From positions 1,184,001-1,248,000 of the forward strand of contig CAVZYA010000002.1 in the NCBI GenBank assembly GCA_963779415.1: 64,000 nucleotides of DNA. Reading direction: 5' to 3'. The notes below the pieces were generated by a model. It was not told the DNA's origin and made no database searches. It saw only the letters and a program-made list of their open reading frames with translations. Below are positions 1 through 64,000 of the stretch, piece by piece. Made by a program: the position numbers and the translations under genes. Source of the stretch: an uncultured Acidobacteriota bacterium (GTDB lineage Bacteria > Acidobacteriota > Thermoanaerobaculia > UBA5066). Positions within the stretch are counted from its first letter, which is position 1; every line of letters starts with the position of its first letter.

Positions 1-445
1 CGAAGCCGACCGAGTGGTGGTTGCGGCCCGTGATCAGCGCCGCCCGCGTCGGCGAGCAGAGGGCCGTCGAGTTGAAGTTCGTGTAGCGGAGGCCGCTGGC
101 CGCGATCCGGTCGAGTGCCGGCGTCGGGATGACTCCGCCGAACGTGCTCGGGACGCCATAGCCGGCGTCGTCGGTCATGATGAGAAGGATGTTAGGCGCG
201 CCCTTCGGGGGCACGACGCGCGCCGGCCAGTACGGAACCGAGCCCGCCGTCGTCCGCTCGATCTTGCCGCCGAACTTCTCCGGCGGCGCCGGAAGCTGCC
301 TGCCGTCGATCGTCGTCGTGGCGGCGGGGGAGCCGGGCGGGGCCGGCTGCTGCGCCGCGACTCTCCCTGGGGCGCAGAGTGCGGCAGAAATCGCGAGAGC
401 GACGATTGTCGTCATCCCGCGGGAGAAGAGTCGGGACGGAGCCAT
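1..445 (-). CDS. Arylsulfatase/sulfatase, N-terminal part (runs off the window edge)
   Basis: Manual minus-strand translation from ATG at 445: signal-like N-terminus, PNILLIMTDDAGYG, TPALDRIA, and the formylglycine motif LCSPTRAALITGR. Not in the ORF track because it has no stop in the window. Confidence 0.9.
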   Translation of the reverse strand, partial: MAPSRLFSRGMTTIVALAISAALCAPGRVAAQQPAPPGSPAATTTIDGRQLPAPPEKFGGKIERTTAGSVPYWPARVVPPKGAPNILLIMTDDAGYGVPSTFGGVIPTPALDRIAASGLRYTNFNSTALCSPTRAALITGRNHHSVGF

Positions 446-525
446 CGTTTTTTCTCCCTTCGCCTCGCGTGCGGCGAGCGATTACATTTCGGTAGTTCGA
501 GGAGAGTCTAACCCGGCGAATCGGG

Positions 526-3500
526 TCAGGTTTCTTCCGGACGCCGGCAGGGGCGGACGAGGCAGCGCCAGCGCCGGTCGTAGTGGAAGGCGCGGCCGAG
601 GGGGACGTCGCGGAAGGCGATGTGACGGGTCAGGACCTCGATGCCGAGGCCGCGAAGGCGCGCGCCGAGGTCGTCGAGAAAAGCCGTCATGAGACCGCGG
701 CCGCGGAGCGCCGCCGTGACGGCGACCCCGTCGAGCTGCGCGGAGGGCCCTCCCGGAAGCGAATAGGCGACCCCGGCGACGACACGCCCCTGATCGTCGA
801 GGGCCACGAGGAGCCGGCGCCCTTCCGAGTAGGCGCGCGGGACGCCCGACCGGACGAGAAGATGGACGAGCCGCCCCAGCTCCGCCGGGTCGATCGGGTC
901 GCGCACGGTATATCGCACGCCGATCCGGTCGGCGATGTGCGTCGTGGCGACGAGGTGCCGTCCCCCCTCGCCCACCGCGGCGAGAGCCACGCCCTGATCC
1001 GACGCGCCGCCGGGAAAGACGAGCCGGCCGAAGGCGAGGCGCTCCTCCGCGCTTCCGAGGGCCGCCTGGACGTCGGCCAGCTCCACCATCTCCGCCGGCC
1101 AGACTCCGGGCCGGTGGAGCATCGCGAGAAGGAGGGTGTCGAAGGCTTGCCGCGCCAGAAGGCCAGCCTGCGCGAAGGTGGTCTGCCGGTGGAGGTGGTA
1201 CCGGACGATCTCCGGGAAGCGGTCGAGGCGGTAGACGCGTTCGAGGCCGCGTGCCATCGCCTCGCGGGCGGAGAGGGGAGCGTCCGGCTCGAGGAGCTCC
1301 CACGCCTCGAACCGCTGGATCGCCGAGAGGAGCGGGAGAGGGGGATGGAAGGCGACTTCCAGCCGCTCCCTCTCGGCGCCGAGCTCCTCGGCGAGCGTAT
1401 GGGCGAGGCTTCCCGGCGCGTCGCGGCCGAGGACGCCGAGGAGATCGTCGAGGAAGAGACGCGCGCCGGCCAGACCGAGGGACTCCACGCAGGCGTCGGC
1501 GATCCACGAGCGCTTGAGCATCGTCCTCGAGCGCGGGTAGAGCGCGAACGTCTCCTCGAAGAAGTTCCGGACCATGGGTCCCACGAGCGACCAGGGGCCT
1601 TCGTACGGCCGATGCCCGGCGAGGGAGAGGAGGACGGTCCCCTCCCGGAAATCGTCGCGAGGGATGGCGACGTTCGCCGGCGAGACGGCCCCGGGGACGA
1701 GCCGCCGTCCGCTCGCTTCCCACGCGGAGAAGAACGCCGCGAGCGCCCGGACGAAGGGAGTGCGCCAGCGCGGCGATCCCGCCCCCTCCGGCACGGGCTG
1801 CTCCAGCTCCCAGAGCCGCATCGAGAGCGTCGGCTCGTCGACCCACCCCACCGACAGGGCCTCCAGCTCGGGCCGGAAGCCGCCGAAGGCGGGGACCACG
1901 GGCTCGCGGTCCGCCGGCGAAGCAAGAGCCTCCATCCAGAGCTTCGTCGCCCGGACGGCCTCGGCATCGAGGTCGTCTCCGATGATGAGGAGGAGGTCGT
2001 GATGCCGGCCGGAGACCGTGTTGATGCCGGCGCGGAAGAGCTGGTGCCGCCGCACGGTGGCGACCGGCGTGATCCAGATCCCGTCCGGGATCCAGCTCGT
2101 CGGGCTTCAAGGCGTCGCTGCACGCGAGTTCCAGCGCCTCCTCGAGAAAGCCGGTCCCTTCGAAGAGCCGCTCGATCCGGAGCCTCTCGCCCGAGGCGAG
2201 CCCTTCGTGGAAGGCGAGCTTCTCCCGGAACGAGGCACGCGAGGCGAGGCCCTGCTGGAACCACGCGGCCAGCTCGTCGAGCCGGGCGGCCGCGGTGCGC
2301 GCGAGGTGCGGATCGGATTCCTCGAGCGCCCACGAAGCCAGCTCCGACCGGACCGCCACGTAATCCTCGCGGTGGTTCCGGACGTGGTGGACGAGGAGCG
2401 TGAAGACGTCGGAGAGGAGGCCGGCCTGCGAGGAGGGGAGCGGCCGCGACAGGGCGACCCGGTAGCCGTGGAGACGCCGGCGCAGGGCGGTGAGCCGCTC
2501 GCCCGGCAGCCCTTCGCGCGCGATCCGCTCGATGCTCGCGGCGGAGAGGAACGGGAGCCCCGACTCGAGGAAGCTCTCCATCTCGGACGAGTCCCCAGGA
2601 GCCGGCGCGCCGAGGAGCAGGATGCGAAACGCGGCGCAGCGGACCTCGGCCGCCGGGTGGCGGGCGAGCGCCTCGAGCCTCCTCCGGATGGCCGTCCCGG
2701 TGGCGGGGTCGGCACGGCGGAGGCGCTCCTCGATCTCGGCGACGGCCTGGAGCGATTCCAGATCCCCGCCGAAAAGAGCCTCGCAGATCACCTGGTGGAA
2801 CGTCGCCAGCTCCGATGAGGCAATGCGGGCCCGCGCGGAGGGCCTGGCGAGCGAGCGGACGTCCTTCGGCAGTTTCACCCGGGGCGAGAAGGCGCCGAGC
2901 GGGAGATCCCACCCCCCCTTCAGCGGGCAGAAGGAGGCGAGCGCCGGGTTCCCCAGCCAGAGGAGAGGCTGATGGGCGAGGAGGCCGAGATCCACGACCT
3001 CCCCGGAGAGCGTGTAATCGAGATCGCCGATCCGGACCGTTCCCGGCTCCTCCGTCCGGCGCAGCGTCAGCGAGAGCCCCCGCCGCTCGTCGACGAGGGT
3101 GTCGTCCGCGTAGACGAGGTCTCCTTCCAGGATCCCGACGTCGCGGTGAAGCCAGCGCGGCACGCGGAGCGTGAGCCCCTTTCCTTCGAGCCGGACGGCC
3201 GTGCCGCGGTAGAGCGACGCGAGGACGTCGCGGAAGCTCTCTTCGATCGCCTTCCGCCGGTAGCTTCCCTTCGGCGTCAGCTCGCCCTGTTCGAGAGAGA
3301 AATCGCGGTCCAGAACGGAGAAGCCGACGACACGCTCGTGCGGCGCGAGATCGAGGTTCGCCTCGGCGACAATGCGCGCGTAATAATCGGTCCGGTTCTC
3401 CTCGGAGGCGAGGTCGGCGAGGATCGGCGCCTCGGGCTCCGGGACGATCAGGAGGACGTTGTCGTCCCGGCCGTCGCCGGCCAGAAACGTCCTGCATACG

Positions 3501-5164
3501 CCGGGGACTCCCTCGAAGAGCTGCTCCACGCGGCGCGGCGCCACCGTCTGCCCGCGGCTGTTCTTGTAGATGTCCTTGACGCGGTCGACGATCTCGAGAT
3601 ACCCGCTGGGCCGCGCGCGGAAGATGTCCCCCGTCCCGATCCACCGCTCCTCGCCCGGCGCGGGGGGCGGAGATCCCAGTTCGCGAGCGACGTACGGGCC
3701 CGAGATCTCCATCTCTCCGGTTTCGGCGAGACGGACGTGGATGCCGGGGAGCGGGATGCCGACGGTGCCGTCCTCGTATTCGCCGGGGGGCGTCATCGTG
3801 ATGCCGCCGGTTGCCTCCGTCATCCCGAAGCCGCTCGAGAGGGAGACGCCGCCCCGCTGGAAGAAGCGGAAGACCGCCGGCTCGAGGAATCCGGCCGCCG
3901 AGAGCCCCCACGCGAGCCGCCCGCCGGTGATCTCGCGGATCGCGGCGGCCTCCTCCTCCGCTCCGCCCCCCGCGCCGGCCCGCCGCTGGCACCTCTGGAA
4001 GAGCTGCTGCCAGCGCGCCGGGATGCTGATGAGCCCCGTCGGCCGGACCAGACGCAAGCCGGCGAGAAGCGTCTCTAGCGACGGGTTTCCGGCGAAGACG
4101 TACGTTCCGCCCCAGAACATCATCCCGAGAAGCTCCAGATAGCGCCCGAACGTGTGGCAGAGCGGCAGGAAGGAGAGAAGCAGCTCCCCCTCGCCGACGA
4201 ACGGGAGAGCGGCTGCGCGGGCGAAGCGCTTCGTCAGGAGATTGAACGGCGTGAAGGCGAATCCTTTCTGGGCGCCTGTGCTCCCGGAGGTGAAGAGGAC
4301 GGTCGCGGCGTCGTCGGGACCGAAGGAGGTGAGGGTTCGAAGAACGCCGTCGATCTCGTCAGCGCCGCGCCTTCCGACCTCCTCGCCGAGAACGGCCGCG
4401 TCTCCGCGCTTCAGGCGTGCGGCCGCGTCGAGGAGAACGGGCCGGAGGGTTCCCGGAAGACGGGCCGCGGCCGCCTCCACCTTCGCGAGCTGCTCCTCCG
4501 TGTCGACGACGACGAGGGTCGCGCCGAGCCTTGCGAGAATCGGCGTCAGCTCGGCTTCGGTCAGGTGCGGGGCGAGAGGCGAGACGAAGATTCCGTGAAC
4601 GAGGCAGGCGAGATCGCAGCAGGCGGCCTCGAGGCTGTTTTCCGCGACGATCGCGACCCGCGCCGGGGGGCCCGGAAGACCCGCGAGCGCCGCCGCGACG
4701 CCTCGCAGGCGCCGCGCGGTCTGGGCATAGGTCCACCGAGGCGCCTCGGGACGGGGCGAGCCCTGGAGGAAGACCCGCTCGGGATGGGAGGCGATGCGCT
4801 GGGAGAGGAGCGTCGCGAGGGAATATCCCGAGGCGCGGATCGCGCCGAACGTCGTCTCGGCCCAGCGCGTCCGCGCCGCGGCGTCGGGGAGGGCCAGAAG
4901 GAATTCGCGGCGGCGCGTCTCATCCAGATACCGATGCCACGACGGGGACGGGACCGCGCCGTCCGCGAGGGCGCGCTCCGCGGCGGCGACGAGCGCCAGA
5001 GCCGCTTCGGGGGAGACCGGCGTCGCGCCGTCCAAGGGAGCCAATCGGTCGAGGCCGTCCGCGACCGGGTCCGCTCGCTCGAGCAACGCGGCTTCGGAGC
5101 GCTCCACGGCATACCTCCGCCCGCGCCGCCTCAACCGGATCGGCACGCGGGGCCGTGAGGTCAA
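526..5164 (-). CDS. Long-chain acyl-CoA synthetase (AMP-binding) fused to a C-terminal GNAT acetyltransferase-like domain, about 1545 aa, one frameshift near 2088
   Basis: Adenylation motifs FTSGSTGAQKG, GFGMTE, TGDIF, DRVKDIYK, LTPKGSYRRK in ORF 482..5164. Removing one base at about 2087-2089 joins it to ORF 526..2055, which ends in GNAT motif A (VAVTAALRGRGLMTAFL). Confidence 0.8.
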
Positions 5165-5207
5165 TATCCGCCCCCGGGACGGGGAAATCCATGGTTCCGA
5201 TGCGTTC

Positions 5208-5216
5208 TGCTATACT
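5208..5216 (+). promoter_or_regulatory. Extended -10 promoter element for the RRM gene
   Basis: TGCTATACT (TGn-TATACT) in an AT-richer intergenic patch, about 135 nt upstream of the RRM start. Confidence 0.5.
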
Positions 5217-5349
5217 TTTTTCGTTCGCCCTTCCTGAGATGACGGAGCGGACCAGAGACCGAAAGGTCCCCGTCGACCTTCCCTTGTACCTCCCCACCCT
5301 CACCAGACCCGCTCCCGTCCCTCCGGACGGGCGTTTAACGAAGGAACCC

Positions 5350-5643
5350 ATGAAGCTCTACGTAGGAAACCTCTCGTACTCCCAGAACGACTCCACCCTT
5401 CGCGCTCTCTTCGAGCCTTTCGGCAATGTCGAGTCCGCCCGCGTGATCACCGACCGCGACAGCGGCGGCTCCAAGGGCTTCGGCTTCGTCGAGATGTCCG
5501 ACGCCGATGGCCAGAAGGCCATGGGCGCCTTGAACGGCCGCGAGCAGGACGGCCGCGCCCTCCGGGTCAACGAAGCCCGGCCGCAGGAGAGCCGCACCGG
5601 CGGCGGTGGCGGCGGCTTCCGCGGCGGCCGCAACCGCTACTGA
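5350..5643 (+). CDS. RNA-binding protein (single RRM, Gly/Arg-rich tail)
   Basis: MKLYVGNLSY (RNP2), SKGFGFVEM (RNP1), GRALRVNEARP, RGG tail; AAGGA SD before ATG at 5350. Confidence 0.95.
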   Translation: MKLYVGNLSYSQNDSTLRALFEPFGNVESARVITDRDSGGSKGFGFVEMSDADGQKAMGALNGREQDGRALRVNEARPQESRTGGGGGGFRGGRNRY

Positions 5644-5672
5644 TTCCAATCCGTTTTCCGGAGCGATCCTCC

Positions 5673-5706
5673 CGGGCCGGGCTCTCACCCGGCCCGTTTC
5701 TTTCTT
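5673..5706 (+). terminator. Rho-independent terminator
   Basis: CGGGCCGGG-ctctca-CCCGGCCCG perfect 9-bp stem followed by TTTCTTTCTT, just after the RRM stop. Confidence 0.8.
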
Positions 5707-5712
5707 GAGAAG

Positions 5713-6369
5713 CTACTTCGTCGAGAAGCGCTTTTCGAGATCCTTTATTTTCGCCTCGAGGGCCGCGAGCTTCTCCTGGAGCCGCTCCATCTGAGCCTCG
5801 AAGTGGTCGTGGTCGAACTCGGGGATCCGGAAATCCCAGCCGTGAGGGCCCCACTCGCCCATTCGGATCTCCCGGGTCGAACCCTTGCGAGCGGCGAGAG
5901 GGACCTCCAGCGTGGCCGGTGTCCTGTCGCGAACGATGGCGAGAGAAAGCTTCTGGCCCTCCTCGGTTCTCCGGACGGCGTGCGAGAGGTCGGAGGCGCG
6001 TTCGACGCTCCTTCCGCCGGCCTTCGTGACGATGTCGCCGACCTTGAGGCCGGCCTTGGCGGCCGGGCTCCCTTCCTCCACCGACGCGATCATCACGCCG
6101 GCGTCGCGCGGAGCGCCGAAATGCTCGCGCAGCTCCGGGCTCAGGTCGGTGAGCTGGACGCCGAGGAACGTCCGTGGCCCGGTGACGATCCGGACGACGG
6201 CCGGCCCGTCGCCGGGCTCTTCACCCTCATCGATCGCGGCGGGCGGAGAAGGCGGATCGGGAGGGGCGGGAGGCTTCGGAGCCTTCGGCGGAGTGGCTCC
6301 GAGGGGAACGGCGGCGAGGAGAAGTGCGGCGAGAACGAGGAGGCCGGGACGGCGAGAAACGTGGATCAT
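5713..6369 (-). CDS. Exported PDZ-domain protein with C-terminal coiled coil
   Basis: Signal peptide, FLGVQLTDLSPELREHFG, VEEGSPAAKAGLKVGDIV (HtrA-type PDZ); no protease domain. Confidence 0.85.
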   Translation of the reverse strand: MIHVSRRPGLLVLAALLLAAVPLGATPPKAPKPPAPPDPPSPPAAIDEGEEPGDGPAVVRIVTGPRTFLGVQLTDLSPELREHFGAPRDAGVMIASVEEGSPAAKAGLKVGDIVTKAGGRSVERASDLSHAVRRTEEGQKLSLAIVRDRTPATLEVPLAARKGSTREIRMGEWGPHGWDFRIPEFDHDHFEAQMERLQEKLAALEAKIKDLEKRFSTK

Positions 6370-6493
6370 GCTCCCTCCGCGGGCGGCCGGCGGCTGCCCG
6401 GTTCATGTAGGGAGACGCGCGGCGGCGCGAAGGGTTACGGTGGGACGCGGGCAGAGGTTCGGATAACAATTCGTGCTACGGTTGGGGTCGGCC

Positions 6494-6790
6494 ATGAAGG
6501 AAGACCCGCCTCCGAGGAAGTGTTACCTCTGCGCACGCCCGGCGTCGTTTCCTGCGTGGGAGAGCGCCGAGGGGAACAACCGCTCTCCCTTTCTCGTCGA
6601 CTGCGGCGAGTGCGGGAACTACGGCATCACGGAGGAGGCGGTGAGCCGGCTCGAGATCCGGCCGCAGGCGCGCTCCGGGGTCCGGTTCGAGATCTTCCGC
6701 CTTCGCAGCCTCGCGAATCCGCGGCCGACGGTCGACCTGAAGATCGTCGAGCACTTCTCGATGGGATTCACGCCGCTGCCGGGGGGCTGA
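6494..6790 (+). CDS. Small zinc-ribbon hypothetical protein
   Basis: CYLC...CGECGNYGI (two CxxC pairs), 98 aa, plausible codon usage. Confidence 0.6.
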   Translation: MKEDPPPRKCYLCARPASFPAWESAEGNNRSPFLVDCGECGNYGITEEAVSRLEIRPQARSGVRFEIFRLRSLANPRPTVDLKIVEHFSMGFTPLPGG

Positions 6791-7003
6791 GCGCCCCAGC
6801 AAGCGACGCCGACGCGAAGCTCCACCCGAAGGCGCCGAAGACGGGCTGAGATTGTCGTCGAGGACACGGCGAACGAGCTGCAGTTCCTCTTCTCGCAGCT
6901 CGGGATGACATCGACGTCGTGAGCGGGGAAGCTGAGAAGGCGTCGGTGGTCGTGATCGATTCCCTCTGGCGAGACGGATAGAATCTCACTCATAGGAATC
7001 CAG

Positions 7004-9853
7004 GTGAGCCTGCTTCCCGGTACGCGCCTCGGCCGCTACGAGATTCTCTCGCGCCTGGGGTCTGGAGGGATGGGTGAGGTGTACCGTGCGCGGGATACGC
7101 GGCTCGGACGCGACGTGGCCGTCAAGGTGCTGCCGGAGAAGTTCGCCCTTGAGCCGGAGCGGCTGCGGCGCTTCGAGGGAGAGGCCCGCGCCGCTTCCTC
7201 TCTGTCCGATCCGCACATCGTAACTGTCTTCGATGTGGGCGAAGCGGAGGGCGTTCATTTCTTCGCCTGCGAGCTCGTCGACGGCTCCGACCTTCGGCAC
7301 CTGCTGGAGGAAGGCCCGTGGCCGGTCCGGAAAGCGTCCGATCTCGCCGAGCAGATCGCCTCCGGCCTCGCGGCGGCGCACGAGAAGGGAATCGTTCACC
7401 GCGACCTGAAGCCGGAGAACATCCTGGTCTCAACGTCGGGGCTCGTGAAGATCGCGGATTTCGGCCTGGCGAAGCTGATGGAATCGAGCTCCGCGGCAGC
7501 CTCCCAGCTCCCGACCTCCGACGGACACCAGACCACGGCCGGGGTCATCATGGGGACCGTTGCGTACATGTCGCCGGAGCAGGTGCGCGGCCAGGCCGTC
7601 GACCACCGCTCCGACATCTTCTCGTTCGGGGCGGTTCTCTACGAGCTGCTGACGGCGCACAAGGCGTTCGAGCGGGGCACGGCCGCCGAGACGATGGCCG
7701 CCATCCTGAAGGAGGACCCGCCAGAGCTGTCGAGCGCTGATCGGACGATCCCTCCTTCGCTCGCGCGCGTGGTGGAGCATTGCCTCGAGAAGCCCCCGGA
7801 GAACCGGTTTCAGTCGTTGCGTGACGTCGTCTTTGCTCTCAGGGAGGCGGGATCGCAGCCGGTCGGCAGCGGGCCGCAAGTGCCGCCCGCCACGGCGGGA
7901 ACCTCGAGGCTCGTCGGCAGCGTTTTCAGGCGAATCGGCCTGGCGGTGGCCGCCGTGGCGCTCCTGGCAGGCGGCGCGGCACTGCTCCTTTTCTCCCGCC
8001 GAGCGCCGGCGCTGACGGAAAAGGACACGATTCTGCTGGCGGACGTGGTCAACACCACGGGAGACGCCGTGTTCGACGGGACTCTCAAGCAGGCACTCGC
8101 CACGACGCTGGGGCAGTCTCCTTACCTGAACATCTTCCCCGACACACAGGTTCGCGACACGCTGCGTTACATGGATCGCTCGCCGGACGAGCGGGTCACG
8201 AGGGAGATCGCCCGCGAGATCTGCGAGCGCCGGGGGATCAAGGCCATGCTTCTCGGTTCCATCGTGAGCCTGGGGAGCCACTACGTGATCACGCTGGAGG
8301 CGTTGAATGCCCGCACGGGCGACGCCCTGGCCCGGGAGCAGGCTGAGGCGGCGACCAAGGAGCAGGTGCTCACGACGATCGACCAGGCTGCGACGAGGCT
8401 GCGCAAGCACCTCGGTGAGTCGCTGGCGTCGATCAAGAAATTCGACACGCCGCTCGTGCAGGCGACGACGTCCTCGCTCGAGGCCCTGAAAGCCTACACG
8501 CTCGGGCGTCAGGAGGGCCTGGCGGGCCGGTTTGCCGAATCGATCCCGCTGCTCAAGCGGGCGGTGGAGCTCGATCCGAACTTCGCCATGGCCTACGTCA
8601 ATCTCGCCGTGTCGTGCTCGGACCTCGACGATGCAGTCGGCGAAAGCGTTCGCTTCGCAACGAAGGCGTTCGAGCTGCGGGATCGAGTCACCGACCGCGA
8701 GCGGCTGGCGATCAGTTCCCTCTACTACATGATCGTGACGGGGGAACTGGACAAATGGATCCAGACGGACGAATTGTCCACGCGAACCTACCCGCGTGAT
8801 CAAGGGCAAGGGCTGCGCAGCAATCTGGCGTTCGGGTACATCTGCGTCGGTGACTACGAAAGGGCTGTCGAACAGGCGAGCGAGGGGATCCGGATCAGCC
8901 CGGACGTGGCGATGCTCTACAGCAATCTCGGATGGGCGTACCGCGCGCTCGGCCGTTACGACGAGGCGAAAGCGACCTTCGAGCAGGCGCACGCGCGCAA
9001 GCTCGATTACGAAATGATGCATTACAACCTGTACCTGATGGCTTTCGCCCAGGGCGACCGTCCCGGCATGCAGCGCGAGGTCGAGTGGGCCGCCGGAAAG
9101 CAGCCGCAAGAGGCGCTCATCCTCGGGCTGCAGGCCGATACCCAGACGTTCGCCGGGCGATTCCGACAGGCGGAAGCGACGGTCAGGCAGGCGGTCGAGC
9201 TTTACCGACGTCAGGACCTGAAGGGGAAGGTACGTGAGCTTCTCGTCGACACGGCAGTGAAATATGCGTTCGCAGGCGACTGCGATCGGGCACGAAGAGA
9301 TGCGGCGAGCGCAGTGGCCATGTGGGACGGTGCCAACCCCGGCGATGCGGAGTCCGTCCTCGGTCCGGCGGCAATCAGCCTTGCGCTCTGCGGAGAGATC
9401 TCGCGGGCGGAGGCGATTCTCGGAGACCTCGTCAGGCTGCAACCAACCGATACGGTCGTCCACGCGCGGGATGTCCCGATCGTCCGTTCGGTCATCCAGA
9501 TGGAGCGAGGGCATCCGGACGAAGCGATTCATCTGCTGCAGAAGACGAAGCGCTACGAAAGGGGGCAATTCTGGGCGTTCTGGCCGCAGTACGTTCGCGG
9601 CCAGGCGTACCTGCGGCGGGGATCAGGCAACGAGGCGGCCTCGGAGTTTCAGGCCATCCTCGATCACCGGAGCCTCTCCCCCGCGGATATCCTGTTTCCG
9701 CTGTCATATCTCGGGCTCGCGAGGGCGGCCGTCCTCGCGGGCGACGCCGCGAAGAGCCGAAAGGCCTACCAGGACTTTTTCGCCCTCTGGAAAGACGCCG
9801 ACCCGGAGATCCCCGTCCTCAAGCAGGCGAGGCGCGAGTACGAGCGGCGCTGA
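7004..9853 (+). CDS. Hanks-type Ser/Thr protein kinase with TM helix and TPR repeats
   Basis: LGSGGMGEVY, VAVK, HRDLKPEN, DFGLAK, GTVAYMSPEQ; TM segment; C-terminal TPRs. Confidence 0.95.
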   Translation: MSLLPGTRLGRYEILSRLGSGGMGEVYRARDTRLGRDVAVKVLPEKFALEPERLRRFEGEARAASSLSDPHIVTVFDVGEAEGVHFFACELVDGSDLRHLLEEGPWPVRKASDLAEQIASGLAAAHEKGIVHRDLKPENILVSTSGLVKIADFGLAKLMESSSAAASQLPTSDGHQTTAGVIMGTVAYMSPEQVRGQAVDHRSDIFSFGAVLYELLTAHKAFERGTAAETMAAILKEDPPELSSADRTIPPSLARVVEHCLEKPPENRFQSLRDVVFALREAGSQPVGSGPQVPPATAGTSRLVGSVFRRIGLAVAAVALLAGGAALLLFSRRAPALTEKDTILLADVVNTTGDAVFDGTLKQALATTLGQSPYLNIFPDTQVRDTLRYMDRSPDERVTREIAREICERRGIKAMLLGSIVSLGSHYVITLEALNARTGDALAREQAEAATKEQVLTTIDQAATRLRKHLGESLASIKKFDTPLVQATTSSLEALKAYTLGRQEGLAGRFAESIPLLKRAVELDPNFAMAYVNLAVSCSDLDDAVGESVRFATKAFELRDRVTDRERLAISSLYYMIVTGELDKWIQTDELSTRTYPRDQGQGLRSNLAFGYICVGDYERAVEQASEGIRISPDVAMLYSNLGWAYRALGRYDEAKATFEQAHARKLDYEMMHYNLYLMAFAQGDRPGMQREVEWAAGKQPQEALILGLQADTQTFAGRFRQAEATVRQAVELYRRQDLKGKVRELLVDTAVKYAFAGDCDRARRDAASAVAMWDGANPGDAESVLGPAAISLALCGEISRAEAILGDLVRLQPTDTVVHARDVPIVRSVIQMERGHPDEAIHLLQKTKRYERGQFWAFWPQYVRGQAYLRRGSGNEAASEFQAILDHRSLSPADILFPLSYLGLARAAVLAGDAAKSRKAYQDFFALWKDADPEIPVLKQARREYERR

Positions 9854-10020
9854 GCGGACATGGCCGACCACCCGGAATGGCTCCCCGGACCTCCCTCGCC
9901 GCAAGTCCCTAGAAATTCATCGCTTCGGGACCTTCAGAGGCGGGGATGATTCATCTGCCTCGTTCCCCTGCGAGGCCGGAAATCCTAGATTGTGGAAGGC
10001 GTTAGGGGGGCCCCGTCGAA

Positions 10021-11421
10021 ATGCCGACCACGAAGAAAGAGCGTTCGAAGCCCTATCTCCTCCCGGAATTCTGCAAAGGTTGCGGGCGATGCATCGACTC
10101 GTGTGCGAAGCACTGCATCGAGATGGGGCACGAGATCAACCCTCAGACCGGGCTCATTCCGGTCCGGATCCACCTCGAAGAGTGCAACGCCTGCGGGCTC
10201 TGCATCGACGCATGCCCCGAGCCATACGGCATGTTGCCGTTGCCGGAGGGGGCCGACTTCGAGCTCGAGAACCCCGCGAAGCTCTTCGGCCGGAAGGCGA
10301 CGAGCGCGCCGGTTCCGGTCCGGATCCCGGGGGAGGCGATCCCGCTTCCGAGGACCGAGCCGATGGTCCTCAAGGGGACGTACGCTTCGGCCGTCGGCGC
10401 CATTCTCGCGGGGTGCCGCCACGTCTTCGGGTACCCGATCACCCCCTCGACGGAGGGGGCCGAGCTGATGTCGAAGCTCCTCCCGAAGCTGGACGGCGTC
10501 TTCCTGCAGGCCGTCAGCGAGGTCGCGACCGTCAACATCATGTACGGGTGCGGGGGCGCCGGCCTGCCGTGCATGACCTTCACCTCATCGCCGGGCTTCA
10601 GCCTGATGCTCGAGGGGATCAGCTACATGGTCGGCGCCGAGGTGCCCGCCGTCTTCGTGAACGTGATGCGCGGGGGGCCGGGGCTCGGCAACATCGCCCC
10701 CGAGCAGGCGGATGTGAAGCTCTGCTGCCGCGGCCTCGGGCACGGAAACACGCACGGGATCGTCCTCGCTCCCTCGACGCCGCAGGAGATGCTCGACCTG
10801 ACGATGCTCTCCTTCGAGCTTGCGTTCCGCTACCGGAACCCGGTCATCCTCGTCTCCGACGGCTACCTCGGCCAGATGACCGGCCGCGTGACGCTCCCGC
10901 GGACCATGCTGAGGCCGCCGCTTCCGGAGTGGGCGGTCTTCGGCGACGCGATGCACCGCGGAAACCTGATCAACTCGATCGAGCTGGACGAGCACGATCT
11001 CGAGGAGAGAAACCGGCAGCTCTGCGCGAAGTGGGCCCGGATCGCCGAGACCGAGCAGCGGGCCGACGTCTTCCACGCCGACGACGCGGAGGTTCTCGTC
11101 GTCGCGTTCGGGACGCCGGCGCGTATGGCCAAGGGCGCCGTGCAGGCGCTCCGCGAAAAAGGGGTGGCCGCGGGGCTCTTCCGGCCGGTCACGCTCTGGC
11201 CCTTCCCGATCGACCGGCTCGCGCCGCTCCTGCCGGATTTGAAGCGGATCGTCGTCGTCGAGGCCTCCCCCGGACAGCTCGAGGACGAACTCCGCCTCGC
11301 CCTCTCCCACACGGGCCTCTCCCACCCGAAGATCGAGAACCTGCGCCACATGGGAGGCGTCCTCCCGCAGCAGAGCGAGATCGTCGATCTCGTCCTCGGC
11401 CGGAAGGAGGTGGCGGCATGA
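10021..11421 (+). CDS. vorB: 2-oxoacid:ferredoxin oxidoreductase alpha subunit (VorB-like) with fused N-terminal 2x[4Fe-4S] ferredoxin
   Basis: CKGCGRCIDSC and CNACGLCIDACP; GYPITPST, TSSPGFSLM, RGGPGLG. Confidence 0.85.
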   Translation: MPTTKKERSKPYLLPEFCKGCGRCIDSCAKHCIEMGHEINPQTGLIPVRIHLEECNACGLCIDACPEPYGMLPLPEGADFELENPAKLFGRKATSAPVPVRIPGEAIPLPRTEPMVLKGTYASAVGAILAGCRHVFGYPITPSTEGAELMSKLLPKLDGVFLQAVSEVATVNIMYGCGGAGLPCMTFTSSPGFSLMLEGISYMVGAEVPAVFVNVMRGGPGLGNIAPEQADVKLCCRGLGHGNTHGIVLAPSTPQEMLDLTMLSFELAFRYRNPVILVSDGYLGQMTGRVTLPRTMLRPPLPEWAVFGDAMHRGNLINSIELDEHDLEERNRQLCAKWARIAETEQRADVFHADDAEVLVVAFGTPARMAKGAVQALREKGVAAGLFRPVTLWPFPIDRLAPLLPDLKRIVVVEASPGQLEDELRLALSHTGLSHPKIENLRHMGGVLPQQSEIVDLVLGRKEVAA

Positions 11422-12839
11422 GCGTCTTTTACGACCGCTTCGAGCGCCACTCGCACGGCGAGGGGTTGAAGGCGAATGCCACCCACTATTGCCCGGGGTG
11501 CGGGCACGGTCTCGCCCACAAGTACCTCGCGGAGGCGATCGAGGAGCTCGGGATCCAGGACCGGACGATCGCGATCTCGCCGGTGGGCTGCTCCGTCTTC
11601 CTCTATTACTATTTCGACGTCGGGAACTCGCAGGCCGCCCATGGCCGGGCCCCCGCCGTCGGCCTCGGACACAAGCTGGCCAATCCCGACTCGATCGTCG
11701 TCTCCTATCAGGGGGACGGGGACCTCGCGTCGATCGGCCTCGCGGAGATCGTCTGGGCCTGCCAGCTCGGGATTCCGATGACCTTCGTCTTCATCAACAA
11801 CGCGATCTACGGGATGACGGGCGGCCAGATGGCGCCGACGACGCTCATGGGACAGAAGACCTCCACGAGCCCGTTCGGGCGCGACCGCCTCTGCGGACCG
11901 CCGATGAAGATGGCGGAGCTCGTCGCCGGGCTGGAGACGCCCATCTATGTCGAACGCGTCGCGCTCTACGACTCGAAGCAGCGGATGCGCGCGAAAAAAG
12001 CGATCCTGAAGGGGATGAGGCTGCAGACCGAGGGGCGCGGCCTCTCGTTCATCGAGGTCCTTGCCGAGTGCCCGACGCACCTCAAGATGACGCCGGAAGA
12101 GTCCGAGAAGTGGGTCAAGGAGCAGATGGTCCCGGTCTTTCCGCTCGGGGTGAAGAAGGACGTCGTTGCCGAGCCGTGGTTCCATCCCGCCAAGCCGACG
12201 TTCGATCCCGCAAAGGTTCTCGGGGTCGTCGAGGGGACGACGGAGCCCGCGCCGCGCTACGCCTCCGGGTTCCCGGCGCACCTCCACGCCCACGACATCT
12301 CGCTGAAGCTGGCGGGGTCCGGAGGCGACGGCGCCCAGACGGCCGCCATGCTCATCGCCACGGCCGCGATCAACGAGGGGTTCGACGCCACGCACATCCC
12401 CAGCTACGGCCCCGAGTCGCGAGGGGGGACGTCGTACGCGGACGTCCACGTCGCCTCGGAAGAGGTTCTCTCCCCCGCGGCGCCGCATCCCGACATCCTC
12501 ATCGCGTTCAACGCGCCGAGCCTCGCGAAGTTCGGCCCGATCGTGCCGCCGGGCGGGACGATCCTCTACGACAGCTCCGTCGTCTCCACGGTGCCGGCGT
12601 TCGACCCGCGCGTGAGGGTCCTCGGCGTCCCGTTCACCGAGATCGCCGTCGGGCTCGGCAAGGCCGTCGTGAAGAACATCGTGGCGCTCGGCGCCCTCCA
12701 GGCCTCCACGAACCTCTTCCCGAAAGAGAGCTTCCTGACCGCCGTCCGGCACGCGCTCAAGGACAAGGCCAAGCTGATCCCGATGAACGAGGCGGCATTC
12801 GACGCCGGCCGTAGCGCCCTCTCTCCCGTGACGACGTGA
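11418..12839 (+). CDS. vorA: 2-oxoacid:ferredoxin oxidoreductase beta-gamma fusion (VorA-like)
   Basis: ATG at 11418 overlaps the upstream stop; YCPGCGHG, TPP motif GDGDLASIG...NN, then gamma domain AGSGGDGAQ, SYGPESRGG. Confidence 0.85.
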   Translation: MSVFYDRFERHSHGEGLKANATHYCPGCGHGLAHKYLAEAIEELGIQDRTIAISPVGCSVFLYYYFDVGNSQAAHGRAPAVGLGHKLANPDSIVVSYQGDGDLASIGLAEIVWACQLGIPMTFVFINNAIYGMTGGQMAPTTLMGQKTSTSPFGRDRLCGPPMKMAELVAGLETPIYVERVALYDSKQRMRAKKAILKGMRLQTEGRGLSFIEVLAECPTHLKMTPEESEKWVKEQMVPVFPLGVKKDVVAEPWFHPAKPTFDPAKVLGVVEGTTEPAPRYASGFPAHLHAHDISLKLAGSGGDGAQTAAMLIATAAINEGFDATHIPSYGPESRGGTSYADVHVASEEVLSPAAPHPDILIAFNAPSLAKFGPIVPPGGTILYDSSVVSTVPAFDPRVRVLGVPFTEIAVGLGKAVVKNIVALGALQASTNLFPKESFLTAVRHALKDKAKLIPMNEAAFDAGRSALSPVTT

Positions 12840-12861
12840 GCGGCGGCAAAAGGAGATCTCC

Positions 12862-13152
12862 ATGAGCGAGCCCAGGGTCACGGTCTTGCTGAGCGCGGAC
12901 GAATGGCGCTTCGTCTCGGACCTCCGGGCGCTCCCCTCGTCGCCTCTCAGGGACCGGGCGCTCGCCCTCTTCAACGCCGTTCTCGTCCTCGCGCGCGAGC
13001 CGCGCTGTGCCGAGGTCCAGGCGGACGGCGTCCCCTGCTCGACGCCGAGCCAGAGCTGCGACCAGTGCCTTCACCTCGACGAGATGCTGGATCTGCTCCG
13101 GCGGCGGGCCTTCGAAGCCGTGGAGCCGCCGGGCGCCGTCCGGAAGCGGTGA
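12862..13152 (+). CDS. Small Cys-rich hypothetical protein
   Basis: AGGAG SD; PRCAEVQADGVPC...SCDQC; lies within the operon. Confidence 0.7.
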   Translation: MSEPRVTVLLSADEWRFVSDLRALPSSPLRDRALALFNAVLVLAREPRCAEVQADGVPCSTPSQSCDQCLHLDEMLDLLRRRAFEAVEPPGAVRKR

Positions 13153-13217
13153 GGCAAACGGCTCATGAACGGTCCGGAGCGGGGCGGGCGAGCCTTGCGC
13201 GGGAGGGTGATGCGCGC

Positions 13218-14273
13218 ATGACCGGTCGTCTCCCGGCGCTCCTCGCGGCGGCGCTTCTGCTTGCCGTCCCGACGGTTCGGGGTGTCGATGTCGCGAAGGA
13301 CGAAGTGGATACCTGCCTCTCCTGTCACGGGGAGAAGAGCCTCGAGAAGAAACTGCCGAGCGGCGAGGTGAAGTCGCTCTTCGTGGACCGCGCCACCTTC
13401 GAGAAATCGGTCCACGGCGCCAAGCTGGGCTGCACCGGCTGCCACCCGGGCTACCAGGAGATTCCCCACCCCGAGCGTCCCGCGAAGGATCTCGCCTCCT
13501 TTACGGCCTCGTTCCGCGAGACGTGCCGGAGCTGCCATTTCGCCAACTACACCAAGGCCCTCGACGGCGTCCACTTCGCGGCCCTCTCGAAGGGAAACTC
13601 GGCCGCCCCCTTCTGCGTCGACTGCCACGGCTCCCACGACATCACCAAGCCCAACGAGCCGCGGACGAGGATCTCCGACACTTGCGGGACCTGCCATTCG
13701 ACCGAAGCCGAGCAGTATGCCGAGAGCGTCCACGGCAAGGCGCTCGCGGAGACGAACAACCCGGACGTTCCCGTCTGCACCGACTGCCACAAGTCGCACG
13801 CCATCGCCGACCCGAGAGGACAGACCTGGCGCATGAGCTCCCCCGAGACGTGCGGTCACTGTCACACGGACAAGGCCCGGATGGAGAAGTACGGCCTTTC
13901 GACGAACGTCTACCGTTCGTACCTCGACGACTTCCACGGCCGGAGCGCCTCGCTCATCGCAGGGCAGAAGAAGCAGGCGAAGAAGATCGTCGCCATCTGC
14001 GTCGACTGCCACGGCGTCCACGACATCGAGCGGGTGAAGGACGCGGGCTCGAAGGTCCTCAAGAAGAACCTGCAGGCGACCTGCGCGAAGTGCCATCCCG
14101 GCGCGCCGCCGAACTTCCCGGCGGCCTGGCTCTCGCACTACGAGCCGAGCCCGAAGAGAGCGCCGCTGGTCTGGGCGACGGCGCTCTTCTACCGGATTCT
14201 GATCCCCGTGATGATCGGAGGGCTCGTCCTCCAGGTCCTCCTGCACCTCTGGCGCGTGGTGGTGAACCGATGA
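13218..14273 (+). CDS. Multiheme cytochrome c (9 CxxCH) with signal peptide and C-terminal TM anchor
   Basis: CLSCH, CTGCH, CRSCH, CVDCH, CGTCH, CTDCH, CGHCH, CVDCH, CAKCH. Confidence 0.92.
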   Translation: MTGRLPALLAAALLLAVPTVRGVDVAKDEVDTCLSCHGEKSLEKKLPSGEVKSLFVDRATFEKSVHGAKLGCTGCHPGYQEIPHPERPAKDLASFTASFRETCRSCHFANYTKALDGVHFAALSKGNSAAPFCVDCHGSHDITKPNEPRTRISDTCGTCHSTEAEQYAESVHGKALAETNNPDVPVCTDCHKSHAIADPRGQTWRMSSPETCGHCHTDKARMEKYGLSTNVYRSYLDDFHGRSASLIAGQKKQAKKIVAICVDCHGVHDIERVKDAGSKVLKKNLQATCAKCHPGAPPNFPAAWLSHYEPSPKRAPLVWATALFYRILIPVMIGGLVLQVLLHLWRVVVNR

Positions 14274-14996
14274 GCCGGTACGTCGTCCGCTTCTCGAAAA
14301 AACAGCGCGCCGAGCATCTCATCGTCATGATGCTCTTCGTGACGCTCGCCGTGACGGGCTTTCCGCAGAAGTTCTACGAAGCCCGCTGGGCCGGGGTCAT
14401 CGTGAACGCGATCGGCGGCCTCGACCGCGTCCGGTTCTTCCACCGGATGGCCGGCCTCCTCTTCAGCGTGGCGACGATCTTCCACGTCGTGCTGATCACC
14501 GTGCTCGCCCTCGCCCGGAAGGCCGGGATGACGATGGTGCCGACACGCCGCGATTTCCTGGACGCGATCCAGCAGATCCGCTGGTATCTCGGGCCTCGCG
14601 GAGGCCCCCGCGAAGTTCGACCGGTACGACTACCGGCAGAAGTTCGAATACTGGGGGATGCTGATCGGAAGCCTCGTCATGGTCGCCACGGGCCTCGTCC
14701 TCTACCTTCCGCTCCTCTTCACGCGCTTCTTCCCGGGCGAGCTCATCCCCGTGGCGCAGGTGGCCCACAGCAACGAGGGGCTGATGGCGTTCCTCGTCGT
14801 CATCACGTGGCACATCTACAACGCCCACCTCTCGCCGGACGTCTTCCCGTTCGACACCACCATCTTCACGGGCCGCATCTCCGAGGAGCGGATGCACCAC
14901 GAGCACCCTCTCGAGCTCGCGCGGCTGACCGGCGCGCCCGAGGAAGGGGCGGGCGGCGACGACCCGTCCTCCGGCGGCGCCGCGCCCCCGGCCTGA
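14270..14996 (+). CDS. Cytochrome b subunit (FdnI/HyaC-like), frameshift near 14592
   Basis: RFSKKQRAEH, RFFHRMAG; after removing one G: FDRYDYRQKFEYWG, VAHSNEG, WHIYNAH, EERMHHEHPLE. Confidence 0.85.
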
Positions 14997-15004
14997 AGCC
15001 GGGA

Positions 15005-15955
15005 ATGTCCGGGACGCTTCTCTCCCTCGTCGTCCAGTCGGCAGCGGCCGCGGCGTCTGACCTCCGTTCTTCTGTCGACGTGGGGCGTCCGGCGCCCGGC
15101 AGCAAGACTCCGCTTCTGGCTTCTCGCTCTCGCCCTCCCCGTCGTTCTTCCGCCCCTCTTCGCGCTCGCGGCGCCGGTTCGCGCCTCGGAGCCGTTCCGG
15201 CGGAACGTGGCTCTCTTCGTCGCCACGCGCTGGGCGATGCTTCCTCTGGGAACGGGGCGTCTCGGGGGCGCCCTGGCGGCGGTCGTGGCGGCCGCCGGCC
15301 TCGCGCTCTTCCTGCGCGATCTCGTCCCGGCGCTCCGGCAGGGCTTCCACGTCCGGTCGCACGACGACGAAAGCGATCCCCGCGGGCGAGGAGATCGGGG
15401 ATCGCGTCGCGGCCCAGGCCGACCCGACGGGCGGTCGCGCCGCCGGCCACGGCCCTCGTTACGGACGACGAGGCGGCGTATCTCTACTGCCGCGGGCTCA
15501 CGCATCCGGTCGTCGCCGTCTCGACGGGCGCGCTCGCGGCGCTCTCGGACGAGGAGCTGGACGCGGCTCTCGCGCACGAAGTGGCCCACGTCGCGGGGAG
15601 GCACCTCCTCTTCGGCTGGGGCCTGATCGCCCTCCGCTCGCTCTTCTTCTTCAACCCCGTGGCCCAGATCGTCGGCCGGACGGCCGTCCTCGAGATGGAA
15701 CGCGCGGCGGACGACGATGCGGCGGCCGCGACGGGGCGCCCGGCAACCGTCGCCTCGGCGCTCGCGAAGCTCGGCGTCATGACCGACGATGACGGACTCA
15801 ACCTGCCGGGCGGCCTCCGATTCACGGCCGTCAAGGCGCGGCTCCTCCGGCTCGCGGAGCGGAAAGAAGGGATCGAAGGGGACGGTCTCGACGCCTTCCG
15901 GCTTTCCCTCGCGGGCGTGGGGATCGCTCTTCTCGTCTTCTTCGTGGTGCCGTGA
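15005..15955 (+). CDS. M56/M48 (BlaR1-like) membrane zinc metallopeptidase, with internal compensating frameshifts
   Basis: ELDAALAHEVAHV (HExxH), FFFNPVA, EMERAADD; the N-terminal TM segment FWLLALALP lies in an alternative frame. Confidence 0.75.
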   Translation: MSGTLLSLVVQSAAAAASDLRSSVDVGRPAPGSKTPLLASRSRPPRRSSAPLRARGAGSRLGAVPAERGSLRRHALGDASSGNGASRGRPGGGRGGRRPRALPARSRPGAPAGLPRPVARRRKRSPRARRSGIASRPRPTRRAVAPPATALVTDDEAAYLYCRGLTHPVVAVSTGALAALSDEELDAALAHEVAHVAGRHLLFGWGLIALRSLFFFNPVAQIVGRTAVLEMERAADDDAAAATGRPATVASALAKLGVMTDDDGLNLPGGLRFTAVKARLLRLAERKEGIEGDGLDAFRLSLAGVGIALLVFFVVP

Positions 15956-16524
15956 GAGACGACGCCCTGGCCGTCCCGCTCCGCCCCGTCGCGGCTCTCG
16001 TCGGAAGGTTCATCGCCGTCCTCGGGGTGGTGGCCGCCTCCCTTCTCGTTCTCGATGCCGTGCCCGGGGTTCTCTCCGGTCTCGGCCGGGACGTCACCGC
16101 GTACCGGAGCGTGGAGGCGGCCGAGGCGGCGCTCGGGGCGAAGCTCCTCCTCCCCGCCTACTTCCCGGACGCGTACCGGTGGCCGCCCGAGGCGATCCGC
16201 ACCGTCTCGAAGCCGGTCCGTGCCGCGGCGCTCCTGATCGCGCCGCGCCGCGCGGGGACGGAGAAGATCCTCTTCGTCCAGTCGCTCGACGGCGACGTCG
16301 CTCTTCCCGAGTCGCTCCTTCCGGCCGGGAAAGAGGTTCATCGGGTTGCATTCGATCTCGAAGGGACTCCGGCCGTCATGGCGGACGTCATCCTTCCGCC
16401 CGACGGGACGTTCCACGACGTCGCCTTTCTCGCGGAGGGCCGGAGTATCGTCTTTCGTTTCCAGGGAGATCCCGAGGAGATCCTGAAGATGGCGGGGAGT
16501 CTCCCTCGCGGAGAGCCGCGATGA
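15952..16524 (+). CDS. Membrane-anchored hypothetical protein
   Basis: N-terminal TM; overlaps both neighbours by 4 nt (operonic coupling). Confidence 0.7.
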   Translation: MRDDALAVPLRPVAALVGRFIAVLGVVAASLLVLDAVPGVLSGLGRDVTAYRSVEAAEAALGAKLLLPAYFPDAYRWPPEAIRTVSKPVRAAALLIAPRRAGTEKILFVQSLDGDVALPESLLPAGKEVHRVAFDLEGTPAVMADVILPPDGTFHDVAFLAEGRSIVFRFQGDPEEILKMAGSLPRGEPR

Positions 16525-18299
16525 GCGACGGGACACCGAGAACGGGGCGCCGGCTCGAAGGGCGTGCGATCGTCCTGATGATCATCGGGCTCGCCGTCCC
16601 CGCCCTTCTCTTCGGGCTCTCCGGCTTCCGGACGCTCCGGGAGTACCGGAAGGAGATCCTCGCCGAGCGCGAGAGGCTGGCGACGGCCATCGCCGGGCAC
16701 GTCAACGCGACGCTCCATGCGTCCCTCGGCGACCTCTGGGCGCTGCAGTCGGGTTCGGTCCCCGCGGAATCGGCCCGGGCACGGCTCCACGAGGCCCTGC
16801 TTCGCTCTCCCTTTCTCGACAGGGTCTGCCTCGCGAGCGCCTCGGGCGCCGTGACATGGCACGAGCCGTCTCACGCCCCGCTCCCGCCTGCCGACGCGAT
16901 CGATGCCGCGATCGCGGAGGCCCGGCGGACGTCGCAGGTGGCGTTCCGGACGGTCCCGAAGGAGCCGGCCGGCCTGGGCCTCATGATCGTCGTCCCTCTT
17001 TTCGGTTCCGGCGGGGAAGGCGCGGTCTGCGCCGGCGCCCTCCTCGACCCCGCCCGGCCGGAGCTCGCCTCGATCCTTGAGACGGGACTCGTCGGCGTCG
17101 GGGCGTCCGTGGACGTCGTGGATGCGTCGGGACGGGTCCTCGCGTCTTCCCGTGCCGGCCGGGTCGGTCTGACGGTGATGCTGCCGGCGGCGGCCGGCCG
17201 TTCGGCCGCGGCCGTCGAGCAGGGGGAGGTCGTCGCCTCCGCGCCGCTCACGATTCTTCCTCTCGCGGTCGTCGTCCGGCAGGAAGAGGAGGAGTTTCTC
17301 GCGCCGCTCCACGCGGCCGAGCGGCGCGTCCTCGTCGCGGCTCCGTTCATCCTCGTGCTCGTGATCCTCTTCGCGTGGGGTGCCGCGCGCAGCCTGACCC
17401 AGCCGATCGCGGTCCTGACGTCGGCCGCGGAGCGAATTGCCGGGGGAGAGCTCTCTCGCGAGATCCCGCCTCTCGGCGAAGACGAGGTGGGCCGCCTCGG
17501 CCGTTCGCTCGAGACGATGCGTGGCAAGCTGTCGGAGGCCTTCGAGCGCGACCGGCGCGTGCAGGAAGAGCTGGAGCGTCGCGTGACCGAGCGGACGCAC
17601 GACCTTCTGGCGCTGACCCGCGAGCTGAAGGACCGGGACGAGCGGCGGGCATGGCTTCTCGGGAAGTTCATCCGTGCGCAGGAGGAGGAGCGAAAGCGGA
17701 TCGCCCGCGAGCTTCACGACGAGACGTGCCAGACCGTGGCGGCTCTCTCCGTTGCCGTCGACACGGCGCTCGCGATGCCGCCCGATCCCGAGCGGCGCCG
17801 GCTCGGCGAGATCAAGGATCTCGCGGCCCGCGCGCTCGCGGAGGTGCACCGCGTCATCTACGATCTTCGCCCCTCGGTTCTCGACGACCTCGGCCTCGCG
17901 GCGGCCGTCCGCTGGCTCGGAGAGAGGCACCTCGCGCCGCTCGGCATCGCGTTCCGGTGCGAGATCGAAGGGCTCGACGAGCGCCTTCCCGTCGAAGTCG
18001 AGACGGCGGTCTTCCGTGTCGTCCAGGAGGCGCTCATGAACATCGTGCGCCACGCCCGGGCCGAGAGCGTCCTCGTCCAGATGGAGCGGAGGAACCACCG
18101 GCTCGAGATCGAGGTGGAGGACGACGGGCGCGGATTCGAGCCGGAGTCGGTCACGACGCCGGAGTCGTCGGGGCGCGGCTTGGGCCTTCTCGGCATCCGT
18201 GAGAGAGTCGAGCTCCTGGGAGGGAAGGTGACGATCGAATCGGCGCCGGACCAGGGAACACGCGTGGCGGTCTTCGTCCCGATCCCCGAAGGGGCCTGA
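16521..18299 (+). CDS. Sensor histidine kinase (periplasmic sensor, HAMP, HisKA_3, HATPase)
   Basis: Two TMs, DEVGRLG (HAMP), EERKRIARELHDE, QEALMNIVRHA, DDGRGF, GLGLLGIRER. Confidence 0.93.
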   Translation: MSDGTPRTGRRLEGRAIVLMIIGLAVPALLFGLSGFRTLREYRKEILAERERLATAIAGHVNATLHASLGDLWALQSGSVPAESARARLHEALLRSPFLDRVCLASASGAVTWHEPSHAPLPPADAIDAAIAEARRTSQVAFRTVPKEPAGLGLMIVVPLFGSGGEGAVCAGALLDPARPELASILETGLVGVGASVDVVDASGRVLASSRAGRVGLTVMLPAAAGRSAAAVEQGEVVASAPLTILPLAVVVRQEEEEFLAPLHAAERRVLVAAPFILVLVILFAWGAARSLTQPIAVLTSAAERIAGGELSREIPPLGEDEVGRLGRSLETMRGKLSEAFERDRRVQEELERRVTERTHDLLALTRELKDRDERRAWLLGKFIRAQEEERKRIARELHDETCQTVAALSVAVDTALAMPPDPERRRLGEIKDLAARALAEVHRVIYDLRPSVLDDLGLAAAVRWLGERHLAPLGIAFRCEIEGLDERLPVEVETAVFRVVQEALMNIVRHARAESVLVQMERRNHRLEIEVEDDGRGFEPESVTTPESSGRGLGLLGIRERVELLGGKVTIESAPDQGTRVAVFVPIPEGA

Positions 18300-18300
18300 C

Positions 18301-18948
18301 GTGGCGAAGATCCGCGTCGTCATCGCCGACGATCACGCCCTCCTTCGGGAAGGGATCCGCGCCCTCCTCTCCCGCGAGAGCGACATCGAGGTCGTCGGGG
18401 AGGCCCCCGACGGGCGCGAGGCGATCGCGCGCTGCCGGACGATGAAGCCGGACGTCGTCCTGATGGACATCGCGATGCCGGGACTCGGGGGCCTCGAGGC
18501 GTCGCTCGAGATCCGCAAGGAGTGTCCCGAGACCCGGATCCTCGTCCTGACGCAGTACGAGGACCGCGAGTACGTGGCCCGGTTCCTCAAGGCCGGCGCC
18601 GCGGGCTACGTCCTGAAGCGGACGGCCGGGTCGGAGCTGGCTTCGGCGATCCGGAGCGTCCACCGGGGAGGGCTCGTCCTCGATCCGCAGGTGGCGCGCG
18701 AGGCGCTTCGCGAGAACGAGCCCGCGGTCGAGGCGGGCAGCGACCGCTACGAGTCGCTCACCGACCGCGAGAAGCAGGTTCTGAAGCTCGTCGCGGAAGG
18801 GAAGAGCAACAAGGAGGTCGCCGAGCTGCTGGGGATCTCGGTGAAGACGGCGATGTCGCACCGGGAGCACGTCATGGAGAAACTGGGCCTCCACAACCGC
18901 ACCGACCTGATCCGCTTCGCCCTCAAGGCGGGCGTCATCACGTCCTGA
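18301..18948 (+). CDS. NarL/LuxR-family response regulator
   Basis: IADDH, LMDIAMP, GYVLK, LTDREKQVL...GKSNKEVA HTH. Confidence 0.95.
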   Translation: MAKIRVVIADDHALLREGIRALLSRESDIEVVGEAPDGREAIARCRTMKPDVVLMDIAMPGLGGLEASLEIRKECPETRILVLTQYEDREYVARFLKAGAAGYVLKRTAGSELASAIRSVHRGGLVLDPQVAREALRENEPAVEAGSDRYESLTDREKQVLKLVAEGKSNKEVAELLGISVKTAMSHREHVMEKLGLHNRTDLIRFALKAGVITS

Positions 18949-18951
18949 GGC

Positions 18952-20151
18952 TTACTTCTTCCCGTCTTCGGGCCTGGATCTTACGCCGGGCCGACAGAGG
19001 ACGCCGCCGGGGTTTCGCGCGTAGAGAACCGGCACGGCCCAGTCGAGCGCGTCCTCTCCGAGCGTTCCGGCGAGGCCGGCGCGCGCTTCCCGGAACGCGG
19101 TCGCGACCGGAAGCCCGTCCGCGATCGCGCCGTAGAGCTCGGCCGAGAACGCGACGGCCGCATCGTCGAAGATCCGGTACTGGTTCGCGGCGACCGCCGG
19201 GAGTCCGGCGTGAGCGAGCGCGGGGGCGACGCCGCGAAGAAAGTCGCGCCGGCCGCCGCGCCCCGTTTCGCAGGCGTTCAGGACCACGAGGAGGAGTCCC
19301 CGCCCCGACGCGAAGCGGGCGAGCGCTTCGGCGGAGAGCCGTCGCGCGCGGCCCCGCCCGTCCTCCAGAAAGAGGGCGCCGCTTCGCTCCTTCTCGTCGT
19401 ACTCGCCGTGCCCGACGAAGTGAAGGACGTCGAATTTTCCGCTCCGAAGCTTTCCGTGGAGAGTCTCCGGCGTCGCCTTCGGGAGGATTTCGAGCGAGGC
19501 GGCGCCCCGCGCGAGAAGCGGCGCGAAGGCCGCCCGCAGGGAGTCCTCTTCCCGGCGTGCCGCGAGGGGAGCCATCCCCGCCGGTCGCGCGGCGGCGAAG
19601 AGGATCCGGAGGGGGCCGCGTCGCGCGCGCGGGGCCTCGGCGGGGACGGCAGAGAAGACGTTCCGGACGATCGTGGCCGGGCCGTGCGCCAGGAACGTCC
19701 GGCGCGCCGGATCGAAGGCGAGCTCCCACGGCTTCCCGGCGACCCAGTCGAGCGCGGAGGTGAAGACGAGCGGAACGGGCGCACCCGGGGAGCGGGCGAC
19801 GGCCGCATCCCAGAGGCGCCGGATGTCGCCCGGAAAGAGCGCCTCGAAGAGCGCCGTCCCGTACCGGACGAGCTCCTTCCCTCCCGGGAGCGACGAGAAC
19901 GGCGCGCGCCCGTCGAGCGCGCGGAGGAGCCGCTCGTTCAGCTCGACGATCCGGCGCATCCGCTCTCCCGCCTCGCCCCCTTTCGTCTCGAAAGGGGTCA
20001 CGACGGTCGCGCCGGCGTACGACGCGACGAGCTGGGCCTGCGAGAGAGACTCTCCCGGCGCGAGGACGACGAGGTCGAAGCGCTCCGAGGCGGGGAAGGA
20101 TGCGCGGGTCGCTCTTCGCCGCGGCAGACGGCGTCCCTCCGTGGAGTTCAT
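18952..20151 (-). CDS. Stand-alone CHAT (caspase-like) domain protein
   Basis: PWEL, VLHFVGHG (catalytic His), VLNACETG (catalytic Cys), DWAVPVLY. Confidence 0.88.
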   Translation of the reverse strand: MNSTEGRRLPRRRATRASFPASERFDLVVLAPGESLSQAQLVASYAGATVVTPFETKGGEAGERMRRIVELNERLLRALDGRAPFSSLPGGKELVRYGTALFEALFPGDIRRLWDAAVARSPGAPVPLVFTSALDWVAGKPWELAFDPARRTFLAHGPATIVRNVFSAVPAEAPRARRGPLRILFAAARPAGMAPLAARREEDSLRAAFAPLLARGAASLEILPKATPETLHGKLRSGKFDVLHFVGHGEYDEKERSGALFLEDGRGRARRLSAEALARFASGRGLLLVVLNACETGRGGRRDFLRGVAPALAHAGLPAVAANQYRIFDDAAVAFSAELYGAIADGLPVATAFREARAGLAGTLGEDALDWAVPVLYARNPGGVLCRPGVRSRPEDGKK

Positions 20152-20182
20152 CGTCCCCGAGTCTAACGGGGCGGGAAACGGG

Positions 20183-20731
20183 TCACTTCTTCGGGAGGAT
20201 CGTCTCGAGCTTCGAGGTCAGCTCGGCGGAGACCGGGTCCACGCGGGAGCCGAATCGCGCCACGATCCTGCCGTCCGGGCCGATCAGGAACTTGTTGAAG
20301 TTCCACGTGATGGCCCCCGCGAACCCCTCCTGCGTCGTGAGCCATCGATAGAGAGGCGCGATGTCGCTCCCCTTGACGCTGATCTTCGAGAAGATCGGAA
20401 ACGTGACGTGGTATTTCGACGTGCAGAACTGCTTGATCTCCGGATCGGTGCCGGGCTCCTGCCAGAGGAAGTTGTTCGCCGGGAAGGCGAGGACGACGAA
20501 GCCCCGGTCCCGGTACTTCTCGTAAAGCTCCTCGAGACCGGCGTACTGCGGCGTGAAGCCGCACTTCGAAGCCGTGTTGACGACGAGGACGACCTGCCCC
20601 TTGAAGGCCGAGAGCGGCTGCTCCACGCCGTCGACCGTCTTCATCGTAAAGTCGAAGAGGGTGGTCGGGGTGGCCGCGGCCGAAGCCCGTGTGACTGCGA
20701 CGAGGGCAAGGAGCGTGACCGCCGTCTTCAT
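20183..20731 (-). CDS. Glutathione peroxidase family (Cys-type), exported
   Basis: Signal peptide, VNTASKCGFT, LAFPANNF, ITWNFNKFLI. Confidence 0.93.
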   Translation of the reverse strand: MKTAVTLLALVAVTRASAAATPTTLFDFTMKTVDGVEQPLSAFKGQVVLVVNTASKCGFTPQYAGLEELYEKYRDRGFVVLAFPANNFLWQEPGTDPEIKQFCTSKYHVTFPIFSKISVKGSDIAPLYRWLTTQEGFAGAITWNFNKFLIGPDGRIVARFGSRVDPVSAELTSKLETILPKK

Positions 20732-20758
20732 GGGTTTCTCTTTTCTCCTTCGGGGAAC

Positions 20759-22513
20759 CTACGACACCGTGGGTGCTGCCGGATGGCACCCGGCCGCCTC
20801 CGGCCGGGTCTCGCCCGACAGCGCCGACGCCTCCAGCACCAGGCTCCGTTGGCGAAACAGCTCGTCCAGCTGCTGTCGGACCGCCGCCTCTCCCTCCTGA
20901 CGGCGGCGGTGGCCCGCATCGACCGCCCCCAGGACGTCCTGCCGCATGCCGTCCAGTCGAACCCGCATTCCCGTCTCGAGCTGCCGGGTCAGTGCGTCTA
21001 TCCAGTCGATGAGGTGCTTGTCGATCTCGTGAAGATTGGTTCGCAGCCACTCCCGGGCGAGCGCCTCGGAACGGTCGGACGCCCTCCGGACGACGGCCCG
21101 CCTCGGGGAAAAAGTATCGAGAATCGGGATCACCCACGCCTCGACATCGAGGGCCTGCACCGGCTCGACGAACTCGAAGATCATCGCCTGCGGATCGATC
21201 GTCAGGACCTCGGGCTCGAAGCGCGCCACGGGGATGTCGAACGCCTTCGCCGCCGCCTCCGCGGTCCGGTCGATCAGGCGGTTGGTCTCGGCGCTCACAC
21301 GCTCGATCTGCTCGGCGCGGTGCCGGTCGAACTCCTCGGTGGCCCGCTTGGCCGAGTCGTCGACGAGCTTCCTGACCTCCCCGTAGGCGATCTCGCGGGC
21401 CATGCCGCGGATGCGCCCGGCACCGGCTCGGCGGCTCCGCCCGGCGGCGCGCTCGACCTCCCGGCCGATCCCGCGGACGACTTCACCCAGGAGTTCGGTC
21501 CCCCGGGCTTCCCACGCCTCCCAATCGAACCCGAAATCGGACTTGACGCGGGTGCACGCCGCGAGGACCAGGTCGTCGATGTCCCGCATGGCTTCGCGGA
21601 AGCCGTCGATCCGGCGGCCGATCTCCTCGAGCGGGGCCACGAGGACGGCGCGCTCGAGGTCGAGCTGCTGCAGCAGGTGGGCTGCGATGTGGCGTATCGC
21701 GCGCCTCGCCGATGCCTGGGCCAGCTCGGCGCCGGAGCGGGTCGCGAGCGCGGACAGCTCGAGGAGGACCGCGGAGACGCCGGGGTCCGCCCCGTCGCGA
21801 AGCGCCGCACGCGCGGAAGCGTGGATCAGGACGCCGGGGTCGTGGCCGAGCGCGCCCTGCAGGACCTGCCGCGTGAACGCCTCGGCCTTCAACCGCGTCG
21901 CCTCGCGCACCCGGTCGGACTTGTTGAGGACGATGCAGAGCCGCCCGACGTCGGGCGCCACGGCCTTTACCAGCCCGAGCTCCTCGCCCGAGATCGGCGG
22001 GTCCGAGCCCAGCACGACGACCGCGACGTCGATGCGGGGCAGGAACGAGCGGGTCACCTCGGAGTTGCTCGTAAAGACGCTTCCGACGCCGGGTGTGTCG
22101 ACGAGCCGGATGCCGGTGGCAAGGAGCGCAGCGGGAAGCTCGATCCGGACGACCCGGACACCCTTCCGGTTGCCCGGGTTCTCCTCCTCGGAGACGAAGA
22201 GGCGGACCTGGTCGACCCCGATCTCCTCCTCGCGACCGTCCTCGAACCGGACGCTCGCGCGCTCGGCCGGACCGTGCTCGACGAGCGTGATCGCGGTGGT
22301 GATGGGCGCCACGTCGGTGGGCAGGAGCTCCCGGCCGAGCAGGGCGTTGATCAGGGTGCTTTTGCCGCGCTTGAACTGACCCATCACCGCGACGTTGAAC
22401 CGACGAAGGGCCAGGGCCTCGCGGATCTCACGTGCCTCGGCGAGAATCCCTTCCTGCTTCCGCTTGCCGGCGACGAGCTCGAGATTCCGTAAGGCCTGTT
22501 GTTCCGCCTGCAT
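20759..22513 (-). CDS. Bacterial dynamin-like GTPase (dynamin B of the pair)
   Basis: G1 GQFKRGKST, G2 PITT, G3 LVDTPG, G4 LNKSD, SEEENPGN; helical C-terminal stalk. Confidence 0.92.
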   Translation of the reverse strand: MQAEQQALRNLELVAGKRKQEGILAEAREIREALALRRFNVAVMGQFKRGKSTLINALLGRELLPTDVAPITTAITLVEHGPAERASVRFEDGREEEIGVDQVRLFVSEEENPGNRKGVRVVRIELPAALLATGIRLVDTPGVGSVFTSNSEVTRSFLPRIDVAVVVLGSDPPISGEELGLVKAVAPDVGRLCIVLNKSDRVREATRLKAEAFTRQVLQGALGHDPGVLIHASARAALRDGADPGVSAVLLELSALATRSGAELAQASARRAIRHIAAHLLQQLDLERAVLVAPLEEIGRRIDGFREAMRDIDDLVLAACTRVKSDFGFDWEAWEARGTELLGEVVRGIGREVERAAGRSRRAGAGRIRGMAREIAYGEVRKLVDDSAKRATEEFDRHRAEQIERVSAETNRLIDRTAEAAAKAFDIPVARFEPEVLTIDPQAMIFEFVEPVQALDVEAWVIPILDTFSPRRAVVRRASDRSEALAREWLRTNLHEIDKHLIDWIDALTRQLETGMRVRLDGMRQDVLGAVDAGHRRRQEGEAAVRQQLDELFRQRSLVLEASALSGETRPEAAGCHPAAPTVS

Positions 22514-22563
22514 GCCGCTCCCCGCGGCCGAGCCCGGCCCGGGCCGCCTGACACCGCCTTACT

Positions 22564-22617
22564 GTGTAGGGGTCATCAGCGGTCGAACGCCGCGATTATG
22601 GCGGACTCCATCGCCGG
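22564..22617 (-). ncRNA. Fluoride riboswitch (crcB motif), copy 1
   Basis: Minus strand reads GGCGAUGGAGUCCGCCAUAAUC-GCGG-CGUUCGA-CCGC-UGAUGACCCCUAC, matching the known consensus (P1 GGCG/CGCC, P2 hairpin, pseudoknot GGAGU/ACCCC with one A-C mismatch). It lies about 50 nt upstream of the dynamin B ATG. Confidence 0.88.
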
Positions 22618-22621
22618 CGGA

Positions 22622-22630
22622 AGCCTAGCA
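22622..22630 (-). promoter_or_regulatory. Extended -10 element upstream of riboswitch 1
   Basis: Minus strand TG-C-TAGGCT ending 6 nt before the aptamer's GGCGAUG. Confidence 0.5.
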
Positions 22631-22701
22631 GCCCGTGAGAAAAGTCGGAAGGGTCGCAAGGGCTCCTGGAATCGGCGTGAGATCTGGACTATGAAGAGGG
22701 G

Positions 22702-23847
22702 ATGAGACGGCGGATTCGCGCGCTCCTCCGGCACCCGGTCGTCCGGATGCTTCTCTTCGAGCGCTTTCTGATCACCGGCTCCGCCACCCTGGCGTTCTCC
22801 GCGCTCGCGATGGGGCGCGTCCGGCCCGGGGAGGTCGGGGCCCTCATGGACTGGCGGATCCTGACGCTCTTTTTCGTCCTGACCGTCGCGGTCGAGCTGG
22901 GGAAGGCCTCCGATCTGTTCGACCGGCTGGTCGTCTTCGTCATTCGGCGCGTCCGTTCGGTGCGAGGGCTGGCCTTCGCCATGGCCGGCGTCACCGGCGG
23001 GCTCTCCGCGATCCTGACGAATGACGTGACGCTCTTCCTCGTCGTGCCGTTCACGATGTCGTTCGGCAGCGTGGACGGGGTCGAACTGCACAAGCTCGTC
23101 GTCATCGAGGTGCTCGCGGCGAACCTCCTCGGCGCCGTCACGCCGATCGGAAACCCGCAGAATCTCTTCCTCTACGCGCGGGGCGGCTTTTCGCCCGCGT
23201 CCTTTCTGGAGACGCAGCTCCCGCTCGTCGGAGCGTCGGCCGTCCTTCTCGCGGCGGCCATTCTTCTCTTCATCCCGCGCCAGGAGATCACGCCGCCGGC
23301 CACCGCGTCGTTCGACGTCGACCCGGTGCTGGCCGGCGGCTTCTTCCTTCTTCTCGCCGCCGAGGTCGGCAGTCTTCTCGGGCCGCTGCCGCATCTCGTT
23401 CCGCTCGCCCTGGCTCTCCCGTCCGCGCTCCTCCTCGGGCGGCGGCTCAAGGAGGCGGACTTCTCGATCGTCATGGTCTTCGCGCTTCTCTTCATCGGCA
23501 TTCCCGGCCTGGAACGGGGCCGGCTCTACCACCACATCGATCCCGGGGTCCTCTTCGGGCACCACGCCGTCGGACTCCTCCTCTCCGGCGCCCTGCTTTC
23601 GCAGCTCGTGTCCAACGTTCCGGCCGCCCTGCTCCTGGCGCCGGCCGTCATGGGGCCGCAGGGGTTCCACGGCCTTCTCTACGGGGTCACGGCCGGGGCG
23701 TGCGGAAGCCCCATCGGCTCGATCGCGAACCTGATCGGGGCTCAGATCTACGTGGCCGAGGGAGGAAATCCCCGAACGTTCTGGCGATTCTTCTGCGGAA
23801 TCTCAGCCGTCATCCTGATTGCGCTCGTCGTCTTCGCGGCTCTCCTG

Positions 23848-23868
<21 letters not shown>
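22702..23868 (+). CDS. ArsB/NhaD/SLC13 (IT superfamily, YbiR-like) anion permease
   Basis: LSAILTNDVTLF, AANLLGAVTPIGNPQNL, SQLVSNVPAA, SPIGSIANLI; polytopic membrane protein. Confidence 0.88.
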
Positions 23869-25961
<2,093 letters not shown>

Positions 25962-25965
25962 TCAC

Positions 25966-28041
25966 TCATGGCGCTCTCGGCGCGGCCTTCATTTCGCCGG
26001 CCTGCGGAGGGGCGTTTCGCTCGAACGGCTCGAGCGCCTGAAGGTCCGCCCGGAGCTTCGCCCGAGCCGCCTGATCCTGGGACGACTCGCCGCCTCGCGC
26101 CTCGCGCGCGAACGGCTCCGTGGCTCCGTGGTAGGCGCCCGCCAGGTGCTCTACGGCGTGGTCGGCCCAGTCCCTCAGCCGGTAGCCGTAGACGCGAAGA
26201 GCCTCGCGGAGCGGAACTCGGTGCGAGCCCTGAAGGCGATTGAGGAGGCGCTGCGCCGCCCACCCGGGTACGACCCCAAGGAGGAGCGGACGGCCGAGCC
26301 TCCGCTCCGGGAGCGGACCCGAAAGGTCCGCGGCGGGGAGCCCGGTGAAGTCCGGCGTGGCACGGCTCGCCGCGAAGACTTCCGAGGCCGCCGGGGCCAC
26401 GGCTGCGGCGGAAGTGGAGAGCCCGCGGTGCAGGCCCCGGAGCGCCTCGACGATGCCGCCGCGGACCGCGCCGGTCAGCAAGTCGGCGGCGAGGCCGACG
26501 AGGGCGCGCGCCTCGAGCGGCCCCGTCTCCCCCTCGTTCCAGCGCCGGACACCGTCCGAGACGGCCGCGATCAGGATCTCTCTCCAGCGCTCCTGGAGCC
26601 CGTCGGCCGCCTGCACGACCGTCCGGTGCGTCTCGGCAACGAGAGCATCCGCGCGGCGCCTCTCCTCGGAGGCGGAGCCGCTCCGGGCACTCGCGCCGTC
26701 GCCGGCGCGCACGCGGAGCGCCGCCGTCACCCCTTCGAGGAGCCGGCCCGCCATCCGGCGGATCGACTCCTCCACCAGCTCCTTCCGGCGCGCGAAGAGC
26801 GGGGCGAGCTTCGTCTCGAACCATTTCTTCACCAGTGGGCGCCCTTCGTCGATCGCGCTGACCAGGCTCACCGAGACGGAGGCCCCGAGCTCTCGCGCCA
26901 GTCCTTCCTCGACGTACCGCTTCACCTTCGATTGCGCTTCCTCGTGCACGAGGTCGGCCTTGCTGATCAGGATTTCCACGGGAATGGCGGCATCCCGGAA
27001 GAGATGGAGCAGTCCCCTCTCGTCCGGCCCGGGGGCCGAGCCGACGTCGAGAAGAAGAAGCGCGAGATCGGTTCGCGGCAGGTAGGCGAAAGCCTCCTCC
27101 GCTCCCGCAGTGGCGAGCGAGCCGATCCCGGGGGTATCGACCAGCTCGACGCCCTCGGGGAGGCCGGGCGCCGGAAAGACGACCTCGAGCCGCGCGACGC
27201 GCTTCACGTTTCCGGGGTTCTCCTCCTCCGAGGCGAGTTCCACGAGACGCGCAAGCGGAAGCGTCTCGCTCCGGCCGTCGGCGTAGCGGACCCGGGCCTC
27301 CGGCGGCGTGCCGACGTGGACACGGGCCGGCACCGCCGTCACCGGCGTCACGCCGACCGGGAGGATCGGCGCCCCGAGCAGGGCGTTGAGGAGCGACGAC
27401 TTTCCCGAGCCGACGCGCCCGAAGACCGCGACGTGGAAGCTCTGCTCCTCCATCCGCTCGAGGAGCGAGCGGAACAGCCGCCGGAACTCCACGAGAGAGT
27501 CCTCGCGGATGACGCGCTCGAGGAGGGAGAGCAGCGCGGGCTCGACGGCGGTCCGGCCGAGTCGTGCGAGGCGGTCTCCGAACTCCTCCTCGGGGCCCCC
27601 GCTCAGAAAGCGCGAAAGATCGCGGAGCGTCCGGTCGATCTCGTCACACGTCCGGTCGACCTCCGCGGCGAGCCGCGGGTCGAGCGCCCCGTAGCCGCGA
27701 AGTCGCCGAGGCCTCACGTCGTCGACCCCGATCGACGCCATTGCCGCCCGGACCGCGATGGCGTGGCGGGCGTCGAGCGGCGATCCGGCGGGATCGAGCC
27801 CGTGCCGCCCGGCGGCGGCGAGGAGCGCCCGGCGCGCTCGCTCGATGTAGTCATTGATCAGACCCGCCTGGGCCGGCGAGATGTCGCCGACGAGCGGGTT
27901 GAAGGGCGACGGATGCCGGACCGCGACGAGGATCCCCTCGATGTCGTCCAGAAGGCCGGCGATGTGCCGTACCGCCGCCGACAGGCTCCGCCGCTGGGAT
28001 TCGTTGAGCCGGGGTTCCGGGCCCTCCGCGGGCGCCGACAT
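25966..28041 (-). CDS. Bacterial dynamin-like GTPase (dynamin A of the pair, with N-terminal helical extension)
   Basis: G1 GRVGSGKSS, G2 PVTAV, G3 LVDTPG, G4 ISKAD, SEEENPGN. Confidence 0.92.
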   Translation of the reverse strand: MSAPAEGPEPRLNESQRRSLSAAVRHIAGLLDDIEGILVAVRHPSPFNPLVGDISPAQAGLINDYIERARRALLAAAGRHGLDPAGSPLDARHAIAVRAAMASIGVDDVRPRRLRGYGALDPRLAAEVDRTCDEIDRTLRDLSRFLSGGPEEEFGDRLARLGRTAVEPALLSLLERVIREDSLVEFRRLFRSLLERMEEQSFHVAVFGRVGSGKSSLLNALLGAPILPVGVTPVTAVPARVHVGTPPEARVRYADGRSETLPLARLVELASEEENPGNVKRVARLEVVFPAPGLPEGVELVDTPGIGSLATAGAEEAFAYLPRTDLALLLLDVGSAPGPDERGLLHLFRDAAIPVEILISKADLVHEEAQSKVKRYVEEGLARELGASVSVSLVSAIDEGRPLVKKWFETKLAPLFARRKELVEESIRRMAGRLLEGVTAALRVRAGDGASARSGSASEERRRADALVAETHRTVVQAADGLQERWREILIAAVSDGVRRWNEGETGPLEARALVGLAADLLTGAVRGGIVEALRGLHRGLSTSAAAVAPAASEVFAASRATPDFTGLPAADLSGPLPERRLGRPLLLGVVPGWAAQRLLNRLQGSHRVPLREALRVYGYRLRDWADHAVEHLAGAYHGATEPFAREARGGESSQDQAARAKLRADLQALEPFERNAPPQAGEMKAAPRAP

Positions 28042-28058
28042 CGCGCCTACTCCGCCCG

Positions 28059-28121
28059 CTACTTCACGACGATGACGGCGCGGCGAACGCTACGGCTATC
28101 GAAGGATTCCGAAACCGGCAC
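28059..28121 (-). CDS. Putative 20-aa leader peptide (MPVSESFDSRSVRRAVIVVK)
   Basis: AGGAG SD, 8-nt spacer and GTG directly after riboswitch 2; TAG stop 17 nt before the dynamin A ATG. Confidence 0.4.
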   Translation of the reverse strand: MPVSESFDSRSVRRAVIVVK

Positions 28122-28139
28122 GGGAGAGACTCCTTTCGT

Positions 28140-28190
28140 CGGTAGGAGTCATCAGCCCGAAGGCGGTTCCGGCGAACTCCATCGCCTCTC
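28140..28190 (-). ncRNA. Fluoride riboswitch (crcB motif), copy 2
   Basis: Minus strand reads GGCGAUGGAGUUCGCCGGAACC-GCC-UUCG-GGC-UGAUGACUCCUAC: canonical P1, UUCG-capped P2 and a perfect GGAGU/ACUCC pseudoknot. It points toward dynamin A-eno, away from crcB. Confidence 0.95.
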
Positions 28191-28199
28191 TTCGGGACG

Positions 28200-28205
28200 A
28201 TTATA
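28200..28205 (-). promoter_or_regulatory. -10 element upstream of riboswitch 2
   Basis: Perfect TATAAT on the minus strand about 13 nt before the aptamer; no convincing -35. Confidence 0.55.
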
Positions 28206-28234
28206 GGGGGTCCGAGTCTGTTAACGTCGCGCCC

Positions 28235-28618
28235 GTGCGGCCCGCTCTCGTCGTCCTCGTCTTCGTCGGCGGCGGCATCGGATCAATCTGCCGCTACGCG
28301 CTGGCGACGAGCCTCCAACGGAGCTTCGCCGGACCGTTTCCGGTCGGCACGTTTGTCGTAAACCTCGCCGGCTGCTTCGCGATCGGCCTCGTCGGGGCGC
28401 TCGGCCTCGAGCGCGCGGCGATCTCCCCCGAGGCGCGTGTCTTCCTGATGGTGGGGATCCTCGGCGGCTTCACCACCTTTTCGTCGTTCACATGGGAAAC
28501 ACTCGGGCTTCTCACCGTGCGCGACATCCTTCGCGCCACGCTCTACGTCATGGGCTCGGTCTTCCTCGGACTCTTCGGCGCGTGGCTCGGGCGGCTCCTC
28601 GGGAGGGTCGGAACATGA
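28235..28618 (+). CDS. crcB: Fluoride channel Fluc/CrcB
   Basis: GGGIGSICRY, PVGTFVVNLAGCF, GILGGFTTFSSF; 4 TM, 127 aa. Confidence 0.97.
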   Translation: MRPALVVLVFVGGGIGSICRYALATSLQRSFAGPFPVGTFVVNLAGCFAIGLVGALGLERAAISPEARVFLMVGILGGFTTFSSFTWETLGLLTVRDILRATLYVMGSVFLGLFGAWLGRLLGRVGT

Positions 28619-28968
28619 AGGATCTCGCGATGGCCAAGCTGCTCCGGATTCACTTCGGAGAGGGGGATCGGGTCCGCCATCAGCCGCTCTATGAAGCGCT
28701 CGTGGCCGAAGCGCGAGCCACGGGCCTCGCCGGGGCCACGGTCCTTCGGGGCATCGAGTCGTACGGGGCGTCGAGCGTCGTCCACCGATCGCGTATCGTC
28801 GAGCTGTCGGAGGACCTTCCGATCGTCGTCGAGATCGTGGATGCCGAGGAGAAGGTCCGGGCCTTTCTCGAGCGCGTCGACCCCCTCCTCGAAGAGGCCG
28901 GGTGCGGCATCCTGATGACAATGGAAAAGGTCGAGATCGTCCGTTACGCGGCGAAGAAGAAGAGCTGA
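28615..28968 (+). CDS. DUF190 (PII-like) protein
   Basis: LLRIHFGEGD, GLAGATVLRGIESYG, LSEDLPIVVEIVD; the usual crcB partner; 4-nt overlap with crcB. Confidence 0.92.
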   Translation: MKDLAMAKLLRIHFGEGDRVRHQPLYEALVAEARATGLAGATVLRGIESYGASSVVHRSRIVELSEDLPIVVEIVDAEEKVRAFLERVDPLLEEAGCGILMTMEKVEIVRYAAKKKS

Positions 28969-28977
28969 GCCGGCGCT

Positions 28978-30105
28978 TCAGCGCGCGGCCTTCTCCACCT
29001 TCCGGATCCGGTTGTTCTGCGCGTCGAGGATGTAGAGATTCCCGTCGCGGTCGAAGCCGAGCCCCGCCGGACCGTTCAGCCGGGCTTTCGTGGCCGGCCC
29101 GCCGTCCCCGTCGAAGCCCGCCATCTCCATCTCGCCATAGCGGTTTACTCGGCCGCTCCCGACGCGCGTCTCGATGATGCCCGTCTTCGCGTCCACGCGC
29201 CGGATGACATTGTTTCCCCAGTCGACGAACCAGATGTCGTCCCCGCGATCGAGGGCGACGGCCGTGGGGTTGTTGAGCCGCGCGGCGAGAGCCGGCCCGT
29301 CGTCTCCCGTGAGGCCGAAGCGCATCGTCCCCGCGATGCGTGTCAGTTCGTCCGTCACGGGGTTCACCTTCATCAGGACGTGATCGTCGGTCGCGGAGAA
29401 GATGACGTCGCCCTTCCCGTCGATCCGGACGGCGGTGGGAAGAGCCAGCCCCGTGTCGGTCCCTTTCCTCGTGTCGATCCGGAGCGAGACCGTACCGTTG
29501 CCGACGATCGTCCGGACGATTCCGGTCTTCGCGTCGACCTCGAGAAGCCGGTCCGCATACGGATCCATGACGAAGAAGTTCCCGGCGGCGTCGAAGGCGA
29601 TGCCGAGGGGACGGCCCACCGGCGTGGCCTTCGCCGTCGAGCCGTCGGCCGTGAACGAGACGAACCCGGTCCCCATGAAGGTGTCGATGACGCCGCTCTT
29701 CGCGTCGATGCGCCGGACTCGGTTGTTTCCGAGGTCCGAGACGTAGAGATTCCCCGCCGCGTCGAACGCGAGGTCGCCCGGCTCCCGGAGCTTCGCCGAC
29801 TTGGCGGGGCCGCCGTCCCCCGAGAAGCCCTCTTCCCCGGTTCCGGCCACGGTGAAGATCCGCCCGCTCTTCCGGTCGATCCGACGGACCCGGTTCGTTC
29901 CGGATTCCGAGAAGACGAGGTTCCCGTCCCGGTCGAAGACGACGCCCGCGGGCGTCCGTCTCAGCATCGAGAGGGGCGACTCGGTGGCGAGGACGCCGTC
30001 GGGCCCCGCGCCCTGCTCTCCGTTGCCGGCGAACGTCGTGATCGTCTGGGCGCCGGCGGCCGCGGCGGAGAGGAGCAGGGAGGCGACGGGGAGGAGGCTT
30101 CTCAT
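28978..30105 (-). CDS. Secreted NHL-repeat beta-propeller protein
   Basis: Signal peptide from ATG 30105; repeated GFSGDGGPA..A.L..P.GLAFD..GNLY..D..NNR(I/V)R. Confidence 0.9.
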   Translation of the reverse strand: MRSLLPVASLLLSAAAAGAQTITTFAGNGEQGAGPDGVLATESPLSMLRRTPAGVVFDRDGNLVFSESGTNRVRRIDRKSGRIFTVAGTGEEGFSGDGGPAKSAKLREPGDLAFDAAGNLYVSDLGNNRVRRIDAKSGVIDTFMGTGFVSFTADGSTAKATPVGRPLGIAFDAAGNFFVMDPYADRLLEVDAKTGIVRTIVGNGTVSLRIDTRKGTDTGLALPTAVRIDGKGDVIFSATDDHVLMKVNPVTDELTRIAGTMRFGLTGDDGPALAARLNNPTAVALDRGDDIWFVDWGNNVIRRVDAKTGIIETRVGSGRVNRYGEMEMAGFDGDGGPATKARLNGPAGLGFDRDGNLYILDAQNNRIRKVEKAAR

Positions 30106-30154
30106 CTCCGCCGATTCTGTCAGAGGTCCCCGTCGGGCACGGTAGCATCGCGCC

Positions 30155-31186
30155 ATGGGGACGCCCGGGTCCGTTCTCCGCCGCGAGATCGCGGAACAGC
30201 CGGATGCCGTGGCGCGCCTCCTTTCCCGCGAAGGAGCGCGGGTCGCGCGCCTCGCGGCGCCGATCCGCCGCTCCGGCGTCCGCTTCGTCCTCGTCGCCGC
30301 GCGCGGGACCTCCGACAACGCGGCCCGCTACTCGCAATACCTCTTCGGCATCCTGGACGGCCTTCCGGTCGCGCTCGCGGCCCCCTCGCTCACGACTCTT
30401 TACGGGCGCCCTCCGGATCCGCGGGGCGGCCTCGTCATCGGGATCTCGCAGTCGGGGCGCTCGCCCGACATCGTGGAGACCATCGCCGCCGCGCGGCGGA
30501 GAGGGGCGCCGACCCTCGCGATCGTCAACGACCCGGAGAGCCCGCTCGCCCGCGCCGCCTCCGAGGTGATCCCGCTTCACGCCGGCGAGGAGCGGAGCGT
30601 CGCGGCGACGAAAAGCTACACGACGCAGCTCGCGGCGGTGGCGCTCCTCGCCCTGTCGCTCGCGGGGAAGCGAGCGCTTCTGAAGAAGCTCGCCGCCGTT
30701 CCCGAGGCGATGGCCGTTGCCCTCGCGACCGATCCGGCCGTCCGCCGGATGGCGCGGTGCCTCGCCACGGCGTCGCGTGCGGTCGTCCTCGCCCGTGGAA
30801 TCAACTACCCGACCGCATGGGAGATCGCTCTGAAGCTGAAGGAGCTGGCGCTGATCCTCGCCGAGCCCTATTCGTCGGCCGATTTCCAGCACGGACCGAT
30901 CGCGCTCGCCGAGCCGGATCTCCCGGCCATCCTCGTCTCGGCGCCCGGGGGCCGCCCCGAGCGGGAGCTGCTCGCTCTCGCCCGGAAGCTGCGGGAGCGC
31001 GGGAGCCCGCTTTTTCCGATCGGCCTCCCTCTCCCCGGGGCGATTCCGCTCCCCCAGACGCCGGAGCTTCTCTCGCCCCTCGTCGCCGTCCTCCCCGGAC
31101 AGCTCCTCGCGTTCCACGCGGCGCGCGCGCGGGGTCTCGATCCGGACGCTCCGCGCGGCCTGAAGAAGGTCACCGAGACGCTCTGA
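30155..31186 (+). CDS. Double-SIS-domain sugar-phosphate isomerase/deaminase (GlmS C-terminal-like)
   Basis: REIAEQP, ARGTSDNAA, GISQSGRSPD, VAATKSY, LKLKE, PRGLKKVTET; no glutaminase domain. Confidence 0.88.
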   Translation: MGTPGSVLRREIAEQPDAVARLLSREGARVARLAAPIRRSGVRFVLVAARGTSDNAARYSQYLFGILDGLPVALAAPSLTTLYGRPPDPRGGLVIGISQSGRSPDIVETIAAARRRGAPTLAIVNDPESPLARAASEVIPLHAGEERSVAATKSYTTQLAAVALLALSLAGKRALLKKLAAVPEAMAVALATDPAVRRMARCLATASRAVVLARGINYPTAWEIALKLKELALILAEPYSSADFQHGPIALAEPDLPAILVSAPGGRPERELLALARKLRERGSPLFPIGLPLPGAIPLPQTPELLSPLVAVLPGQLLAFHAARARGLDPDAPRGLKKVTETL

Positions 31187-31236
31187 CGCTCCGGTCCGTG
31201 GAGGCCCTTCGCGAGGCGTGATGATAGGGTCGCGGC

Positions 31237-32394
31237 GTGAGCTACTCGCGCCTCACCGGCCTCTCCTGCACGAAGTGCTCCGCGCACTACGACGCCGCCC
31301 GCCTCCTCAACGTCTGCACGGCGCCGGCCTGCGGCGGGGCGCTCGTCGCGGATTACGACCTCGGGACTCTCTCGAAGGACGACACGGCCGGCCGCGACCG
31401 GACGATCTGGCGCTGGCACGAGCTGATGCCGGCCCGGAGCGCGGCGGAGATCGTCACCCTCGGCGAGGGCGGAACGCCCCTCCTCCGGGCCGAACGCCTC
31501 GGGGCGCGGCTCGGGATGGCGGACCTCTGGATCAAGGAAGAGGGAGGCAATCCGACCGGGTCGTTCAAGGCCCGCGGGCTCGCGGCGGCGGTGACGATGG
31601 CGAAGGCGCTCGGCGCCACGGCCCTCGCCCTCCCGACGGCGGGGAACGCGGGGGGCGCGGCGGCGGCCTACGCGGCGAAGGCGGGGCTCTCCTGCCACGT
31701 CTTCATGCCGAGAGACACGCCGAAGCTCTTCCGGATCGAGTGCGAGGCGTACGGGGCGGCGGTCACCCTCGTCGACGGCCTCATCGACGACTGCGGCCGG
31801 ATCGTCGCCGCACGCAAGGACGCCGAAGGGTGGTTCGACGTCTCGACGCTCAAGGAGCCGTATCGCGTCGAGGGGAAGAAGACGATGGGGTACGAGCTGG
31901 CCGAGCAGATGGGCTGGACTCTCCCCGACGTCGTCGTCTATCCGACGGGGGGCGGCACCGGCCTCATCGGGATGTGGAAGGCGTTCGACGAGATGGAGAC
32001 GCTCGGCTGGATCGGCCCGAAGCGCCCGCGCATGGTCTCCGTCCAGGCCGAAGGGTGCGCGCCGATCCCGAAGGCGTTCGCGGAAGGGAAGGACGTCTCG
32101 GTCCGCGCCGAGAACGCGCGCACGTATGCCAGCGGTCTCCGCGTTCCGAAGGCTTTCGCCGACTACCTGATCCTGAAGATCCTCCGCGCGTCGAAGGGGG
32201 AGGCGGTCGCGGTGACCGACGAAGCCATGCGCGAGGCCGTCGCCGAGATGGGCGCCTCGGAAGGACTTTTCCCGGCTCCCGAGGGGGGCGCGGCATGGGC
32301 GGCCGTGAAGCAGCTCGTCCTCTCCGGCCGCGTCTCCCGCGACGAGCGCGTCGTCGTCTTCGACACGGGGACGGGGTTCAAGTACGTGGAGTGA
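31237..32394 (+). CDS. thrC: Threonine synthase-like PLP enzyme with N-terminal Zn ribbon
   Basis: TLGEGGTPL, NPTGSFKARG (PLP Lys), TAGNAG, EGKKTMG, PTGGGTG. Confidence 0.8.
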   Translation: MSYSRLTGLSCTKCSAHYDAARLLNVCTAPACGGALVADYDLGTLSKDDTAGRDRTIWRWHELMPARSAAEIVTLGEGGTPLLRAERLGARLGMADLWIKEEGGNPTGSFKARGLAAAVTMAKALGATALALPTAGNAGGAAAAYAAKAGLSCHVFMPRDTPKLFRIECEAYGAAVTLVDGLIDDCGRIVAARKDAEGWFDVSTLKEPYRVEGKKTMGYELAEQMGWTLPDVVVYPTGGGTGLIGMWKAFDEMETLGWIGPKRPRMVSVQAEGCAPIPKAFAEGKDVSVRAENARTYASGLRVPKAFADYLILKILRASKGEAVAVTDEAMREAVAEMGASEGLFPAPEGGAAWAAVKQLVLSGRVSRDERVVVFDTGTGFKYVE

Positions 32395-32454
32395 GGGGCT
32401 TCGCGCCCTCCGGGGCTGTGGCCCCGGATCGCGAACCGATGCGGGCCGTCAGGG

Positions 32455-32883
32455 TCAATGCCGGCGAAGGCGGCGGGACTCCGCCGCGGCGGCGCGATTG
32501 AGATGGCGATCGAAGGACGAAAACCGGACGTCGCCGCCACCCTGTAAGCGCAGCATGCTGTAGGACGACAGATGGACGCTGTCGTATGCGCGGAGGCCGT
32601 GCTCCTCGGCGAGGTCGCCCGCCGTACGGCAGACCGGTTCCGTCACCTGCACGACAAGGTAGCGCTCCCAGTCCTCTTCGAAGGCCGATCTCGCCCGCCG
32701 GTGCGCGGCCGGGGAAAGGCCTCGCTGACGGCGAAGACGGGCCAGAGCTGCTCTCGTTTCGGGATAGGCGAGAAGAGACGTCGCGACGACCGCCGCCCCG
32801 GCAACCTCGGCCCGGACGGCATCGGATCCTTCCTCCTCGACGTACAACTTGATCAGGCTGCTCGTGTCGAGGTAGAGAATCAT
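32455..32883 (-). CDS. vapC: VapC/PIN-domain toxin
   Basis: MILYLDTSSLIKLYVEE, LRAYDSVHL, FSSFDRHL; overlaps the antitoxin stop. Confidence 0.92.
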   Translation of the reverse strand: MILYLDTSSLIKLYVEEEGSDAVRAEVAGAAVVATSLLAYPETRAALARLRRQRGLSPAAHRRARSAFEEDWERYLVVQVTEPVCRTAGDLAEEHGLRAYDSVHLSSYSMLRLQGGGDVRFSSFDRHLNRAAAAESRRLRRH

Positions 32884-33149
32884 CGCCTGTTCTCGAACAC
32901 CGCCGAGGCTCCGCTTCCGCGGCGGGGCTTCGGAGCGTTCGGACATCCCGTGGGCTTGCCGCCGCCCCACGTGGCGATACCAGACGCGACCAGCGCGTTC
33001 GCCGCCTGCCGTTCCGGAGCGGCCTTCTCGATCCCCGTCACGACGGCCAGCGGCCGTCCCCGCCCGGTCACGACGATCCGCTGACCAGCCCGCACGCGCC
33101 GCAGGTAGCCGCTCAACCCGTTCTTGAATGCCCTGACGCCGACGTCCAC
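32880..33149 (-). CDS. Phd/YefM-family antitoxin
   Basis: VGVRAFKNGLSGYLRRVRAGQRIVVTGRGRPLAVV. Confidence 0.9.
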   Translation of the reverse strand: MDVGVRAFKNGLSGYLRRVRAGQRIVVTGRGRPLAVVTGIEKAAPERQAANALVASGIATWGGGKPTGCPNAPKPRRGSGASAVFENRR

Positions 33150-33164
33150 GAGTCACCCCCGAAC

Positions 33165-33195
33165 GTAGCTACATTACTATGCCACAAGTAGCTAC
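33165..33195. promoter_or_regulatory. Two palindromic GTAGCTAC boxes, probable toxin-antitoxin autorepression operator
   Basis: GTAGCTAC at 33165-33172 and 33188-33195 in the AT-rich region just upstream of the antitoxin. Confidence 0.7.
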
Positions 33196-33247
33196 ATCAA
33201 TCCCGCGACGGCCGTGCCGGCCTTGCCCCGGGCGGCGAGGCCGAGGC

Positions 33248-35563
33248 TCATGCTTTCACCAGACTCGAAGGAAGCTTCATCTGGCCAAGCAGGCTCTGGA
33301 ATCGTGGATCGGAGCGCAACGTCTCCCAGTCCCAGGCCACTCCGAGATGAACGAGCGGCGACTCGCGCCGCTCGAAGCTCTTTTCGAGCCACGCCAGCGC
33401 CCGATTCCTCTCCCCCGCATGGGCCCAAAGCCGCGCGATACGGATGGAGGGGATGTACGTCCGCTCCGACCGTGCCGTCAGAGCCTCGGCCGCACGCTTC
33501 ATCGCCCCCGGGTACCCCGACTCCGCCCCGCCCCGGTCGATCGCCTCGGAGACCTCACGGTCCCCGATCAGCGCGAAGAACTTCTTCGCGGCCGAGAGGG
33601 CCTCCTCGGCTCGTGACTGTGCATGCAGGGCGCCCCAGAGACCCATCTGCGCGGACGGGAAGTTCGGCTCCACCCGGACCACCTTCCCCAGCCGCTCCAT
33701 CGCCTCCTCGTACCGGCGCAGGTAGATCAGGTGCCATCCGAAGAAGCACAGGACGAAGGGATTGAACGGATCGAGCTTCATGGCGGCCGCCGACTGTTCC
33801 ATGGCTTCTTCGGAGCGCTGCAGGGAGATCAGGAAATCGGAGTAGAAGAAGCGCGCCTCCGCGGAGTTGGGGTTCAGATGGAGCGCCCGTTGGTACTCGG
33901 CCTCCGCGCCTCCCCAGTCCCACTCGTAGAGGAACTTCAGCCCCGCGCGGCTGAGATGACCTTCGAATAGCGCCTCGTCCAGCTCGACCGCCTTCGACGC
34001 GGCCTCTCGCGCCTTCGGGAACGTCTCCGAGGGAGGAAGGATTCCGGAGTCTCCGCGGAGGAGCCAGACGTCGGCGATTCCCGCCTGTGCCGGCGCGCAC
34101 GCCGGATCCTTCTCGAGCGCCAGCTCGAAGTATCCGAGCGCCGTGTCGTAATGCTCGCGGGAGAGCTTGTACAGGTGATACCGACCCTTGAGGCAGGCGT
34201 CGTAGGCCTCCGCGTTGACCGGGCCGCGGAGGGACAGTCGCGCCGCCACCTTCACGCTCGCGGCCGACTGCACTTCCCGGGCGATCGCCTCGGCCACGGC
34301 TCCCTGCAGGGCGAGGACGTCCGCCAGGTCGCGTTCGTAGCTCTTCGCCCAGAGATTCATGTCGGTCGACGCCTCGATGAGCCGGGCGGTGATGCGCACC
34401 CGCGCCCCGGCGCGAAGGACCGAGCCCTCCACGACGGCGTCGACGTTCAGCTCCGTGGCAATGTCCGGGAGGGACTTCTCGGTCCGCTTGTAGCGCATGG
34501 CCGAGGTGCGCGAGATGACCCGCAAGGTTCCGATTCCCGCCAGGTCCCCGATCAGGGCGTCGGTCATGCCATCGGCGAAGTACTCCTGCTCCGGGTCCCC
34601 GGAGAGATTCGCAAGGGGAAGGACGACGAGCGACCGGATCCGCTTCCGCCGGCCGGCGCGTTTCGAGGGGAGCTTTCTCGCCCCCGACACGACGTCCGAC
34701 GAGACGGGGGCGCTCGTCGAGAGTGCCTGCAGCTCCGCCATCAGCTCCGCGGCCGACGGATAGCGCTCTTCGGGACGTTTCCTCAGGCACTTCAGGATGG
34801 CGTCTTCGAGTCCGGGAGGAATGCGGGGATTGGAATCCCCGGGCCTCGTCGGCTCCCGGTACTGAATGTCGGCGGCGAGAGCCGTCGCCACGGCGGCCCG
34901 GAACGGCCGCGCTCCCGTGGCCATTTCGTAGAGGACGACTCCCAGCGCCCAGAGGTCGCTTCGCGCGTCGGCCGGCTGGCCGCGCAGCTGCTCGGGCGCC
35001 ATGTAGGCGAGCGTGCCGGTCACCGTCCCCGCCGTCGTCAGCGCGGCCTGCGAGAGCGTCGTCGCTTCCGCCGCCTCCCCTCGCACCATCCGCTTTGCGA
35101 GGCCGAAGTCGAGGACCTTGGCGCGTCCCTCCGGTGTGATGACGATGTTCGCGCTCTTCAGGTCGCGGTGGACGACGCCGTGTCCGTGCGCGTGCGACAG
35201 CGCGTCGGCCACCTGGATTCCGAACCGGAGAATGTCTCCGAGCGGAAGCGCCCCGCGCGAAAGCCGGCCGCTCAGCGACTCCCCCTCGACCAGCTCCATC
35301 GCAATGAAGGTCTGGCCGTCGGCTTCGCCCACCTCGTGAATCGTGCAGACATGGGGATGGTTCAGTCTCGAGGCGAGACGCGCTTCCCGGAGCAGGCGCG
35401 CGCGCGCCGTCTGATCGGCCGAGGTCGCCGCTGGAAGAACCTTGATCGCCACCTCGCGTTCCAGCCGCGAGTCCTTCGCCCGGTACACCTCGCCCATTCC
35501 CCCCGCGCCGAGCGGGGCGACGACCTCGTATGGCCCGAGGCGAGTGCCCGCGGAGAGGCTCAT
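33248..35563 (-). CDS. Cytoplasmic Ser/Thr protein kinase with TolB-N-like and TPR domains
   Basis: LGAGGMGEVY, HRDLKSAN, DFGLAK, YMAPEQ; VLPLANLSGDPEQEYFADG; TPRs. Confidence 0.95.
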   Translation of the reverse strand: MSLSAGTRLGPYEVVAPLGAGGMGEVYRAKDSRLEREVAIKVLPAATSADQTARARLLREARLASRLNHPHVCTIHEVGEADGQTFIAMELVEGESLSGRLSRGALPLGDILRFGIQVADALSHAHGHGVVHRDLKSANIVITPEGRAKVLDFGLAKRMVRGEAAEATTLSQAALTTAGTVTGTLAYMAPEQLRGQPADARSDLWALGVVLYEMATGARPFRAAVATALAADIQYREPTRPGDSNPRIPPGLEDAILKCLRKRPEERYPSAAELMAELQALSTSAPVSSDVVSGARKLPSKRAGRRKRIRSLVVLPLANLSGDPEQEYFADGMTDALIGDLAGIGTLRVISRTSAMRYKRTEKSLPDIATELNVDAVVEGSVLRAGARVRITARLIEASTDMNLWAKSYERDLADVLALQGAVAEAIAREVQSAASVKVAARLSLRGPVNAEAYDACLKGRYHLYKLSREHYDTALGYFELALEKDPACAPAQAGIADVWLLRGDSGILPPSETFPKAREAASKAVELDEALFEGHLSRAGLKFLYEWDWGGAEAEYQRALHLNPNSAEARFFYSDFLISLQRSEEAMEQSAAAMKLDPFNPFVLCFFGWHLIYLRRYEEAMERLGKVVRVEPNFPSAQMGLWGALHAQSRAEEALSAAKKFFALIGDREVSEAIDRGGAESGYPGAMKRAAEALTARSERTYIPSIRIARLWAHAGERNRALAWLEKSFERRESPLVHLGVAWDWETLRSDPRFQSLLGQMKLPSSLVKA

Positions 35564-35688
35564 CGCGAACGCTTCCCCGGGTCGGAGGAAGGGGCGAGCC
35601 GTGCCCCCCGGCGCGTCGACGCTCGATCCGGCGGCCCGTCAGATTCGTGTTACTGCGGAGATTCTATTCCCCGGCGGAAAAGAGGGGC

Positions 35689-36114
35689 TCAGCGCCCGCC
35701 GGCGCGGTTCAGTAGGTCGTCGATCTCTCCCTGCCGGGCGGCGAGGCCCGTGGCGCCCCCTTCGCCCCGCGCGGCGGCCGAGAGATCCGACAGCGAGCTT
35801 CGCATCAGCGAAAGAGCCCTCGACGCGTCGTCGGAGCCGCCGCAGGCCGATTCCGCCGTCGAGATAATGGACGAGACATCCGACTCCGTCCGGCTCCAGC
35901 CGGCCTGATCCACGGGGGGGTGCGAGGCGGCCGAAACCGCGCTCGCGAGGCTCGCGTTCGCCCGTCCGGCGAAGAGGAGACAGTCGCTCGTGCCGGAGGA
36001 GACGGCCGCGCCGGACGAGCTCCCGACCCCGGAAGGCGGAGGCGCCTTCCTCTGGTTGAAGTAGTACCAGATGCCGCAGATGACGAGGAGGACGAGGAGG
36101 AGGCGGGTCCACAT
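35689..36114 (-). CDS. Membrane-anchored hypothetical protein
   Basis: N-terminal TM (MWTRLLLVLLVICGIWYYF), helical remainder. Confidence 0.65.
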   Translation of the reverse strand: MWTRLLLVLLVICGIWYYFNQRKAPPPSGVGSSSGAAVSSGTSDCLLFAGRANASLASAVSAASHPPVDQAGWSRTESDVSSIISTAESACGGSDDASRALSLMRSSLSDLSAAARGEGGATGLAARQGEIDDLLNRAGGR

Positions 36115-36227
36115 GCCGTCATCCTGCGCCGTCCGGGAGGAGAGCCGCAAGGGCTTTCGGCCGGAACCTAAGACCCGGGATCCCCGTATCTACCTTCGAA
36201 GACGTTTCCGAGCCGAAGGAGGCTGCG

Positions 36228-37406
36228 ATGAAGGAATCCCGGATCCGCCCGATCCTCCTGGCGCTGCTCGTCGCGGCGCTCCTCCTCATCCCGCTTTTCG
36301 CCGCAGCGGCCCCGGCGACGAAGGAGTTCCGAAAGGAGATCGCCGCCCGGCCCGGGCAGACGGTCTCCATCGAGAACCTCGCCGGAAAGGTCCTCGTCGA
36401 AGGGAAGAAGGACGGCCCGGTCGAGGTGGTCGCGACCCTTCATGCCGAAAGCGAGGCTCTTCTCGCCGAGCTGCCGATCGAGGTGACCGAAAAAGGCGAT
36501 TCGATCGAGGTGATCGCGAGGTACCCGGTCGAGAAGCACGACACCTTCCGCTACACGGCTGGCGAGGGGGGCGGCTCCACCTCCACGACGTATCTCGGCC
36601 ACCGGGTGAAGGTGGGCTCCGGCGCATTCTTCGGAGGCGTCGAGCTGTGGGCCGATTTCGTCGTCCGGGTTCCCGCCGGGACGGGCGCGAGCGTCCGGAA
36701 CGAGGTCGGGAGGATCGTCGCGACGAACGTTTCCGGGCGGCTCTCGGCGCGGACCGGCTCAGGCGACGTCCGGGTCGACGGCGGAGAGGGGGAGACGACG
36801 GCGCGTTCCGGAAGCGGCGACGTCTCGGTCAAGGAGCGGAAAGGGAACGTCGAGGCGCGGACCGGCTCGGGCGAGATCGCCCTCGCGGGGATCACGGGTG
36901 ACGTGACGCTCGACACCGGCTCCGGGAACGCCGCGGTGGACGACGTGACGGGAAACCTCGAAGCTCATACCGGGTCCGGAAACGTGACGGCGCACCGGGT
37001 CGCGGCGAGCCGGGTGAAGGCGAGGACCGGATCGGGCGAGATCACGCTCCGGTCGGTCTCGGGAAGCCTCGAGGCCCGCACGGGATCGGGCGAGATCGAG
37101 GGCGAAGAGATGACGGTCCGGGGCGCGCTCGACCTCGACACCGGAAGCGGAGACGTCCGGCTGGGAGGGAACTTCTCGGCGCTCACGGGGGCGCGTGTCG
37201 GGACCGGGAGCGGCGACGTCTCGCTGACGATGACGAAGGCGCCCGGGATGCGGCTGGACCTCGGCAGCTCCTCCGGGGAAATCCGGATCGATGTCGCGGG
37301 AACGAAGCTCAAGGCGGAAAAGAGGCTCGAGGTTTCGACGGGGGATGGCGCGGCGAACGTGAAGGTCCGGACCTCGAGCGGAAGCATCCGAATCTCCGGA
37401 TCGTGA
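36228..37406 (+). CDS. DUF4097/adhesin-like beta-solenoid protein
   Basis: Signal peptide, many (A/D)(R/T)TGSG(D/E/N)(V/I) repeats. Confidence 0.88.
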   Translation: MKESRIRPILLALLVAALLLIPLFAAAAPATKEFRKEIAARPGQTVSIENLAGKVLVEGKKDGPVEVVATLHAESEALLAELPIEVTEKGDSIEVIARYPVEKHDTFRYTAGEGGGSTSTTYLGHRVKVGSGAFFGGVELWADFVVRVPAGTGASVRNEVGRIVATNVSGRLSARTGSGDVRVDGGEGETTARSGSGDVSVKERKGNVEARTGSGEIALAGITGDVTLDTGSGNAAVDDVTGNLEAHTGSGNVTAHRVAASRVKARTGSGEITLRSVSGSLEARTGSGEIEGEEMTVRGALDLDTGSGDVRLGGNFSALTGARVGTGSGDVSLTMTKAPGMRLDLGSSSGEIRIDVAGTKLKAEKRLEVSTGDGAANVKVRTSSGSIRISGS

Positions 37407-37439
37407 CCGGAAGGGGCGCGAGGACGTAGACTTTCACCG

Positions 37440-38342
37440 GTGTCTGAAGAGTCCGGCCGGTTCACCGAAGAGATCGTCTTCGTCGACAGCGAGGACCGCC
37501 TCACCTTGCAGGGGCTTCTCTTCCGTCCCGCCACGCCGGTCTCCGACATCGCGATCCTCTGGATCCACGGCCTCTTCTCGTCGTTCTACGAGAACTCCTA
37601 CGTCTCGCTCGGCCGGGAGCTTTCGGGTCGCGGCTTTGCTTTTCTTTCGGGCAAGACGCGGGGGCACGACTTCGGAGCGACGCTCCGGTCGGCGGGCGGC
37701 GTGGCGGTGACGGCGGGCTCGTCGTGGGAACGGCTCGAAGAGTCGCCGCGCGATCTCGCGGCGTGGGTGGACTTCCTGGCCGCCTCGGGCTACCGGCGCG
37801 TCGTCGTCGCCGGGCATGGCCTCGGCGCACGGAAGGCGGCCTACTTCGCGGCCGAGCGGCAGGATTCGCGGGTCGTCGGCCTCGTGGCCGCCTCGCCGAG
37901 CGCGGCTAAAAACGCCGCCGGTGTGCTGACCGAGGACGACCGGAACCTTCTTGCCGTCGCGCGACAGATGGTCGCCGCCGGGCGCGGCGCCGAGCTTCTC
38001 CCGTCGATGGGCGTCGGGTGCCCCCTGAGCGCGGCGACCTACGTCGACCACGAGGACCCGGAAGAGGCCTTCTCGAACGTCTTCAGCGTGACGGGACACT
38101 CGCGAACGACGCCGTTCGTCGCGGAGGTGAAGGTTCCGATCCTCGCCTTCTTCGGCTCGCAGGAGCGGAGCCCCGACGGACGCGACCGCGGCGGCGAGCT
38201 GGGCCTCGTCCGGTACGGGGCGCGCGGGTCGCCGCTGGTCACCGTCACGCTCGTCCGGGGGGCCGACCACTGGTACACCGGGAAAGTCAGCGCGGTGGCC
38301 GACGTCATCGCGAAATTCGTCACCGGACTCGCCGTCTCCTGA
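37440..38342 (+). CDS. Alpha/beta hydrolase fold protein (nucleophile motif reads GHGLG)
   Basis: WIHGL, TRGHD, AGHGLGARK, GADHWY. Confidence 0.8.
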   Translation: MSEESGRFTEEIVFVDSEDRLTLQGLLFRPATPVSDIAILWIHGLFSSFYENSYVSLGRELSGRGFAFLSGKTRGHDFGATLRSAGGVAVTAGSSWERLEESPRDLAAWVDFLAASGYRRVVVAGHGLGARKAAYFAAERQDSRVVGLVAASPSAAKNAAGVLTEDDRNLLAVARQMVAAGRGAELLPSMGVGCPLSAATYVDHEDPEEAFSNVFSVTGHSRTTPFVAEVKVPILAFFGSQERSPDGRDRGGELGLVRYGARGSPLVTVTLVRGADHWYTGKVSAVADVIAKFVTGLAVS

Positions 38343-38374
38343 CGATCGCCCCTTTCGATAGACTCCGGGACACC

Positions 38375-40005
38375 GTGGCGACCGAGTGGGATTACGTGAT
38401 CGTGGGCTCGGGCTTCGGCGGCAGCGTCAGCGCGCTCCGGCTCGTCGAGAAGGGGTACCGCGTCCTCGTCCTCGAGAAGGGGAAACGCTTCACGCCCGAC
38501 GAGTACCCGAAGACGAACTGGAACCTCCGGAAGTACTTCTGGCTTCCCTCCCTCGGCTGTCGCGGCCTCTTCAGGATGACGTTCCTCCCGCACGTGACGG
38601 CGCTGACGGGCGTCGGCGTCGGCGGCGGGTCGCTCGTCTACGCGAACACCCTTCCGATCCCAAGCGACGATTTTTTCGCCTCCCCGTCGTGGGGGCACCT
38701 CGCCGACTGGAAGCGCGAGCTGGCCCGGCACTACGACACCGCGCACCGGATGCTCGGAACGGCGCGAAACCCGCTTCTGACCCCGCCCGACGAAGTGCTT
38801 CGCGACGTCGCGAAGGAGATCGGACGCGAGTGGCATCCGACCGACGTCGCGGTCTGGTTCGGGACGCCGAAGGAGACCGTCCCCGATCCGTTCTTCGGCG
38901 GCGAAGGGCCGGAGCGGACGGGGTGCGAGTCGTGCGGCGGCTGCATGATCGGCTGCCGCCACGGAGCGAAGAACACGCTCGACAAGAACTACCTCTGGCT
39001 CGCCGAGCGGCGCGGCCTCGTCATCGAAGCCGACACCGAGGTGACGTGGGTGAAGCCTCTTCCGGCGGGCGGCTACGAGATCTCGGCCCGGCACGGCCGG
39101 TCGATCCTTCCGGCGCTCCGGAAGGCGAAGACGTACACGGCGAAGAACGTCGTCTTCGCGGGCGGGGTCCTCGGCACCGTCGAGCTGCTCCTCAAGCTGA
39201 AGGAGAGCCCGGACGGCCTGCCGAGCCTCTCGGACCGGCTCGGAGACTTCGTCCGGACGAACTCCGAGGTCCTGATGGGGGTCGTGAGCGAGAAGAACGA
39301 GGACCTCTCGGTCGGGATCGCGATCGGGTCGATCATCGAGACCGACGAGCACTCCCACCTCGAGCCGGTCCGGTATCCGGCAGGTTCGGGCTTCTTCCGG
39401 CTGCTCGCGATGCCGCACGCGCCGGGCGACACCGTGACGCAGCGCTTCGCGAGCGCCCTCGGGATGCTCCTCCGGGAGCCCCTCCGGACGCTGAAAGCGT
39501 GGGTCACGCCCGACTGGGCGAAGCACACGATGATCCTTCTCTACATGCGGACGATCGAGGGGACGCTCCGGATGAAGCTGGGGCGCGGCATCCGGACGGC
39601 CTTCCGCCGCGGCGTCACGACGGGCGACGGAACGGGGCCGCAGGCGAAGGCGTGGGTCCCCGAGGCGACGGAACTGGCGCGGAAGGTCGAGAAGCGGCTC
39701 GGCGGATTCACGCAGAGCCTCCTGACGGAGACGCTCCTCGGCATCCCGACGACCGCTCACATTCTAGGGGGATGCTGCATGGGGGACTCGAAGGAAAGCG
39801 GCGTCATCGACTCGCGCCACCGCGTCTTCGGCTACGACGGGCTCTACGTCATCGACGGCTCGGCCATCTCGGCGAACCCCGGCGTCAACCCCTCGCTGTC
39901 GATCACGGCCCTCGCCGAGCGGGCGATGACCTTCATCCCGTCGAAGGAAGGCGCCACGCTGCCGAAGCCCGCGCCGCTCCCGCCTCGCTCCTTCCCGCGG
40001 CGTGA
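38375..40005 (+). CDS. GMC oxidoreductase, cholesterol oxidase (ChoD-like)
   Basis: IVGSGFGGSVSALRL, GVGGGSLVY, CMIGCRHGAKNTLDKNYL, TAHILGGC, NPSLSITALAERA. The true stop is probably TGA at 40005 after a missing C near 39980. Confidence 0.88.
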
Positions 40006-40076
40006 CGCCGTTCAAGACAAGGGGGTCAGGTCTCAAATTTCTATTATAGACTTCGGGGAGGCATTCCTTGAGGACG

Positions 40077-40304
40077 ATGCGGCGCAGAGACACGGTTCTT
40101 CCCTTCGTCGCGGACGCGGCGGCCCGGGGGAAGAGCGTCGGTCGGGTGCACGAGGACGGGTCGATCACCTTCAAGGGGAAGCGGTACCGTTCGATCCGGG
40201 AGCTCCCGCCCGAGTGCACGGCCTTGCGCGGAGACACGGCCACGTATGCGCGGTGGGCAAAGCTCTTCCGGGCGGTCGACCCGAAACGGAAGCGGTCCAA
40301 TTGA
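40077..40304 (+). CDS. Small hypothetical protein
   Basis: GAGGA SD, 75 aa, GC3-rich codon usage. Confidence 0.55.
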   Translation: MRRRDTVLPFVADAAARGKSVGRVHEDGSITFKGKRYRSIRELPPECTALRGDTATYARWAKLFRAVDPKRKRSN

Positions 40305-40322
40305 GACGAACGCGGGAGACCG

Positions 40323-41526
40323 TCAGCGCTTCCTGGCCGGAGGCTTCGCCCGAAAAGCCTCCGCTCCCGTTGTAAGGAAGAGCGTGATCGTTCCGTCCGC
40401 GCTGTCGGCGGTGACGATGTCGCCCTGGCCGTCGCCATTGAGGTCTCCGATGGCGATCCCGTCCGGGCGGTGGCCGGTCCGAAGCGTCGGGCCGCGTCGG
40501 AGGCCGCGCTTTCCGCCGTAGAAGATCGTCACGTCGTCGCCGACGTAGTTCGCCGTGGCGATGTCGCCGATCCCGTCGCCGTTCAGGTCGCCGATCGCCA
40601 CACGGGCCGGGGCGTGTCCGGCCCGGAGCGGCGAACCGGGAGAGGCGAGAACCTGCCGTTTCCGTCGCCGAGAAGTACGTTCACCGCATCGAACGACGAG
40701 TCCTCGGGATGTCCTCCCCAGTTGCCGACGACGAGATCGAGCCGGCCGTCTCCGTTGACGTCGCCGATCGCGACGCCGAACGGCTTCCCGCCGGCCGGGA
40801 AGGGAGAGCCCGGAGCCTGTACGAAGGCGCGTTCCCCGCAAGAGAGAAGGACCGTCACGCTCGCCCCGTCGAGGTTCGTCGTCACGATGTCGGCCCGCCC
40901 GTCGCCATTCAGGTCCGCGGCGCGGACCCGCTGGTACGGATGAGGGCCGACGTCGAAGGTGGTCCCGGGAGAGGTGAAGCCCCCTTTCCCGTCGCCCCAG
41001 AGGACCGTGACCTTGTTCTCGCCCCAGCTGTCGGTCACGAGGTCGAGATTACCGTCGCCGTCGAAATCCGCGGCGGCGACGCCGTGCGGATGCGGACGGC
41101 TGTGAACGGTGAGGGGCGACGACGGCGACGGGTGAACCTGCCTCGCCCGTCGCCGAGGAGGATCGTCAGGTACGACGTGTCGTGGTTCGCGAAGACGAGG
41201 TCCGGGTTTCCGTCGTGGTTCAGGTCGGCGACGGCCACGTCGTTCGGATTCTGTCCCGCGGGAAACGGGGAACCCGGCGCCGGCGTGAATTCGCCGCGTC
41301 CGTTCCCGAGGAGGACGGTGACGCCGTGGCTCCCGGCGTTCGCCACGACGAGGTCGGGTTTGCCGTCGCGATTGACGTCCGCGATCCCCACGCTGCTCGG
41401 CTCGCGGCCGACGGGGATTCGCCGAACCGTGAATCCGGAGACGTCGTCCCCGGGGGTCGGCGTCCCGGGAGCCGCCAGAGCCAGAAGGGCGATCGTGACC
41501 GGAACGAGCGCGGCGCGCTTCGGCAT
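40323..41526 (-). CDS. Secreted FG-GAP/VCBS repeat protein, multiply frameshifted
   Basis: Signal peptide; repeats (A/G)D(L/V)NGDGxxD(L/I)V..N...VTVLLGDG spread over ORFs 41035..41526, 40583..41038 and 40323..40841. Confidence 0.85.
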
Positions 41527-41536
41527 GATCGCCCCC

Positions 41537-42199
41537 TCAGGCGCGGGGCGGGACGACGTAGAGGAGGATCGCGACGTAGTGGCAGGCGCTCCCGGCGAGG
41601 ACGAAGACGTGCCAGACCGGATGCGCCCAGCGGAATCTCCGGTCCATGGCGTAGAAGGCGACTCCGACCGAGTAGATGACCCCCCCCGCGACGAGCCAGG
41701 CGACGCCGGCCGGCGGCAGGGCGGCCGTCAGCGGCTTCCACGCCACGACGATGCACCACCCCATGACGAGATAGAGCGCCGTCGAGAGGACGGGGAGCTT
41801 CCCGGTCCAGAGCGACTTGAAGACGATGCCGAGGACGGCGAGCGACCAGACGACGCCGAAGAGAGACCATCCCCACGCCCCCTGGAGCTTGACGAGGAGG
41901 AATGGCGTGTAGCTCCCGGCGATGACGAGGAAGATCGCCGCGTGGTCGAGCCTCCGGAAGACCCCCTTCACGCGCGGGCCCCGGAAGGCGTGGTAGAGCG
42001 TCGAGACCGTGTAGAAGAGGACGAGGCTCGCGGCGAAGACGCTGCAGGAGACGACGACCCAGGCGTCGCCCCGAAGGGACGCGAGCGTGATCAGGACGGC
42101 GGCGCCCGCCGCGAAGATCACCGCCCCGACGCCGTGCGTGACGGCGTTGGCGATCTCCGCGGCGCGGGAGGCGGGAACGCGGGGGCGGGCGGTTCTCAT
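41537..42199 (-). CDS. Hemolysin III / PAQR family membrane protein (TrhA/YqfA-like)
   Basis: EIANAVTHG, STLYH, LDHAAIFLVIAGSYTP, HPVWHVFVLAGSACHY. Confidence 0.93.
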   Translation of the reverse strand: MRTARPRVPASRAAEIANAVTHGVGAVIFAAGAAVLITLASLRGDAWVVVSCSVFAASLVLFYTVSTLYHAFRGPRVKGVFRRLDHAAIFLVIAGSYTPFLLVKLQGAWGWSLFGVVWSLAVLGIVFKSLWTGKLPVLSTALYLVMGWCIVVAWKPLTAALPPAGVAWLVAGGVIYSVGVAFYAMDRRFRWAHPVWHVFVLAGSACHYVAILLYVVPPRA

Positions 42200-42475
42200 C
42201 CCTCTGATCTCGCCCCCATGATGCGCCTGTTTCGTCTCTGCCTCCTTCTCTCGACGTTCCACCTCGTCCGGTGAGAAGACCTTTGTGCAGGAACCGTCGC
42301 CTCGGGGCTAGAATGCCCGCAGAAGGATCGCCACAGACAGTTCTCGCGCGATACGTCCGGTTCCACGGAAGGCTTCCACAGACGGCATTGGTTCCATTCG
42401 AGATGGTCGAACGCATTATTCCGTCTCGCCACGACCCGTCATCCGGGGAAACGCTCTGCGGCAGAGGAGGAGACT

Positions 42476-43986
42476 ATGAGTTCATCGGCAGCTCGCGTTC
42501 GTGGTTTCGTCCCGCTCCTCGCGATTGCCCTGGGCCTCTCGTTCCCGGCGACCGCCCAGATCCAGGTCTTTTCGACCGGCGGATACGTGACTCCGGAGAC
42601 AATTTCACTCGCGCCGAGCGGATTCGGGGCGTACGGCGGGAGCTACTTCATCCCGGATGCCTCCACGGGCAACATCTGGATCTTGCCGGCCACCGGAGGT
42701 CCTCCCGCCGCGTTCCTGACCCCTCCGACCGGCGTGAGCGTCATCGGAGGAATCTTTCTTCCGTCGGGCTGGGGCCCCGATTCGGGAAAATTCGTGGTCG
42801 CTGCCGCGACATCCGCCGAACAGACTGCCGCGCTCCTTCGCTTCGACAGCGATGGCAACAGGAATCCTGTCGCCGCAGGGGACGGTATCTTCTCGACGCC
42901 GATGATTTCGCCGGCGAATTTCGGGATCTGGGTGGCCACCTCTTCGTCACCGATGAGTACAATGGCGTCTGGCGGCTCGCTCCCTCCGGACGACTCGCTG
43001 AAGCCTTTTTACCTGGATCGGTCTTTCGCGACCGGCCCGTTTGGCCTCGAATTCGCCCCCTCCGGTTGGGGTGCTTTCGGGAATCGCATGCTGGTCAGCG
43101 ACTCGTACACAAGCAACCCCGACGACCTGGCCCGAAAGCGAGCTATATCGTCGCCGTCTCCGCGGACGGAAACTCGAGCAGCATCTTCGCGACCGTGCCG
43201 CTCCCGGAGGTCCGAAGAACGGCCTGAGGCAGATGCTAATGGACCCGAACGACTATTTCCGGATTCGCTCGGGATCCCCGGAAGGCTTCTCCTGGTCTCC
43301 GTCAGCGGCTCTCCGAATGGTCTAGGCTATCTCGGAGAGCTGCTGGCTCTCGACGCGACGGGCACGATCGTGGCGCATCTGCAGGTGGGGAGCATTCTGG
43401 CGAAGTTCGACCCCCGCGGAATGCTATAACGAGCGACGGGCATCTCCTGGTCAGCGATGCAACCGATCCCATTCTGCAGGCCACGGCCCACGACTTCCTC
43501 CCCGGCCGGGGAGAGATCTCATCCTCCCCAAGACGTCAAGCAGGACGTCCTGACTCAGTTGATCACGCTGCGCGCGACGATCACCGACAAGCAGGACGGG
43601 AAGAAGCTCGACGACGCGATCGGTCATCTGACGAAGTCGATTGACCAGGTCTCTGGCTCGGTTCCTCTCATCTGCAGCCCGCGTCGGGCGCGACGGTCTT
43701 CAACGAAGAGAAGGACGCGGTCAACAAGCTGAATGGCCTGGTCAAAGACAAGCACAGCACGGTCCCCGGCGCCACGCTGCAGGGGTTCATCGACCGGCTC
43801 GTGCGGGCGGATGCGGCCCTTGCGCTCGTGGCCATCAACGACGCGTTCGCGGCGCACGTCGACGCGAAGAGAATCGCCCAGGCCAACCAGGAGCTGATGA
43901 ACGGGAACGTTCAGGCCGCGAACGGGAATCCGGAGAGCGCCATCGAGCAGTACCGCAATGCCTGGAGCCATGCGGTGAAGGGCTGA
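42476..43986 (+). CDS. Secreted hypothetical protein (beta-propeller-like N-terminus, helical C-terminus), several frameshifts
   Basis: Signal peptide; coding-like segments across ORFs 42476..43429, 43457..43732 and 43801..43986 in shifting frames. Confidence 0.55.
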
Positions 43987-45843
43987 GTCCCGCTGGAGTC
44001 GGCGCCGCAGGCGGCCGGCGGGCCGCGCCCGGAGGCGGGCCGTCGAGGCGCGCCCGCGCCTTCTCGTCGCGCGAGAGGTTCCAGAGGATCAGGACGAACG
44101 CGACGATCGCGACGTCGACGAGCGAGAGGCCGAGAAGGAGCTGTCCGAAGACGAGCTTCCCGATCCCGAAGAGCGCCGAGTAGACGAGGACGATCCCGAG
44201 GAGCCAGTTCACGAGCGACATCGCCCCGCCGGGGATCGGCTCGCGCCCGAGGCCGAGCCGCCTCGAGACCGCGGCCCACCCGGGCCCGCCCGGCCGGACC
44301 CGCCGGTAGAACGCGTCGAGCGTGGCGTCGGGCTCGGGCTTCGTCAGGAACGTCACGGCCACCCAGACGACCGTCGAGATGGCCACGGTGACGAGCATGA
44401 CGAGCGCCTGGACGCGGAACTCCTCCGCGTCGAAGAGGGCGTGCCCGCGCGGGTAGGGGTTCCGGATCATCGCCATGGCGGCCGAGCGAGACGACCATCG
44501 AGGAGAGCATGGCGCTGATCTCGCTCCAGGCGTTGATCCGCCACCAGTACCACCGGAGGATCAGGACGAGGCCTGTCCCGCTTCCGAGCGCGAGGAGGAA
44601 CCGCCACGCCTTCTCGATCGTCGTCAGGTTCATCGTCACGACGATCGACGCGAGGAAGAGGAAGACCGTCGTCAGCCGTCCGACGAGGACGTAGTGCTTC
44701 TCGCCCGCCCCCTTCTTCAGGAACCGCTTGTAGATGTCGCCGACGAGATAGCTCGCCCCCCAGTTCAGGTGGGTCCCGACCGTGGACATGTAGGCCGCCG
44801 CGAAGCCGGCCAGCATGAACCCCTTCCACCCGGACGGCATCAGGTCGACCATGGCCTGCACGTAGGCCGCCTCACGGTCCATCTTCCCGCCGACGAGGAC
44901 GCCGCCGGGGTAGAGGAGGACGGTGCAGAGGCCGGTCACGATCCAGGGCCACGGGCGCAGGGCGTAGTGCCCGACGTTGAAGAAGAGCGTCGCGAGGACG
45001 CCGTCCTTTTCCGTTCGCGCGGAGAAGATCCGCTGCGCGACGTAGCCGCCGCCCCCCGGCTCGGCGTCCGGGATACCACGCGGCCCACCACTGGACGGCG
45101 AGGAACGTCAGCATCGCGATGGCCGGCATCCAGACCGAGCCGGCGGGCGGCAGGACGGAGAGCGCGGCGTCGGCGCTGCCGAAGTGCGCGGCGAGGCCGT
45201 CGCGAAGGGCCCCCATCCCGCCGACCTTCTTCACGGCGAACCAGGCGAGGACGATGACCGCCGACATCTTGATGACGAGCTGGACGAGGTCCGTCCAGAG
45301 GACGGCCCACATCCCCGCCGCCGCCGAGTAGCCGACGGTGATGACGAAGCAGAGGCCGACGGCGAGGACCGGGTCGATGCCGAGCGACACCTGCAGGATC
45401 TTCACCATCGCGAGCGTCACCCAGCCGAGGATGATCAGGTTGATCGGCAGCGCGAGGTAGAGCGCCCGGAAGCCGCGGAGGAACGTCGCGGGGGAGCCGC
45501 TGTAGCGGATCTCGGCGAACTCCACGTCCGTCATCACGTTCGCCCGCCGCCAGAGGCGCGCGTAGAGGAAGACGGTGAGCGTCCCGCTCATCACCATGTT
45601 CCACCAGAGCCAGTTCCCGGCCACGCCGTGCGCGGCCACGAGCCCCGTCACGACGAGCGGCGTGTCGGCGGCGAAGGTCGTCGCGATCATCGCGGCGCCG
45701 GCCAGCCACCAGGGGACGGCGCGCCCCGCCACGAAGTACTCGGAGAGCGACTCGCCTCCCTTCTTCGTGAACCGGATCCCGACGCCGATCGAGAGGGCGA
45801 AGTAGGCGAAGACGATGCCCCAGTCGAGGAAGGAGAGCGTCAT
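43835..45843 (-). CDS. Sodium:solute symporter (SSS) family, frameshifts near 45065 and 44480; 3' end uncertain
   Basis: LSEYFVAGRAVPWW, ATTFAADTPL, AVLWTDLVQ, AAYMSTVGTHLNWG, LRWYWWRINAWSEISAM. Confidence 0.88.
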
Positions 45844-45913
45844 GCGGCGAGGATACGCGGGCGGGACCTTCTGAATAGTAGAATCAGTCTCAACAATTGA
45901 AAGGAGAAATCCG

Positions 45914-46486
45914 ATGAGAATCCGTACGATCCGTTTCTTCGCTCCTGCGGTCGCGTGTCTTCTTGCCGCCCCCGTCCTCCGCGCCGCCGACAAGCCGATG
46001 GCGCCGCCGAAGCCCGCCCCCGAGATGGCCCAGCTCGCCTATTTCGCCGGGACGTGGGCGTGCTCGGGGAAGACGTTCGCGAGCCCGATGGGGCCCGAGC
46101 ACGCAACGGCAGGGACCGTCCATGCGGTGTCCGCCCTTGGAGGGTTCTGGACCGTCGTCCACTACGACGAGAAGAAGACCGCCGCGAACCCCATGCCCTA
46201 TCACGCGGCGGTGTTCATGGGCTATGACGCGGCGGAGAAGGTCTTCGTCGAGCGCTGCTACGACAGCTTCGGCGGCTACTGCAGCGAGACCTCGAAGGGG
46301 TGGTCCGGGGACACCCTCGCCTTCGAGGGTCCGGCGATGGGGATGGGGCCGCAGATGAATTCCCGCGACACTTTCCTCAAGAAGGGTGCCTCCGAAATGG
46401 TCCACACTGGCGAGATGCAGGGCCCCGACGGAAAGTGGATGAAGCTGGACGAGGAGACCTGCACGAAGGCCGCGGCGAAGAAGTAA
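45914..46486 (+). CDS. Exported DUF1579-like beta-barrel protein
   Basis: AGGAG SD, signal peptide, PAPEMAQLAYFAGTW, LGGFW, MGYD. Confidence 0.75.
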   Translation: MRIRTIRFFAPAVACLLAAPVLRAADKPMAPPKPAPEMAQLAYFAGTWACSGKTFASPMGPEHATAGTVHAVSALGGFWTVVHYDEKKTAANPMPYHAAVFMGYDAAEKVFVERCYDSFGGYCSETSKGWSGDTLAFEGPAMGMGPQMNSRDTFLKKGASEMVHTGEMQGPDGKWMKLDEETCTKAAAKK

Positions 46487-46613
46487 CCGGAGCCGTGCCG
46501 GCGGCGATCCGGCGCGTAAACCTGTAAGCCGTGTCACCGGGGATCTCGCGGGGGGATTGACTCGACCCCGGCAGTCGGAATTAGGATATGGAAAGCTGTT
46601 CGGTCGAAACCCG

Positions 46614-47006
46614 ATGGCCCTGATGCCGTACCGGGCCGCCCCGTCCACGATCGCGGCTCTCGAGGAGCTGCTGGAGAAGCTCCGGAGCGAGGACGCCTCC
46701 GAGGACCTTCTCTCGGACGAAATGGCTCTTTTCATCATGCGTTTCGGCGGTCACTTGGCGGCGGACTCCCGGGGCGTGAGCACGCGCACGCTCCGCCGGC
46801 AGTTCGAGCGGCTCGGCATTACCCTCTCGGAACACATGACGAGGAAACGTCGCGTGCTGGCGTTGTCCCTTCTGGCGGACGGCACCCCGATCCGCGAGAT
46901 CGCGAGGCGCCTCGGCTTCGCCTCCGCCCAGACCTTCGCCCGCTTCGTCCACCGGGAGTTCGGTACCACGGCCACGGTCCTCCGCCGGCGGTTCGCCGGG
47001 CGCTGA
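46614..47006 (+). CDS. AraC-type HTH DNA-binding protein lacking a sensor domain
   Basis: GVSTRTLRRQFE..G, PIREIARRLGFASAQTFARFVHREFGTT. Confidence 0.82.
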   Translation: MALMPYRAAPSTIAALEELLEKLRSEDASEDLLSDEMALFIMRFGGHLAADSRGVSTRTLRRQFERLGITLSEHMTRKRRVLALSLLADGTPIREIARRLGFASAQTFARFVHREFGTTATVLRRRFAGR

Positions 47007-47117
47007 CCCGACCGAGATCCGGTCTCATTTGTCCTCCCGGGCAACGGTTGTCCTCTCAAGCAACTCGACACGCGCGAAAGAGGGCCCAAGTTATCCGGGT
47101 AGAAGGGGGGCGTTCCG

Positions 47118-48608
47118 ATGAGCCCGAAAAAGACGTCCGCGAAGAAGGCGAAAACTCACTCTGCCACCACCCCGAAGAAACCCGGGAAGTCCGTTCCGTC
47201 CGGAGTCTCCGCGTGGGAGGACGATCCCGGAGCGCCGGGTGCGAAGCCGAACAAGCCGATCACGGTTCCGGCTCCGGCTCTCGGCCAGTCCCCCTATCCG
47301 CTCGCGATGTCCGGGCCGGCGCCTGCCGCGAAGGTCTATCCGAAGGGGACGGCGGAATTCCGGTACTGGAATGCGGCCGCCGCCGCTCGCCGGGGAGCGG
47401 GGCTGTGGGGCGGCATCGTCCCGGCGGGGACCGGCTGGCAACCGGGCGGAACGCTCCGCGTCACGCTCGACCACGGCACCGACCTGAACGCCTACTACGA
47501 CCGGAAGGGGCTCTGGTTCTTCCACGCCACGGTGAAGGGCACGACGATTTACTCGGGCGAAAGTCCGGACGTCCTCTGTCACGAACTGGGCCACGCCATC
47601 CTCGACTCGGTCCGCCCGCAGCTCTGGGACGCCATGAGCGCCGAGGTCGCGGCCTTCCACGAGTCGTTCGGGGACATGAGCGCGCTCCTCTGCGGGCTCC
47701 AGGTCCCCTCGCTCCGGCAGGCGGTCCTCACCGAGACGGGGGGGACGCTTTATCACAGCTCGCGCCTTTCCCGTCTCGCCGAGCAGCTCGGTTGGGCCAT
47801 CCGGCAGACGCAGCCGGATGCCGCCGACGCCGACTGCCTCCGGAATGCGGTCAACTCGTTCTTTTACCGCGACCCGCTCACGATTCCGCACTCCGGTCCG
47901 GTGACGGAGCTGACCTCCGAGCCGCACAGCTTCTCCCGCGTCTTCACCGGAGGCTTCTTCGAGGCGCTGTCGGGGATGGTCGGCACCCTTTCGCACCCGG
48001 CCACCGACGCCGCCCTCGCGACCGCCAGTCGCGACGCGGCCCTCCTCCTGATCGACGCCGTACGGGCCGCTCCGGTCGTCCCCGCCTATTACAGCCAGGT
48101 GGCCTCTCTGATGCTGGCCGCCGACCACGATCACTTCGGCGGAAAGTACACGGCGGCCGTGAAGAGCGCCTTCGTCCGGCGCGGGATCCTCTCGCTCGCC
48201 GCCGCGGCGTCTCTCCGTCCCGCCGCCGCCTCCGCCGCTCGCCGCAGCGTCCTCACGGCCGGCAAGCCGGTTTCGCCCGCAGGCCTCGTTTCCGTCGCGT
48301 TCGACGCGGAGGAGTTCGCCCTCGGCAAAGGGAAAGTCCATGTCCTTACCGCATCGGCCCAGCCGCTCCTCCGCGTCCGTTCGTCGGCGCCCTCCTCCGG
48401 CCCGGCGGCGGATTCTTCGGGAGAGGACGTGGCTCGCTCTTTCCTCGCATACCTGTTCCGGCGCGGGCGCGTCGACCTCGGCGCGCACGGCGACTCGGAG
48501 GTCCGCGTCGAGCACGCGATTGCCCGGAAGACGCACGACCTGGTCTCACGGAACGGGGAGCTTGCGATCGTCCGCCGGACCTTCGACTGCGGCTTCGACT
48601 GCTTCTGA
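47118..48608 (+). CDS. Thermolysin-like (M4/M36) zinc metallopeptidase without signal peptide
   Basis: LNAYYD, DVLCHELGHAILD (HExxH), AFHESFGD (third ligand E), EPHSFS; Lys-rich N-terminus. Confidence 0.85.
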   Translation: MSPKKTSAKKAKTHSATTPKKPGKSVPSGVSAWEDDPGAPGAKPNKPITVPAPALGQSPYPLAMSGPAPAAKVYPKGTAEFRYWNAAAAARRGAGLWGGIVPAGTGWQPGGTLRVTLDHGTDLNAYYDRKGLWFFHATVKGTTIYSGESPDVLCHELGHAILDSVRPQLWDAMSAEVAAFHESFGDMSALLCGLQVPSLRQAVLTETGGTLYHSSRLSRLAEQLGWAIRQTQPDAADADCLRNAVNSFFYRDPLTIPHSGPVTELTSEPHSFSRVFTGGFFEALSGMVGTLSHPATDAALATASRDAALLLIDAVRAAPVVPAYYSQVASLMLAADHDHFGGKYTAAVKSAFVRRGILSLAAAASLRPAAASAARRSVLTAGKPVSPAGLVSVAFDAEEFALGKGKVHVLTASAQPLLRVRSSAPSSGPAADSSGEDVARSFLAYLFRRGRVDLGAHGDSEVRVEHAIARKTHDLVSRNGELAIVRRTFDCGFDCF

Positions 48609-48644
48609 GGCGGGGGACTATGATCGGTGCCGGGAGGCTTTCCG

Positions 48645-48896
48645 ATGCCCAGAGCGAGATCGAAGAAGAAGGCCGGAAGCCCCCGCGGCAAGAGGGCGAA
48701 GCCGGACCGGATCCCGAAGGGCGTGAGCCGGCACTTCGCCGAAGGGCTGATCGCGCGAGGCGAGGCCGTCCCCGAGCCTTCGGCCGGCGCAGAGCTTCCG
48801 CCCGGGGCGACGCACACCTTCGAGCCCGAAGCGGCAAAGAACGGGACGTTCCCGCCGACGGGCCGTCTGCGCCGCCGCCGCTTCTCTCTCCTCTAG
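48645..48896 (+). CDS. Small basic hypothetical protein resembling the C-terminal domain of the upstream peptidase
   Basis: GGAGG SD; RHFAEGLIARGEA...GATH...LRRRRFSLL. Confidence 0.7.
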   Translation: MPRARSKKKAGSPRGKRAKPDRIPKGVSRHFAEGLIARGEAVPEPSAGAELPPGATHTFEPEAAKNGTFPPTGRLRRRRFSLL

Positions 48897-48963
48897 ACCC
48901 TCTTCGGCCGCCACTGGGCAATCCGGCCGGCGGAGTCCCTTGCGCGGCGGCAGGACGGACGCC

Positions 48964-51251
48964 ATGAGAGACGACACTCTCTCGCCTCCCGTCGACCTTC
49001 CGCCCCGGTTTCGCCCGCGGACGGACTTCCATGCGCTCTCGGTCCGCGACCTCGTCGACGCCCGCGACGCCTATCACGTCCACTTGTCGAACAAGGAGCA
49101 CGTCATCGGGACGGCCATCGGGCTCTACCGGATCCGAAGAGGGGACTTCTTCGAAAAGAATCCTCCCGGTACGCTTCGCCCTCCGAACGACGAGCGGCTT
49201 TCGGGACCGAGGGATCTCTTCAACTCCGTCGTCGTCCCCTGGTCGTGGCCGTCTGTCCTCGTCTTCGTCGAGCGGTGGGTGGACCGGAACGCCTGGCGGA
49301 GCGGGGCCGCGGGCGCCGCGATGGAGCCCGATCAGTTCATCCCGCGGTATCTCTACCTCCCGGATGGCCGCATCGTCCCCACGTGTGTCGTCCTCCTCCG
49401 GCGCGTCGACACCCGCCCCGCGGCCCCACCGCCCGTCTCGTTTCCCAAGGAGTTCGTCGGCGGCGGCTACCCGCTCCTCACGTCGGTGCAGGGACGCCAG
49501 CGGGTCGGATCGGTCGGCTGCCTCGTGACGGACGGGCACAACACGTTCGCCCTGACGAATCGGCACGTGACGGGCGACGACGGGGCGCCGGTGACGACGG
49601 TCCTCGGCGGACACGAGGTCGTGATCGGCTCGGCCAGCTCGCAGGTGCTGGGGAAACGCCGCTTCGACCAGGTCTACGAACCCTGGCCGGGCCGGCGGGT
49701 CTTCGTGAACCTGGACGTGGGCCTCGTGAAGGTGAACGACCTCTCCCAGTGGACCACGCAGGTGCTGGGACTCGGGACGCTCGCCGGCCCCGTGGACCTG
49801 AACACCGACACGATCTCGCTTTCGCTCGTCGACCAGCGGGTGGAGGCCTTCGGCGCCGTTTCGGGGCCGCTCTCGGGACGCATTGCCGCACTCTTCTATC
49901 GCTACCAGGAGATCGGCGGATTCGAGTACGTCTCCGACCTTCTGATCGCTCCGGACAGCGGGTCCGAGACCCTGCCGGGCGACTCGGGGACTCTCTGGTG
50001 CCTCGTCCAGGAGGGCGAGTCGGCGAGCCACCACCCGATCGCCCTCGAGTGGGGGGGGAGCGGATCGAGGAGACGGGGACGGACCGGGCGCGCAGCTACA
50101 CGCTCGCGACGTTCGTCAGCACGATCCTCCGGGAGCTCGAGCTCGACCTGGTCCGCGACTGGAACGTGGGCCTTCCCTACTACTGGGGGGCGCTGGGACA
50201 CTACACGATTGCCGCCCGCGCCTGCTCGGCCGTGACAGGCTCGCTCAAGACACTTCTCGGGGCGAATCTCGAGCGGGTCACCTACCCGGACGCGCGGCTC
50301 TTGCCTTCGACGTTCCAGGGCCTTTCGAAACGGGACTTCGTCCCTCTGGCCGACGTGCCCGACTACGTCTGGAAGACGCCGGGCGGCCCCGCGCAGCGAA
50401 AGACGGAAAACCCGTCCCACTTCGCGGACATGGACAAGCCTCTCCCCGACGCCCCGAACAAGGGAAAGACACTGCTCGATCTCTGTGCCGACCCGCAGAA
50501 CGTGACGCCGGAGTTCTGGAAGAGCTACTACGGCCGCGTACACGATACGAGCAAGGGGACGCTGCCGTTCCGTGTCCGGCAGGTCTACGAGGAGATGGTG
50601 GCCGCGGCCGCCGGGCGGGACGTCGCCCGTTACGTCGCGGCCGCCGGCATCCTCGCCCACTACGTCGGCGATGCCTGCCAGCCGCTCCACATCTCATACC
50701 TGTTCAACGGCGATCCCGATCGGACAGAGGACGGCGCCACGTTCGGCAAAGGCGTCCACGGTGCGTACGAGGCTTCGATGATCAACGCCCACGGGCCGGA
50801 GATTCTCGCAGGCGTTTCGGCGGGGCTCGCGGGTACGTCTCTTCCGGCGAAGCTCGCCGGGGGGCAGGCCGCGGCTCTCGCGACGGTCGACCTCATGTCC
50901 GGCACGTTCCAGAACCTCAAGCCGATGGAGATCGTCGACGCCTATGCCGCCGGGAAGGACCTCTGGTCCCTTTTCGGCCCGGGCACGATCACGACCCTCG
51001 TGCAGGGAGTCCGGACGCTCGCGGGCCTCTGGCAGAGCGCGTGGGAGGAGGGGAACGGGGACGGCATCCCGGCGTCGAAGCTCGGGGCCGTGCCGGAATC
51101 CGAACTCGTCCGCCTTTACGGCGATCCGGGTTTCCTTCCGTCCCTCACCCTCGACCAGTTCGTCGCCGGAGCGGGAGGCGCAAAGCCGAAACCCTCGTCC
51201 GGCGTCGGAAGAAAGACATCGCAAACGGGGAAGCCGAAGAAGAAGTCGTAG
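48964..51251 (+). CDS. Trypsin-like (Nal1-like) serine protease fused to an S1/P1 nuclease (phospholipase C/P1 fold) domain, about 762 aa, frameshift at the G8 run 50051-50058
   Basis: Triad LTNRHV / DVGLV / PGDSG in ORF 48940..50235. Adding one G continues into WGALGHYTIA, DVPD, HFADMD, AHYVGDACQPLH, VHGAYE in ORF 49245..51251. Confidence 0.85.
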
Positions 51252-51306
51252 GAACTCACTCCCGGGGCCGGGCCGGCTGCCCGTCTTCTGGGAAAAGGAG
51301 GATCGA

Positions 51307-51984
51307 ATGAATTTCGAGGTCGTCCTCGCCGCATGCCTCGTGGCCGGCGTCGTCTTCGCGGCGATGGCCGTCTGGCTGACGACCCGCAAGGGAAACACGA
51401 TCAGCGACGTCCTGAACTCGCAGCACTTCCAGAACGCCGAGGCCCTCCGGGTGGAGGTCCTCGACAAGGTGAAGGTCTCGTCGAACCTGCCGATCGTCGG
51501 CCTCTATCTGGTCGCGGCCGTCGTCGCCATCGGCTTCCCGGCCTTCCTCTACTGGTACAGCCACCGCGCGTCCTTCGTCGTGGTCTTCCTGTCCGGCTCG
51601 TTCCAGGGGGCGGTGCCCGCGAGCACGTCCAGGCTCTACGTCGTCTCCCATGATTCGCTCGTCGACCCCGGGGCCGGGAGCTTCACGGTGCCTCTCGTCT
51701 TTAGAGACACGCAGCCCCGGCACGACCTGATGATCGAGAGTCGTGACTACCTTCCCGTCGGCGTCTCGGTGACGCTGGACCGGGCGTCGGACACCCTCAA
51801 GGTGCGCTACCAGAATTCGCCAAACGAGGCGTCCGTTCACCTGCAGAATTTCGCCGGGGAACTGCCGGCGTCGATCACGCTCTCTCCCGCCCAGCCTCTG
51901 CTCGAGCCGCCGCCGAACCAGCCCTCCCCGGCACCGGCGCTGCCGGCGACCCTCGCCGCGGCGGTCCCCCCCGCCGAGGGGTGA
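51307..51984 (+). CDS. Membrane protein (2 TM) with C-terminal beta-rich domain and Pro-rich tail
   Basis: AGGAGG SD; two hydrophobic helices. Confidence 0.7.
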   Translation: MNFEVVLAACLVAGVVFAAMAVWLTTRKGNTISDVLNSQHFQNAEALRVEVLDKVKVSSNLPIVGLYLVAAVVAIGFPAFLYWYSHRASFVVVFLSGSFQGAVPASTSRLYVVSHDSLVDPGAGSFTVPLVFRDTQPRHDLMIESRDYLPVGVSVTLDRASDTLKVRYQNSPNEASVHLQNFAGELPASITLSPAQPLLEPPPNQPSPAPALPATLAAAVPPAEG

Positions 51985-51988
51985 AGCC

Positions 51989-52342
51989 ATGACCAGAAGC
52001 CGATTCCTGACTCCCCTCCTGATTCTCGCGGCCGCATTCGTCCTCTCCGCCGGAATCGAGGCCGGTCCGGCGAGCGTGAGCCTTTCAGGCGCGGTCTATC
52101 AGCGCCAGCCGCAGGGGGACCGGCCTTCGCCGATTCCGCAGTGCCGTGTCTATCTTCTCGATGCGGCGTCGGGGGCCTGGATCGGACCGGTCCCGACCGA
52201 CAGCTACGGCCGCTTCGCGTTCTACGACCTCCGCAGCGGGGGCTACGTCCTCAAGGTGTTCAAGCCGAGAGACGGGAAGCGCCCGGCCTGGCAGCAGCAG
52301 GTGACGACGCCTTCCCGGCTCCCGCCCATCGTCCTCCCCTGA
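51989..52342 (+). CDS. Small secreted carboxypeptidase-regulatory-like (prealbumin-fold) protein
   Basis: Signal peptide; LSGAV, TDSYGRFAFYDLRSGGYVLKV. Confidence 0.7.
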   Translation: MTRSRFLTPLLILAAAFVLSAGIEAGPASVSLSGAVYQRQPQGDRPSPIPQCRVYLLDAASGAWIGPVPTDSYGRFAFYDLRSGGYVLKVFKPRDGKRPAWQQQVTTPSRLPPIVLP

Positions 52343-52397
52343 GGGCGCCGCGCAAGGAAGCCGTCGTCCTCGTACCCCGGGGAACGCATCCTTTCCC

Positions 52398-53168
52398 TCA
52401 GGCACCGGGGCTCGAGAGCGAGTGCCGTCGAAGGAGCATCGCGCCGACGAACGCCGTTCCGGCCGCCGCGGAGAGGTGCTTTAGCGGGTGGCCGCCGGTG
52501 AAGACGAGCGCGTCCCTCAGGGGTCGGTCGAACAGCTCGAAGACGAGAGCGGCGGCGTAGCCGGCGAGGAGACCGGCCATCATGGATCCGTGGGAGTAGC
52601 GGCTCGGGAAGAAAGCTGCCGAGACGAGAACGACGAGGATCGCCGCCGCCTGGAGAAAGACGTAGGGACGGAGGTCGCCGAGAAGGAGCCAGGCGAAAAC
52701 GGTTGCGAGTCCGAAGGCGACGAGGGGGAAGAGGAGAAGGCGGCCCGCTCTCTCGTCGACGCGCTCGGAAATGACGATCGCGACGAGGGAGGTGAAGGCG
52801 ACCGTCATCGGAACTCTGTCCCAGAAGAGGGTCTGATCGTTCGGATTCCAGTGATACCACGCCGAGCCGAGGGCCGTCGCGGCGATGGCGGCGAAGAAGA
52901 AGGCGAAGGGGAGCCGTTCCGAAGGATCGACGAAGGCTCGCGCGGCCCGTGGAGAAAAGACGATCGCGAGTCCCCGGACTCCCACCGCGAGGAATGCCAG
53001 ATTCGTGAGGACGTTCGCCGCGTTCGGAATCGGCCCCAGGGGCTCGGTGTCCGCGAAGAGGTGGTAGCGCTGGTCCTGCGACTTCGGCGCGAAAGCGAGG
53101 ACGGCGACGAGAAGAATCAGGACCGCAGCGCCGAGCGCGAGTGCGCCAGCGGCCGGGCGTCCGCTCAT
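52398..53168 (-). CDS. Alkaline ceramidase-like (CREST) membrane protein
   Basis: QDQRYHLFAD, NVLTNLAF, GSAWYHWNP, LFWDRVPM, GHPLKH. Confidence 0.85.
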   Translation of the reverse strand: MSGRPAAGALALGAAVLILLVAVLAFAPKSQDQRYHLFADTEPLGPIPNAANVLTNLAFLAVGVRGLAIVFSPRAARAFVDPSERLPFAFFFAAIAATALGSAWYHWNPNDQTLFWDRVPMTVAFTSLVAIVISERVDERAGRLLLFPLVAFGLATVFAWLLLGDLRPYVFLQAAAILVVLVSAAFFPSRYSHGSMMAGLLAGYAAALVFELFDRPLRDALVFTGGHPLKHLSAAAGTAFVGAMLLRRHSLSSPGA

Positions 53169-53257
53169 GGCGACGATGCTACGCCGCTCCGCGGTGCTAG
53201 GATCTCGGCGTTGCCCGCTCTTCGCGGCGCTGCGCCGCAATCCCGAAGAACAGAGAG

Positions 53258-56200
53258 ATGACAATGAAGCTTTCCCTTCCTCCGGCACTCGTCCCGGTCT
53301 GTCTCGCCTTTCCGCTTCTGGCGGCGACCCCCGCTCCGGAGCCGCCGAAGGAGGGTGGGAAGGCGCCGGCGACCCTCTCGGAGCAGTTTCAGCGGGATGA
53401 AGTTCCGCTCGATCGGGCCGTTCCGGGGCGGGCGCGTCGTTGCCGTCGCCGGGGTCCGCGGGGAGCCGATGGTCTTCTACTTCGGCGGGACCGGCGGGGG
53501 AGTCTTCAGGACCACGGACGGCGGCGGGTCGTGGGAGGCGGTCTCGGACAAGGAGTTCCGGACGGGCTCGATCGGCGCGATCGCGGTTTCGGAGTCGGAC
53601 CCGAACGTCGTCTATGTCGGGACGGGGGAGGCGTGCATCCGCGGAAATCTCTCGTCGGGCGACGGCGTCTACAGGTCCACGGACGCCGGGAAGAGCTGGA
53701 CGAACGTCGGCCTTCCCGACTCGAGGCAGATTTCGCAGGTCGTCGTCCACCCGAAGGACCCGGACGTCGTCTGGGTGGCGGCGCAGGGAGACCCCTGGGG
53801 GCCGAATGCCGAACGCGGCGTCTTCAAGTCGACGGACGGCGGCAAGACGTGGCGAAAGGTCCTCTACGTCGACGAGAAGACGGGCGCCGCCGACCTCGCG
53901 ATCGACCCGACGAACCCGCGAATCCTCTACGCCGCGATGTGGCAGCACGTCCGCAAGCCCTGGACGATGGAGAGCGGCGGGCCGGCCTCGGGACTCTGGA
54001 AGACGACGGACGGCGGCGAGACGTGGAAGAAGCTGGCGGGCGGCCTCCCGGAGGGAATCGTCGGAAAGATCGGCCTCTCTGTCTCCGCTTCCCGGCCCGA
54101 GCGCGTCTTCGCCCTCGTCGAGGCCGAAAAGGGGGGGCTCTACCGCTCCGATGATGGCGGCGGGAAGTGGACGCGGGTCTCCGAGAACCGCGAGCTGATC
54201 CAGCGCGCCTGGTACTACACGCACGTCTTCGCCCACCCGAAGAACCCCGACACGGTCTTCGTCCTCAATGTCGGCTCGTGGCGCTCCGTCGACGGAGGCC
54301 GAACGTTCCAGAAGTTCCGGATCCGGCACGGCGATCACCACGACCTCTGGATCGATCCCGACGACCCGGACCGGATGATCGAAGGGGACGACGGCGGGGC
54401 GACCGTGACGTTCAACGGAGGGAGGAGCTGGTCGTCCCAGGACAATCAGCCGACGGCGCAGTTCTACCGCCTCTTCACGGACGACCGCTTCCCCTATTGG
54501 CTCTACGGCGCGCAGCAGGACAACAGCGACGTCGCGATCCCGAGCGCGGTCCCCGGCCGGGCGATCGGCCCGTCCGACTGGTATCCGGCGGGCGGGGGCG
54601 AGAGCGGCTGGACGCAGCCCGACCCGCGAAACCCCGACGTCATCTATGGCGGAAGCTACGGCGGGGAGATCACCCGGTACGACCGGAAGACGCGCGAGTC
54701 GCGCGTCATCACGGCCTGGCCGCAGCCGATCGACGGGCAGGCGACCCGCGACCTGAAGTACCGGTTCAACTGGAACGCGCCGGTCCTCGTCTCGAAGCAC
54801 GACCCGACGGTCCTCTATCACGCGGCGCAGAGGGTCCTCAGGTCGACGGACGAGGGGACGAGCTGGACCGAGGCGAGCCCCGACCTGACGCGAAACGACA
54901 AGTCGAGGCAGGGCTACCCCGGGGGACCGATCACGCGCGAGATCACCGGCGTCGAGACGTTTCCGACGATCTTCTGTCTCGCCGAGTCGCCGGACGAAAA
55001 GGACGTTCTCTGGGCCGGGACGGACGACGGTCTCGTCTGGGTGACGCGCGACGGGACGAAGAGCTGGCAGAACGTGACCCCGAAAGGGCTGCCCGACACC
55101 GTCCAGATCAACGCCATCGACGTCTCGTCGCACGAGAAGGGGGGCGCCTACGTCGCCGCCACGGCGTACCGGATGGACGACGACCGGCCGTACGTCTACA
55201 GGACGACGGACTACGGGAAGAGCTGGACGAAGATCACGACGGGACTCCCGGAGAACGTCTTCGTCCGGGTCGTCCGCGAAGATCCCGCGCGACGCGGCCT
55301 CCTCTACGCCGGGACCGAACGCGGGCTCTTCGTCTCGTTCGACGACGGGACGTCGTGGCAGCCCTTCCAGCGGAATCTCCCTCCCGTCCCGATCACCGAC
55401 CTCCAGGTGAAGCAGGGCGACCTCCTCGTCGCGACACAGGGGCGCGCCTTCTGGATCCTCGACGACCTGACGCCTCTCCGGGCGTGGTCGACGCCCTTCG
55501 CGGCCGACGCGGCGCGACTCTTCACTCCCCGTCCGACGGTGAGGATGCGGATGTGGACCCAGGACGACGAGGACGAGGGGCCGCGGGTGCGGGCGGCCGG
55601 CCAGAACGCGCCGGGAGGGGTCGTCGTCTGGTATTGGCTGAAGAACGAGTGGAAGCCGGCGGAGAAGGGGAAGGAGACCGTGGCGGTCGAGATCCGGCAG
55701 GGGGAGAAGCTCCTCCGCCGGTACACGAACCGGAAGAGCGACGACGAGGACGCGAAGAAGGAAGACGACGACGCGGACAAGCCGATCGAGGCGAAGGCCG
55801 GGCTGAACCGTCTCGTCTGGGACATGCGGCTGATGCCGCTCACTCTCGCGTCATCGAAGGAAAGCTTCGGTGACTACCCTCCCGAGAGCCCGCGCGTCCT
55901 TCCGGGGAAGTACACGGTTCGGCTCGTCCTGACGCCGCAAAGCCGGGACGGGAAGAGCCCGGAGAGCGTGCTCGAGGCGGCGTTCGAGGTGAAGCCCGAC
56001 CCGCGCATCGCGGCGCCTGCCGCCGACCTCGCGGAGCAGTCGGATCTTCTGCTCGCCCTCCGGGGCGATCTCGAGCGGTCGCACGACCTTCTCCGGAGCG
56101 TTCGCGAGACGCGCACGCAGGCGAAGGAACTCACCGAGCGCGCCGACCGGCTCGGGAAGAAGGAGGTCGCGGCGCCTGCCAAGGCGCTGACGGACGGGCT

Positions 56201-56492
56201 CACCGCTCTCGAGGAGAAGATCACGAACCCTAAGATCAAGGCGAGCCAGGACTCGCTGAACTACCAGCCGAAGCTCGACTTCCAGATCGCCGCTCTCGCG
56301 GCGTTCGTCGACAGCGCCGACGCGAAACCCCCGAAGGCCTCGTACGAGCGCCGGAAGGAGCTGCTCGCCGAGCTGGAGGCGGCGCAGAGGGAGTTCGAAG
56401 GGATCCGGTCCCGCGAGCTTGCGGCCTTCAACCGGGCCGTGGAGGAGGCGAAGATCCCGCCCGTGGTCGTGCTGCCGCCGAAGAAGAGATAG
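53258..56492 (+). CDS. Secreted BNR/Asp-box (VPS10/GH74-like) glycosyl hydrolase, frameshift near 53388
   Basis: Signal peptide in ORF 53258.., then FRSIGPFRGGRV, repeated S/TxDGGxTW Asp-boxes and a coiled-coil C-terminus. Confidence 0.9.
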
Positions 56493-56501
56493 CGGAGAGG
56501 G

Positions 56502-58136
56502 ATGCTCGTCGTCCTCGCGGGTCTCCTCGTCTGGGTCCCGGCGCTCCTCGGGTGGGGCTCACTCGTCCTGCCGGGGCTCCTCGGCGGCCGGCTCCGCGAG
56601 GACGACGACGTGGGGTTCGCGCTCCGGGGCTTCGCCGGGCTCGGCGTTCTCGGGACGGTCGGTGCGGCGCTGAACCTCCTCACGGGCCTCGGCCCGCTCC
56701 TCGCTCTGGCTGCCGCGCTGGTCGGCCTCGTCCTCTTCGCGCGCGACGTGAAGGGGGCCACGGGAGCCGTCACGAGGGGCGACGCGCTGGCGCTCGCCGG
56801 CCTCGCCCTTCTCGTCGCGTTCGTCGGGTCGGGGCCGATCCGCCTCTACGACACGGGCCTCTACCACTTCTCCGTCGTCGAGTGGAGCGTGGCCGGACCG
56901 ATTCCCGCCGGCCTCGCGAACCTCCATCGCCGCTACGGGCTGAACTCGCTCTGGTTCCCCGCGGCATCACTCCTCGAGCTGCCACTCCTGGCGAAGCGAA
57001 GCGCGTGGCTCGTCTCGTCGCTCACCCTCGTCTTCTTCGGATCGGCCGTCTGGCGGGGTGCGCGGAAAGCGGTGGCGGGAACGGCGGACGCCTCGGGCGC
57101 CCTTCTCGCCCTCGGCGTTCTCCCTCTCGCCGTCTTCGCGTCGAACGAATGGCTCCCGTCGCTTTCGACCGATCTTCCGGCCGCGTCCCTCACGATCCTC
57201 GCCTCGGCGCTCCTCCTTCGCGAGCCGTGCGGCCGGACCGAGAGGCGGGCAGCCGTGGTGCTCGCCTTCTTCGCGGTCACGGTCAAGCTCTCGGCGGCGG
57301 TCTTCTTCCTCGCCGTCCTTCTCGTCGCTCGGGCCTTTCCCGTCGCGCTCCTCCTTCCGGCCGTCGCGTGGGTCTCGCGCGGCATCGCCCTCTCCGGCTA
57401 CCTTCTCTATCCGTCGATCGCGACGCGAATCGGTTTTCTGTCATGGGCGGTGCCGGCGGCGACGGCTCGGGAAGAGATCGACTGGGCGCGGAGCTGGGCG
57501 CGGCTTCCGGGGCGGCCGCTCGCGGAGACCCTCGTCGGGAATGCGTGGCTTTCCGAATGGGCGAGAACGAACGCGACCCGTCTTTCGATACTGCCGCTCC
57601 TGCTTCTCCTCTTCGCGGGCCTGGCCGCGCTCGTCCTGGCGCGCCGGCGCAGGTCGCCGATGGCACGGGGGCGGACGGCAGGGGTCTTTCTCGCGGCCGC
57701 GGCCTCGACGCTCTTCTGGTTCTTTTCCGCCCCCGATCCGCGCTTCGGCTACGGCGCGCTCTTCGTTCTTTCGGCTCTCCCGCTCGCCGTGACGCTCCCG
57801 AGTTTCGGGCTCGGCGACGTTTCTCTCCGGATCCGGACGATCACGGCCGGGCTCGTGGCGGCGGGCGTCGCGCTCGCGGGGCTCGCTTTCGTGATCACGG
57901 GATCCGGCGTCCGGCCGTCGGCGCTCGTCCCGCCCGGCGTTCCTCGCCCCGTGGTGAAGGAGCTTCGGACGCTCGAAGGGGAGAGCGTCTTCGTCCCCGC
58001 CGGGGACGGCTGCTGGGATGCCCCGCGCCCCTGCACCCCCTACTTCAATCCCCGCCTCGTCGTCGACCGCGATCTGCGCGGGCGGCCGCGCGTCTTCAGC
58101 TTTCCGCCGCCCGACTCGACGGTTCGGGCGCGGTAG
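56502..58136 (+). CDS. Polytopic membrane protein (LIC_10190-like, possibly GT-C fold)
   Basis: YDTGLYH, GLANLHRRYGLNS, SGYLLYP, FWFFSAPDPRFGYG, CWDAPRPCTP. Confidence 0.75.
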   Translation: MLVVLAGLLVWVPALLGWGSLVLPGLLGGRLREDDDVGFALRGFAGLGVLGTVGAALNLLTGLGPLLALAAALVGLVLFARDVKGATGAVTRGDALALAGLALLVAFVGSGPIRLYDTGLYHFSVVEWSVAGPIPAGLANLHRRYGLNSLWFPAASLLELPLLAKRSAWLVSSLTLVFFGSAVWRGARKAVAGTADASGALLALGVLPLAVFASNEWLPSLSTDLPAASLTILASALLLREPCGRTERRAAVVLAFFAVTVKLSAAVFFLAVLLVARAFPVALLLPAVAWVSRGIALSGYLLYPSIATRIGFLSWAVPAATAREEIDWARSWARLPGRPLAETLVGNAWLSEWARTNATRLSILPLLLLLFAGLAALVLARRRRSPMARGRTAGVFLAAAASTLFWFFSAPDPRFGYGALFVLSALPLAVTLPSFGLGDVSLRIRTITAGLVAAGVALAGLAFVITGSGVRPSALVPPGVPRPVVKELRTLEGESVFVPAGDGCWDAPRPCTPYFNPRLVVDRDLRGRPRVFSFPPPDSTVRAR

Positions 58137-58228
58137 GCCGCGACGAGCGGGACCTCCCCGTGCCGCGGCGCCCGGAGTTAGGATGAGGCGGTTGCCCGGC
58201 TCCGCCCGCGGGGGCCGTTCGAGGGGAG

Positions 58229-59056
58229 ATGAAAGCGCTTTCCGAGGTTCTCGCGCACGAGGACGAGGTCGTCCGCCTCGACCCGGACCACCCGGGCTTC
58301 AAGGATCCCGTCTACCGGAAACGGCGGAACGAGATCGCGAAGCTGGCGCTCGCCTACCGGGACGGGGAGCCACTCCCGCGGGTCGACTACACGCCCGAGG
58401 AGCAGGACGTCTGGAAGCTGACGTGGGAACGGCTCGGCCCTCTCCACGACCGTTACGCCTGCCGCGAATGGCGCGACAGCTCGCGAGTCCTGGCCCTCGA
58501 CCGGCTGCGGGTCCCCCAGCTCTCCGAGGTGAACATCCGGCTCGCCGGGAGCGGCTTCCGGATGCTTCCGGTCGCGGGGCTCATCTCGGGGCGCGGCTTT
58601 CTCTCCGCGATGGCGCAGGGGGTCTTCCTCGCGACGCAGTACATGCGCCACCACTCCGTCCCCTTCTACACGCCCGAGCCCGATGTCGTCCACGAGCTGG
58701 TCGGGCACGCGGCGAGTCTCTTCCACCCCGACGTCGTCCGGCTCTCGCGTCTCTTCGGCGAGGCGGCGCGCCGGGCGGACGAGGCGTCGATGAAGAGGCT
58801 GGAGCGGGTCTACTGGTACACGCTGGAGTTCGGGCTCGTCCGCGAGAACGGCGCCCTCAGGACGTACGGCGCGGGAATCCTCTCCTCGTTCGGCGAAATG
58901 GAGCGCTTCACGAGCGAGGCCGAGATCCGGCCGCTCGACTTCGACGACGCCTCGGCCCGCCCCTACGACCCGACCCGATACCAGCCCGTCCTCTACGTGT
59001 CGCCGTCGTTCGACCGGATGGTCGCGGACGTCGCGGACTTTCTCGCGTCGATCTGA
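58229..59056 (+). CDS. phhA: Phenylalanine 4-monooxygenase (aromatic amino acid hydroxylase)
   Basis: YTPEPDVVHELVGH (Fe-binding His pair), YWYTLEFGL (Glu ligand), YGAGILSSFGE. Confidence 0.92.
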   Translation: MKALSEVLAHEDEVVRLDPDHPGFKDPVYRKRRNEIAKLALAYRDGEPLPRVDYTPEEQDVWKLTWERLGPLHDRYACREWRDSSRVLALDRLRVPQLSEVNIRLAGSGFRMLPVAGLISGRGFLSAMAQGVFLATQYMRHHSVPFYTPEPDVVHELVGHAASLFHPDVVRLSRLFGEAARRADEASMKRLERVYWYTLEFGLVRENGALRTYGAGILSSFGEMERFTSEAEIRPLDFDDASARPYDPTRYQPVLYVSPSFDRMVADVADFLASI

Positions 59057-59088
59057 GTCCGTCCGGGGCGCGCCCGTAGACTCGGACC

Positions 59089-60405
59089 GTGGCCACGGAC
59101 CGCGCCCCCTACGCGTCGCTCGGCCACACCGGATTCCGACGCTACGCCCTCGGGATGTTCGTCTCGCTCGTCGGATCCCAGATGCAGAACACGGCGATCG
59201 ACTGGCACGTCTGGGTCCTGACGAGGTCGACGCTCGCCCTCGGCGCCGTGGGGCTCGTCCGCTTCGTCCCGATCGTGATCTTCTCCCTCGCCGGGGGGCT
59301 CGTCGCCGACCGGTACGACAGGCGCCGGGTCCTTCTCGCCACCCAGACCGTGATGCTGGGGAGCGCCGCCCTTCTCGCGCTCCTGACGATCAGCGGGCGC
59401 GAGAGCCTCGCCGCAATCTACGGCCTCACGGCCGTCACCGCGGCGGCCACGGCCTTCGACAGCCCGACCCGCCATTCGTTCGTGCCGCGCCTCGTCCCGG
59501 CGGCCGACCTCGCCGGCGGCTTCGCCGTCCTCGTCACCGGCTTCCAGCTCGCGTCCATCGGCGGTCCGGCGCTCGCGGGCCTCATCCTCGCCCGCGGGGA
59601 CGGCGCGTCGGCCGGGGCGGTTCCCGCGGGCGCCCTCGCGGCCGTCTACGGCCTCAATGCGCTCTCGTTTCTCGCCGTCGTGTCCGCGCTCCTCTCGATC
59701 CACCCGTCGGCGGGAACGGCCGCGACTCGCGCGGGAGCCGAGCCTCCGCTCGCCGCGCTGGGGGAGGGTCTCCGGTTCGTCTTCCGGACGCCGATCATCG
59801 TCTGGTCGATGCTTCTCGACTTCGTCGCGACGTTCTTCTCCGGCTCGATGTCGCTCCTGCCGGTCTTCGCGGACCAGGTCCTGAACGTCGGACCGGCGGG
59901 TTACGGATGGCTCCGCGCGGCGCCGGGAGTCGGGGCGGCCGTCGCCTCCGGAGCGCTCGCCCTCCGGACACTCCCGCGCCGGCAGGGCCGCCTCCTCCTC
60001 GGCGCGGTCGCGGTCTACGGAGCGGCCACGGTGGCGTTCGGCCTTTCACGAAGCGTCGCCTTCACCCTCGGGGCCCTGATGCTCGTCGGGGGCGCGGACA
60101 CGGTCTCTACGGTCATTCGCCAGACCGTCCGCTCCCTCGCGACGCCGGACGCCCTGCGCGGGCGGATGACGAGCGTGAACATGATCTTCTTCCAGGGAGG
60201 GCCGCAGCTCGGCGAGCTGGAAGCCGGCCTCGTGGCGTCCCTTTTCGCGACGGCGGCTCTCGGCGCGACGGTGGCGGTCGTCTCGGGGGGAGCGGCGACG
60301 CTTCTCGTCGCCGCGGCCGTCGCCTGGCGGGCTCCCTTCCTCCTCCGTTACGACGTCGAGAACGCCGTCCGTGAGGCGTCCGCAGCGGATCCCGACGGGC
60401 CCTGA
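59089..60405 (+). CDS. MFS transporter (EntS/MFS_3-like)
   Basis: GGLVADRYDRRRVL, TPDALRGRMTSV, GPQLGELEAG; about 12 TM. Confidence 0.9.
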   Translation: MATDRAPYASLGHTGFRRYALGMFVSLVGSQMQNTAIDWHVWVLTRSTLALGAVGLVRFVPIVIFSLAGGLVADRYDRRRVLLATQTVMLGSAALLALLTISGRESLAAIYGLTAVTAAATAFDSPTRHSFVPRLVPAADLAGGFAVLVTGFQLASIGGPALAGLILARGDGASAGAVPAGALAAVYGLNALSFLAVVSALLSIHPSAGTAATRAGAEPPLAALGEGLRFVFRTPIIVWSMLLDFVATFFSGSMSLLPVFADQVLNVGPAGYGWLRAAPGVGAAVASGALALRTLPRRQGRLLLGAVAVYGAATVAFGLSRSVAFTLGALMLVGGADTVSTVIRQTVRSLATPDALRGRMTSVNMIFFQGGPQLGELEAGLVASLFATAALGATVAVVSGGAATLLVAAAVAWRAPFLLRYDVENAVREASAADPDGP

Positions 60406-60448
60406 GGCCTATACTCGCCCGGCCCCGGATCCGGGAGGAGAGACATTC

Positions 60449-63400
60449 ATGATCGCCATTCTTCTCGCCACCCTTCTCGCCCTTCCCGCCGCCGCGACCC
60501 CCGCGAAACCTCCGACGGAGACCCCGTCCGTCCGTTCGCTTTCGGACCAGATGGAAGGGCTCTCGTTCCGCGAGATCGGCCCCTTCCGGGGCGGCCGCGT
60601 CGTCGCCGTGACGGGCGTCGTCGGAGAGCCGCTGACTTTCTACTTTGGCGGCACCGGCGGCGGCGTTTTCAAGTCGGCGAACGGCGGGCAGGGGTGGGAA
60701 CCGGTCACGGACAAGTACTTCAAGACCGGCTCCGTCGGGGCGATCGCCGTTTCGGAATCCGACCCGAACGTGATCTGGGTCGGAATGGGCGAGGCGTGCA
60801 TCCGCGGCAACACGTCGCACGGCGACGGCGTCTGGAGGTCGACCGACGCGGGACGCACCTGGAAGAACGTCGGCCTTCAGGCCACGGAGCAGATCTCGGC
60901 CGTCGTCGTCCACCCCAAGAACCCCGACGTCGCCTGGGTCGCGGCGCTCGGCCACACGTGGGGGCCGAACCCGGAGCGGGGGATCTACCGGACGACGGAC
61001 GGCGGCGCGACGTGGAAGAAGGTCCTCTTCGTCGACGAGAAGACCGGCGCGAGCGACCTGGCGATCGACCCGACGAACCCGCGGATCCTCTACGCCGCCT
61101 TCTGGCAGGTGGCCCGGAAGCCGTGGACGCTCGAGAGCGGCGGGCCGGGCTCGGGTTTGTGGAAGTCGACGGACGGCGGCGACACGTGGAAGAAGCTCTC
61201 CGGCGGCCTGCCGGAAGGGATCGTCGGGAGGATCGGCGTCTCCGTCTCCGCCTCGCGTCCCGACCGCGTTTACGCGATGGTGGAGGCCGAGAAGGGGGGC
61301 CTTTTCCGGACGGACGACGCCGGCGAGAAGTGGACCCGGGTCAACGAGGGCAACGACCTCCGCCAGCGGGCCTGGTACTACTCCCACGTCTTCGCCGATC
61401 CGAAGAGCGCCGACACCGTCTACGTCCTGAACGTCCGGTTCGAAAAGTCGGTGGACGGCGGCAAGACCTTCACCGCCGTTCGGACGCCGCACGGCGACAA
61501 CCACGCGCTCTGGATCGACCCGAACGACCCCGAGCGGATGATCGAAGGAAACGACGGTGGCGCGAACGTCTCCTTCGACGGCGGGCGGAGCTGGTCCACC
61601 GTCCTGAACCAGCCGACGGCGCAGTTCTACCGCGTCGTGACGGACGACCGCGTTCCGTACCGGGTCTACGGCGCCCAGCAGGACAACACGACGGTCGCAA
61701 TCGCGAGCCGGACGCGCGGCTTCGGCATCGGCCTGACGGACTGGTACGAGGTCGCCGGCTGCGAGAGCGGCTGGATCGCCCCGAGCCCGAAGGACCCCGA
61801 CGTCGTCTACTCCGGCTGCTACGGCGGCTCCATCAACCGGTTCGACCACCGGACCGGCGAGAGCCGCGAGGTGGTCGCGTGGCCGCAGCTCGCGGTGGGA
61901 CAGGCGGCGAAGGACCTGAAGTACCGGTTCCAGTGGAACGCACCGATCCTGATCTCGCCGAACGACCCGAACGTCCTCTATCACGCCGCACAGAAGCTCC
62001 TGAAGTCGACGGACGAGGGAAGGACCTGGACCGAGATCAGTCCCGACCTGACCCGGAACGACCCGACGAAGCAGGGGAAGTCGGGGGGGCCGATCACGAA
62101 GGACGACACCGGGGTCGAGGTCTACGACGTCATCTTCGCCCTCGCCGAGGCGCCGAACGAGCCGGGAGTGATCTGGGCCGGGACCGACGACGGCCTCGTC
62201 TGGGTCACCCGCGACGGCGGGAAGAACTGGTCGAACGTGACGCCGAAGGGGATCCCGGAATGGATCCAGATCAACGCGATCGACCTCTCCCGGCACGAGA
62301 AGGGAACGGCGTACGTCGCCGCGACGATGTACAAGTTCGACGACTTCCGGCCCTACCTCTACAAGACGAGCGACTACGGGAAGTCGTGGACGAAGATCGT
62401 GAACGGGATTCCCGACGGAACCTTCACGCGCGTCGTCCGCGAGGACCCGGGTCGGCGCGGGCTCCTCTTCGCCGGGACCGAGACGGGGCTCTACATCTCC
62501 TTCGACGACGGCGCGAACTGGCAGCCGTTTTCGCGGAACCTCCCGGCCGTCCCGATCACGGACCTCACCGTGAAGGACCGCGACCTCATCCTCGCGACGC
62601 AGGGGCGCTCCTTCTGGATCCTCGACGACATCTCGCCTCTTCGGGAGTGGTCGCCCGGGATCGCGTCGAAGGACCTCTTCCTCTTCGCGTCTTCGCCCGC
62701 GCCCCGGATGGCCGGGGGGGGCGCGTGGTGGATGGAAGGGGAGGGCGGGCCGCGCGGTGTCGGGCAGAACCCCGCGAACGGCGCCTATGTCTACTACTGG
62801 CTGAAGGAGAAGCCGCCCGAGAAGGCGAAGGGGAAGGACGCCATCACGATCGAGATCCTCGACGGCGAGACGCTCCTCCGGACCTTCACCAGCGAGAAGC
62901 CTCCCGAGCCGGGAGAAGGCGCGCCGCCGCCGGACGCGAACCGCGAGCGGCCGCTCGAACCGAAACAGGGGCTCAACCGGTTCGTCTGGGACCTCCGGAT
63001 GCTGAGGCCCCAGCTCGTGCCGAAGGCGGTCCTCTGGGGAAACAGGCTCGGACCGAAGGTGGCGCCGGGGAGCTACACGGTGCGCCTGACGAAGGGCGAC
63101 ACGGTCCTGACCGGGAGGGTCGAAGTAGAGGCGAATCCCGGGCTGAAGATCTCCGGGGCCGATCTCGCGGCGCAGGCCGCCTTCCTGCGCGACGTCCGTG
63201 ACCGGATCACGGATGCGCATCAGGCGGTCGTCCGGATCCGCGACGCGAAGGCGCAGCTCAAGGAGGTCGCCGCGCGCGCCGAGAAGCTCGGGAAGAAGGA
63301 CCCGATCGCCTCGAAGGCGAAGGCACTCACGGAGAAGCTGACGGCGATCGAGGAGAAGCTCGTCAACCCGAAGCTCAAGGCGTCCCAGGACATCCTCAAC

Positions 63401-63634
63401 TTCGTCCCGGCCCTCGACCACCAGTTCGTCGGTCTCGCCTCGGCTGCCGGAAGCGCCGACGGGGCCCCGCGCCCGGTCGAGAAGGAGTACTACACGGAGC
63501 TGAAGGCGAAACTGGATGCCGTCCTCGCCGACTTGAACACCGTCCTCGACAAGGACCTCGCCGATTTCAACGCCGCGGTCCGCGACGCCGGGATCCCGGC
63601 CGTCTCGGTGCCGCCGAAGACGGCAAAGATGTGA
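60449..63634 (+). CDS. Secreted BNR/Asp-box (VPS10/GH74-like) glycosyl hydrolase, paralog of 53258..56492
   Basis: GGAGGAG SD, signal peptide, FREIGPFRGGRV, Asp-boxes. Confidence 0.92.
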   Translation: MIAILLATLLALPAAATPAKPPTETPSVRSLSDQMEGLSFREIGPFRGGRVVAVTGVVGEPLTFYFGGTGGGVFKSANGGQGWEPVTDKYFKTGSVGAIAVSESDPNVIWVGMGEACIRGNTSHGDGVWRSTDAGRTWKNVGLQATEQISAVVVHPKNPDVAWVAALGHTWGPNPERGIYRTTDGGATWKKVLFVDEKTGASDLAIDPTNPRILYAAFWQVARKPWTLESGGPGSGLWKSTDGGDTWKKLSGGLPEGIVGRIGVSVSASRPDRVYAMVEAEKGGLFRTDDAGEKWTRVNEGNDLRQRAWYYSHVFADPKSADTVYVLNVRFEKSVDGGKTFTAVRTPHGDNHALWIDPNDPERMIEGNDGGANVSFDGGRSWSTVLNQPTAQFYRVVTDDRVPYRVYGAQQDNTTVAIASRTRGFGIGLTDWYEVAGCESGWIAPSPKDPDVVYSGCYGGSINRFDHRTGESREVVAWPQLAVGQAAKDLKYRFQWNAPILISPNDPNVLYHAAQKLLKSTDEGRTWTEISPDLTRNDPTKQGKSGGPITKDDTGVEVYDVIFALAEAPNEPGVIWAGTDDGLVWVTRDGGKNWSNVTPKGIPEWIQINAIDLSRHEKGTAYVAATMYKFDDFRPYLYKTSDYGKSWTKIVNGIPDGTFTRVVREDPGRRGLLFAGTETGLYISFDDGANWQPFSRNLPAVPITDLTVKDRDLILATQGRSFWILDDISPLREWSPGIASKDLFLFASSPAPRMAGGGAWWMEGEGGPRGVGQNPANGAYVYYWLKEKPPEKAKGKDAITIEILDGETLLRTFTSEKPPEPGEGAPPPDANRERPLEPKQGLNRFVWDLRMLRPQLVPKAVLWGNRLGPKVAPGSYTVRLTKGDTVLTGRVEVEANPGLKISGADLAAQAAFLRDVRDRITDAHQAVVRIRDAKAQLKEVAARAEKLGKKDPIASKAKALTEKLTAIEEKLVNPKLKASQDILNFVPALDHQFVGLASAAGSADGAPRPVEKEYYTELKAKLDAVLADLNTVLDKDLADFNAAVRDAGIPAVSVPPKTAKM

Positions 63635-64000
63635 TCCGATCCACCCCATACCTCACCGCACTGCTTCTTGCGATGGGGACCGCGGCCGCGACGGCCGCGG
63701 CCGCCACCCCGGAGGTTCGCGTCATGCAGATCACCTCGACGGCGTTCGCCGACAACGGATCGATCCCCGCGAAGTTCACCTGCGAAGGCTCCGACGTCTC
63801 TCCCGCGCTCGCCTGGTCGGGGGCTCCGGCGGGGACGAAGTCCTTTGCCCTCATCGTGGACGACCCCGACGCCCCCGACCCGGCGGCCCCGAAGATGACG
63901 TGGGTCCACTGGGTTCTCTACGACATCCCGCCCTCCGCGTCCGGGCTTCCCGAGGCCGTCGCCCCCGCCGCCCTCCCGAAAGGGACGCGCGAAGGGACCA
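63631..64000 (+). CDS. YbhB/YbcL (PEBP/Raf kinase inhibitor-like) protein, partial
   Basis: Manual translation from GTG 63631: signal-like region, MQITSTAF, FTCEGSDVSPALAW, ALIVDDPDAP, WVHWVLYDIP. Confidence 0.9.
   Translation, partial: MIRSTPYLTALLLAMGTAAATAAAATPEVRVMQITSTAFADNGSIPAKFTCEGSDVSPALAWSGAPAGTKSFALIVDDPDAPDPAAPKMTWVHWVLYDIPPSASGLPEAVAPAALPKGTREGT

Follow-up and report, generated by a model that had tools for sequence, protein, structure and literature searches.

Bacterial dynamin-like proteins (DLPs) are widespread, with physiological triggers that are largely unknown; the known cases loosely suggest envelope stress, in the form of antibiotics, phage or isoniazid. In Campylobacter jejuni, the paralogous BDLP-class GTPases Cj-DLP1 and Cj-DLP2 (PDB 5owv/5oxf), usually encoded together, are described as a working pair in which the longer partner carries an extra N-terminal assembly domain and the other is shorter (PMC6104087). 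Mycobacterial IniA (PDB 6j72/6j73) is reported to be a stress-induced DLP that shares an operon with a second DLP, IniC, and mediates membrane fission. Bacillus subtilis DynA, a two-headed protein in which two DLP halves are fused in a single polypeptide, is reported to tether membranes and to cluster there after treatment with pore-forming antibiotics or phage, and is taken to maintain membrane integrity. Fluoride is not known to regulate DynA. With LeoA/BC, these make up the heterotypic DLP pairs considered here.

The fluoride response has so far been seen as export, by Fluc and CLC-F, together with replacement of inhibited enzymes. Classical fluoride regulons hold crcB, CLC-F, enolase, pyrophosphatase, Usp, Na/H antiporter and MutS-like genes (cf. 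Weinberg 2010, PMC2864571), and the FRM operon of E. cloacae is given as ppaC-uspA-eno-gpmA-crcB (PMC5533749). In the literature searched, dynamin-like GTPases were not found named among the genes associated with fluoride riboswitches, nor was a link between such a riboswitch and a dynamin-like GTPase found described. Here, we analyzed a window of 64,000 nucleotides from an uncultured Acidobacteriota bacterium that holds two DLP genes and two riboswitches of the same aptamer class as these regulons.

Two fluoride riboswitches

A covariance-model search with Rfam RF01734 (Fluoride, crcB motif; gathering score 34) found two fluoride riboswitches, and no others, in the 4.36 Mb genome. Both lie on the minus strand of the window: aptamer 1 (RS1) at 28136..28195 (57.3 bits, E 2.8e-13) and aptamer 2 (RS2) at 22560..22624 (47.3 bits, E 5.5e-10), each matching model positions 1-64. 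These matches enclose the two aptamers (22564-22617 and 28140-28190) that an earlier note on this DNA had picked out from the sequence alone. When 68 aptamers from this genome and its relatives are aligned, base pairing in P1, P2 and the pseudoknot is kept in 97.4% of cells, with compensatory changes at 9 of the 13 base pairs, a level reached in 0 of 500 shuffles. The earlier note also spoke of duplicated riboswitches, but a recent duplication is unsupported: the core of RS1 is that of the aptamer heading a Na/H-exchanger-Usp-DLP-A-MutS-like-enolase operon in a genome of the same genus, and RS2 is of a distinct lineage, in which the pseudoknot strand reads ACCCC rather than ACUCC, with one A.C mismatch that is common to the G001 ortholog.

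The same note placed a -10 element at each aptamer. A perfect TATAAT box (28200..28205, minus strand), a candidate -10 of the riboswitch 1 transcript, does precede aptamer 1, inside a 39-nt gap shared with the divergent crcB gene, but before aptamer 2 there is only a weak TAGGCT. No properly spaced -35 accompanies the TATAAT box, and a two-hexamer promoter scan of 20500-28700 gave 0 sites.

A candidate expression platform for RS1 spans 28128..28150 (minus strand), where GACUCCU in the 3' strand of the aptamer could pair with AGGAGUC, the Shine-Dalgarno sequence of a leader open reading frame (ORF). This hairpin appears in both the minimum free energy and the centroid folds, and the G012 ortholog has the equivalent hairpin CUCCUAG/CUAGGAG. 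A sequence scan found no intrinsic terminator for this platform, and folding of the RS2 leader gave no clear expression platform; the folding z-scores do not stand out (full leaders, -0.44 and -0.49; a 99-nt RS1 piece, -1.79). The leader ORF has 20 codons (28059..28121, minus strand), runs from GTG at 28121 to TAG at 28059 and stops 17 nt before the DLP-A ATG. The G012 ortholog has a 30-codon leader ORF whose UGA overlaps the DLP-A GUG, and the peptide sequence is not conserved between the two. A search for RNA runs containing this stretch returned none. From the homology of the aptamers, we infer that RS1 and RS2 bind fluoride and switch, and that the DLP genes behind them are induced.

A dynamin-like GTPase follows each riboswitch

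The first full-size gene after each aptamer encodes a dynamin-like GTPase, as had been noted earlier, with only the 20-codon ORF intervening before DLP-A; the aptamer 3' end is 94 nt (RS1) or 46 nt (RS2) from the DLP start codon on the same strand. DLP-A (691 aa; 25966..28041, minus strand) matches Dynamin_N at residues 204-333 with 75.9 bits, and DLP-B (584 aa; 20759..22513, minus strand) at residues 41-198 with 90.8 bits, against a Pfam cut-off of 27 bits. They are the only full Dynamin_N genes in the genome. Complete G1-G4 motifs, claimed for both from the translations, proved invariant in alignments with relatives: G208xxxxGKS215, T235, D302TPG305 and S360KAD363 in DLP-A (alignment A3), where G4 of the A-type reads SKAD, and G45xxxxGKS52, T72, D139TPG142 and K198xD200 in DLP-B (alignment A1).

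AF2 models of DLP-A (pLDDT 78.5) and DLP-B (pLDDT 86.2) have long helices after the G domain. For both, Foldseek ranks IniA, BDLP and Cj-DLP highest, with mitofusins also among the top structural matches. Matches to IniA and BDLP reached E values of 1e-15 to 1e-18 over 590-690 columns, with low TM scores (0.3), as expected for hinged proteins. The A1 profile of DLP-B matched BDLP (2j68) with E 2.3e-36. By domain, motifs and modelled fold, both proteins thus qualify as bacterial DLPs of the BDLP/mitofusin class. No transmembrane segment is predicted in either protein (maximum 19-residue hydropathy, 1.55 in DLP-A and 1.31 in DLP-B), and the models have loosely structured tip regions at about residues 559-591 of DLP-A and 426-456 of DLP-B. 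Analogy of fold and this loosely modelled tip suggest that both may bind membranes.

IniA is the best structural match of both proteins and a strong match of the A1 profile (E 2e-31), although it is from another phylum and has 16-17% sequence identity. Its reported inducer is drug treatment, whereas here an RNA switch for an anion would be in charge. Induction of IniA acts through protein regulators. The A1 and A3 profiles also matched both Cj-DLP chains (E 1e-20 to 1e-31), with full-length Foldseek matches, but sequence identity in the structural alignments is 12-15%. The Cj-DLP genes also differ in that no fluoride riboswitch control is described for them, and in that the genes of the window are split into two units. 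The NCBIfam model for DynA, which is a single chain, covers only the P-loop region here and scores 40-55 bits, its cut-off being 1600.

Genes neighboring the DLPs

Neither riboswitch points at crcB, as the earlier note stated. That statement was true but incomplete, as the sole crcB gene of the genome, for a Fluc fluoride channel (ORF 28235..28618, plus strand; CRCB match at 28256-28591, PF02537, 96.7 bits), diverges from RS1, with about 39 nt between the 5' end of aptamer 1 and its start codon. It is followed by a DUF190 gene (28492..28968, plus strand; PF02641, 117 bits) in which the domain begins at ORF residue 49, so that translation probably starts near 28620 instead. Behind DLP-A lie a second-copy enolase (24552..25865, minus strand; Enolase_C and Enolase_N; TIGR01060, 651 bits), 58% identical to the other copy elsewhere on the contig, and a YfcE-family metallophosphoesterase (23848..24555, minus strand; Metallophos_2; TIGR00040) whose first 4 nt overlap the end of the enolase gene. 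The crcB-DUF190 genes and the enolase and phosphoesterase had been left out of the earlier note. A glutathione peroxidase gene (GPx; 20183..20731, minus strand; GSHPx, 129.9 bits) lies 27 nt downstream of DLP-B, a spacing consistent with membership in the DLP-B operon, and a gene for a CHAT-domain (caspase-like) protein (18952..20151, minus strand; PF12770, 117 bits) lies 31 nt downstream of GPx.

Several of the genes around the DLPs, here and in relatives, are accessory genes of classical fluoride regulons (enolase, phosphoesterase, Na_H_Exchanger, Usp, a MutS_V pair and crcB-DUF190). The window departs from those regulons in keeping its crcB outside riboswitch control.

The riboswitch-DLP link recurs across genomes

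We compared 151 genomes of the same order, 59 with and 92 without a fluoride riboswitch; the genomes compared here and below are mostly metagenome-assembled genomes (MAGs), in which errors are possible in the taxon labels and in some of the contig assignments. Dynamin_N genes occur in 29 of the 151, all among the 59 riboswitch-positive genomes, and in 0 of the 92 riboswitch-negative ones. Of the 41 DLP genes of the order, 40 have a riboswitch on the same strand no more than 5 kb upstream, 25 of them within 400 nt. The crcB gene is present in 130 of the 151 genomes, so that most crcB genes have no riboswitch, whereas the DLPs almost always have one.

The adjacency could have been a one-off rearrangement, but it recurs in the phylum and beyond. 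In a sample of Acidobacteriota, defined by label, 25 of 46 DLP genes are riboswitch-linked, and 18 of the 21 unlinked ones show that other bacterial DLPs have no link to fluoride. In the phylum tree, the linked dynamins form a clade of their own, the point that a survey proposed in the earlier note was meant to test: one clade of 55 DLPs (SH-aLRT 98) has 52 that are linked, against 0 of 17 in its sister clade. All species representatives together hold at least 591 relatives of DLP-B; among the best 80, a riboswitch lies upstream on the same strand within 4 kb in 47. The arrangement is also found in MAGs labelled Gemmatimonadota, Verrucomicrobiota, Binatia, Myxococcales and Burkholderiales, and the Rfam model confirmed the riboswitch in 12 of 16 DLP loci not labelled Acidobacteriota. 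When five apparently negative loci were rechecked, three had a riboswitch just past the fetched flank. These genome comparisons strongly support the regulatory link, the adjacency being conserved within the order and the phylum and also in several further phyla.

The riboswitches might have been selected for enolase, phosphoesterase, GPx or, formerly, crcB, with the DLPs carried along and without a fluoride-specific role. Enolase belongs to the classical fluoride regulon (PMC5533749), and in family f2 crcB comes first after the riboswitch with the DLPs behind it. However, a DLP is the first recognized target of 27 of the 78 riboswitches of the order (crcB is first in 31, with a DLP pair following in 4), and several loci (L046, L048 and L053) have no recognized fluoride gene after the DLP. 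The link also survives changes of gene order and phylum boundaries, and, in the order sample, DLPs of this clade almost never lack a riboswitch. We consider it very unlikely that the DLPs are mere passengers.

A proposed fluoride-induced DLP pair

In the window, 5.2 kb separates the two DLP genes, which belong to different riboswitch units and do not stand side by side in one operon. The earlier description of a split dynamin pair nevertheless fits the relatives: in nine related genomes A- and B-type DLPs stand in tandem (B-A or A-B) behind one riboswitch. In sister families, one riboswitch drives crcB-DUF190-DLP-DLP, which argues that the window holds a split pair. A B-type accompanies the A-type in 13 of the 14 genomes with an A-type. 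The B-type is often found alone (genus g4, G003), so a hetero-pair would not be obligatory. An extra domain on one partner, as in a heterotypic pair, is present as an N-terminal helical extension of about 200 aa in the A-type only; it is conserved among relatives (alignment A3) and absent from the B-type. By analogy with C. jejuni, this extension could mediate assembly, although it is modelled as all-helical, whereas the assembly domain of Cj-DLP1 is described as globular and of 119 aa (PMC6104087).

Our favored reading, held with moderate confidence, is that fluoride induces a heterotypic pair of DLPs from this locus and that this pair protects or remodels the membrane. Regulation of the DLPs by the riboswitches, one part of the fluoride-triggered membrane system proposed in the earlier note, is well supported by genome comparison; for the membrane function, hetero-oligomerization and a Shine-Dalgarno-release ON switch we offer a model. 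The region would be a fluoride-response island in which crcB-DUF190 is constitutive and two transcription units, RS1-leader-DLP-A-enolase-phosphoesterase and RS2-DLP-B-GPx(-CHAT), are gated by riboswitches. When cytoplasmic fluoride rises, each aptamer would fold and its 3' strand be captured in the pseudoknot; this capture would free the otherwise sequestered Shine-Dalgarno sequence, turning translation on and probably also favoring survival of the transcript. The induced products would be BDLP/mitofusin-class GTPases forming the halves of a heterotypic pair, the A-type with its additional helical domain and the B-type minimal. The pair may assemble on the cytoplasmic membrane and use GTP to tether, seal or pinch it, and thereby keep the envelope intact during fluoride/HF stress. 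DynA and IniA are reported to be stress-linked membrane-maintenance DLPs, and the role we propose is that ascribed to DynA. A membrane theme is also suggested by G012, where another riboswitch of the same island stands ahead of a cyclopropane-fatty-acid synthase gene. Lysis by fluoride is reported in diverse bacteria, and a link between fluoride and membrane damage may likewise hold in these organisms.

The membrane outcome might instead be vesiculation or aid to export, with fission shedding vesicles that carry damaged membrane, fluoride-metal precipitates or misfolded proteins, or with the DLPs organizing Fluc membrane patches together with crcB-DUF190. The crcB-DUF190 genes immediately adjoin 14 of the 27 riboswitch-DLP loci of the order, family f2 co-transcribes them with the DLP pair, and IniA and mycobacterial DLPs are reported to mediate fission and vesicle release, respectively. 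Many riboswitch-DLP loci of the order have no crcB nearby, however, and we rate this possibility as quite unlikely; it partly overlaps with our favored reading, from which it differs in the membrane outcome alone.

It is also unlikely, in our estimation, that the proteins act as a metal-fluoride trap or sensor, in which G domains of the dynamin class, needing no external GAP, would bind GDP.AlFx or GDP.MgFx and serve as an abundant sink that spares essential GTPases, or would form fluoride-locked G-dimers with fluoride as both inducer and activator. Strict conservation of G1-G4 and the crystallization of Cj-DLP1 with GDP.AlF4, as described in PMC6104087, speak for such binding, and the genome holds no other DLP that would need a backup. 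The module is concentrated in MAGs labelled Acidobacteriota and in other soil, peat and sediment lineages. Low pH and aluminium are common in such habitats. A stoichiometric sink for millimolar fluoride would nevertheless be quantitatively implausible, and a mechanical membrane role is favored over simple binding by the pairing of A with B and by the conservation of stalk, trunk and tip. In a more speculative and unlikely extension, fluoride would be inducer through the riboswitch and allosteric trigger as well: together with GDP, Mg- or Al-fluoride would hold the G domains of A and B in a transition-state dimer, giving a stable membrane tether or scaffold only when fluoride is present. Such a system would have evolved to make use of the trapping of GTPases by metal fluorides, not just to endure it, and would form a dedicated fluoride-stress organelle-repair clade, spread by horizontal transfer among acid-soil bacteria.

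The recurrent riboswitch-DLP link in many soil bacteria suggests that fluoride is a natural trigger of bacterial dynamins, and a riboswitch names its own ligand. If fluoride riboswitches control the DLP clade as a whole, fluoride would be a cheap, defined inducer for studies of what bacterial dynamins do, and a fluoride-induced protective pair of the kind we favor would extend the fluoride-toxicity response by an arm of membrane mechanics. Many Acidobacteriota also appear to keep crcB outside riboswitch control and to reserve the riboswitch for other genes, which is relevant to soil bacteria facing HF entry at low pH and to the engineering of fluoride tolerance for organofluorine degradation.

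Other genes of the island

Divergent from riboswitch 2 is a gene for a permease of the CitMHS/ArsB-NhaD superfamily (22702..23868, plus strand; PF03600, 110 bits), a homolog of which, 71% identical, lies directly downstream of a riboswitch-DLP unit in another genome (G067). A CHAT-domain protein is encoded near the DLP in G001 and G003 also.

Two fluoride riboswitches each head a dynamin-like protein gene

An Rfam scan of the whole window at gathering thresholds returned only two matches, both to the fluoride riboswitch model RF01734 and both on the minus strand. Aptamer 1 (28195-28136; 57.3 bits, E = 2.8e-13) and aptamer 2 (22624-22560; 47.3 bits, E = 5.5e-10) each passed the gathering score over the full model (positions 1-64), bearing out the two aptamers claimed in the earlier note. 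A search of the genome assembly with RF01734 (4,359,815 bases, 3 contigs, 92.4% complete) found no further fluoride riboswitch. The first long open reading frame (ORF) after each aptamer, which the earlier note had assigned to a dynamin-like protein (DLP), contains a Dynamin_N domain: at residues 204-333 of DLP-A (691 amino acids; 25966-28041, minus strand; 75.9 bits), which follows aptamer 1, and at residues 41-198 of DLP-B (584 amino acids; 20759-22513, minus strand; 90.8 bits), which follows aptamer 2. The G1-G4 motifs, described in that note as complete, were invariant in alignments with 7 relatives of DLP-A and 26 relatives of DLP-B.

Across 68 aptamers, the three helices were 97.4% paired and 9 of 13 pairs showed compensatory changes, indicating that these RNAs are under structural selection. 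The core of aptamer 1 is that of an aptamer heading a Na/H exchanger-Usp-DLP-A-MutS-like-enolase-phosphoesterase operon in a genome of the same genus. Aptamer 2 and its same-genus ortholog (locus L035, 15268-15332, minus strand) have the pseudoknot strand ACCCC in place of ACUCC, which creates an A.C mismatch; at that pseudoknot pair, all other cells among the 68 aptamers are paired. These separate affinities do not support recent duplication of one aptamer to give the other.

DLP-A and DLP-B are members of the BDLP/mitofusin class. Their sequence profiles matched the solved structures of Nostoc BDLP (2j68; E = 2.3e-36), mycobacterial IniA (6j72; E = 2e-31) and both chains of the Campylobacter jejuni DLP1/2 pair (5owv; E about 1e-30) and, more weakly, mitofusins. 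The AlphaFold models (mean pLDDT of 78.5 for DLP-A and 86.2 for DLP-B) both show long helical bundles after the G domain and a loosely ordered tip, and Foldseek placed IniA, BDLP and the C. jejuni DLPs at the top for both proteins, over 580-720 aligned columns. Transmembrane prediction on both proteins found no segment, and the N-terminal domain of DLP-A gave no usable match in the protein atlas. Equivalence to DynA or CrfC was rejected, as the NCBIfam matches to DynA, CrfC and other GTPase models were confined to the P-loop level and all lay far below the cut-offs.

The riboswitch-DLP linkage is conserved within the order

RF01734, Dynamin_N (E <= 1e-8) and CRCB were searched for in 151 genomes of the order, that of the window included. 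Fluoride riboswitches were detected in 59 genomes (78 matches), Dynamin_N in 29 (41 genes) and CRCB in 130. Two of the genomes are unpublished: G025 contributes one riboswitch-then-crcB row to the order and phylum riboswitch tallies, and its locus L023 is among the tblastn subjects, while G030 contributes one crcB row to the CRCB tally; no other claim rests on either. With riboswitches in 59 genomes against crcB in 130, the majority of crcB genes in this sample lack riboswitch control. All 29 genomes with a DLP belong to the 59 riboswitch-positive ones, and no DLP was detected in the 92 riboswitch-negative genomes.

Going by coordinates, a same-strand riboswitch precedes 40 of the 41 DLP genes by no more than 5 kb, with the Dynamin_N domain starting within 400 nt of it in 25 genes, at 401-1500 nt in 6 and at 1501-5000 nt in 9. 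The sole exception, in genome G103, falls in a DLP clade without riboswitches. The first recognized target of the 78 riboswitches was crcB in 31 cases (with a DLP pair following in 4), a DLP in 27, another gene followed by a DLP within 5 kb in 2, and something else or unknown in 18. A divergent crcB gene lay within 600 nt in 14 of the 27 riboswitch-to-DLP loci, as it does in the window. Gene maps of 20 fetched islands set the DLPs among textbook fluoride-regulon genes, namely, Na/H exchanger and Usp, MutS_V pairs, enolase, phosphoesterase and crcB-DUF190; in one island, a cyclopropane-fatty-acid synthase gene lies directly behind its own riboswitch. The alternative that the DLPs are hitch-hikers with no fluoride role of their own fits poorly with so near-obligate a linkage.

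Two of the islands are dense (L034, G012:C32:77000-96900; L039, G126:C4), one with five riboswitches in approximately 16 kb and the other with six in approximately 14 kb. Some of these riboswitches form back-to-back divergent pairs. A MutS_V pair, cyclopropane-fatty-acid synthase, Na/H exchanger-Usp and enolase are among the targets in these islands.

Riboswitch-linked DLPs form a clade that extends beyond the order

In a phylum sample of 151 genomes, 25 of 46 DLP genes were riboswitch linked, a count that leaves out the rows of G000 and G010, already in the order count. We built a maximum likelihood tree of 72 DLPs (quick search, LG+G4), without two DLPs shorter than 400 amino acids (G037_C2_1629660 and G241_C123_1556) and 13 DLP genes never fetched. 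The tree contains a clade of 55 DLPs (SH-aLRT 98), 52 of which are riboswitch linked, and a clade of 17, none of which is. The survey for riboswitches followed by Dynamin_N, with its clade test, had been proposed in the earlier note; it thus found the adjacency conserved and the linked DLPs in a clade of their own. One of the three unlinked members of the larger clade is a long branch. Another, in G202, is nearly identical to the DLP of G229, which has a riboswitch 4.9 kb upstream; the same position in G202 is past the contig end, and the missing linkage is probably due to an assembly break. The third, G208:C25, had no riboswitch in the 6 kb fetched. Within the linked clade, the A-type DLPs form a subclade (14 rows, support 100) with an N-terminal extension of approximately 200 amino acids, which the B-type subclades lack. 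In the 17-member clade (L074-L089, phylum sample), the Dynamin_N match is split into two parts (positions 1-47 and about 93-166), implying that the G domain carries an insertion.

A DLP-B profile of 27 sequences, run on one genome per GTDB species, detected at least 591 relatives. The titles of the best 80 were mostly Acidobacteriota (Terriglobia, Thermoanaerobaculia and others), with some labeled Gemmatimonadales, Verrucomicrobiia, Binatia, Myxococcales, Burkholderiales/Betaproteobacteria, Limnocylindrales and "delta proteobacterium." A covariance model built from the 68 aptamers found a same-strand upstream riboswitch within the 4-kb flank in at least 47 of these best 80 loci, and the Rfam model at its gathering score agreed in 12 of the 16 loci labeled as non-Acidobacteriota. 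The count of 47 is a minimum: many Terriglobia loci have the order DLP-A, crcB, one gene, DLP-B, and in these DLP-A runs past the fetched flank. When five apparently negative loci, assigned by contig number and coordinates, were rechecked on whole records, three had a riboswitch just past the flank, one had a riboswitch about 5.9 kb past it and one had none on the contig.

To a FastTree phylogeny we added 32 of the 80 loci, the 16 labeled as non-Acidobacteriota plus 16 selected from the Acidobacteriota. In this tree, the rows from other phyla nested among acidobacterial B-type DLPs, which suggests that the riboswitch-DLP module may have moved horizontally; it is also possible that these rows are misbinned contigs of metagenome-assembled genomes. 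As the adjacency recurs in the order, in the phylum and in loci labeled as other phyla, a one-off rearrangement was rejected. Two genomes encountered in this search, G299 (through L099, a locus titled Acidobacteriaceae) and G300 (through L108, titled Acidiferrales), have 17 and 22 fluoride riboswitch matches (E <= 0.001), compared with the usual 1 to 3 per genome.

The window contains a split tandem DLP pair

In family f2 of the order, a single riboswitch heads either crcB-DUF190-DLP(B-type)-DLP(A-type) or plain DLP(B)-DLP(A), and two genomes of other families have the A-then-B order. A B-type gene is also present in 13 of the 14 genomes with an A-type gene, the 14th being cut by a contig end; B-type DLPs often occur alone. 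The tandem pairs behind one riboswitch in relatives indicate that the two aptamer-headed units of the window are a derived, split version of such a pair, as the earlier note had guessed. According to the study of C. jejuni DLP1/2, bacterial DLP genes are mostly paired in operons, and an N-terminal assembly domain on one partner receives the first helix of the other (PMC6104087).

The DLP genes lie in a fluoride-response island

The genome has a single crcB gene (28235-28618, plus strand), which diverges from riboswitch 1 and has a DUF190 gene after it. The approximately 39 nt between the 5' end of aptamer 1 and the crcB start codon (28196-28234) hold a single AT-rich box, a perfect TATAAT on the minus (riboswitch) strand and ATTATA on the plus strand, so the crcB promoter must share DNA with the aptamer or with the promoter of the riboswitch. 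Downstream of DLP-A are a second-copy enolase gene (24552-25865), whose product is 58% identical to that of the copy elsewhere on the contig, and an overlapping gene for a YfcE-type metallophosphoesterase. The hypothesis that the DLPs are likewise extra copies, replacing a fluoride-inhibited housekeeping DLP, was rejected: DLP-A and DLP-B have the only full-length Dynamin_N domains in the genome (two extra matches, of 25-27 bits, span the first 35-47 profile positions), and, in contrast to the adjoining enolase, there is no inhibited housekeeping enzyme that they could stand in for.

A CitMHS/ArsB-NhaD-superfamily permease gene (22702-23868, plus strand) separates the DLP-A and DLP-B units. 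It may belong to the fluoride regulon; a 71% identical homolog lies directly after a riboswitch-DLP unit in G067 (L052, 2901-4055). A glutathione peroxidase gene begins 27 nt downstream of DLP-B and is followed after 31 nt by a gene for a CHAT-domain (caspase-like) protein (18952-20151, minus strand). Taken together, these genes make the region a fluoride-response island whose own crcB gene lies outside riboswitch control. The earlier account of the locus holds for the aptamers and DLPs but left crcB-DUF190, enolase, phosphoesterase, permease, glutathione peroxidase and CHAT genes undescribed.

The CHAT gene adjoins a B-type DLP gene in three genomes of the genus, in varying orientation (the window; L035, 15368-16528; L036, 3864-5048). 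The flanks of the window encode a multihaem cytochrome c (12903-14273, plus strand), a HAMP histidine kinase with a LuxR-type response regulator (15789-18948, plus strand) and a Ser/Thr kinase with TPR repeats (33248-35563, minus strand).

A putative membrane arm of fluoride defense

Going by the regulatory wiring, the DLPs of the window would be made when cytoplasmic fluoride rises. A search of sequencing runs for the window listed no RNA run, and each DNA run listed carried at most 15% of the sampled words. The best-supported reading is that the two DLPs would form a fluoride-induced heterotypic machine for preserving or remodeling the cytoplasmic membrane. This reading draws on the BDLP-class fold, the stress-linked roles reported for DynA and IniA, the riboswitch-controlled cyclopropane-fatty-acid synthase and a report of fluoride as a lysis trigger in diverse bacteria. 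A rival is a direct effect of fluoride on the GTPase, as a metal-fluoride trap or a fluoride-activated lock; C. jejuni DLP1 is described as binding GDP.AlF4 (PMC6104087). A role in vesiculation, or in organizing the CrcB channel Fluc, likewise competes with the membrane machine.

Full-text searches that paired dynamin terms with fluoride, crcB or the fluoride riboswitch turned up no relevant paper, although the gene-association figure and supplements of Baker et al. 2012 (Science 335:233) could list dynamin-family genes. Weinberg 2010 (PMC2864571), the Enterobacter cloacae operon paper (PMC5533749), a 2022 riboswitch review and a 2024 PFAS perspective name other gene classes only. Thus, while the fluoride riboswitch, BDLP pairs and the fluoride regulon are each already known, the riboswitch-DLP link appears to be new. 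It would extend fluoride defense with a membrane arm, and it would provide a defined inducer for a protein family that is still poorly understood.

The riboswitches may control translation

A promoter/terminator scan found no intrinsic terminator after aptamer 1 or 2 and no promoter-like sites in 20500-28700. With no terminator near either aptamer, a terminator/antiterminator mechanism was rejected in favor of Shine-Dalgarno sequestration, alongside which Rho-dependent control is possible. The 3' strand of aptamer 1, GACUCCU, is the pseudoknot strand in the ligand-bound fold and in an alternative fold can pair with AGGAGUC, the Shine-Dalgarno sequence of a 20-codon leader ORF (28059-28121, minus strand) whose end lies 17 nt upstream of the DLP-A start. 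In G012, the DLP-A ortholog has a CUCCUAG/CUAGGAG hairpin together with a leader ORF of 30 codons (L034, about 2735-2835, minus strand), the stop codon of which overlaps the DLP-A start codon; the position of the leader ORF is conserved between the two, and the peptide sequences are unrelated. From these sequence features, we infer a translational ON switch in which the leader ORF would act either through coupling or through protection against Rho. Only approximately 7 nt separate the aptamer match from the DLP start codon in genus g4, a spacing that also fits direct translational control. The folding-energy z-scores of the leaders were unremarkable.

The ACCCC strand of aptamer 2 could pair with GGGGAG, the Shine-Dalgarno sequence of DLP-B, in a platform less clear than that of aptamer 1. 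The ACCCC change itself may be tuned to this downstream GGGG-rich Shine-Dalgarno sequence.

Follow-up and report, generated by a model that had tools for sequence, protein, structure and literature searches.

The gene described here encodes a serine protease and a zinc phosphoesterase in a single polypeptide. Residues 1 to ~395 form a complete serine protease of the NAL1 type, with a chymotrypsin fold and the whole His/Asp/Ser triad in place. Behind a short flexible linker, the modelled C-terminal part shows a trinuclear-zinc phosphoesterase fold whose first residue is an invariant Trp. Hundreds of species have kept the fusion, the two catalytic sets and the position of this Trp. On balance, we expect the protein to be a single-chain zymogen, in which the fused protease would cut after the Tyr or Phe preceding the Trp and thereby activate the phosphoesterase.

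The gene is located on the forward strand of the window (the whole stretch of 64,000 nucleotides that was analysed) and is divided over two frames. The first frame (48964-50058, with an ATG at 48964) encodes 365 aa of the NAL1-type protease up to a frame break, and its start matches that of an intact relative, P0157 (residues 1-365). TNRHV, LDVGLV and GDSG are all present in the translation of this piece. The second frame (50052-51251, stop codon at 51249-51251) was delimited by translation and an AlphaFold2 model, and comprises the end of the protease (its last strands and its C-terminal helix), the linker, the zinc phosphoesterase domain and a Lys-rich tail. Its translation contains YYWGALGHYTIA, followed by DVPD, SHFADMD, AHYVGDACQPLH and VHGAYE. 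Translation of both frames confirmed the motif positions given in an earlier, sequence-only reading of this DNA. A single 762-aa ORF is absent from the window; the halves are found in ORFs 48940-50235 and 49245-51251, in different frames. The break coincides with a run of 8 G (50051-50058) that is one base short of the frame of the relatives, and one extra G in this run restores the frame. P0157 is an intact protein of 762 aa that shares 88% and 86% identity with the two window pieces and reads ALEWGGERIEETGTDRARRYTL. A homologue from the same genus (L002) has one frame across the break, and in the DNA alignment the window shows a 1-base gap inside the G run.

There is a considerable chance, though short of even, that the frameshift is genuine and represents a pseudogene or a slippage-silenced variant at the G run in the source organism, a question that does not bear on how the family works. 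Both rpoB (1424 aa) and rpoC (1412 aa) are in one intact frame and a second G8 run sits within an intact Sortilin/BNR gene, so homopolymer errors are not rife in the assembly. In addition, plasmid copies of the gene are fragmented in Neorhizobium galegae (4 pieces in 4 annotated CDS) and Sinorhizobium sp. B11 (2 pieces in 2 CDS), which suggests natural decay, and the gene is present in only 7 of 61 related genomes, with the source genome counted. However, there is a single lesion in the gene, and every catalytic residue is kept in both halves at the 86-88% identity to P0157 mentioned above. Moreover, a one-base length change in the longest kind of homopolymer is what sequencing errors typically look like, a gene for a sodium:solute symporter, 3 kb upstream, is likewise split across frames, and the source genome consists of 3 contigs with a completeness of 92%. 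No public sequencing run was found to contain the stretch, the highest share of its words in any run being 0.18. Among the contigs from 4 runs none spans 50051-50058; one ends at 50056 and another begins at 50070. The ORFs flanking a C8 run at 41680 gave no Pfam match. A real frameshift could mean that the source organism carries a dead gene.

The catalytic residues of the protease part are encoded at 49564-49566 (His of TNRHV, H201 in the window), 49714-49716 (Asp of LDVGLV, D251) and 49984-49986 (Ser of GDSG, S341). In an alignment of 64 full-length relatives (A1), the equivalent His198 and Ser338 were invariant, as were Trp405, His410 and seven more ligand positions, and Asp248 and Glu600 were conserved in at least 90%. 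A WGG motif follows at 50050-50058, of which the second Gly (50056-50058) co-varies with the residue before the Trp (see below). The Pfam family Nal1_C (PF25819) matched the window with an E-value of 4.8e-10 (39.5 bits, cut-off 26.1) and was precomputed on most relatives, and NAL1_N matched weakly (E 0.04). The fold comparison with rice NAL1 was performed with the model of the same-genus homologue L002 and not with the broken gene of the window. Foldseek aligned this model to rice NAL1 over ~400-420 columns with 22-23% identity (E 3e-21, TM (target) 0.72-0.79), and the N-terminal ~400 aa of the homologue match the whole 36-458 construct of NAL1 (7y77, 8pmg and 8pmi). According to the accessible part of a study on rice NAL1, this enzyme cuts other proteins and needs a hexameric cage for its activity (PMC12012508). 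Rice NAL1 has the His/Asp/Ser triad in common with the bacterial family, but is a plant protein for which that part of the study reports no nuclease domain (PMC12012508), whereas the bacterial family has a fused phosphoesterase. For the protease part taken twice (A1 residues 1-395), complex prediction scored 0.16 against a mark of 0.42, which is neutral as to oligomerisation.

The zinc phosphoesterase domain is encoded at 50184-51071 (residues 45 to ~340 of the model of the C-terminal piece) and carries the ligand motifs WGALGH, DVPD, HFADMD, HYVGDACQPLH and HGAYE. The AlphaFold2 model of this piece (mf842c6dc4313) had a pLDDT of 88.4 and a pTM of 0.84. By VIA it matched 29 PDB entries of the S1/P1-nuclease and zinc phospholipase-C superfamily with Z 16.4-18.0, the next, unrelated row having Z 4.0. 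The single-domain nucleases and phospholipases C superposed with an rmsd of 2.7-3.6 over 212-232 residues, the alpha-toxin rows with one of 5.5-6.5. All top Foldseek rows for the domain belonged to the same superfamily, with an E-value of just 5e-3. The nuclease rows and those of the Bacillus cereus and Listeria phospholipases stop at model residues 331-342; beyond the core, at 51072-51248, VIA and pLDDT delimit a C-terminal extension that ends in a low-confidence Lys-rich tail, the pLDDT dropping after residue ~370. The domain is ~60-130 aa longer than known S1/P1 nucleases. In an alignment of 62 sequences of the domain (A2), W45, H50, D104, H123, D128, H203, D207, H213, H236 and E240 were invariant. 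The zinc ligands of P1 nuclease are Trp1, His6, Asp45, His60, His116, Asp120, His126, His149 and Asp153; the last ligand in the family is Glu and not Asp. The Pfam profile S1-P1_nuclease (PF02265) reached 24.2 bits on the window piece, short of its cut-off at 29.5 (E 3.6e-5, over positions 1-129 of the 258 in the profile), and matched 59 of the 62 family members at E 0.01 or better.

The earlier reading had called this domain a nuclease. The S1/P1-type fold stands, but the choice for a nuclease over a phospholipase does not follow from the structure, as by fold score the domain is as close to solved phospholipases C as to solved nucleases. P1 nuclease (1ak0), S1 nuclease (5fb9), AtBFN2/ENDO2 (3w52) and SmNuc1 (8qjl) have the same fold with Z 16.4-17.9, and Listeria PC-PLC (PlcB) and B. 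cereus PC-PLC with Z 17.4-18.0. It is possible, if doubtful, that the domain is a phospholipase C or another phosphodiesterase, irrespective of whether the protein is a zymogen. The B. cereus enzyme was the top VIA row (Z 18.0, with S1 nuclease level at 17.9), its last zinc ligand is a Glu, which the Glu of the family resembles, and the Pfam profile Zn_dep_PLPC matches 43 of the 62 members. In contrast, the sequence profile of A2 prefers nucleases (ENDO2 4.7e-5, S1 0.008 and P1 0.02, versus 0.09 for PLC), and the best E-value among the members was 1.9e-8 for S1-P1_nuclease and 6.2e-6 for Zn_dep_PLPC. S1/P1 nucleases, the best sequence-profile matches, share the WGxxGH helix, the HxxGDxxQPLH motif and the ligand set with the family. 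There is also a His at Trp+5, and 23 residues separate the two late His ligands, which we take to be the spacing of P1 nuclease and not of PLC.

The fusion was found in at least 498 species genomes from many phyla (987 clusters at E 0.001 or better), comprising at least 9 bacterial phyla, and also on one archaeal MAG contig. Both motifs were in one frame at 71 of 79 genome loci, the remaining 8 being outside the strict search pattern, and 63 of the 150 listed representatives were at least 700 aa long with both motifs. All 6 relatives that bear the gene have it in one open frame, which speaks against two separate genes in homologues. Carriers of an intact gene include cultured non-pathogens, e.g. 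Ktedonobacter racemifer, Archangium gephyra, Sphingobium and Bradyrhizobium. Short nuclease-only matches start at a Met within the last strands of the protease (e.g. MQWGG...) and look like truncated gene calls. No phage matched the family, and the 5 plasmid records with a match were all at least 0.39 Mb in size. Family members are annotated as 'hypothetical', 'Nal1-like putative serine protease' or 'S1/P1 Nuclease'; NCBIfam assigned no family to the 5 proteins checked, and our literature search found no paper on a NAL1-like/S1-P1 fusion. The absence of a signal peptide, noted before for the window, also holds for the relatives. Among 144 full-length relatives starting with Met, the lead before the first conserved motif had a median length of 14 aa, and none had a hydrophobic 10-residue window in it. 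Characterised S1/P1 and phospholipase-C members are extracellular, periplasmic or vacuolar; the S1/P1 nucleases are secreted or vacuolar, in contrast to the fusion family with its lack of a signal peptide.

The Trp at 50184-50186 (W45, invariant in A2) is residue 409 of 762 in the gene product of the window and corresponds structurally to the first residue of mature S1/P1 nucleases and phospholipases C, as had been stated for P1 nuclease in the earlier reading. All 29 alignments with solved members of the superfamily start at this internal Trp, 18 of them at chain residue 1 (VIA). In S1/P1 nucleases the chain starts at the Trp after removal of a signal peptide or propeptide, whereas in the fusion family 404 residues, comprising the whole protease, precede it. 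The Trp was internal in all 243 full-length rows, and no short forms starting at the Trp were found among the family matches. It is preceded by the linker WNVGLPYY (50160-50183), with the proposed cleavage site after the Tyr at 50181-50183. The linker is conserved in sequence though modelled as disordered, with pLDDT values below 50 for residues 37-43 in the model of the C-terminal piece and 400-405 in the model of the full-length homologue; the latter had a pTM of 0.63, which leaves the domain arrangement uncertain.

The aromatic residue before the Trp was conserved in 216 of the 243 rows (Tyr 205, Phe 11), the other rows having Thr (15), Ser (6), Arg (3), Ile (2) or Val (1). Apart from this residue (P1) itself, the column of the alignment most strongly associated with it was position 362 in the homologue numbering, the second Gly of the WGG motif of the protease (phi 0.80; next column 0.49). 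Position 362 was Gly in 211 of the 214 rows with an aromatic pre-Trp residue. Of the 27 rows with Thr, Ser, Val, Ile or Arg before the Trp, 21 had a bulkier residue than Gly at this position (Gln, Arg, Glu, Lys, Ala or Ser). The exceptions were 6 rows that combine a small pre-Trp residue with Gly362 and 3 aromatic rows that have no Gly362. In a tree built from the alignment minus the coupled columns, all 4 informative independent pairs agreed, with 0 opposite and 2 unchanged (sign test, p 0.125, underpowered). Position 362 presumably corresponds to the Trp215-Gly216-217 region of chymotrypsin, and would hence line the S1 pocket.

From these sequences and models we infer the cleavage step and everything that would follow from the fusion. 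One gene would give rise to a cytoplasmic two-domain protein of 762 aa. The full-length protein would be an inactive zymogen, because the free amino group of Trp1 belongs to the zinc site in the solved superfamily members. The fused protease would cut the linker after the Tyr (or Phe) before the Trp, in its own chain or in a neighbouring chain, with the Tyr in its S1 pocket and the second Gly of the WGG motif in the pocket wall. The cut would release the active phosphoesterase, most likely a nuclease, for which a toxic effector in defence or stress-induced self-destruction is one option. The sequence-only reading had likewise predicted a cut at Tyr|Trp, by either the fused protease or a neighbouring thermolysin-like peptidase. 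The Trp equivalence, the internal Trp, the disordered linker and the co-variation with the WGG motif are indirect evidence that, taken together, points to the fused protease; the neighbour is not supported (see below).

The variable pre-Trp residue in 27 of the 243 rows, and the divergence of the domain (its length compared to solved members, the Glu as last ligand and the Foldseek E-value of 5e-3), would also fit a bifunctional enzyme that is never cut, in which the zinc site has adjusted to a Trp within the chain and the protease degrades other proteins. A backbone carbonyl plus water in place of the amino group is an example of such an adaptation. We consider an uncut enzyme unlikely, since all 29 solved relatives start at the equivalent Trp, the coupling of the pre-Trp residue to the WGG motif would be without reason, and the linker is kept in sequence yet modelled as disordered. 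In addition, a single extra residue is harmful in a relative: the accessible part of a study on Listeria PC-PLC states that the exact position of W1 is crucial, that one extra N-terminal residue abolishes activity, and that PlcB is made as an inactive proenzyme in which the residues before W1 block activity until the protease Mpl removes them (PMC10576769). The single-chain zymogen proposed here would differ from PlcB, which has a propeptide of 26 aa, is secreted, and is served by a separate M4 metalloprotease encoded nearby; in the fusion family a fused serine protease would act as the 'propeptide' of a cytoplasmic enzyme, and an M4-like neighbour is not conserved.

That the neighbouring thermolysin-like (HExxH) peptidase (47118-48608) activates the enzyme in trans, as Mpl does with Listeria PlcB, is highly improbable: its gene is on the same strand, ends 355 bases upstream of the fusion gene and encodes an HELGH motif with weak M4/M36 matches (E 0.3), the alphaproteobacterial locus L027 has a 51% identical homologue 2.9 kb from the fusion gene, and Listeria provides a precedent for protease activation (PMC10576769, accessible part), but the peptidase was found beside the fusion in only 1 of 80 other genome loci and in none of the 6 loci of the relatives, the same-genus locus has a DUF1579 gene directly upstream instead, and among 60 relatives the two genes did not co-occur (strong orthologues, E <1e-59, in 11 relatives, none with the fusion; none in the 6 fusion-bearing relatives). 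Its rarity beside the fusion and the lack of co-occurrence largely refute this neighbour as activator. The AraC-like, membrane and CarboxypepD_reg-like neighbours were rejected as partners as they are not conserved. Clustering of ORFs of at least 100 aa from 80 loci revealed no conserved operon; it returned only the gene itself (80) and shadow ORFs (78, 13, 10 and 9). No neighbour family was common to more than 13 of the 80 loci, and the shared ones were shadow ORFs of the gene itself.

The alphavirus capsid protease has a chymotrypsin fold and makes one cut, at an aromatic residue a few residues past its own C-terminal end. It is part of a viral polyprotein, however, and its downstream product is not known to be activated via a new N-terminal metal ligand. 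In Hachiman, AVAST and 'canu' a pro-nuclease is inactive until a trypsin-like protease cuts one site; in the accessible part of that work, the nuclease adopts a metallo-beta-lactamase fold and never shares a gene with the protease, which in turn carries an infection sensor as its fusion partner (Tuck et al. 2025, PMC12799240). The family described here combines its protease with an S1/P1 fold in one chain, and lacks both a sensor and a conserved partner gene. Proteolytic unmasking of nucleases in defence (with another fold and separate genes) and propeptide removal in secreted zinc phospholipases C are thus known already; the fusion family would unite the two in one cytoplasmic chain, and the cut would create a metal ligand, not merely lift a lid. 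For the fold of NAL1, a yield gene of rice, the family also offers a bacterial setting. A more speculative and rather improbable reading is that of a single-polypeptide kill switch, in which a NAL1-type assembly would sense a signal, cut Tyr|Trp and arm the S1/P1-type nuclease, and which would likely be the bacterial ancestor of NAL1. The signal could be a phage product or, through the NAL1-like N-terminal domain, the nucleotide state. If true, protease-gated immunity or programmed cell death would gain a nuclease fold that is new to it, along with a novel, fused architecture.

An anti-phage or cell-death role, an analogy drawn in the sequence-only reading, may be a candidate function: a PADLOC candidate model and one plasmid locus speak for it, and the neighbouring genes against it. 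Of the 71 loci in which the gene was recognised, 30 were selected that had flanks of at least 4.5 kb on both sides and a mutual identity below 60%, and the 2 nearest ORFs on each side were analysed (120 ORFs). No Pfam family was found in more than 2 loci and, among the best 25 of 161 families, most were metabolic or transport families. PADLOC returned scattered singletons (a DpdE/ZorD-type helicase, PD-T4-6 and RecD). These 120 neighbours look ordinary, with no strong defence association in a comparison made without a control set. Our literature search found no paper naming the system of the PADLOC candidate model 'trypsin-like' (PDLC03017), and the words 'trypsin' and 'peptidase' are absent from the main text of the PADLOC 'embedded' preprint. 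The model itself matches both halves of the gene, with E-values of 2.8e-13 (profile positions 15-259) and 1.3e-11 (434-606 of 611), leaving positions 260-433 uncovered. One plasmid locus of the fusion gene lies within a defence/mobile island.

The fusion gene (48964-51251, forward strand) was recovered by an ORF scan of the window as two overlapping frames, 48940..50235 and 49245..51251, both on the forward strand. Translation of the first frame from the ATG at 48964 gave a 365-aa piece bearing TNRHV, LDVGLV and GDSG; translation of the second gave, in order, VGLPYYWGALGHYTIA, DVPD, SHFADMD, AHYVGDACQPLH and VHGAYE, ending at 51251. The Trp codon was found at 50184-50186, where the sequence-only reading had placed it. 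Both frames join at a run of eight G (G8, 50051-50058). In L002, a homologous locus of the same genus, one frame crosses the site of this run, and DNA alignment puts a one-base gap in the window within the run; L002 itself has no homopolymer there. P0157, an intact relative of 762 aa in the protein collection, is 88% and 86% identical to the first and second piece, and its junction, ALEWGGERIEETGTDRARRYTL, is one residue off that of the window with one G added (Arg for Ser). The 'repaired' 762-aa protein proposed earlier is thus the natural form of the gene, given the single frame of L002 and the intact P0157.

A search with the product of the second frame (50052-51251, hereafter the C piece) against 1.84 billion cluster representatives returned 987 proteins at E ≤0.001, 202 of them at ≤1e-30. 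Among the 150 matches listed, 63 had at least 700 aa, a Met start, GDSG and WGxxGH. The shorter matches begin at an internal Met within the last strands of the protease and look like truncated gene calls; none of them starts at the Trp. At least 498 stretches in species-representative genomes encode a relative, with record titles naming Acidobacteriota, Alpha-, Beta- and Gammaproteobacteria, Chloroflexota, Myxococcota, Actinomycetota, Bacteroidota, Planctomycetota, Verrucomicrobiota, Armatimonadota and Gemmatimonadota; one relative lies on a contig whose label names a Nitrososphaeraceae archaeon MAG. Both motifs occurred in one stop-free frame at 71 of 79 loci, the other 8 falling outside the strict motif pattern used. 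In these sequences, fusion of protease and phosphoesterase is the rule. Its distribution is patchy, since only 6 of 60 relatives of the window's genome have the gene. A signal peptide was found in none of 144 relatives, as had been said of this protein. Source annotations of the family read hypothetical, 'Nal1-like putative serine protease' or 'S1/P1 Nuclease', and no description of a NAL1-like/S1-P1 fusion was found in the literature searched. The same-genus relative (locus L015) has a public record titled 'Acidithiobacillales bacterium'; records of further relatives from its family or order name Holophagales or Acidobacteriota, and the label of the L015 MAG may be wrong.

The N-terminal piece scored above the Pfam Nal1_C cut-off (39.5 bits vs 26.1). 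An AlphaFold2 model of the L002 homolog (L002:421-2697, model m8422b40c34d5), based on 64 aligned full-length proteins, reached a mean pLDDT of 90.1 and pTM 0.63. Compared with the PDB, the model matched all rice NAL1 structures over about 400 residues (E 3e-21, target-normalised TM 0.72-0.79), followed by alpha-lytic and Streptomyces griseus-type proteases. On Pfam match and predicted fold, the protease of the fusion belongs with NAL1. The closest solved structure to the N-terminal 400 aa of this bacterial protein is a plant yield protein, matched over its whole crystallised core. The size of the bacterial family and its presence in many phyla suggest that the NAL1 fold arose in bacteria. The His/Asp/Ser triad, read earlier as intact, is present (TNRHV, LDVGLV, GDSG) and conserved among relatives, His and Ser being invariant in the 64-protein alignment and Asp at least 90% conserved.

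The window's own C piece was modelled with 61 relatives (pLDDT 88.4, pTM 0.84). The S1/P1-nuclease/zinc-phospholipase-C superfamily was its only match in Foldseek; VIA-align gave Z 16.4-18.0 against 29 entries, including B. cereus PLC, S1 nuclease, SmNuc1, Listeria PC-PLC, alpha-toxins, AtBFN2, TBN1 and P1 nuclease, and Z 4.0 for the next unrelated row. Every one of the 29 alignments starts at residue 45 of the model, the Trp, which corresponds to chain residue 1 in 18 rows; the remaining rows are numbered from 21, 26 or 27. W45, H50, D104, H123, D128, H203, D207, H213, H236 and E240 are invariant in the 62 sequences. By predicted fold and ligands, the domain belongs to the S1/P1/PLC superfamily. 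Of the two substrate classes a nuclease is more likely, though not established: profile searches favour nucleases (ENDO2 4.7e-5, S1 0.008, P1 0.02, PLC 0.09), while the fold scores of nucleases and phospholipases tie. Pfam S1-P1 matched 59 of the 62 members and Zn_dep_PLPC 43.

According to PMC10576769, the Listeria PC-PLC proenzyme is inactive until Mpl removes its propeptide; W1 of the enzyme must be placed exactly, and one extra residue before it abolishes activity. Directly before the Trp of the fusion, pLDDT falls below 50 in both models (residues 400-405 of the homolog, 37-43 of the C piece), and the segment is modelled as a flexible linker from the C-terminal helix of the protease to the first phosphoesterase helix. 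Its sequence is conserved despite the low pLDDT. Counted over 243 unique full-length rows, the residue before the Trp is most often Tyr (205), followed by Thr (15), Phe (11), Ser (6), Arg (3), Ile (2) and Val (1). One position further towards the N-terminus, Glu or Asp predominates. Among columns filled in at least 200 rows, position 362 of the homolog had the strongest association with the residue directly before the Trp (phi 0.80; next 0.49). Position 362 is the second Gly of the WGG motif of the protease (window codon 50056-50058). Of 214 rows with an aromatic residue before the Trp, 211 have Gly at this position; of 27 rows with another residue there, 21 have Gln, Arg, Glu, Lys, Ala or Ser at position 362. 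Further columns with high association (364, 359, 335 and 333) lie around WGG and directly before the catalytic Ser. A FastTree tree built without the coupled columns showed at least 7 changes for each trait; of 6 independent pairs, 4 changed in the same direction, 0 in the opposite and 2 showed no difference (sign test p 0.125, which cannot be significant with so few pairs). In the homolog model WGG lies in a long strand, 22 residues after the Ser, and we take position 362 to be equivalent to positions 216/217 of the chymotrypsin fold, which wall the S1 pocket. Position 362 would then do likewise, and the pairing seen, Gly with a large residue before the Trp and a bulky side chain with a small one, would be expected.

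Together, the PC-PLC precedent, the flexible but conserved linker and the coupling to position 362 tip the balance slightly towards a fused protease that would cut its own chain at Tyr|Trp. On the same evidence, an enzyme that stays uncut and has an adapted zinc site is unlikely. The neighbouring HELGH peptidase (47118-48608, forward strand, 496 aa), earlier proposed as a possible activator, did not hold up: it adjoins the fusion gene in none of 6 relatives and was found at 1 of 80 other loci. Strong orthologs occurred in 11 of 60 relatives, none with the fusion, and in 0 of 6 fusion-bearing genomes. The peptidase matched M4/M36 weakly (E 0.3) and no Pfam family above threshold; it may represent its own uncharacterised family. 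An alphaproteobacterial locus (L027) has a homolog with 51% identity (12969-14369, reverse strand), 2.9 kb from the fusion gene and on the opposite strand, located after a protein of 535 aa that weakly matches TIR_2 (E 7.5e-5). At the same-genus locus a DUF1579 gene directly precedes the fusion gene. No neighbour family common to the 80 loci was found, and the unit is one gene on its own.

The proposed mechanism resembles that of the pro-phospholipase pair PlcB/Mpl and that of the protease-gated pro-nucleases of Hachiman/AVAST (PMC12799240). However, compartment, activator and architecture differ from both, as does the nuclease fold from Hachiman/AVAST, and the fusion is therefore a member of neither. 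Unlike the S1/P1/PLC superfamily, with its secretion and chain starting at Trp, the fusion gene product has neither feature. The product may plausibly be a toxic cytoplasmic effector controlled by proteolysis. Both halves matched the PADLOC candidate model PDLC03017 ('trypsin-like', 611 positions; E 2.8e-13 and 1.3e-11), which had no further match in the genome. On the conjugative plasmid p1 of Sphingobium fuliginis (L097, 5795-18178) the gene lies in a mobile, defence-like stretch. ParDE and an 'anti-phage deoxyguanosine triphosphatase' flank it at one end; at the other, a CYTH gene follows it immediately, accompanied by Tn7-like TniQ/TniB/transposase genes, IS3, an integrase and HipA. It adjoins an integrase and IS91 on an Ensifer plasmid; its context on a Ralstonia replicon is nondescript. 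Around the gene in 30 non-redundant loci, the closest 120 ORFs mostly serve metabolism or transport and seldom match PADLOC (no control set), which argues against a typical defence island. No copy was found in the phages searched.

The frame break at 50051-50058 may be an assembly error: it is the sole lesion of the gene, all catalytic residues are retained, and the change is a single base of homopolymer length. A sodium:solute symporter gene 3 kb upstream (43838-45993, reverse strand) is likewise split, with Pfam SSF profile positions 1-174 in ORF 44875-45993 and 277-403 in ORF 43914-44939, which bears on the presence of indel errors in the assembly. Spread over at least two frames, the symporter gene adds another broken gene less than 5 kb from the fusion gene. 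The break may instead be a real frameshift: rpoB and rpoC are each intact in a single frame, an intact Sortilin/BNR gene contains another G8 run, and copies on two rhizobial plasmids match in several pieces. These copies, from cultured Neorhizobium galegae (CP090555.1; 4 pieces under 4 annotated 'hypothetical protein' CDS) and Sinorhizobium sp. B11 (CP091033.1; 2 pieces under 2 such CDS), look decayed. No public sequencing run with the fusion-gene stretch was found, and among contigs from 4 runs none spans 50051-50058. In frame, the gene would hold nine consecutive G over the codons of the WGG motif, including the position coupled to the residue at the proposed cleavage site; slippage in such a run could switch the gene off and on.
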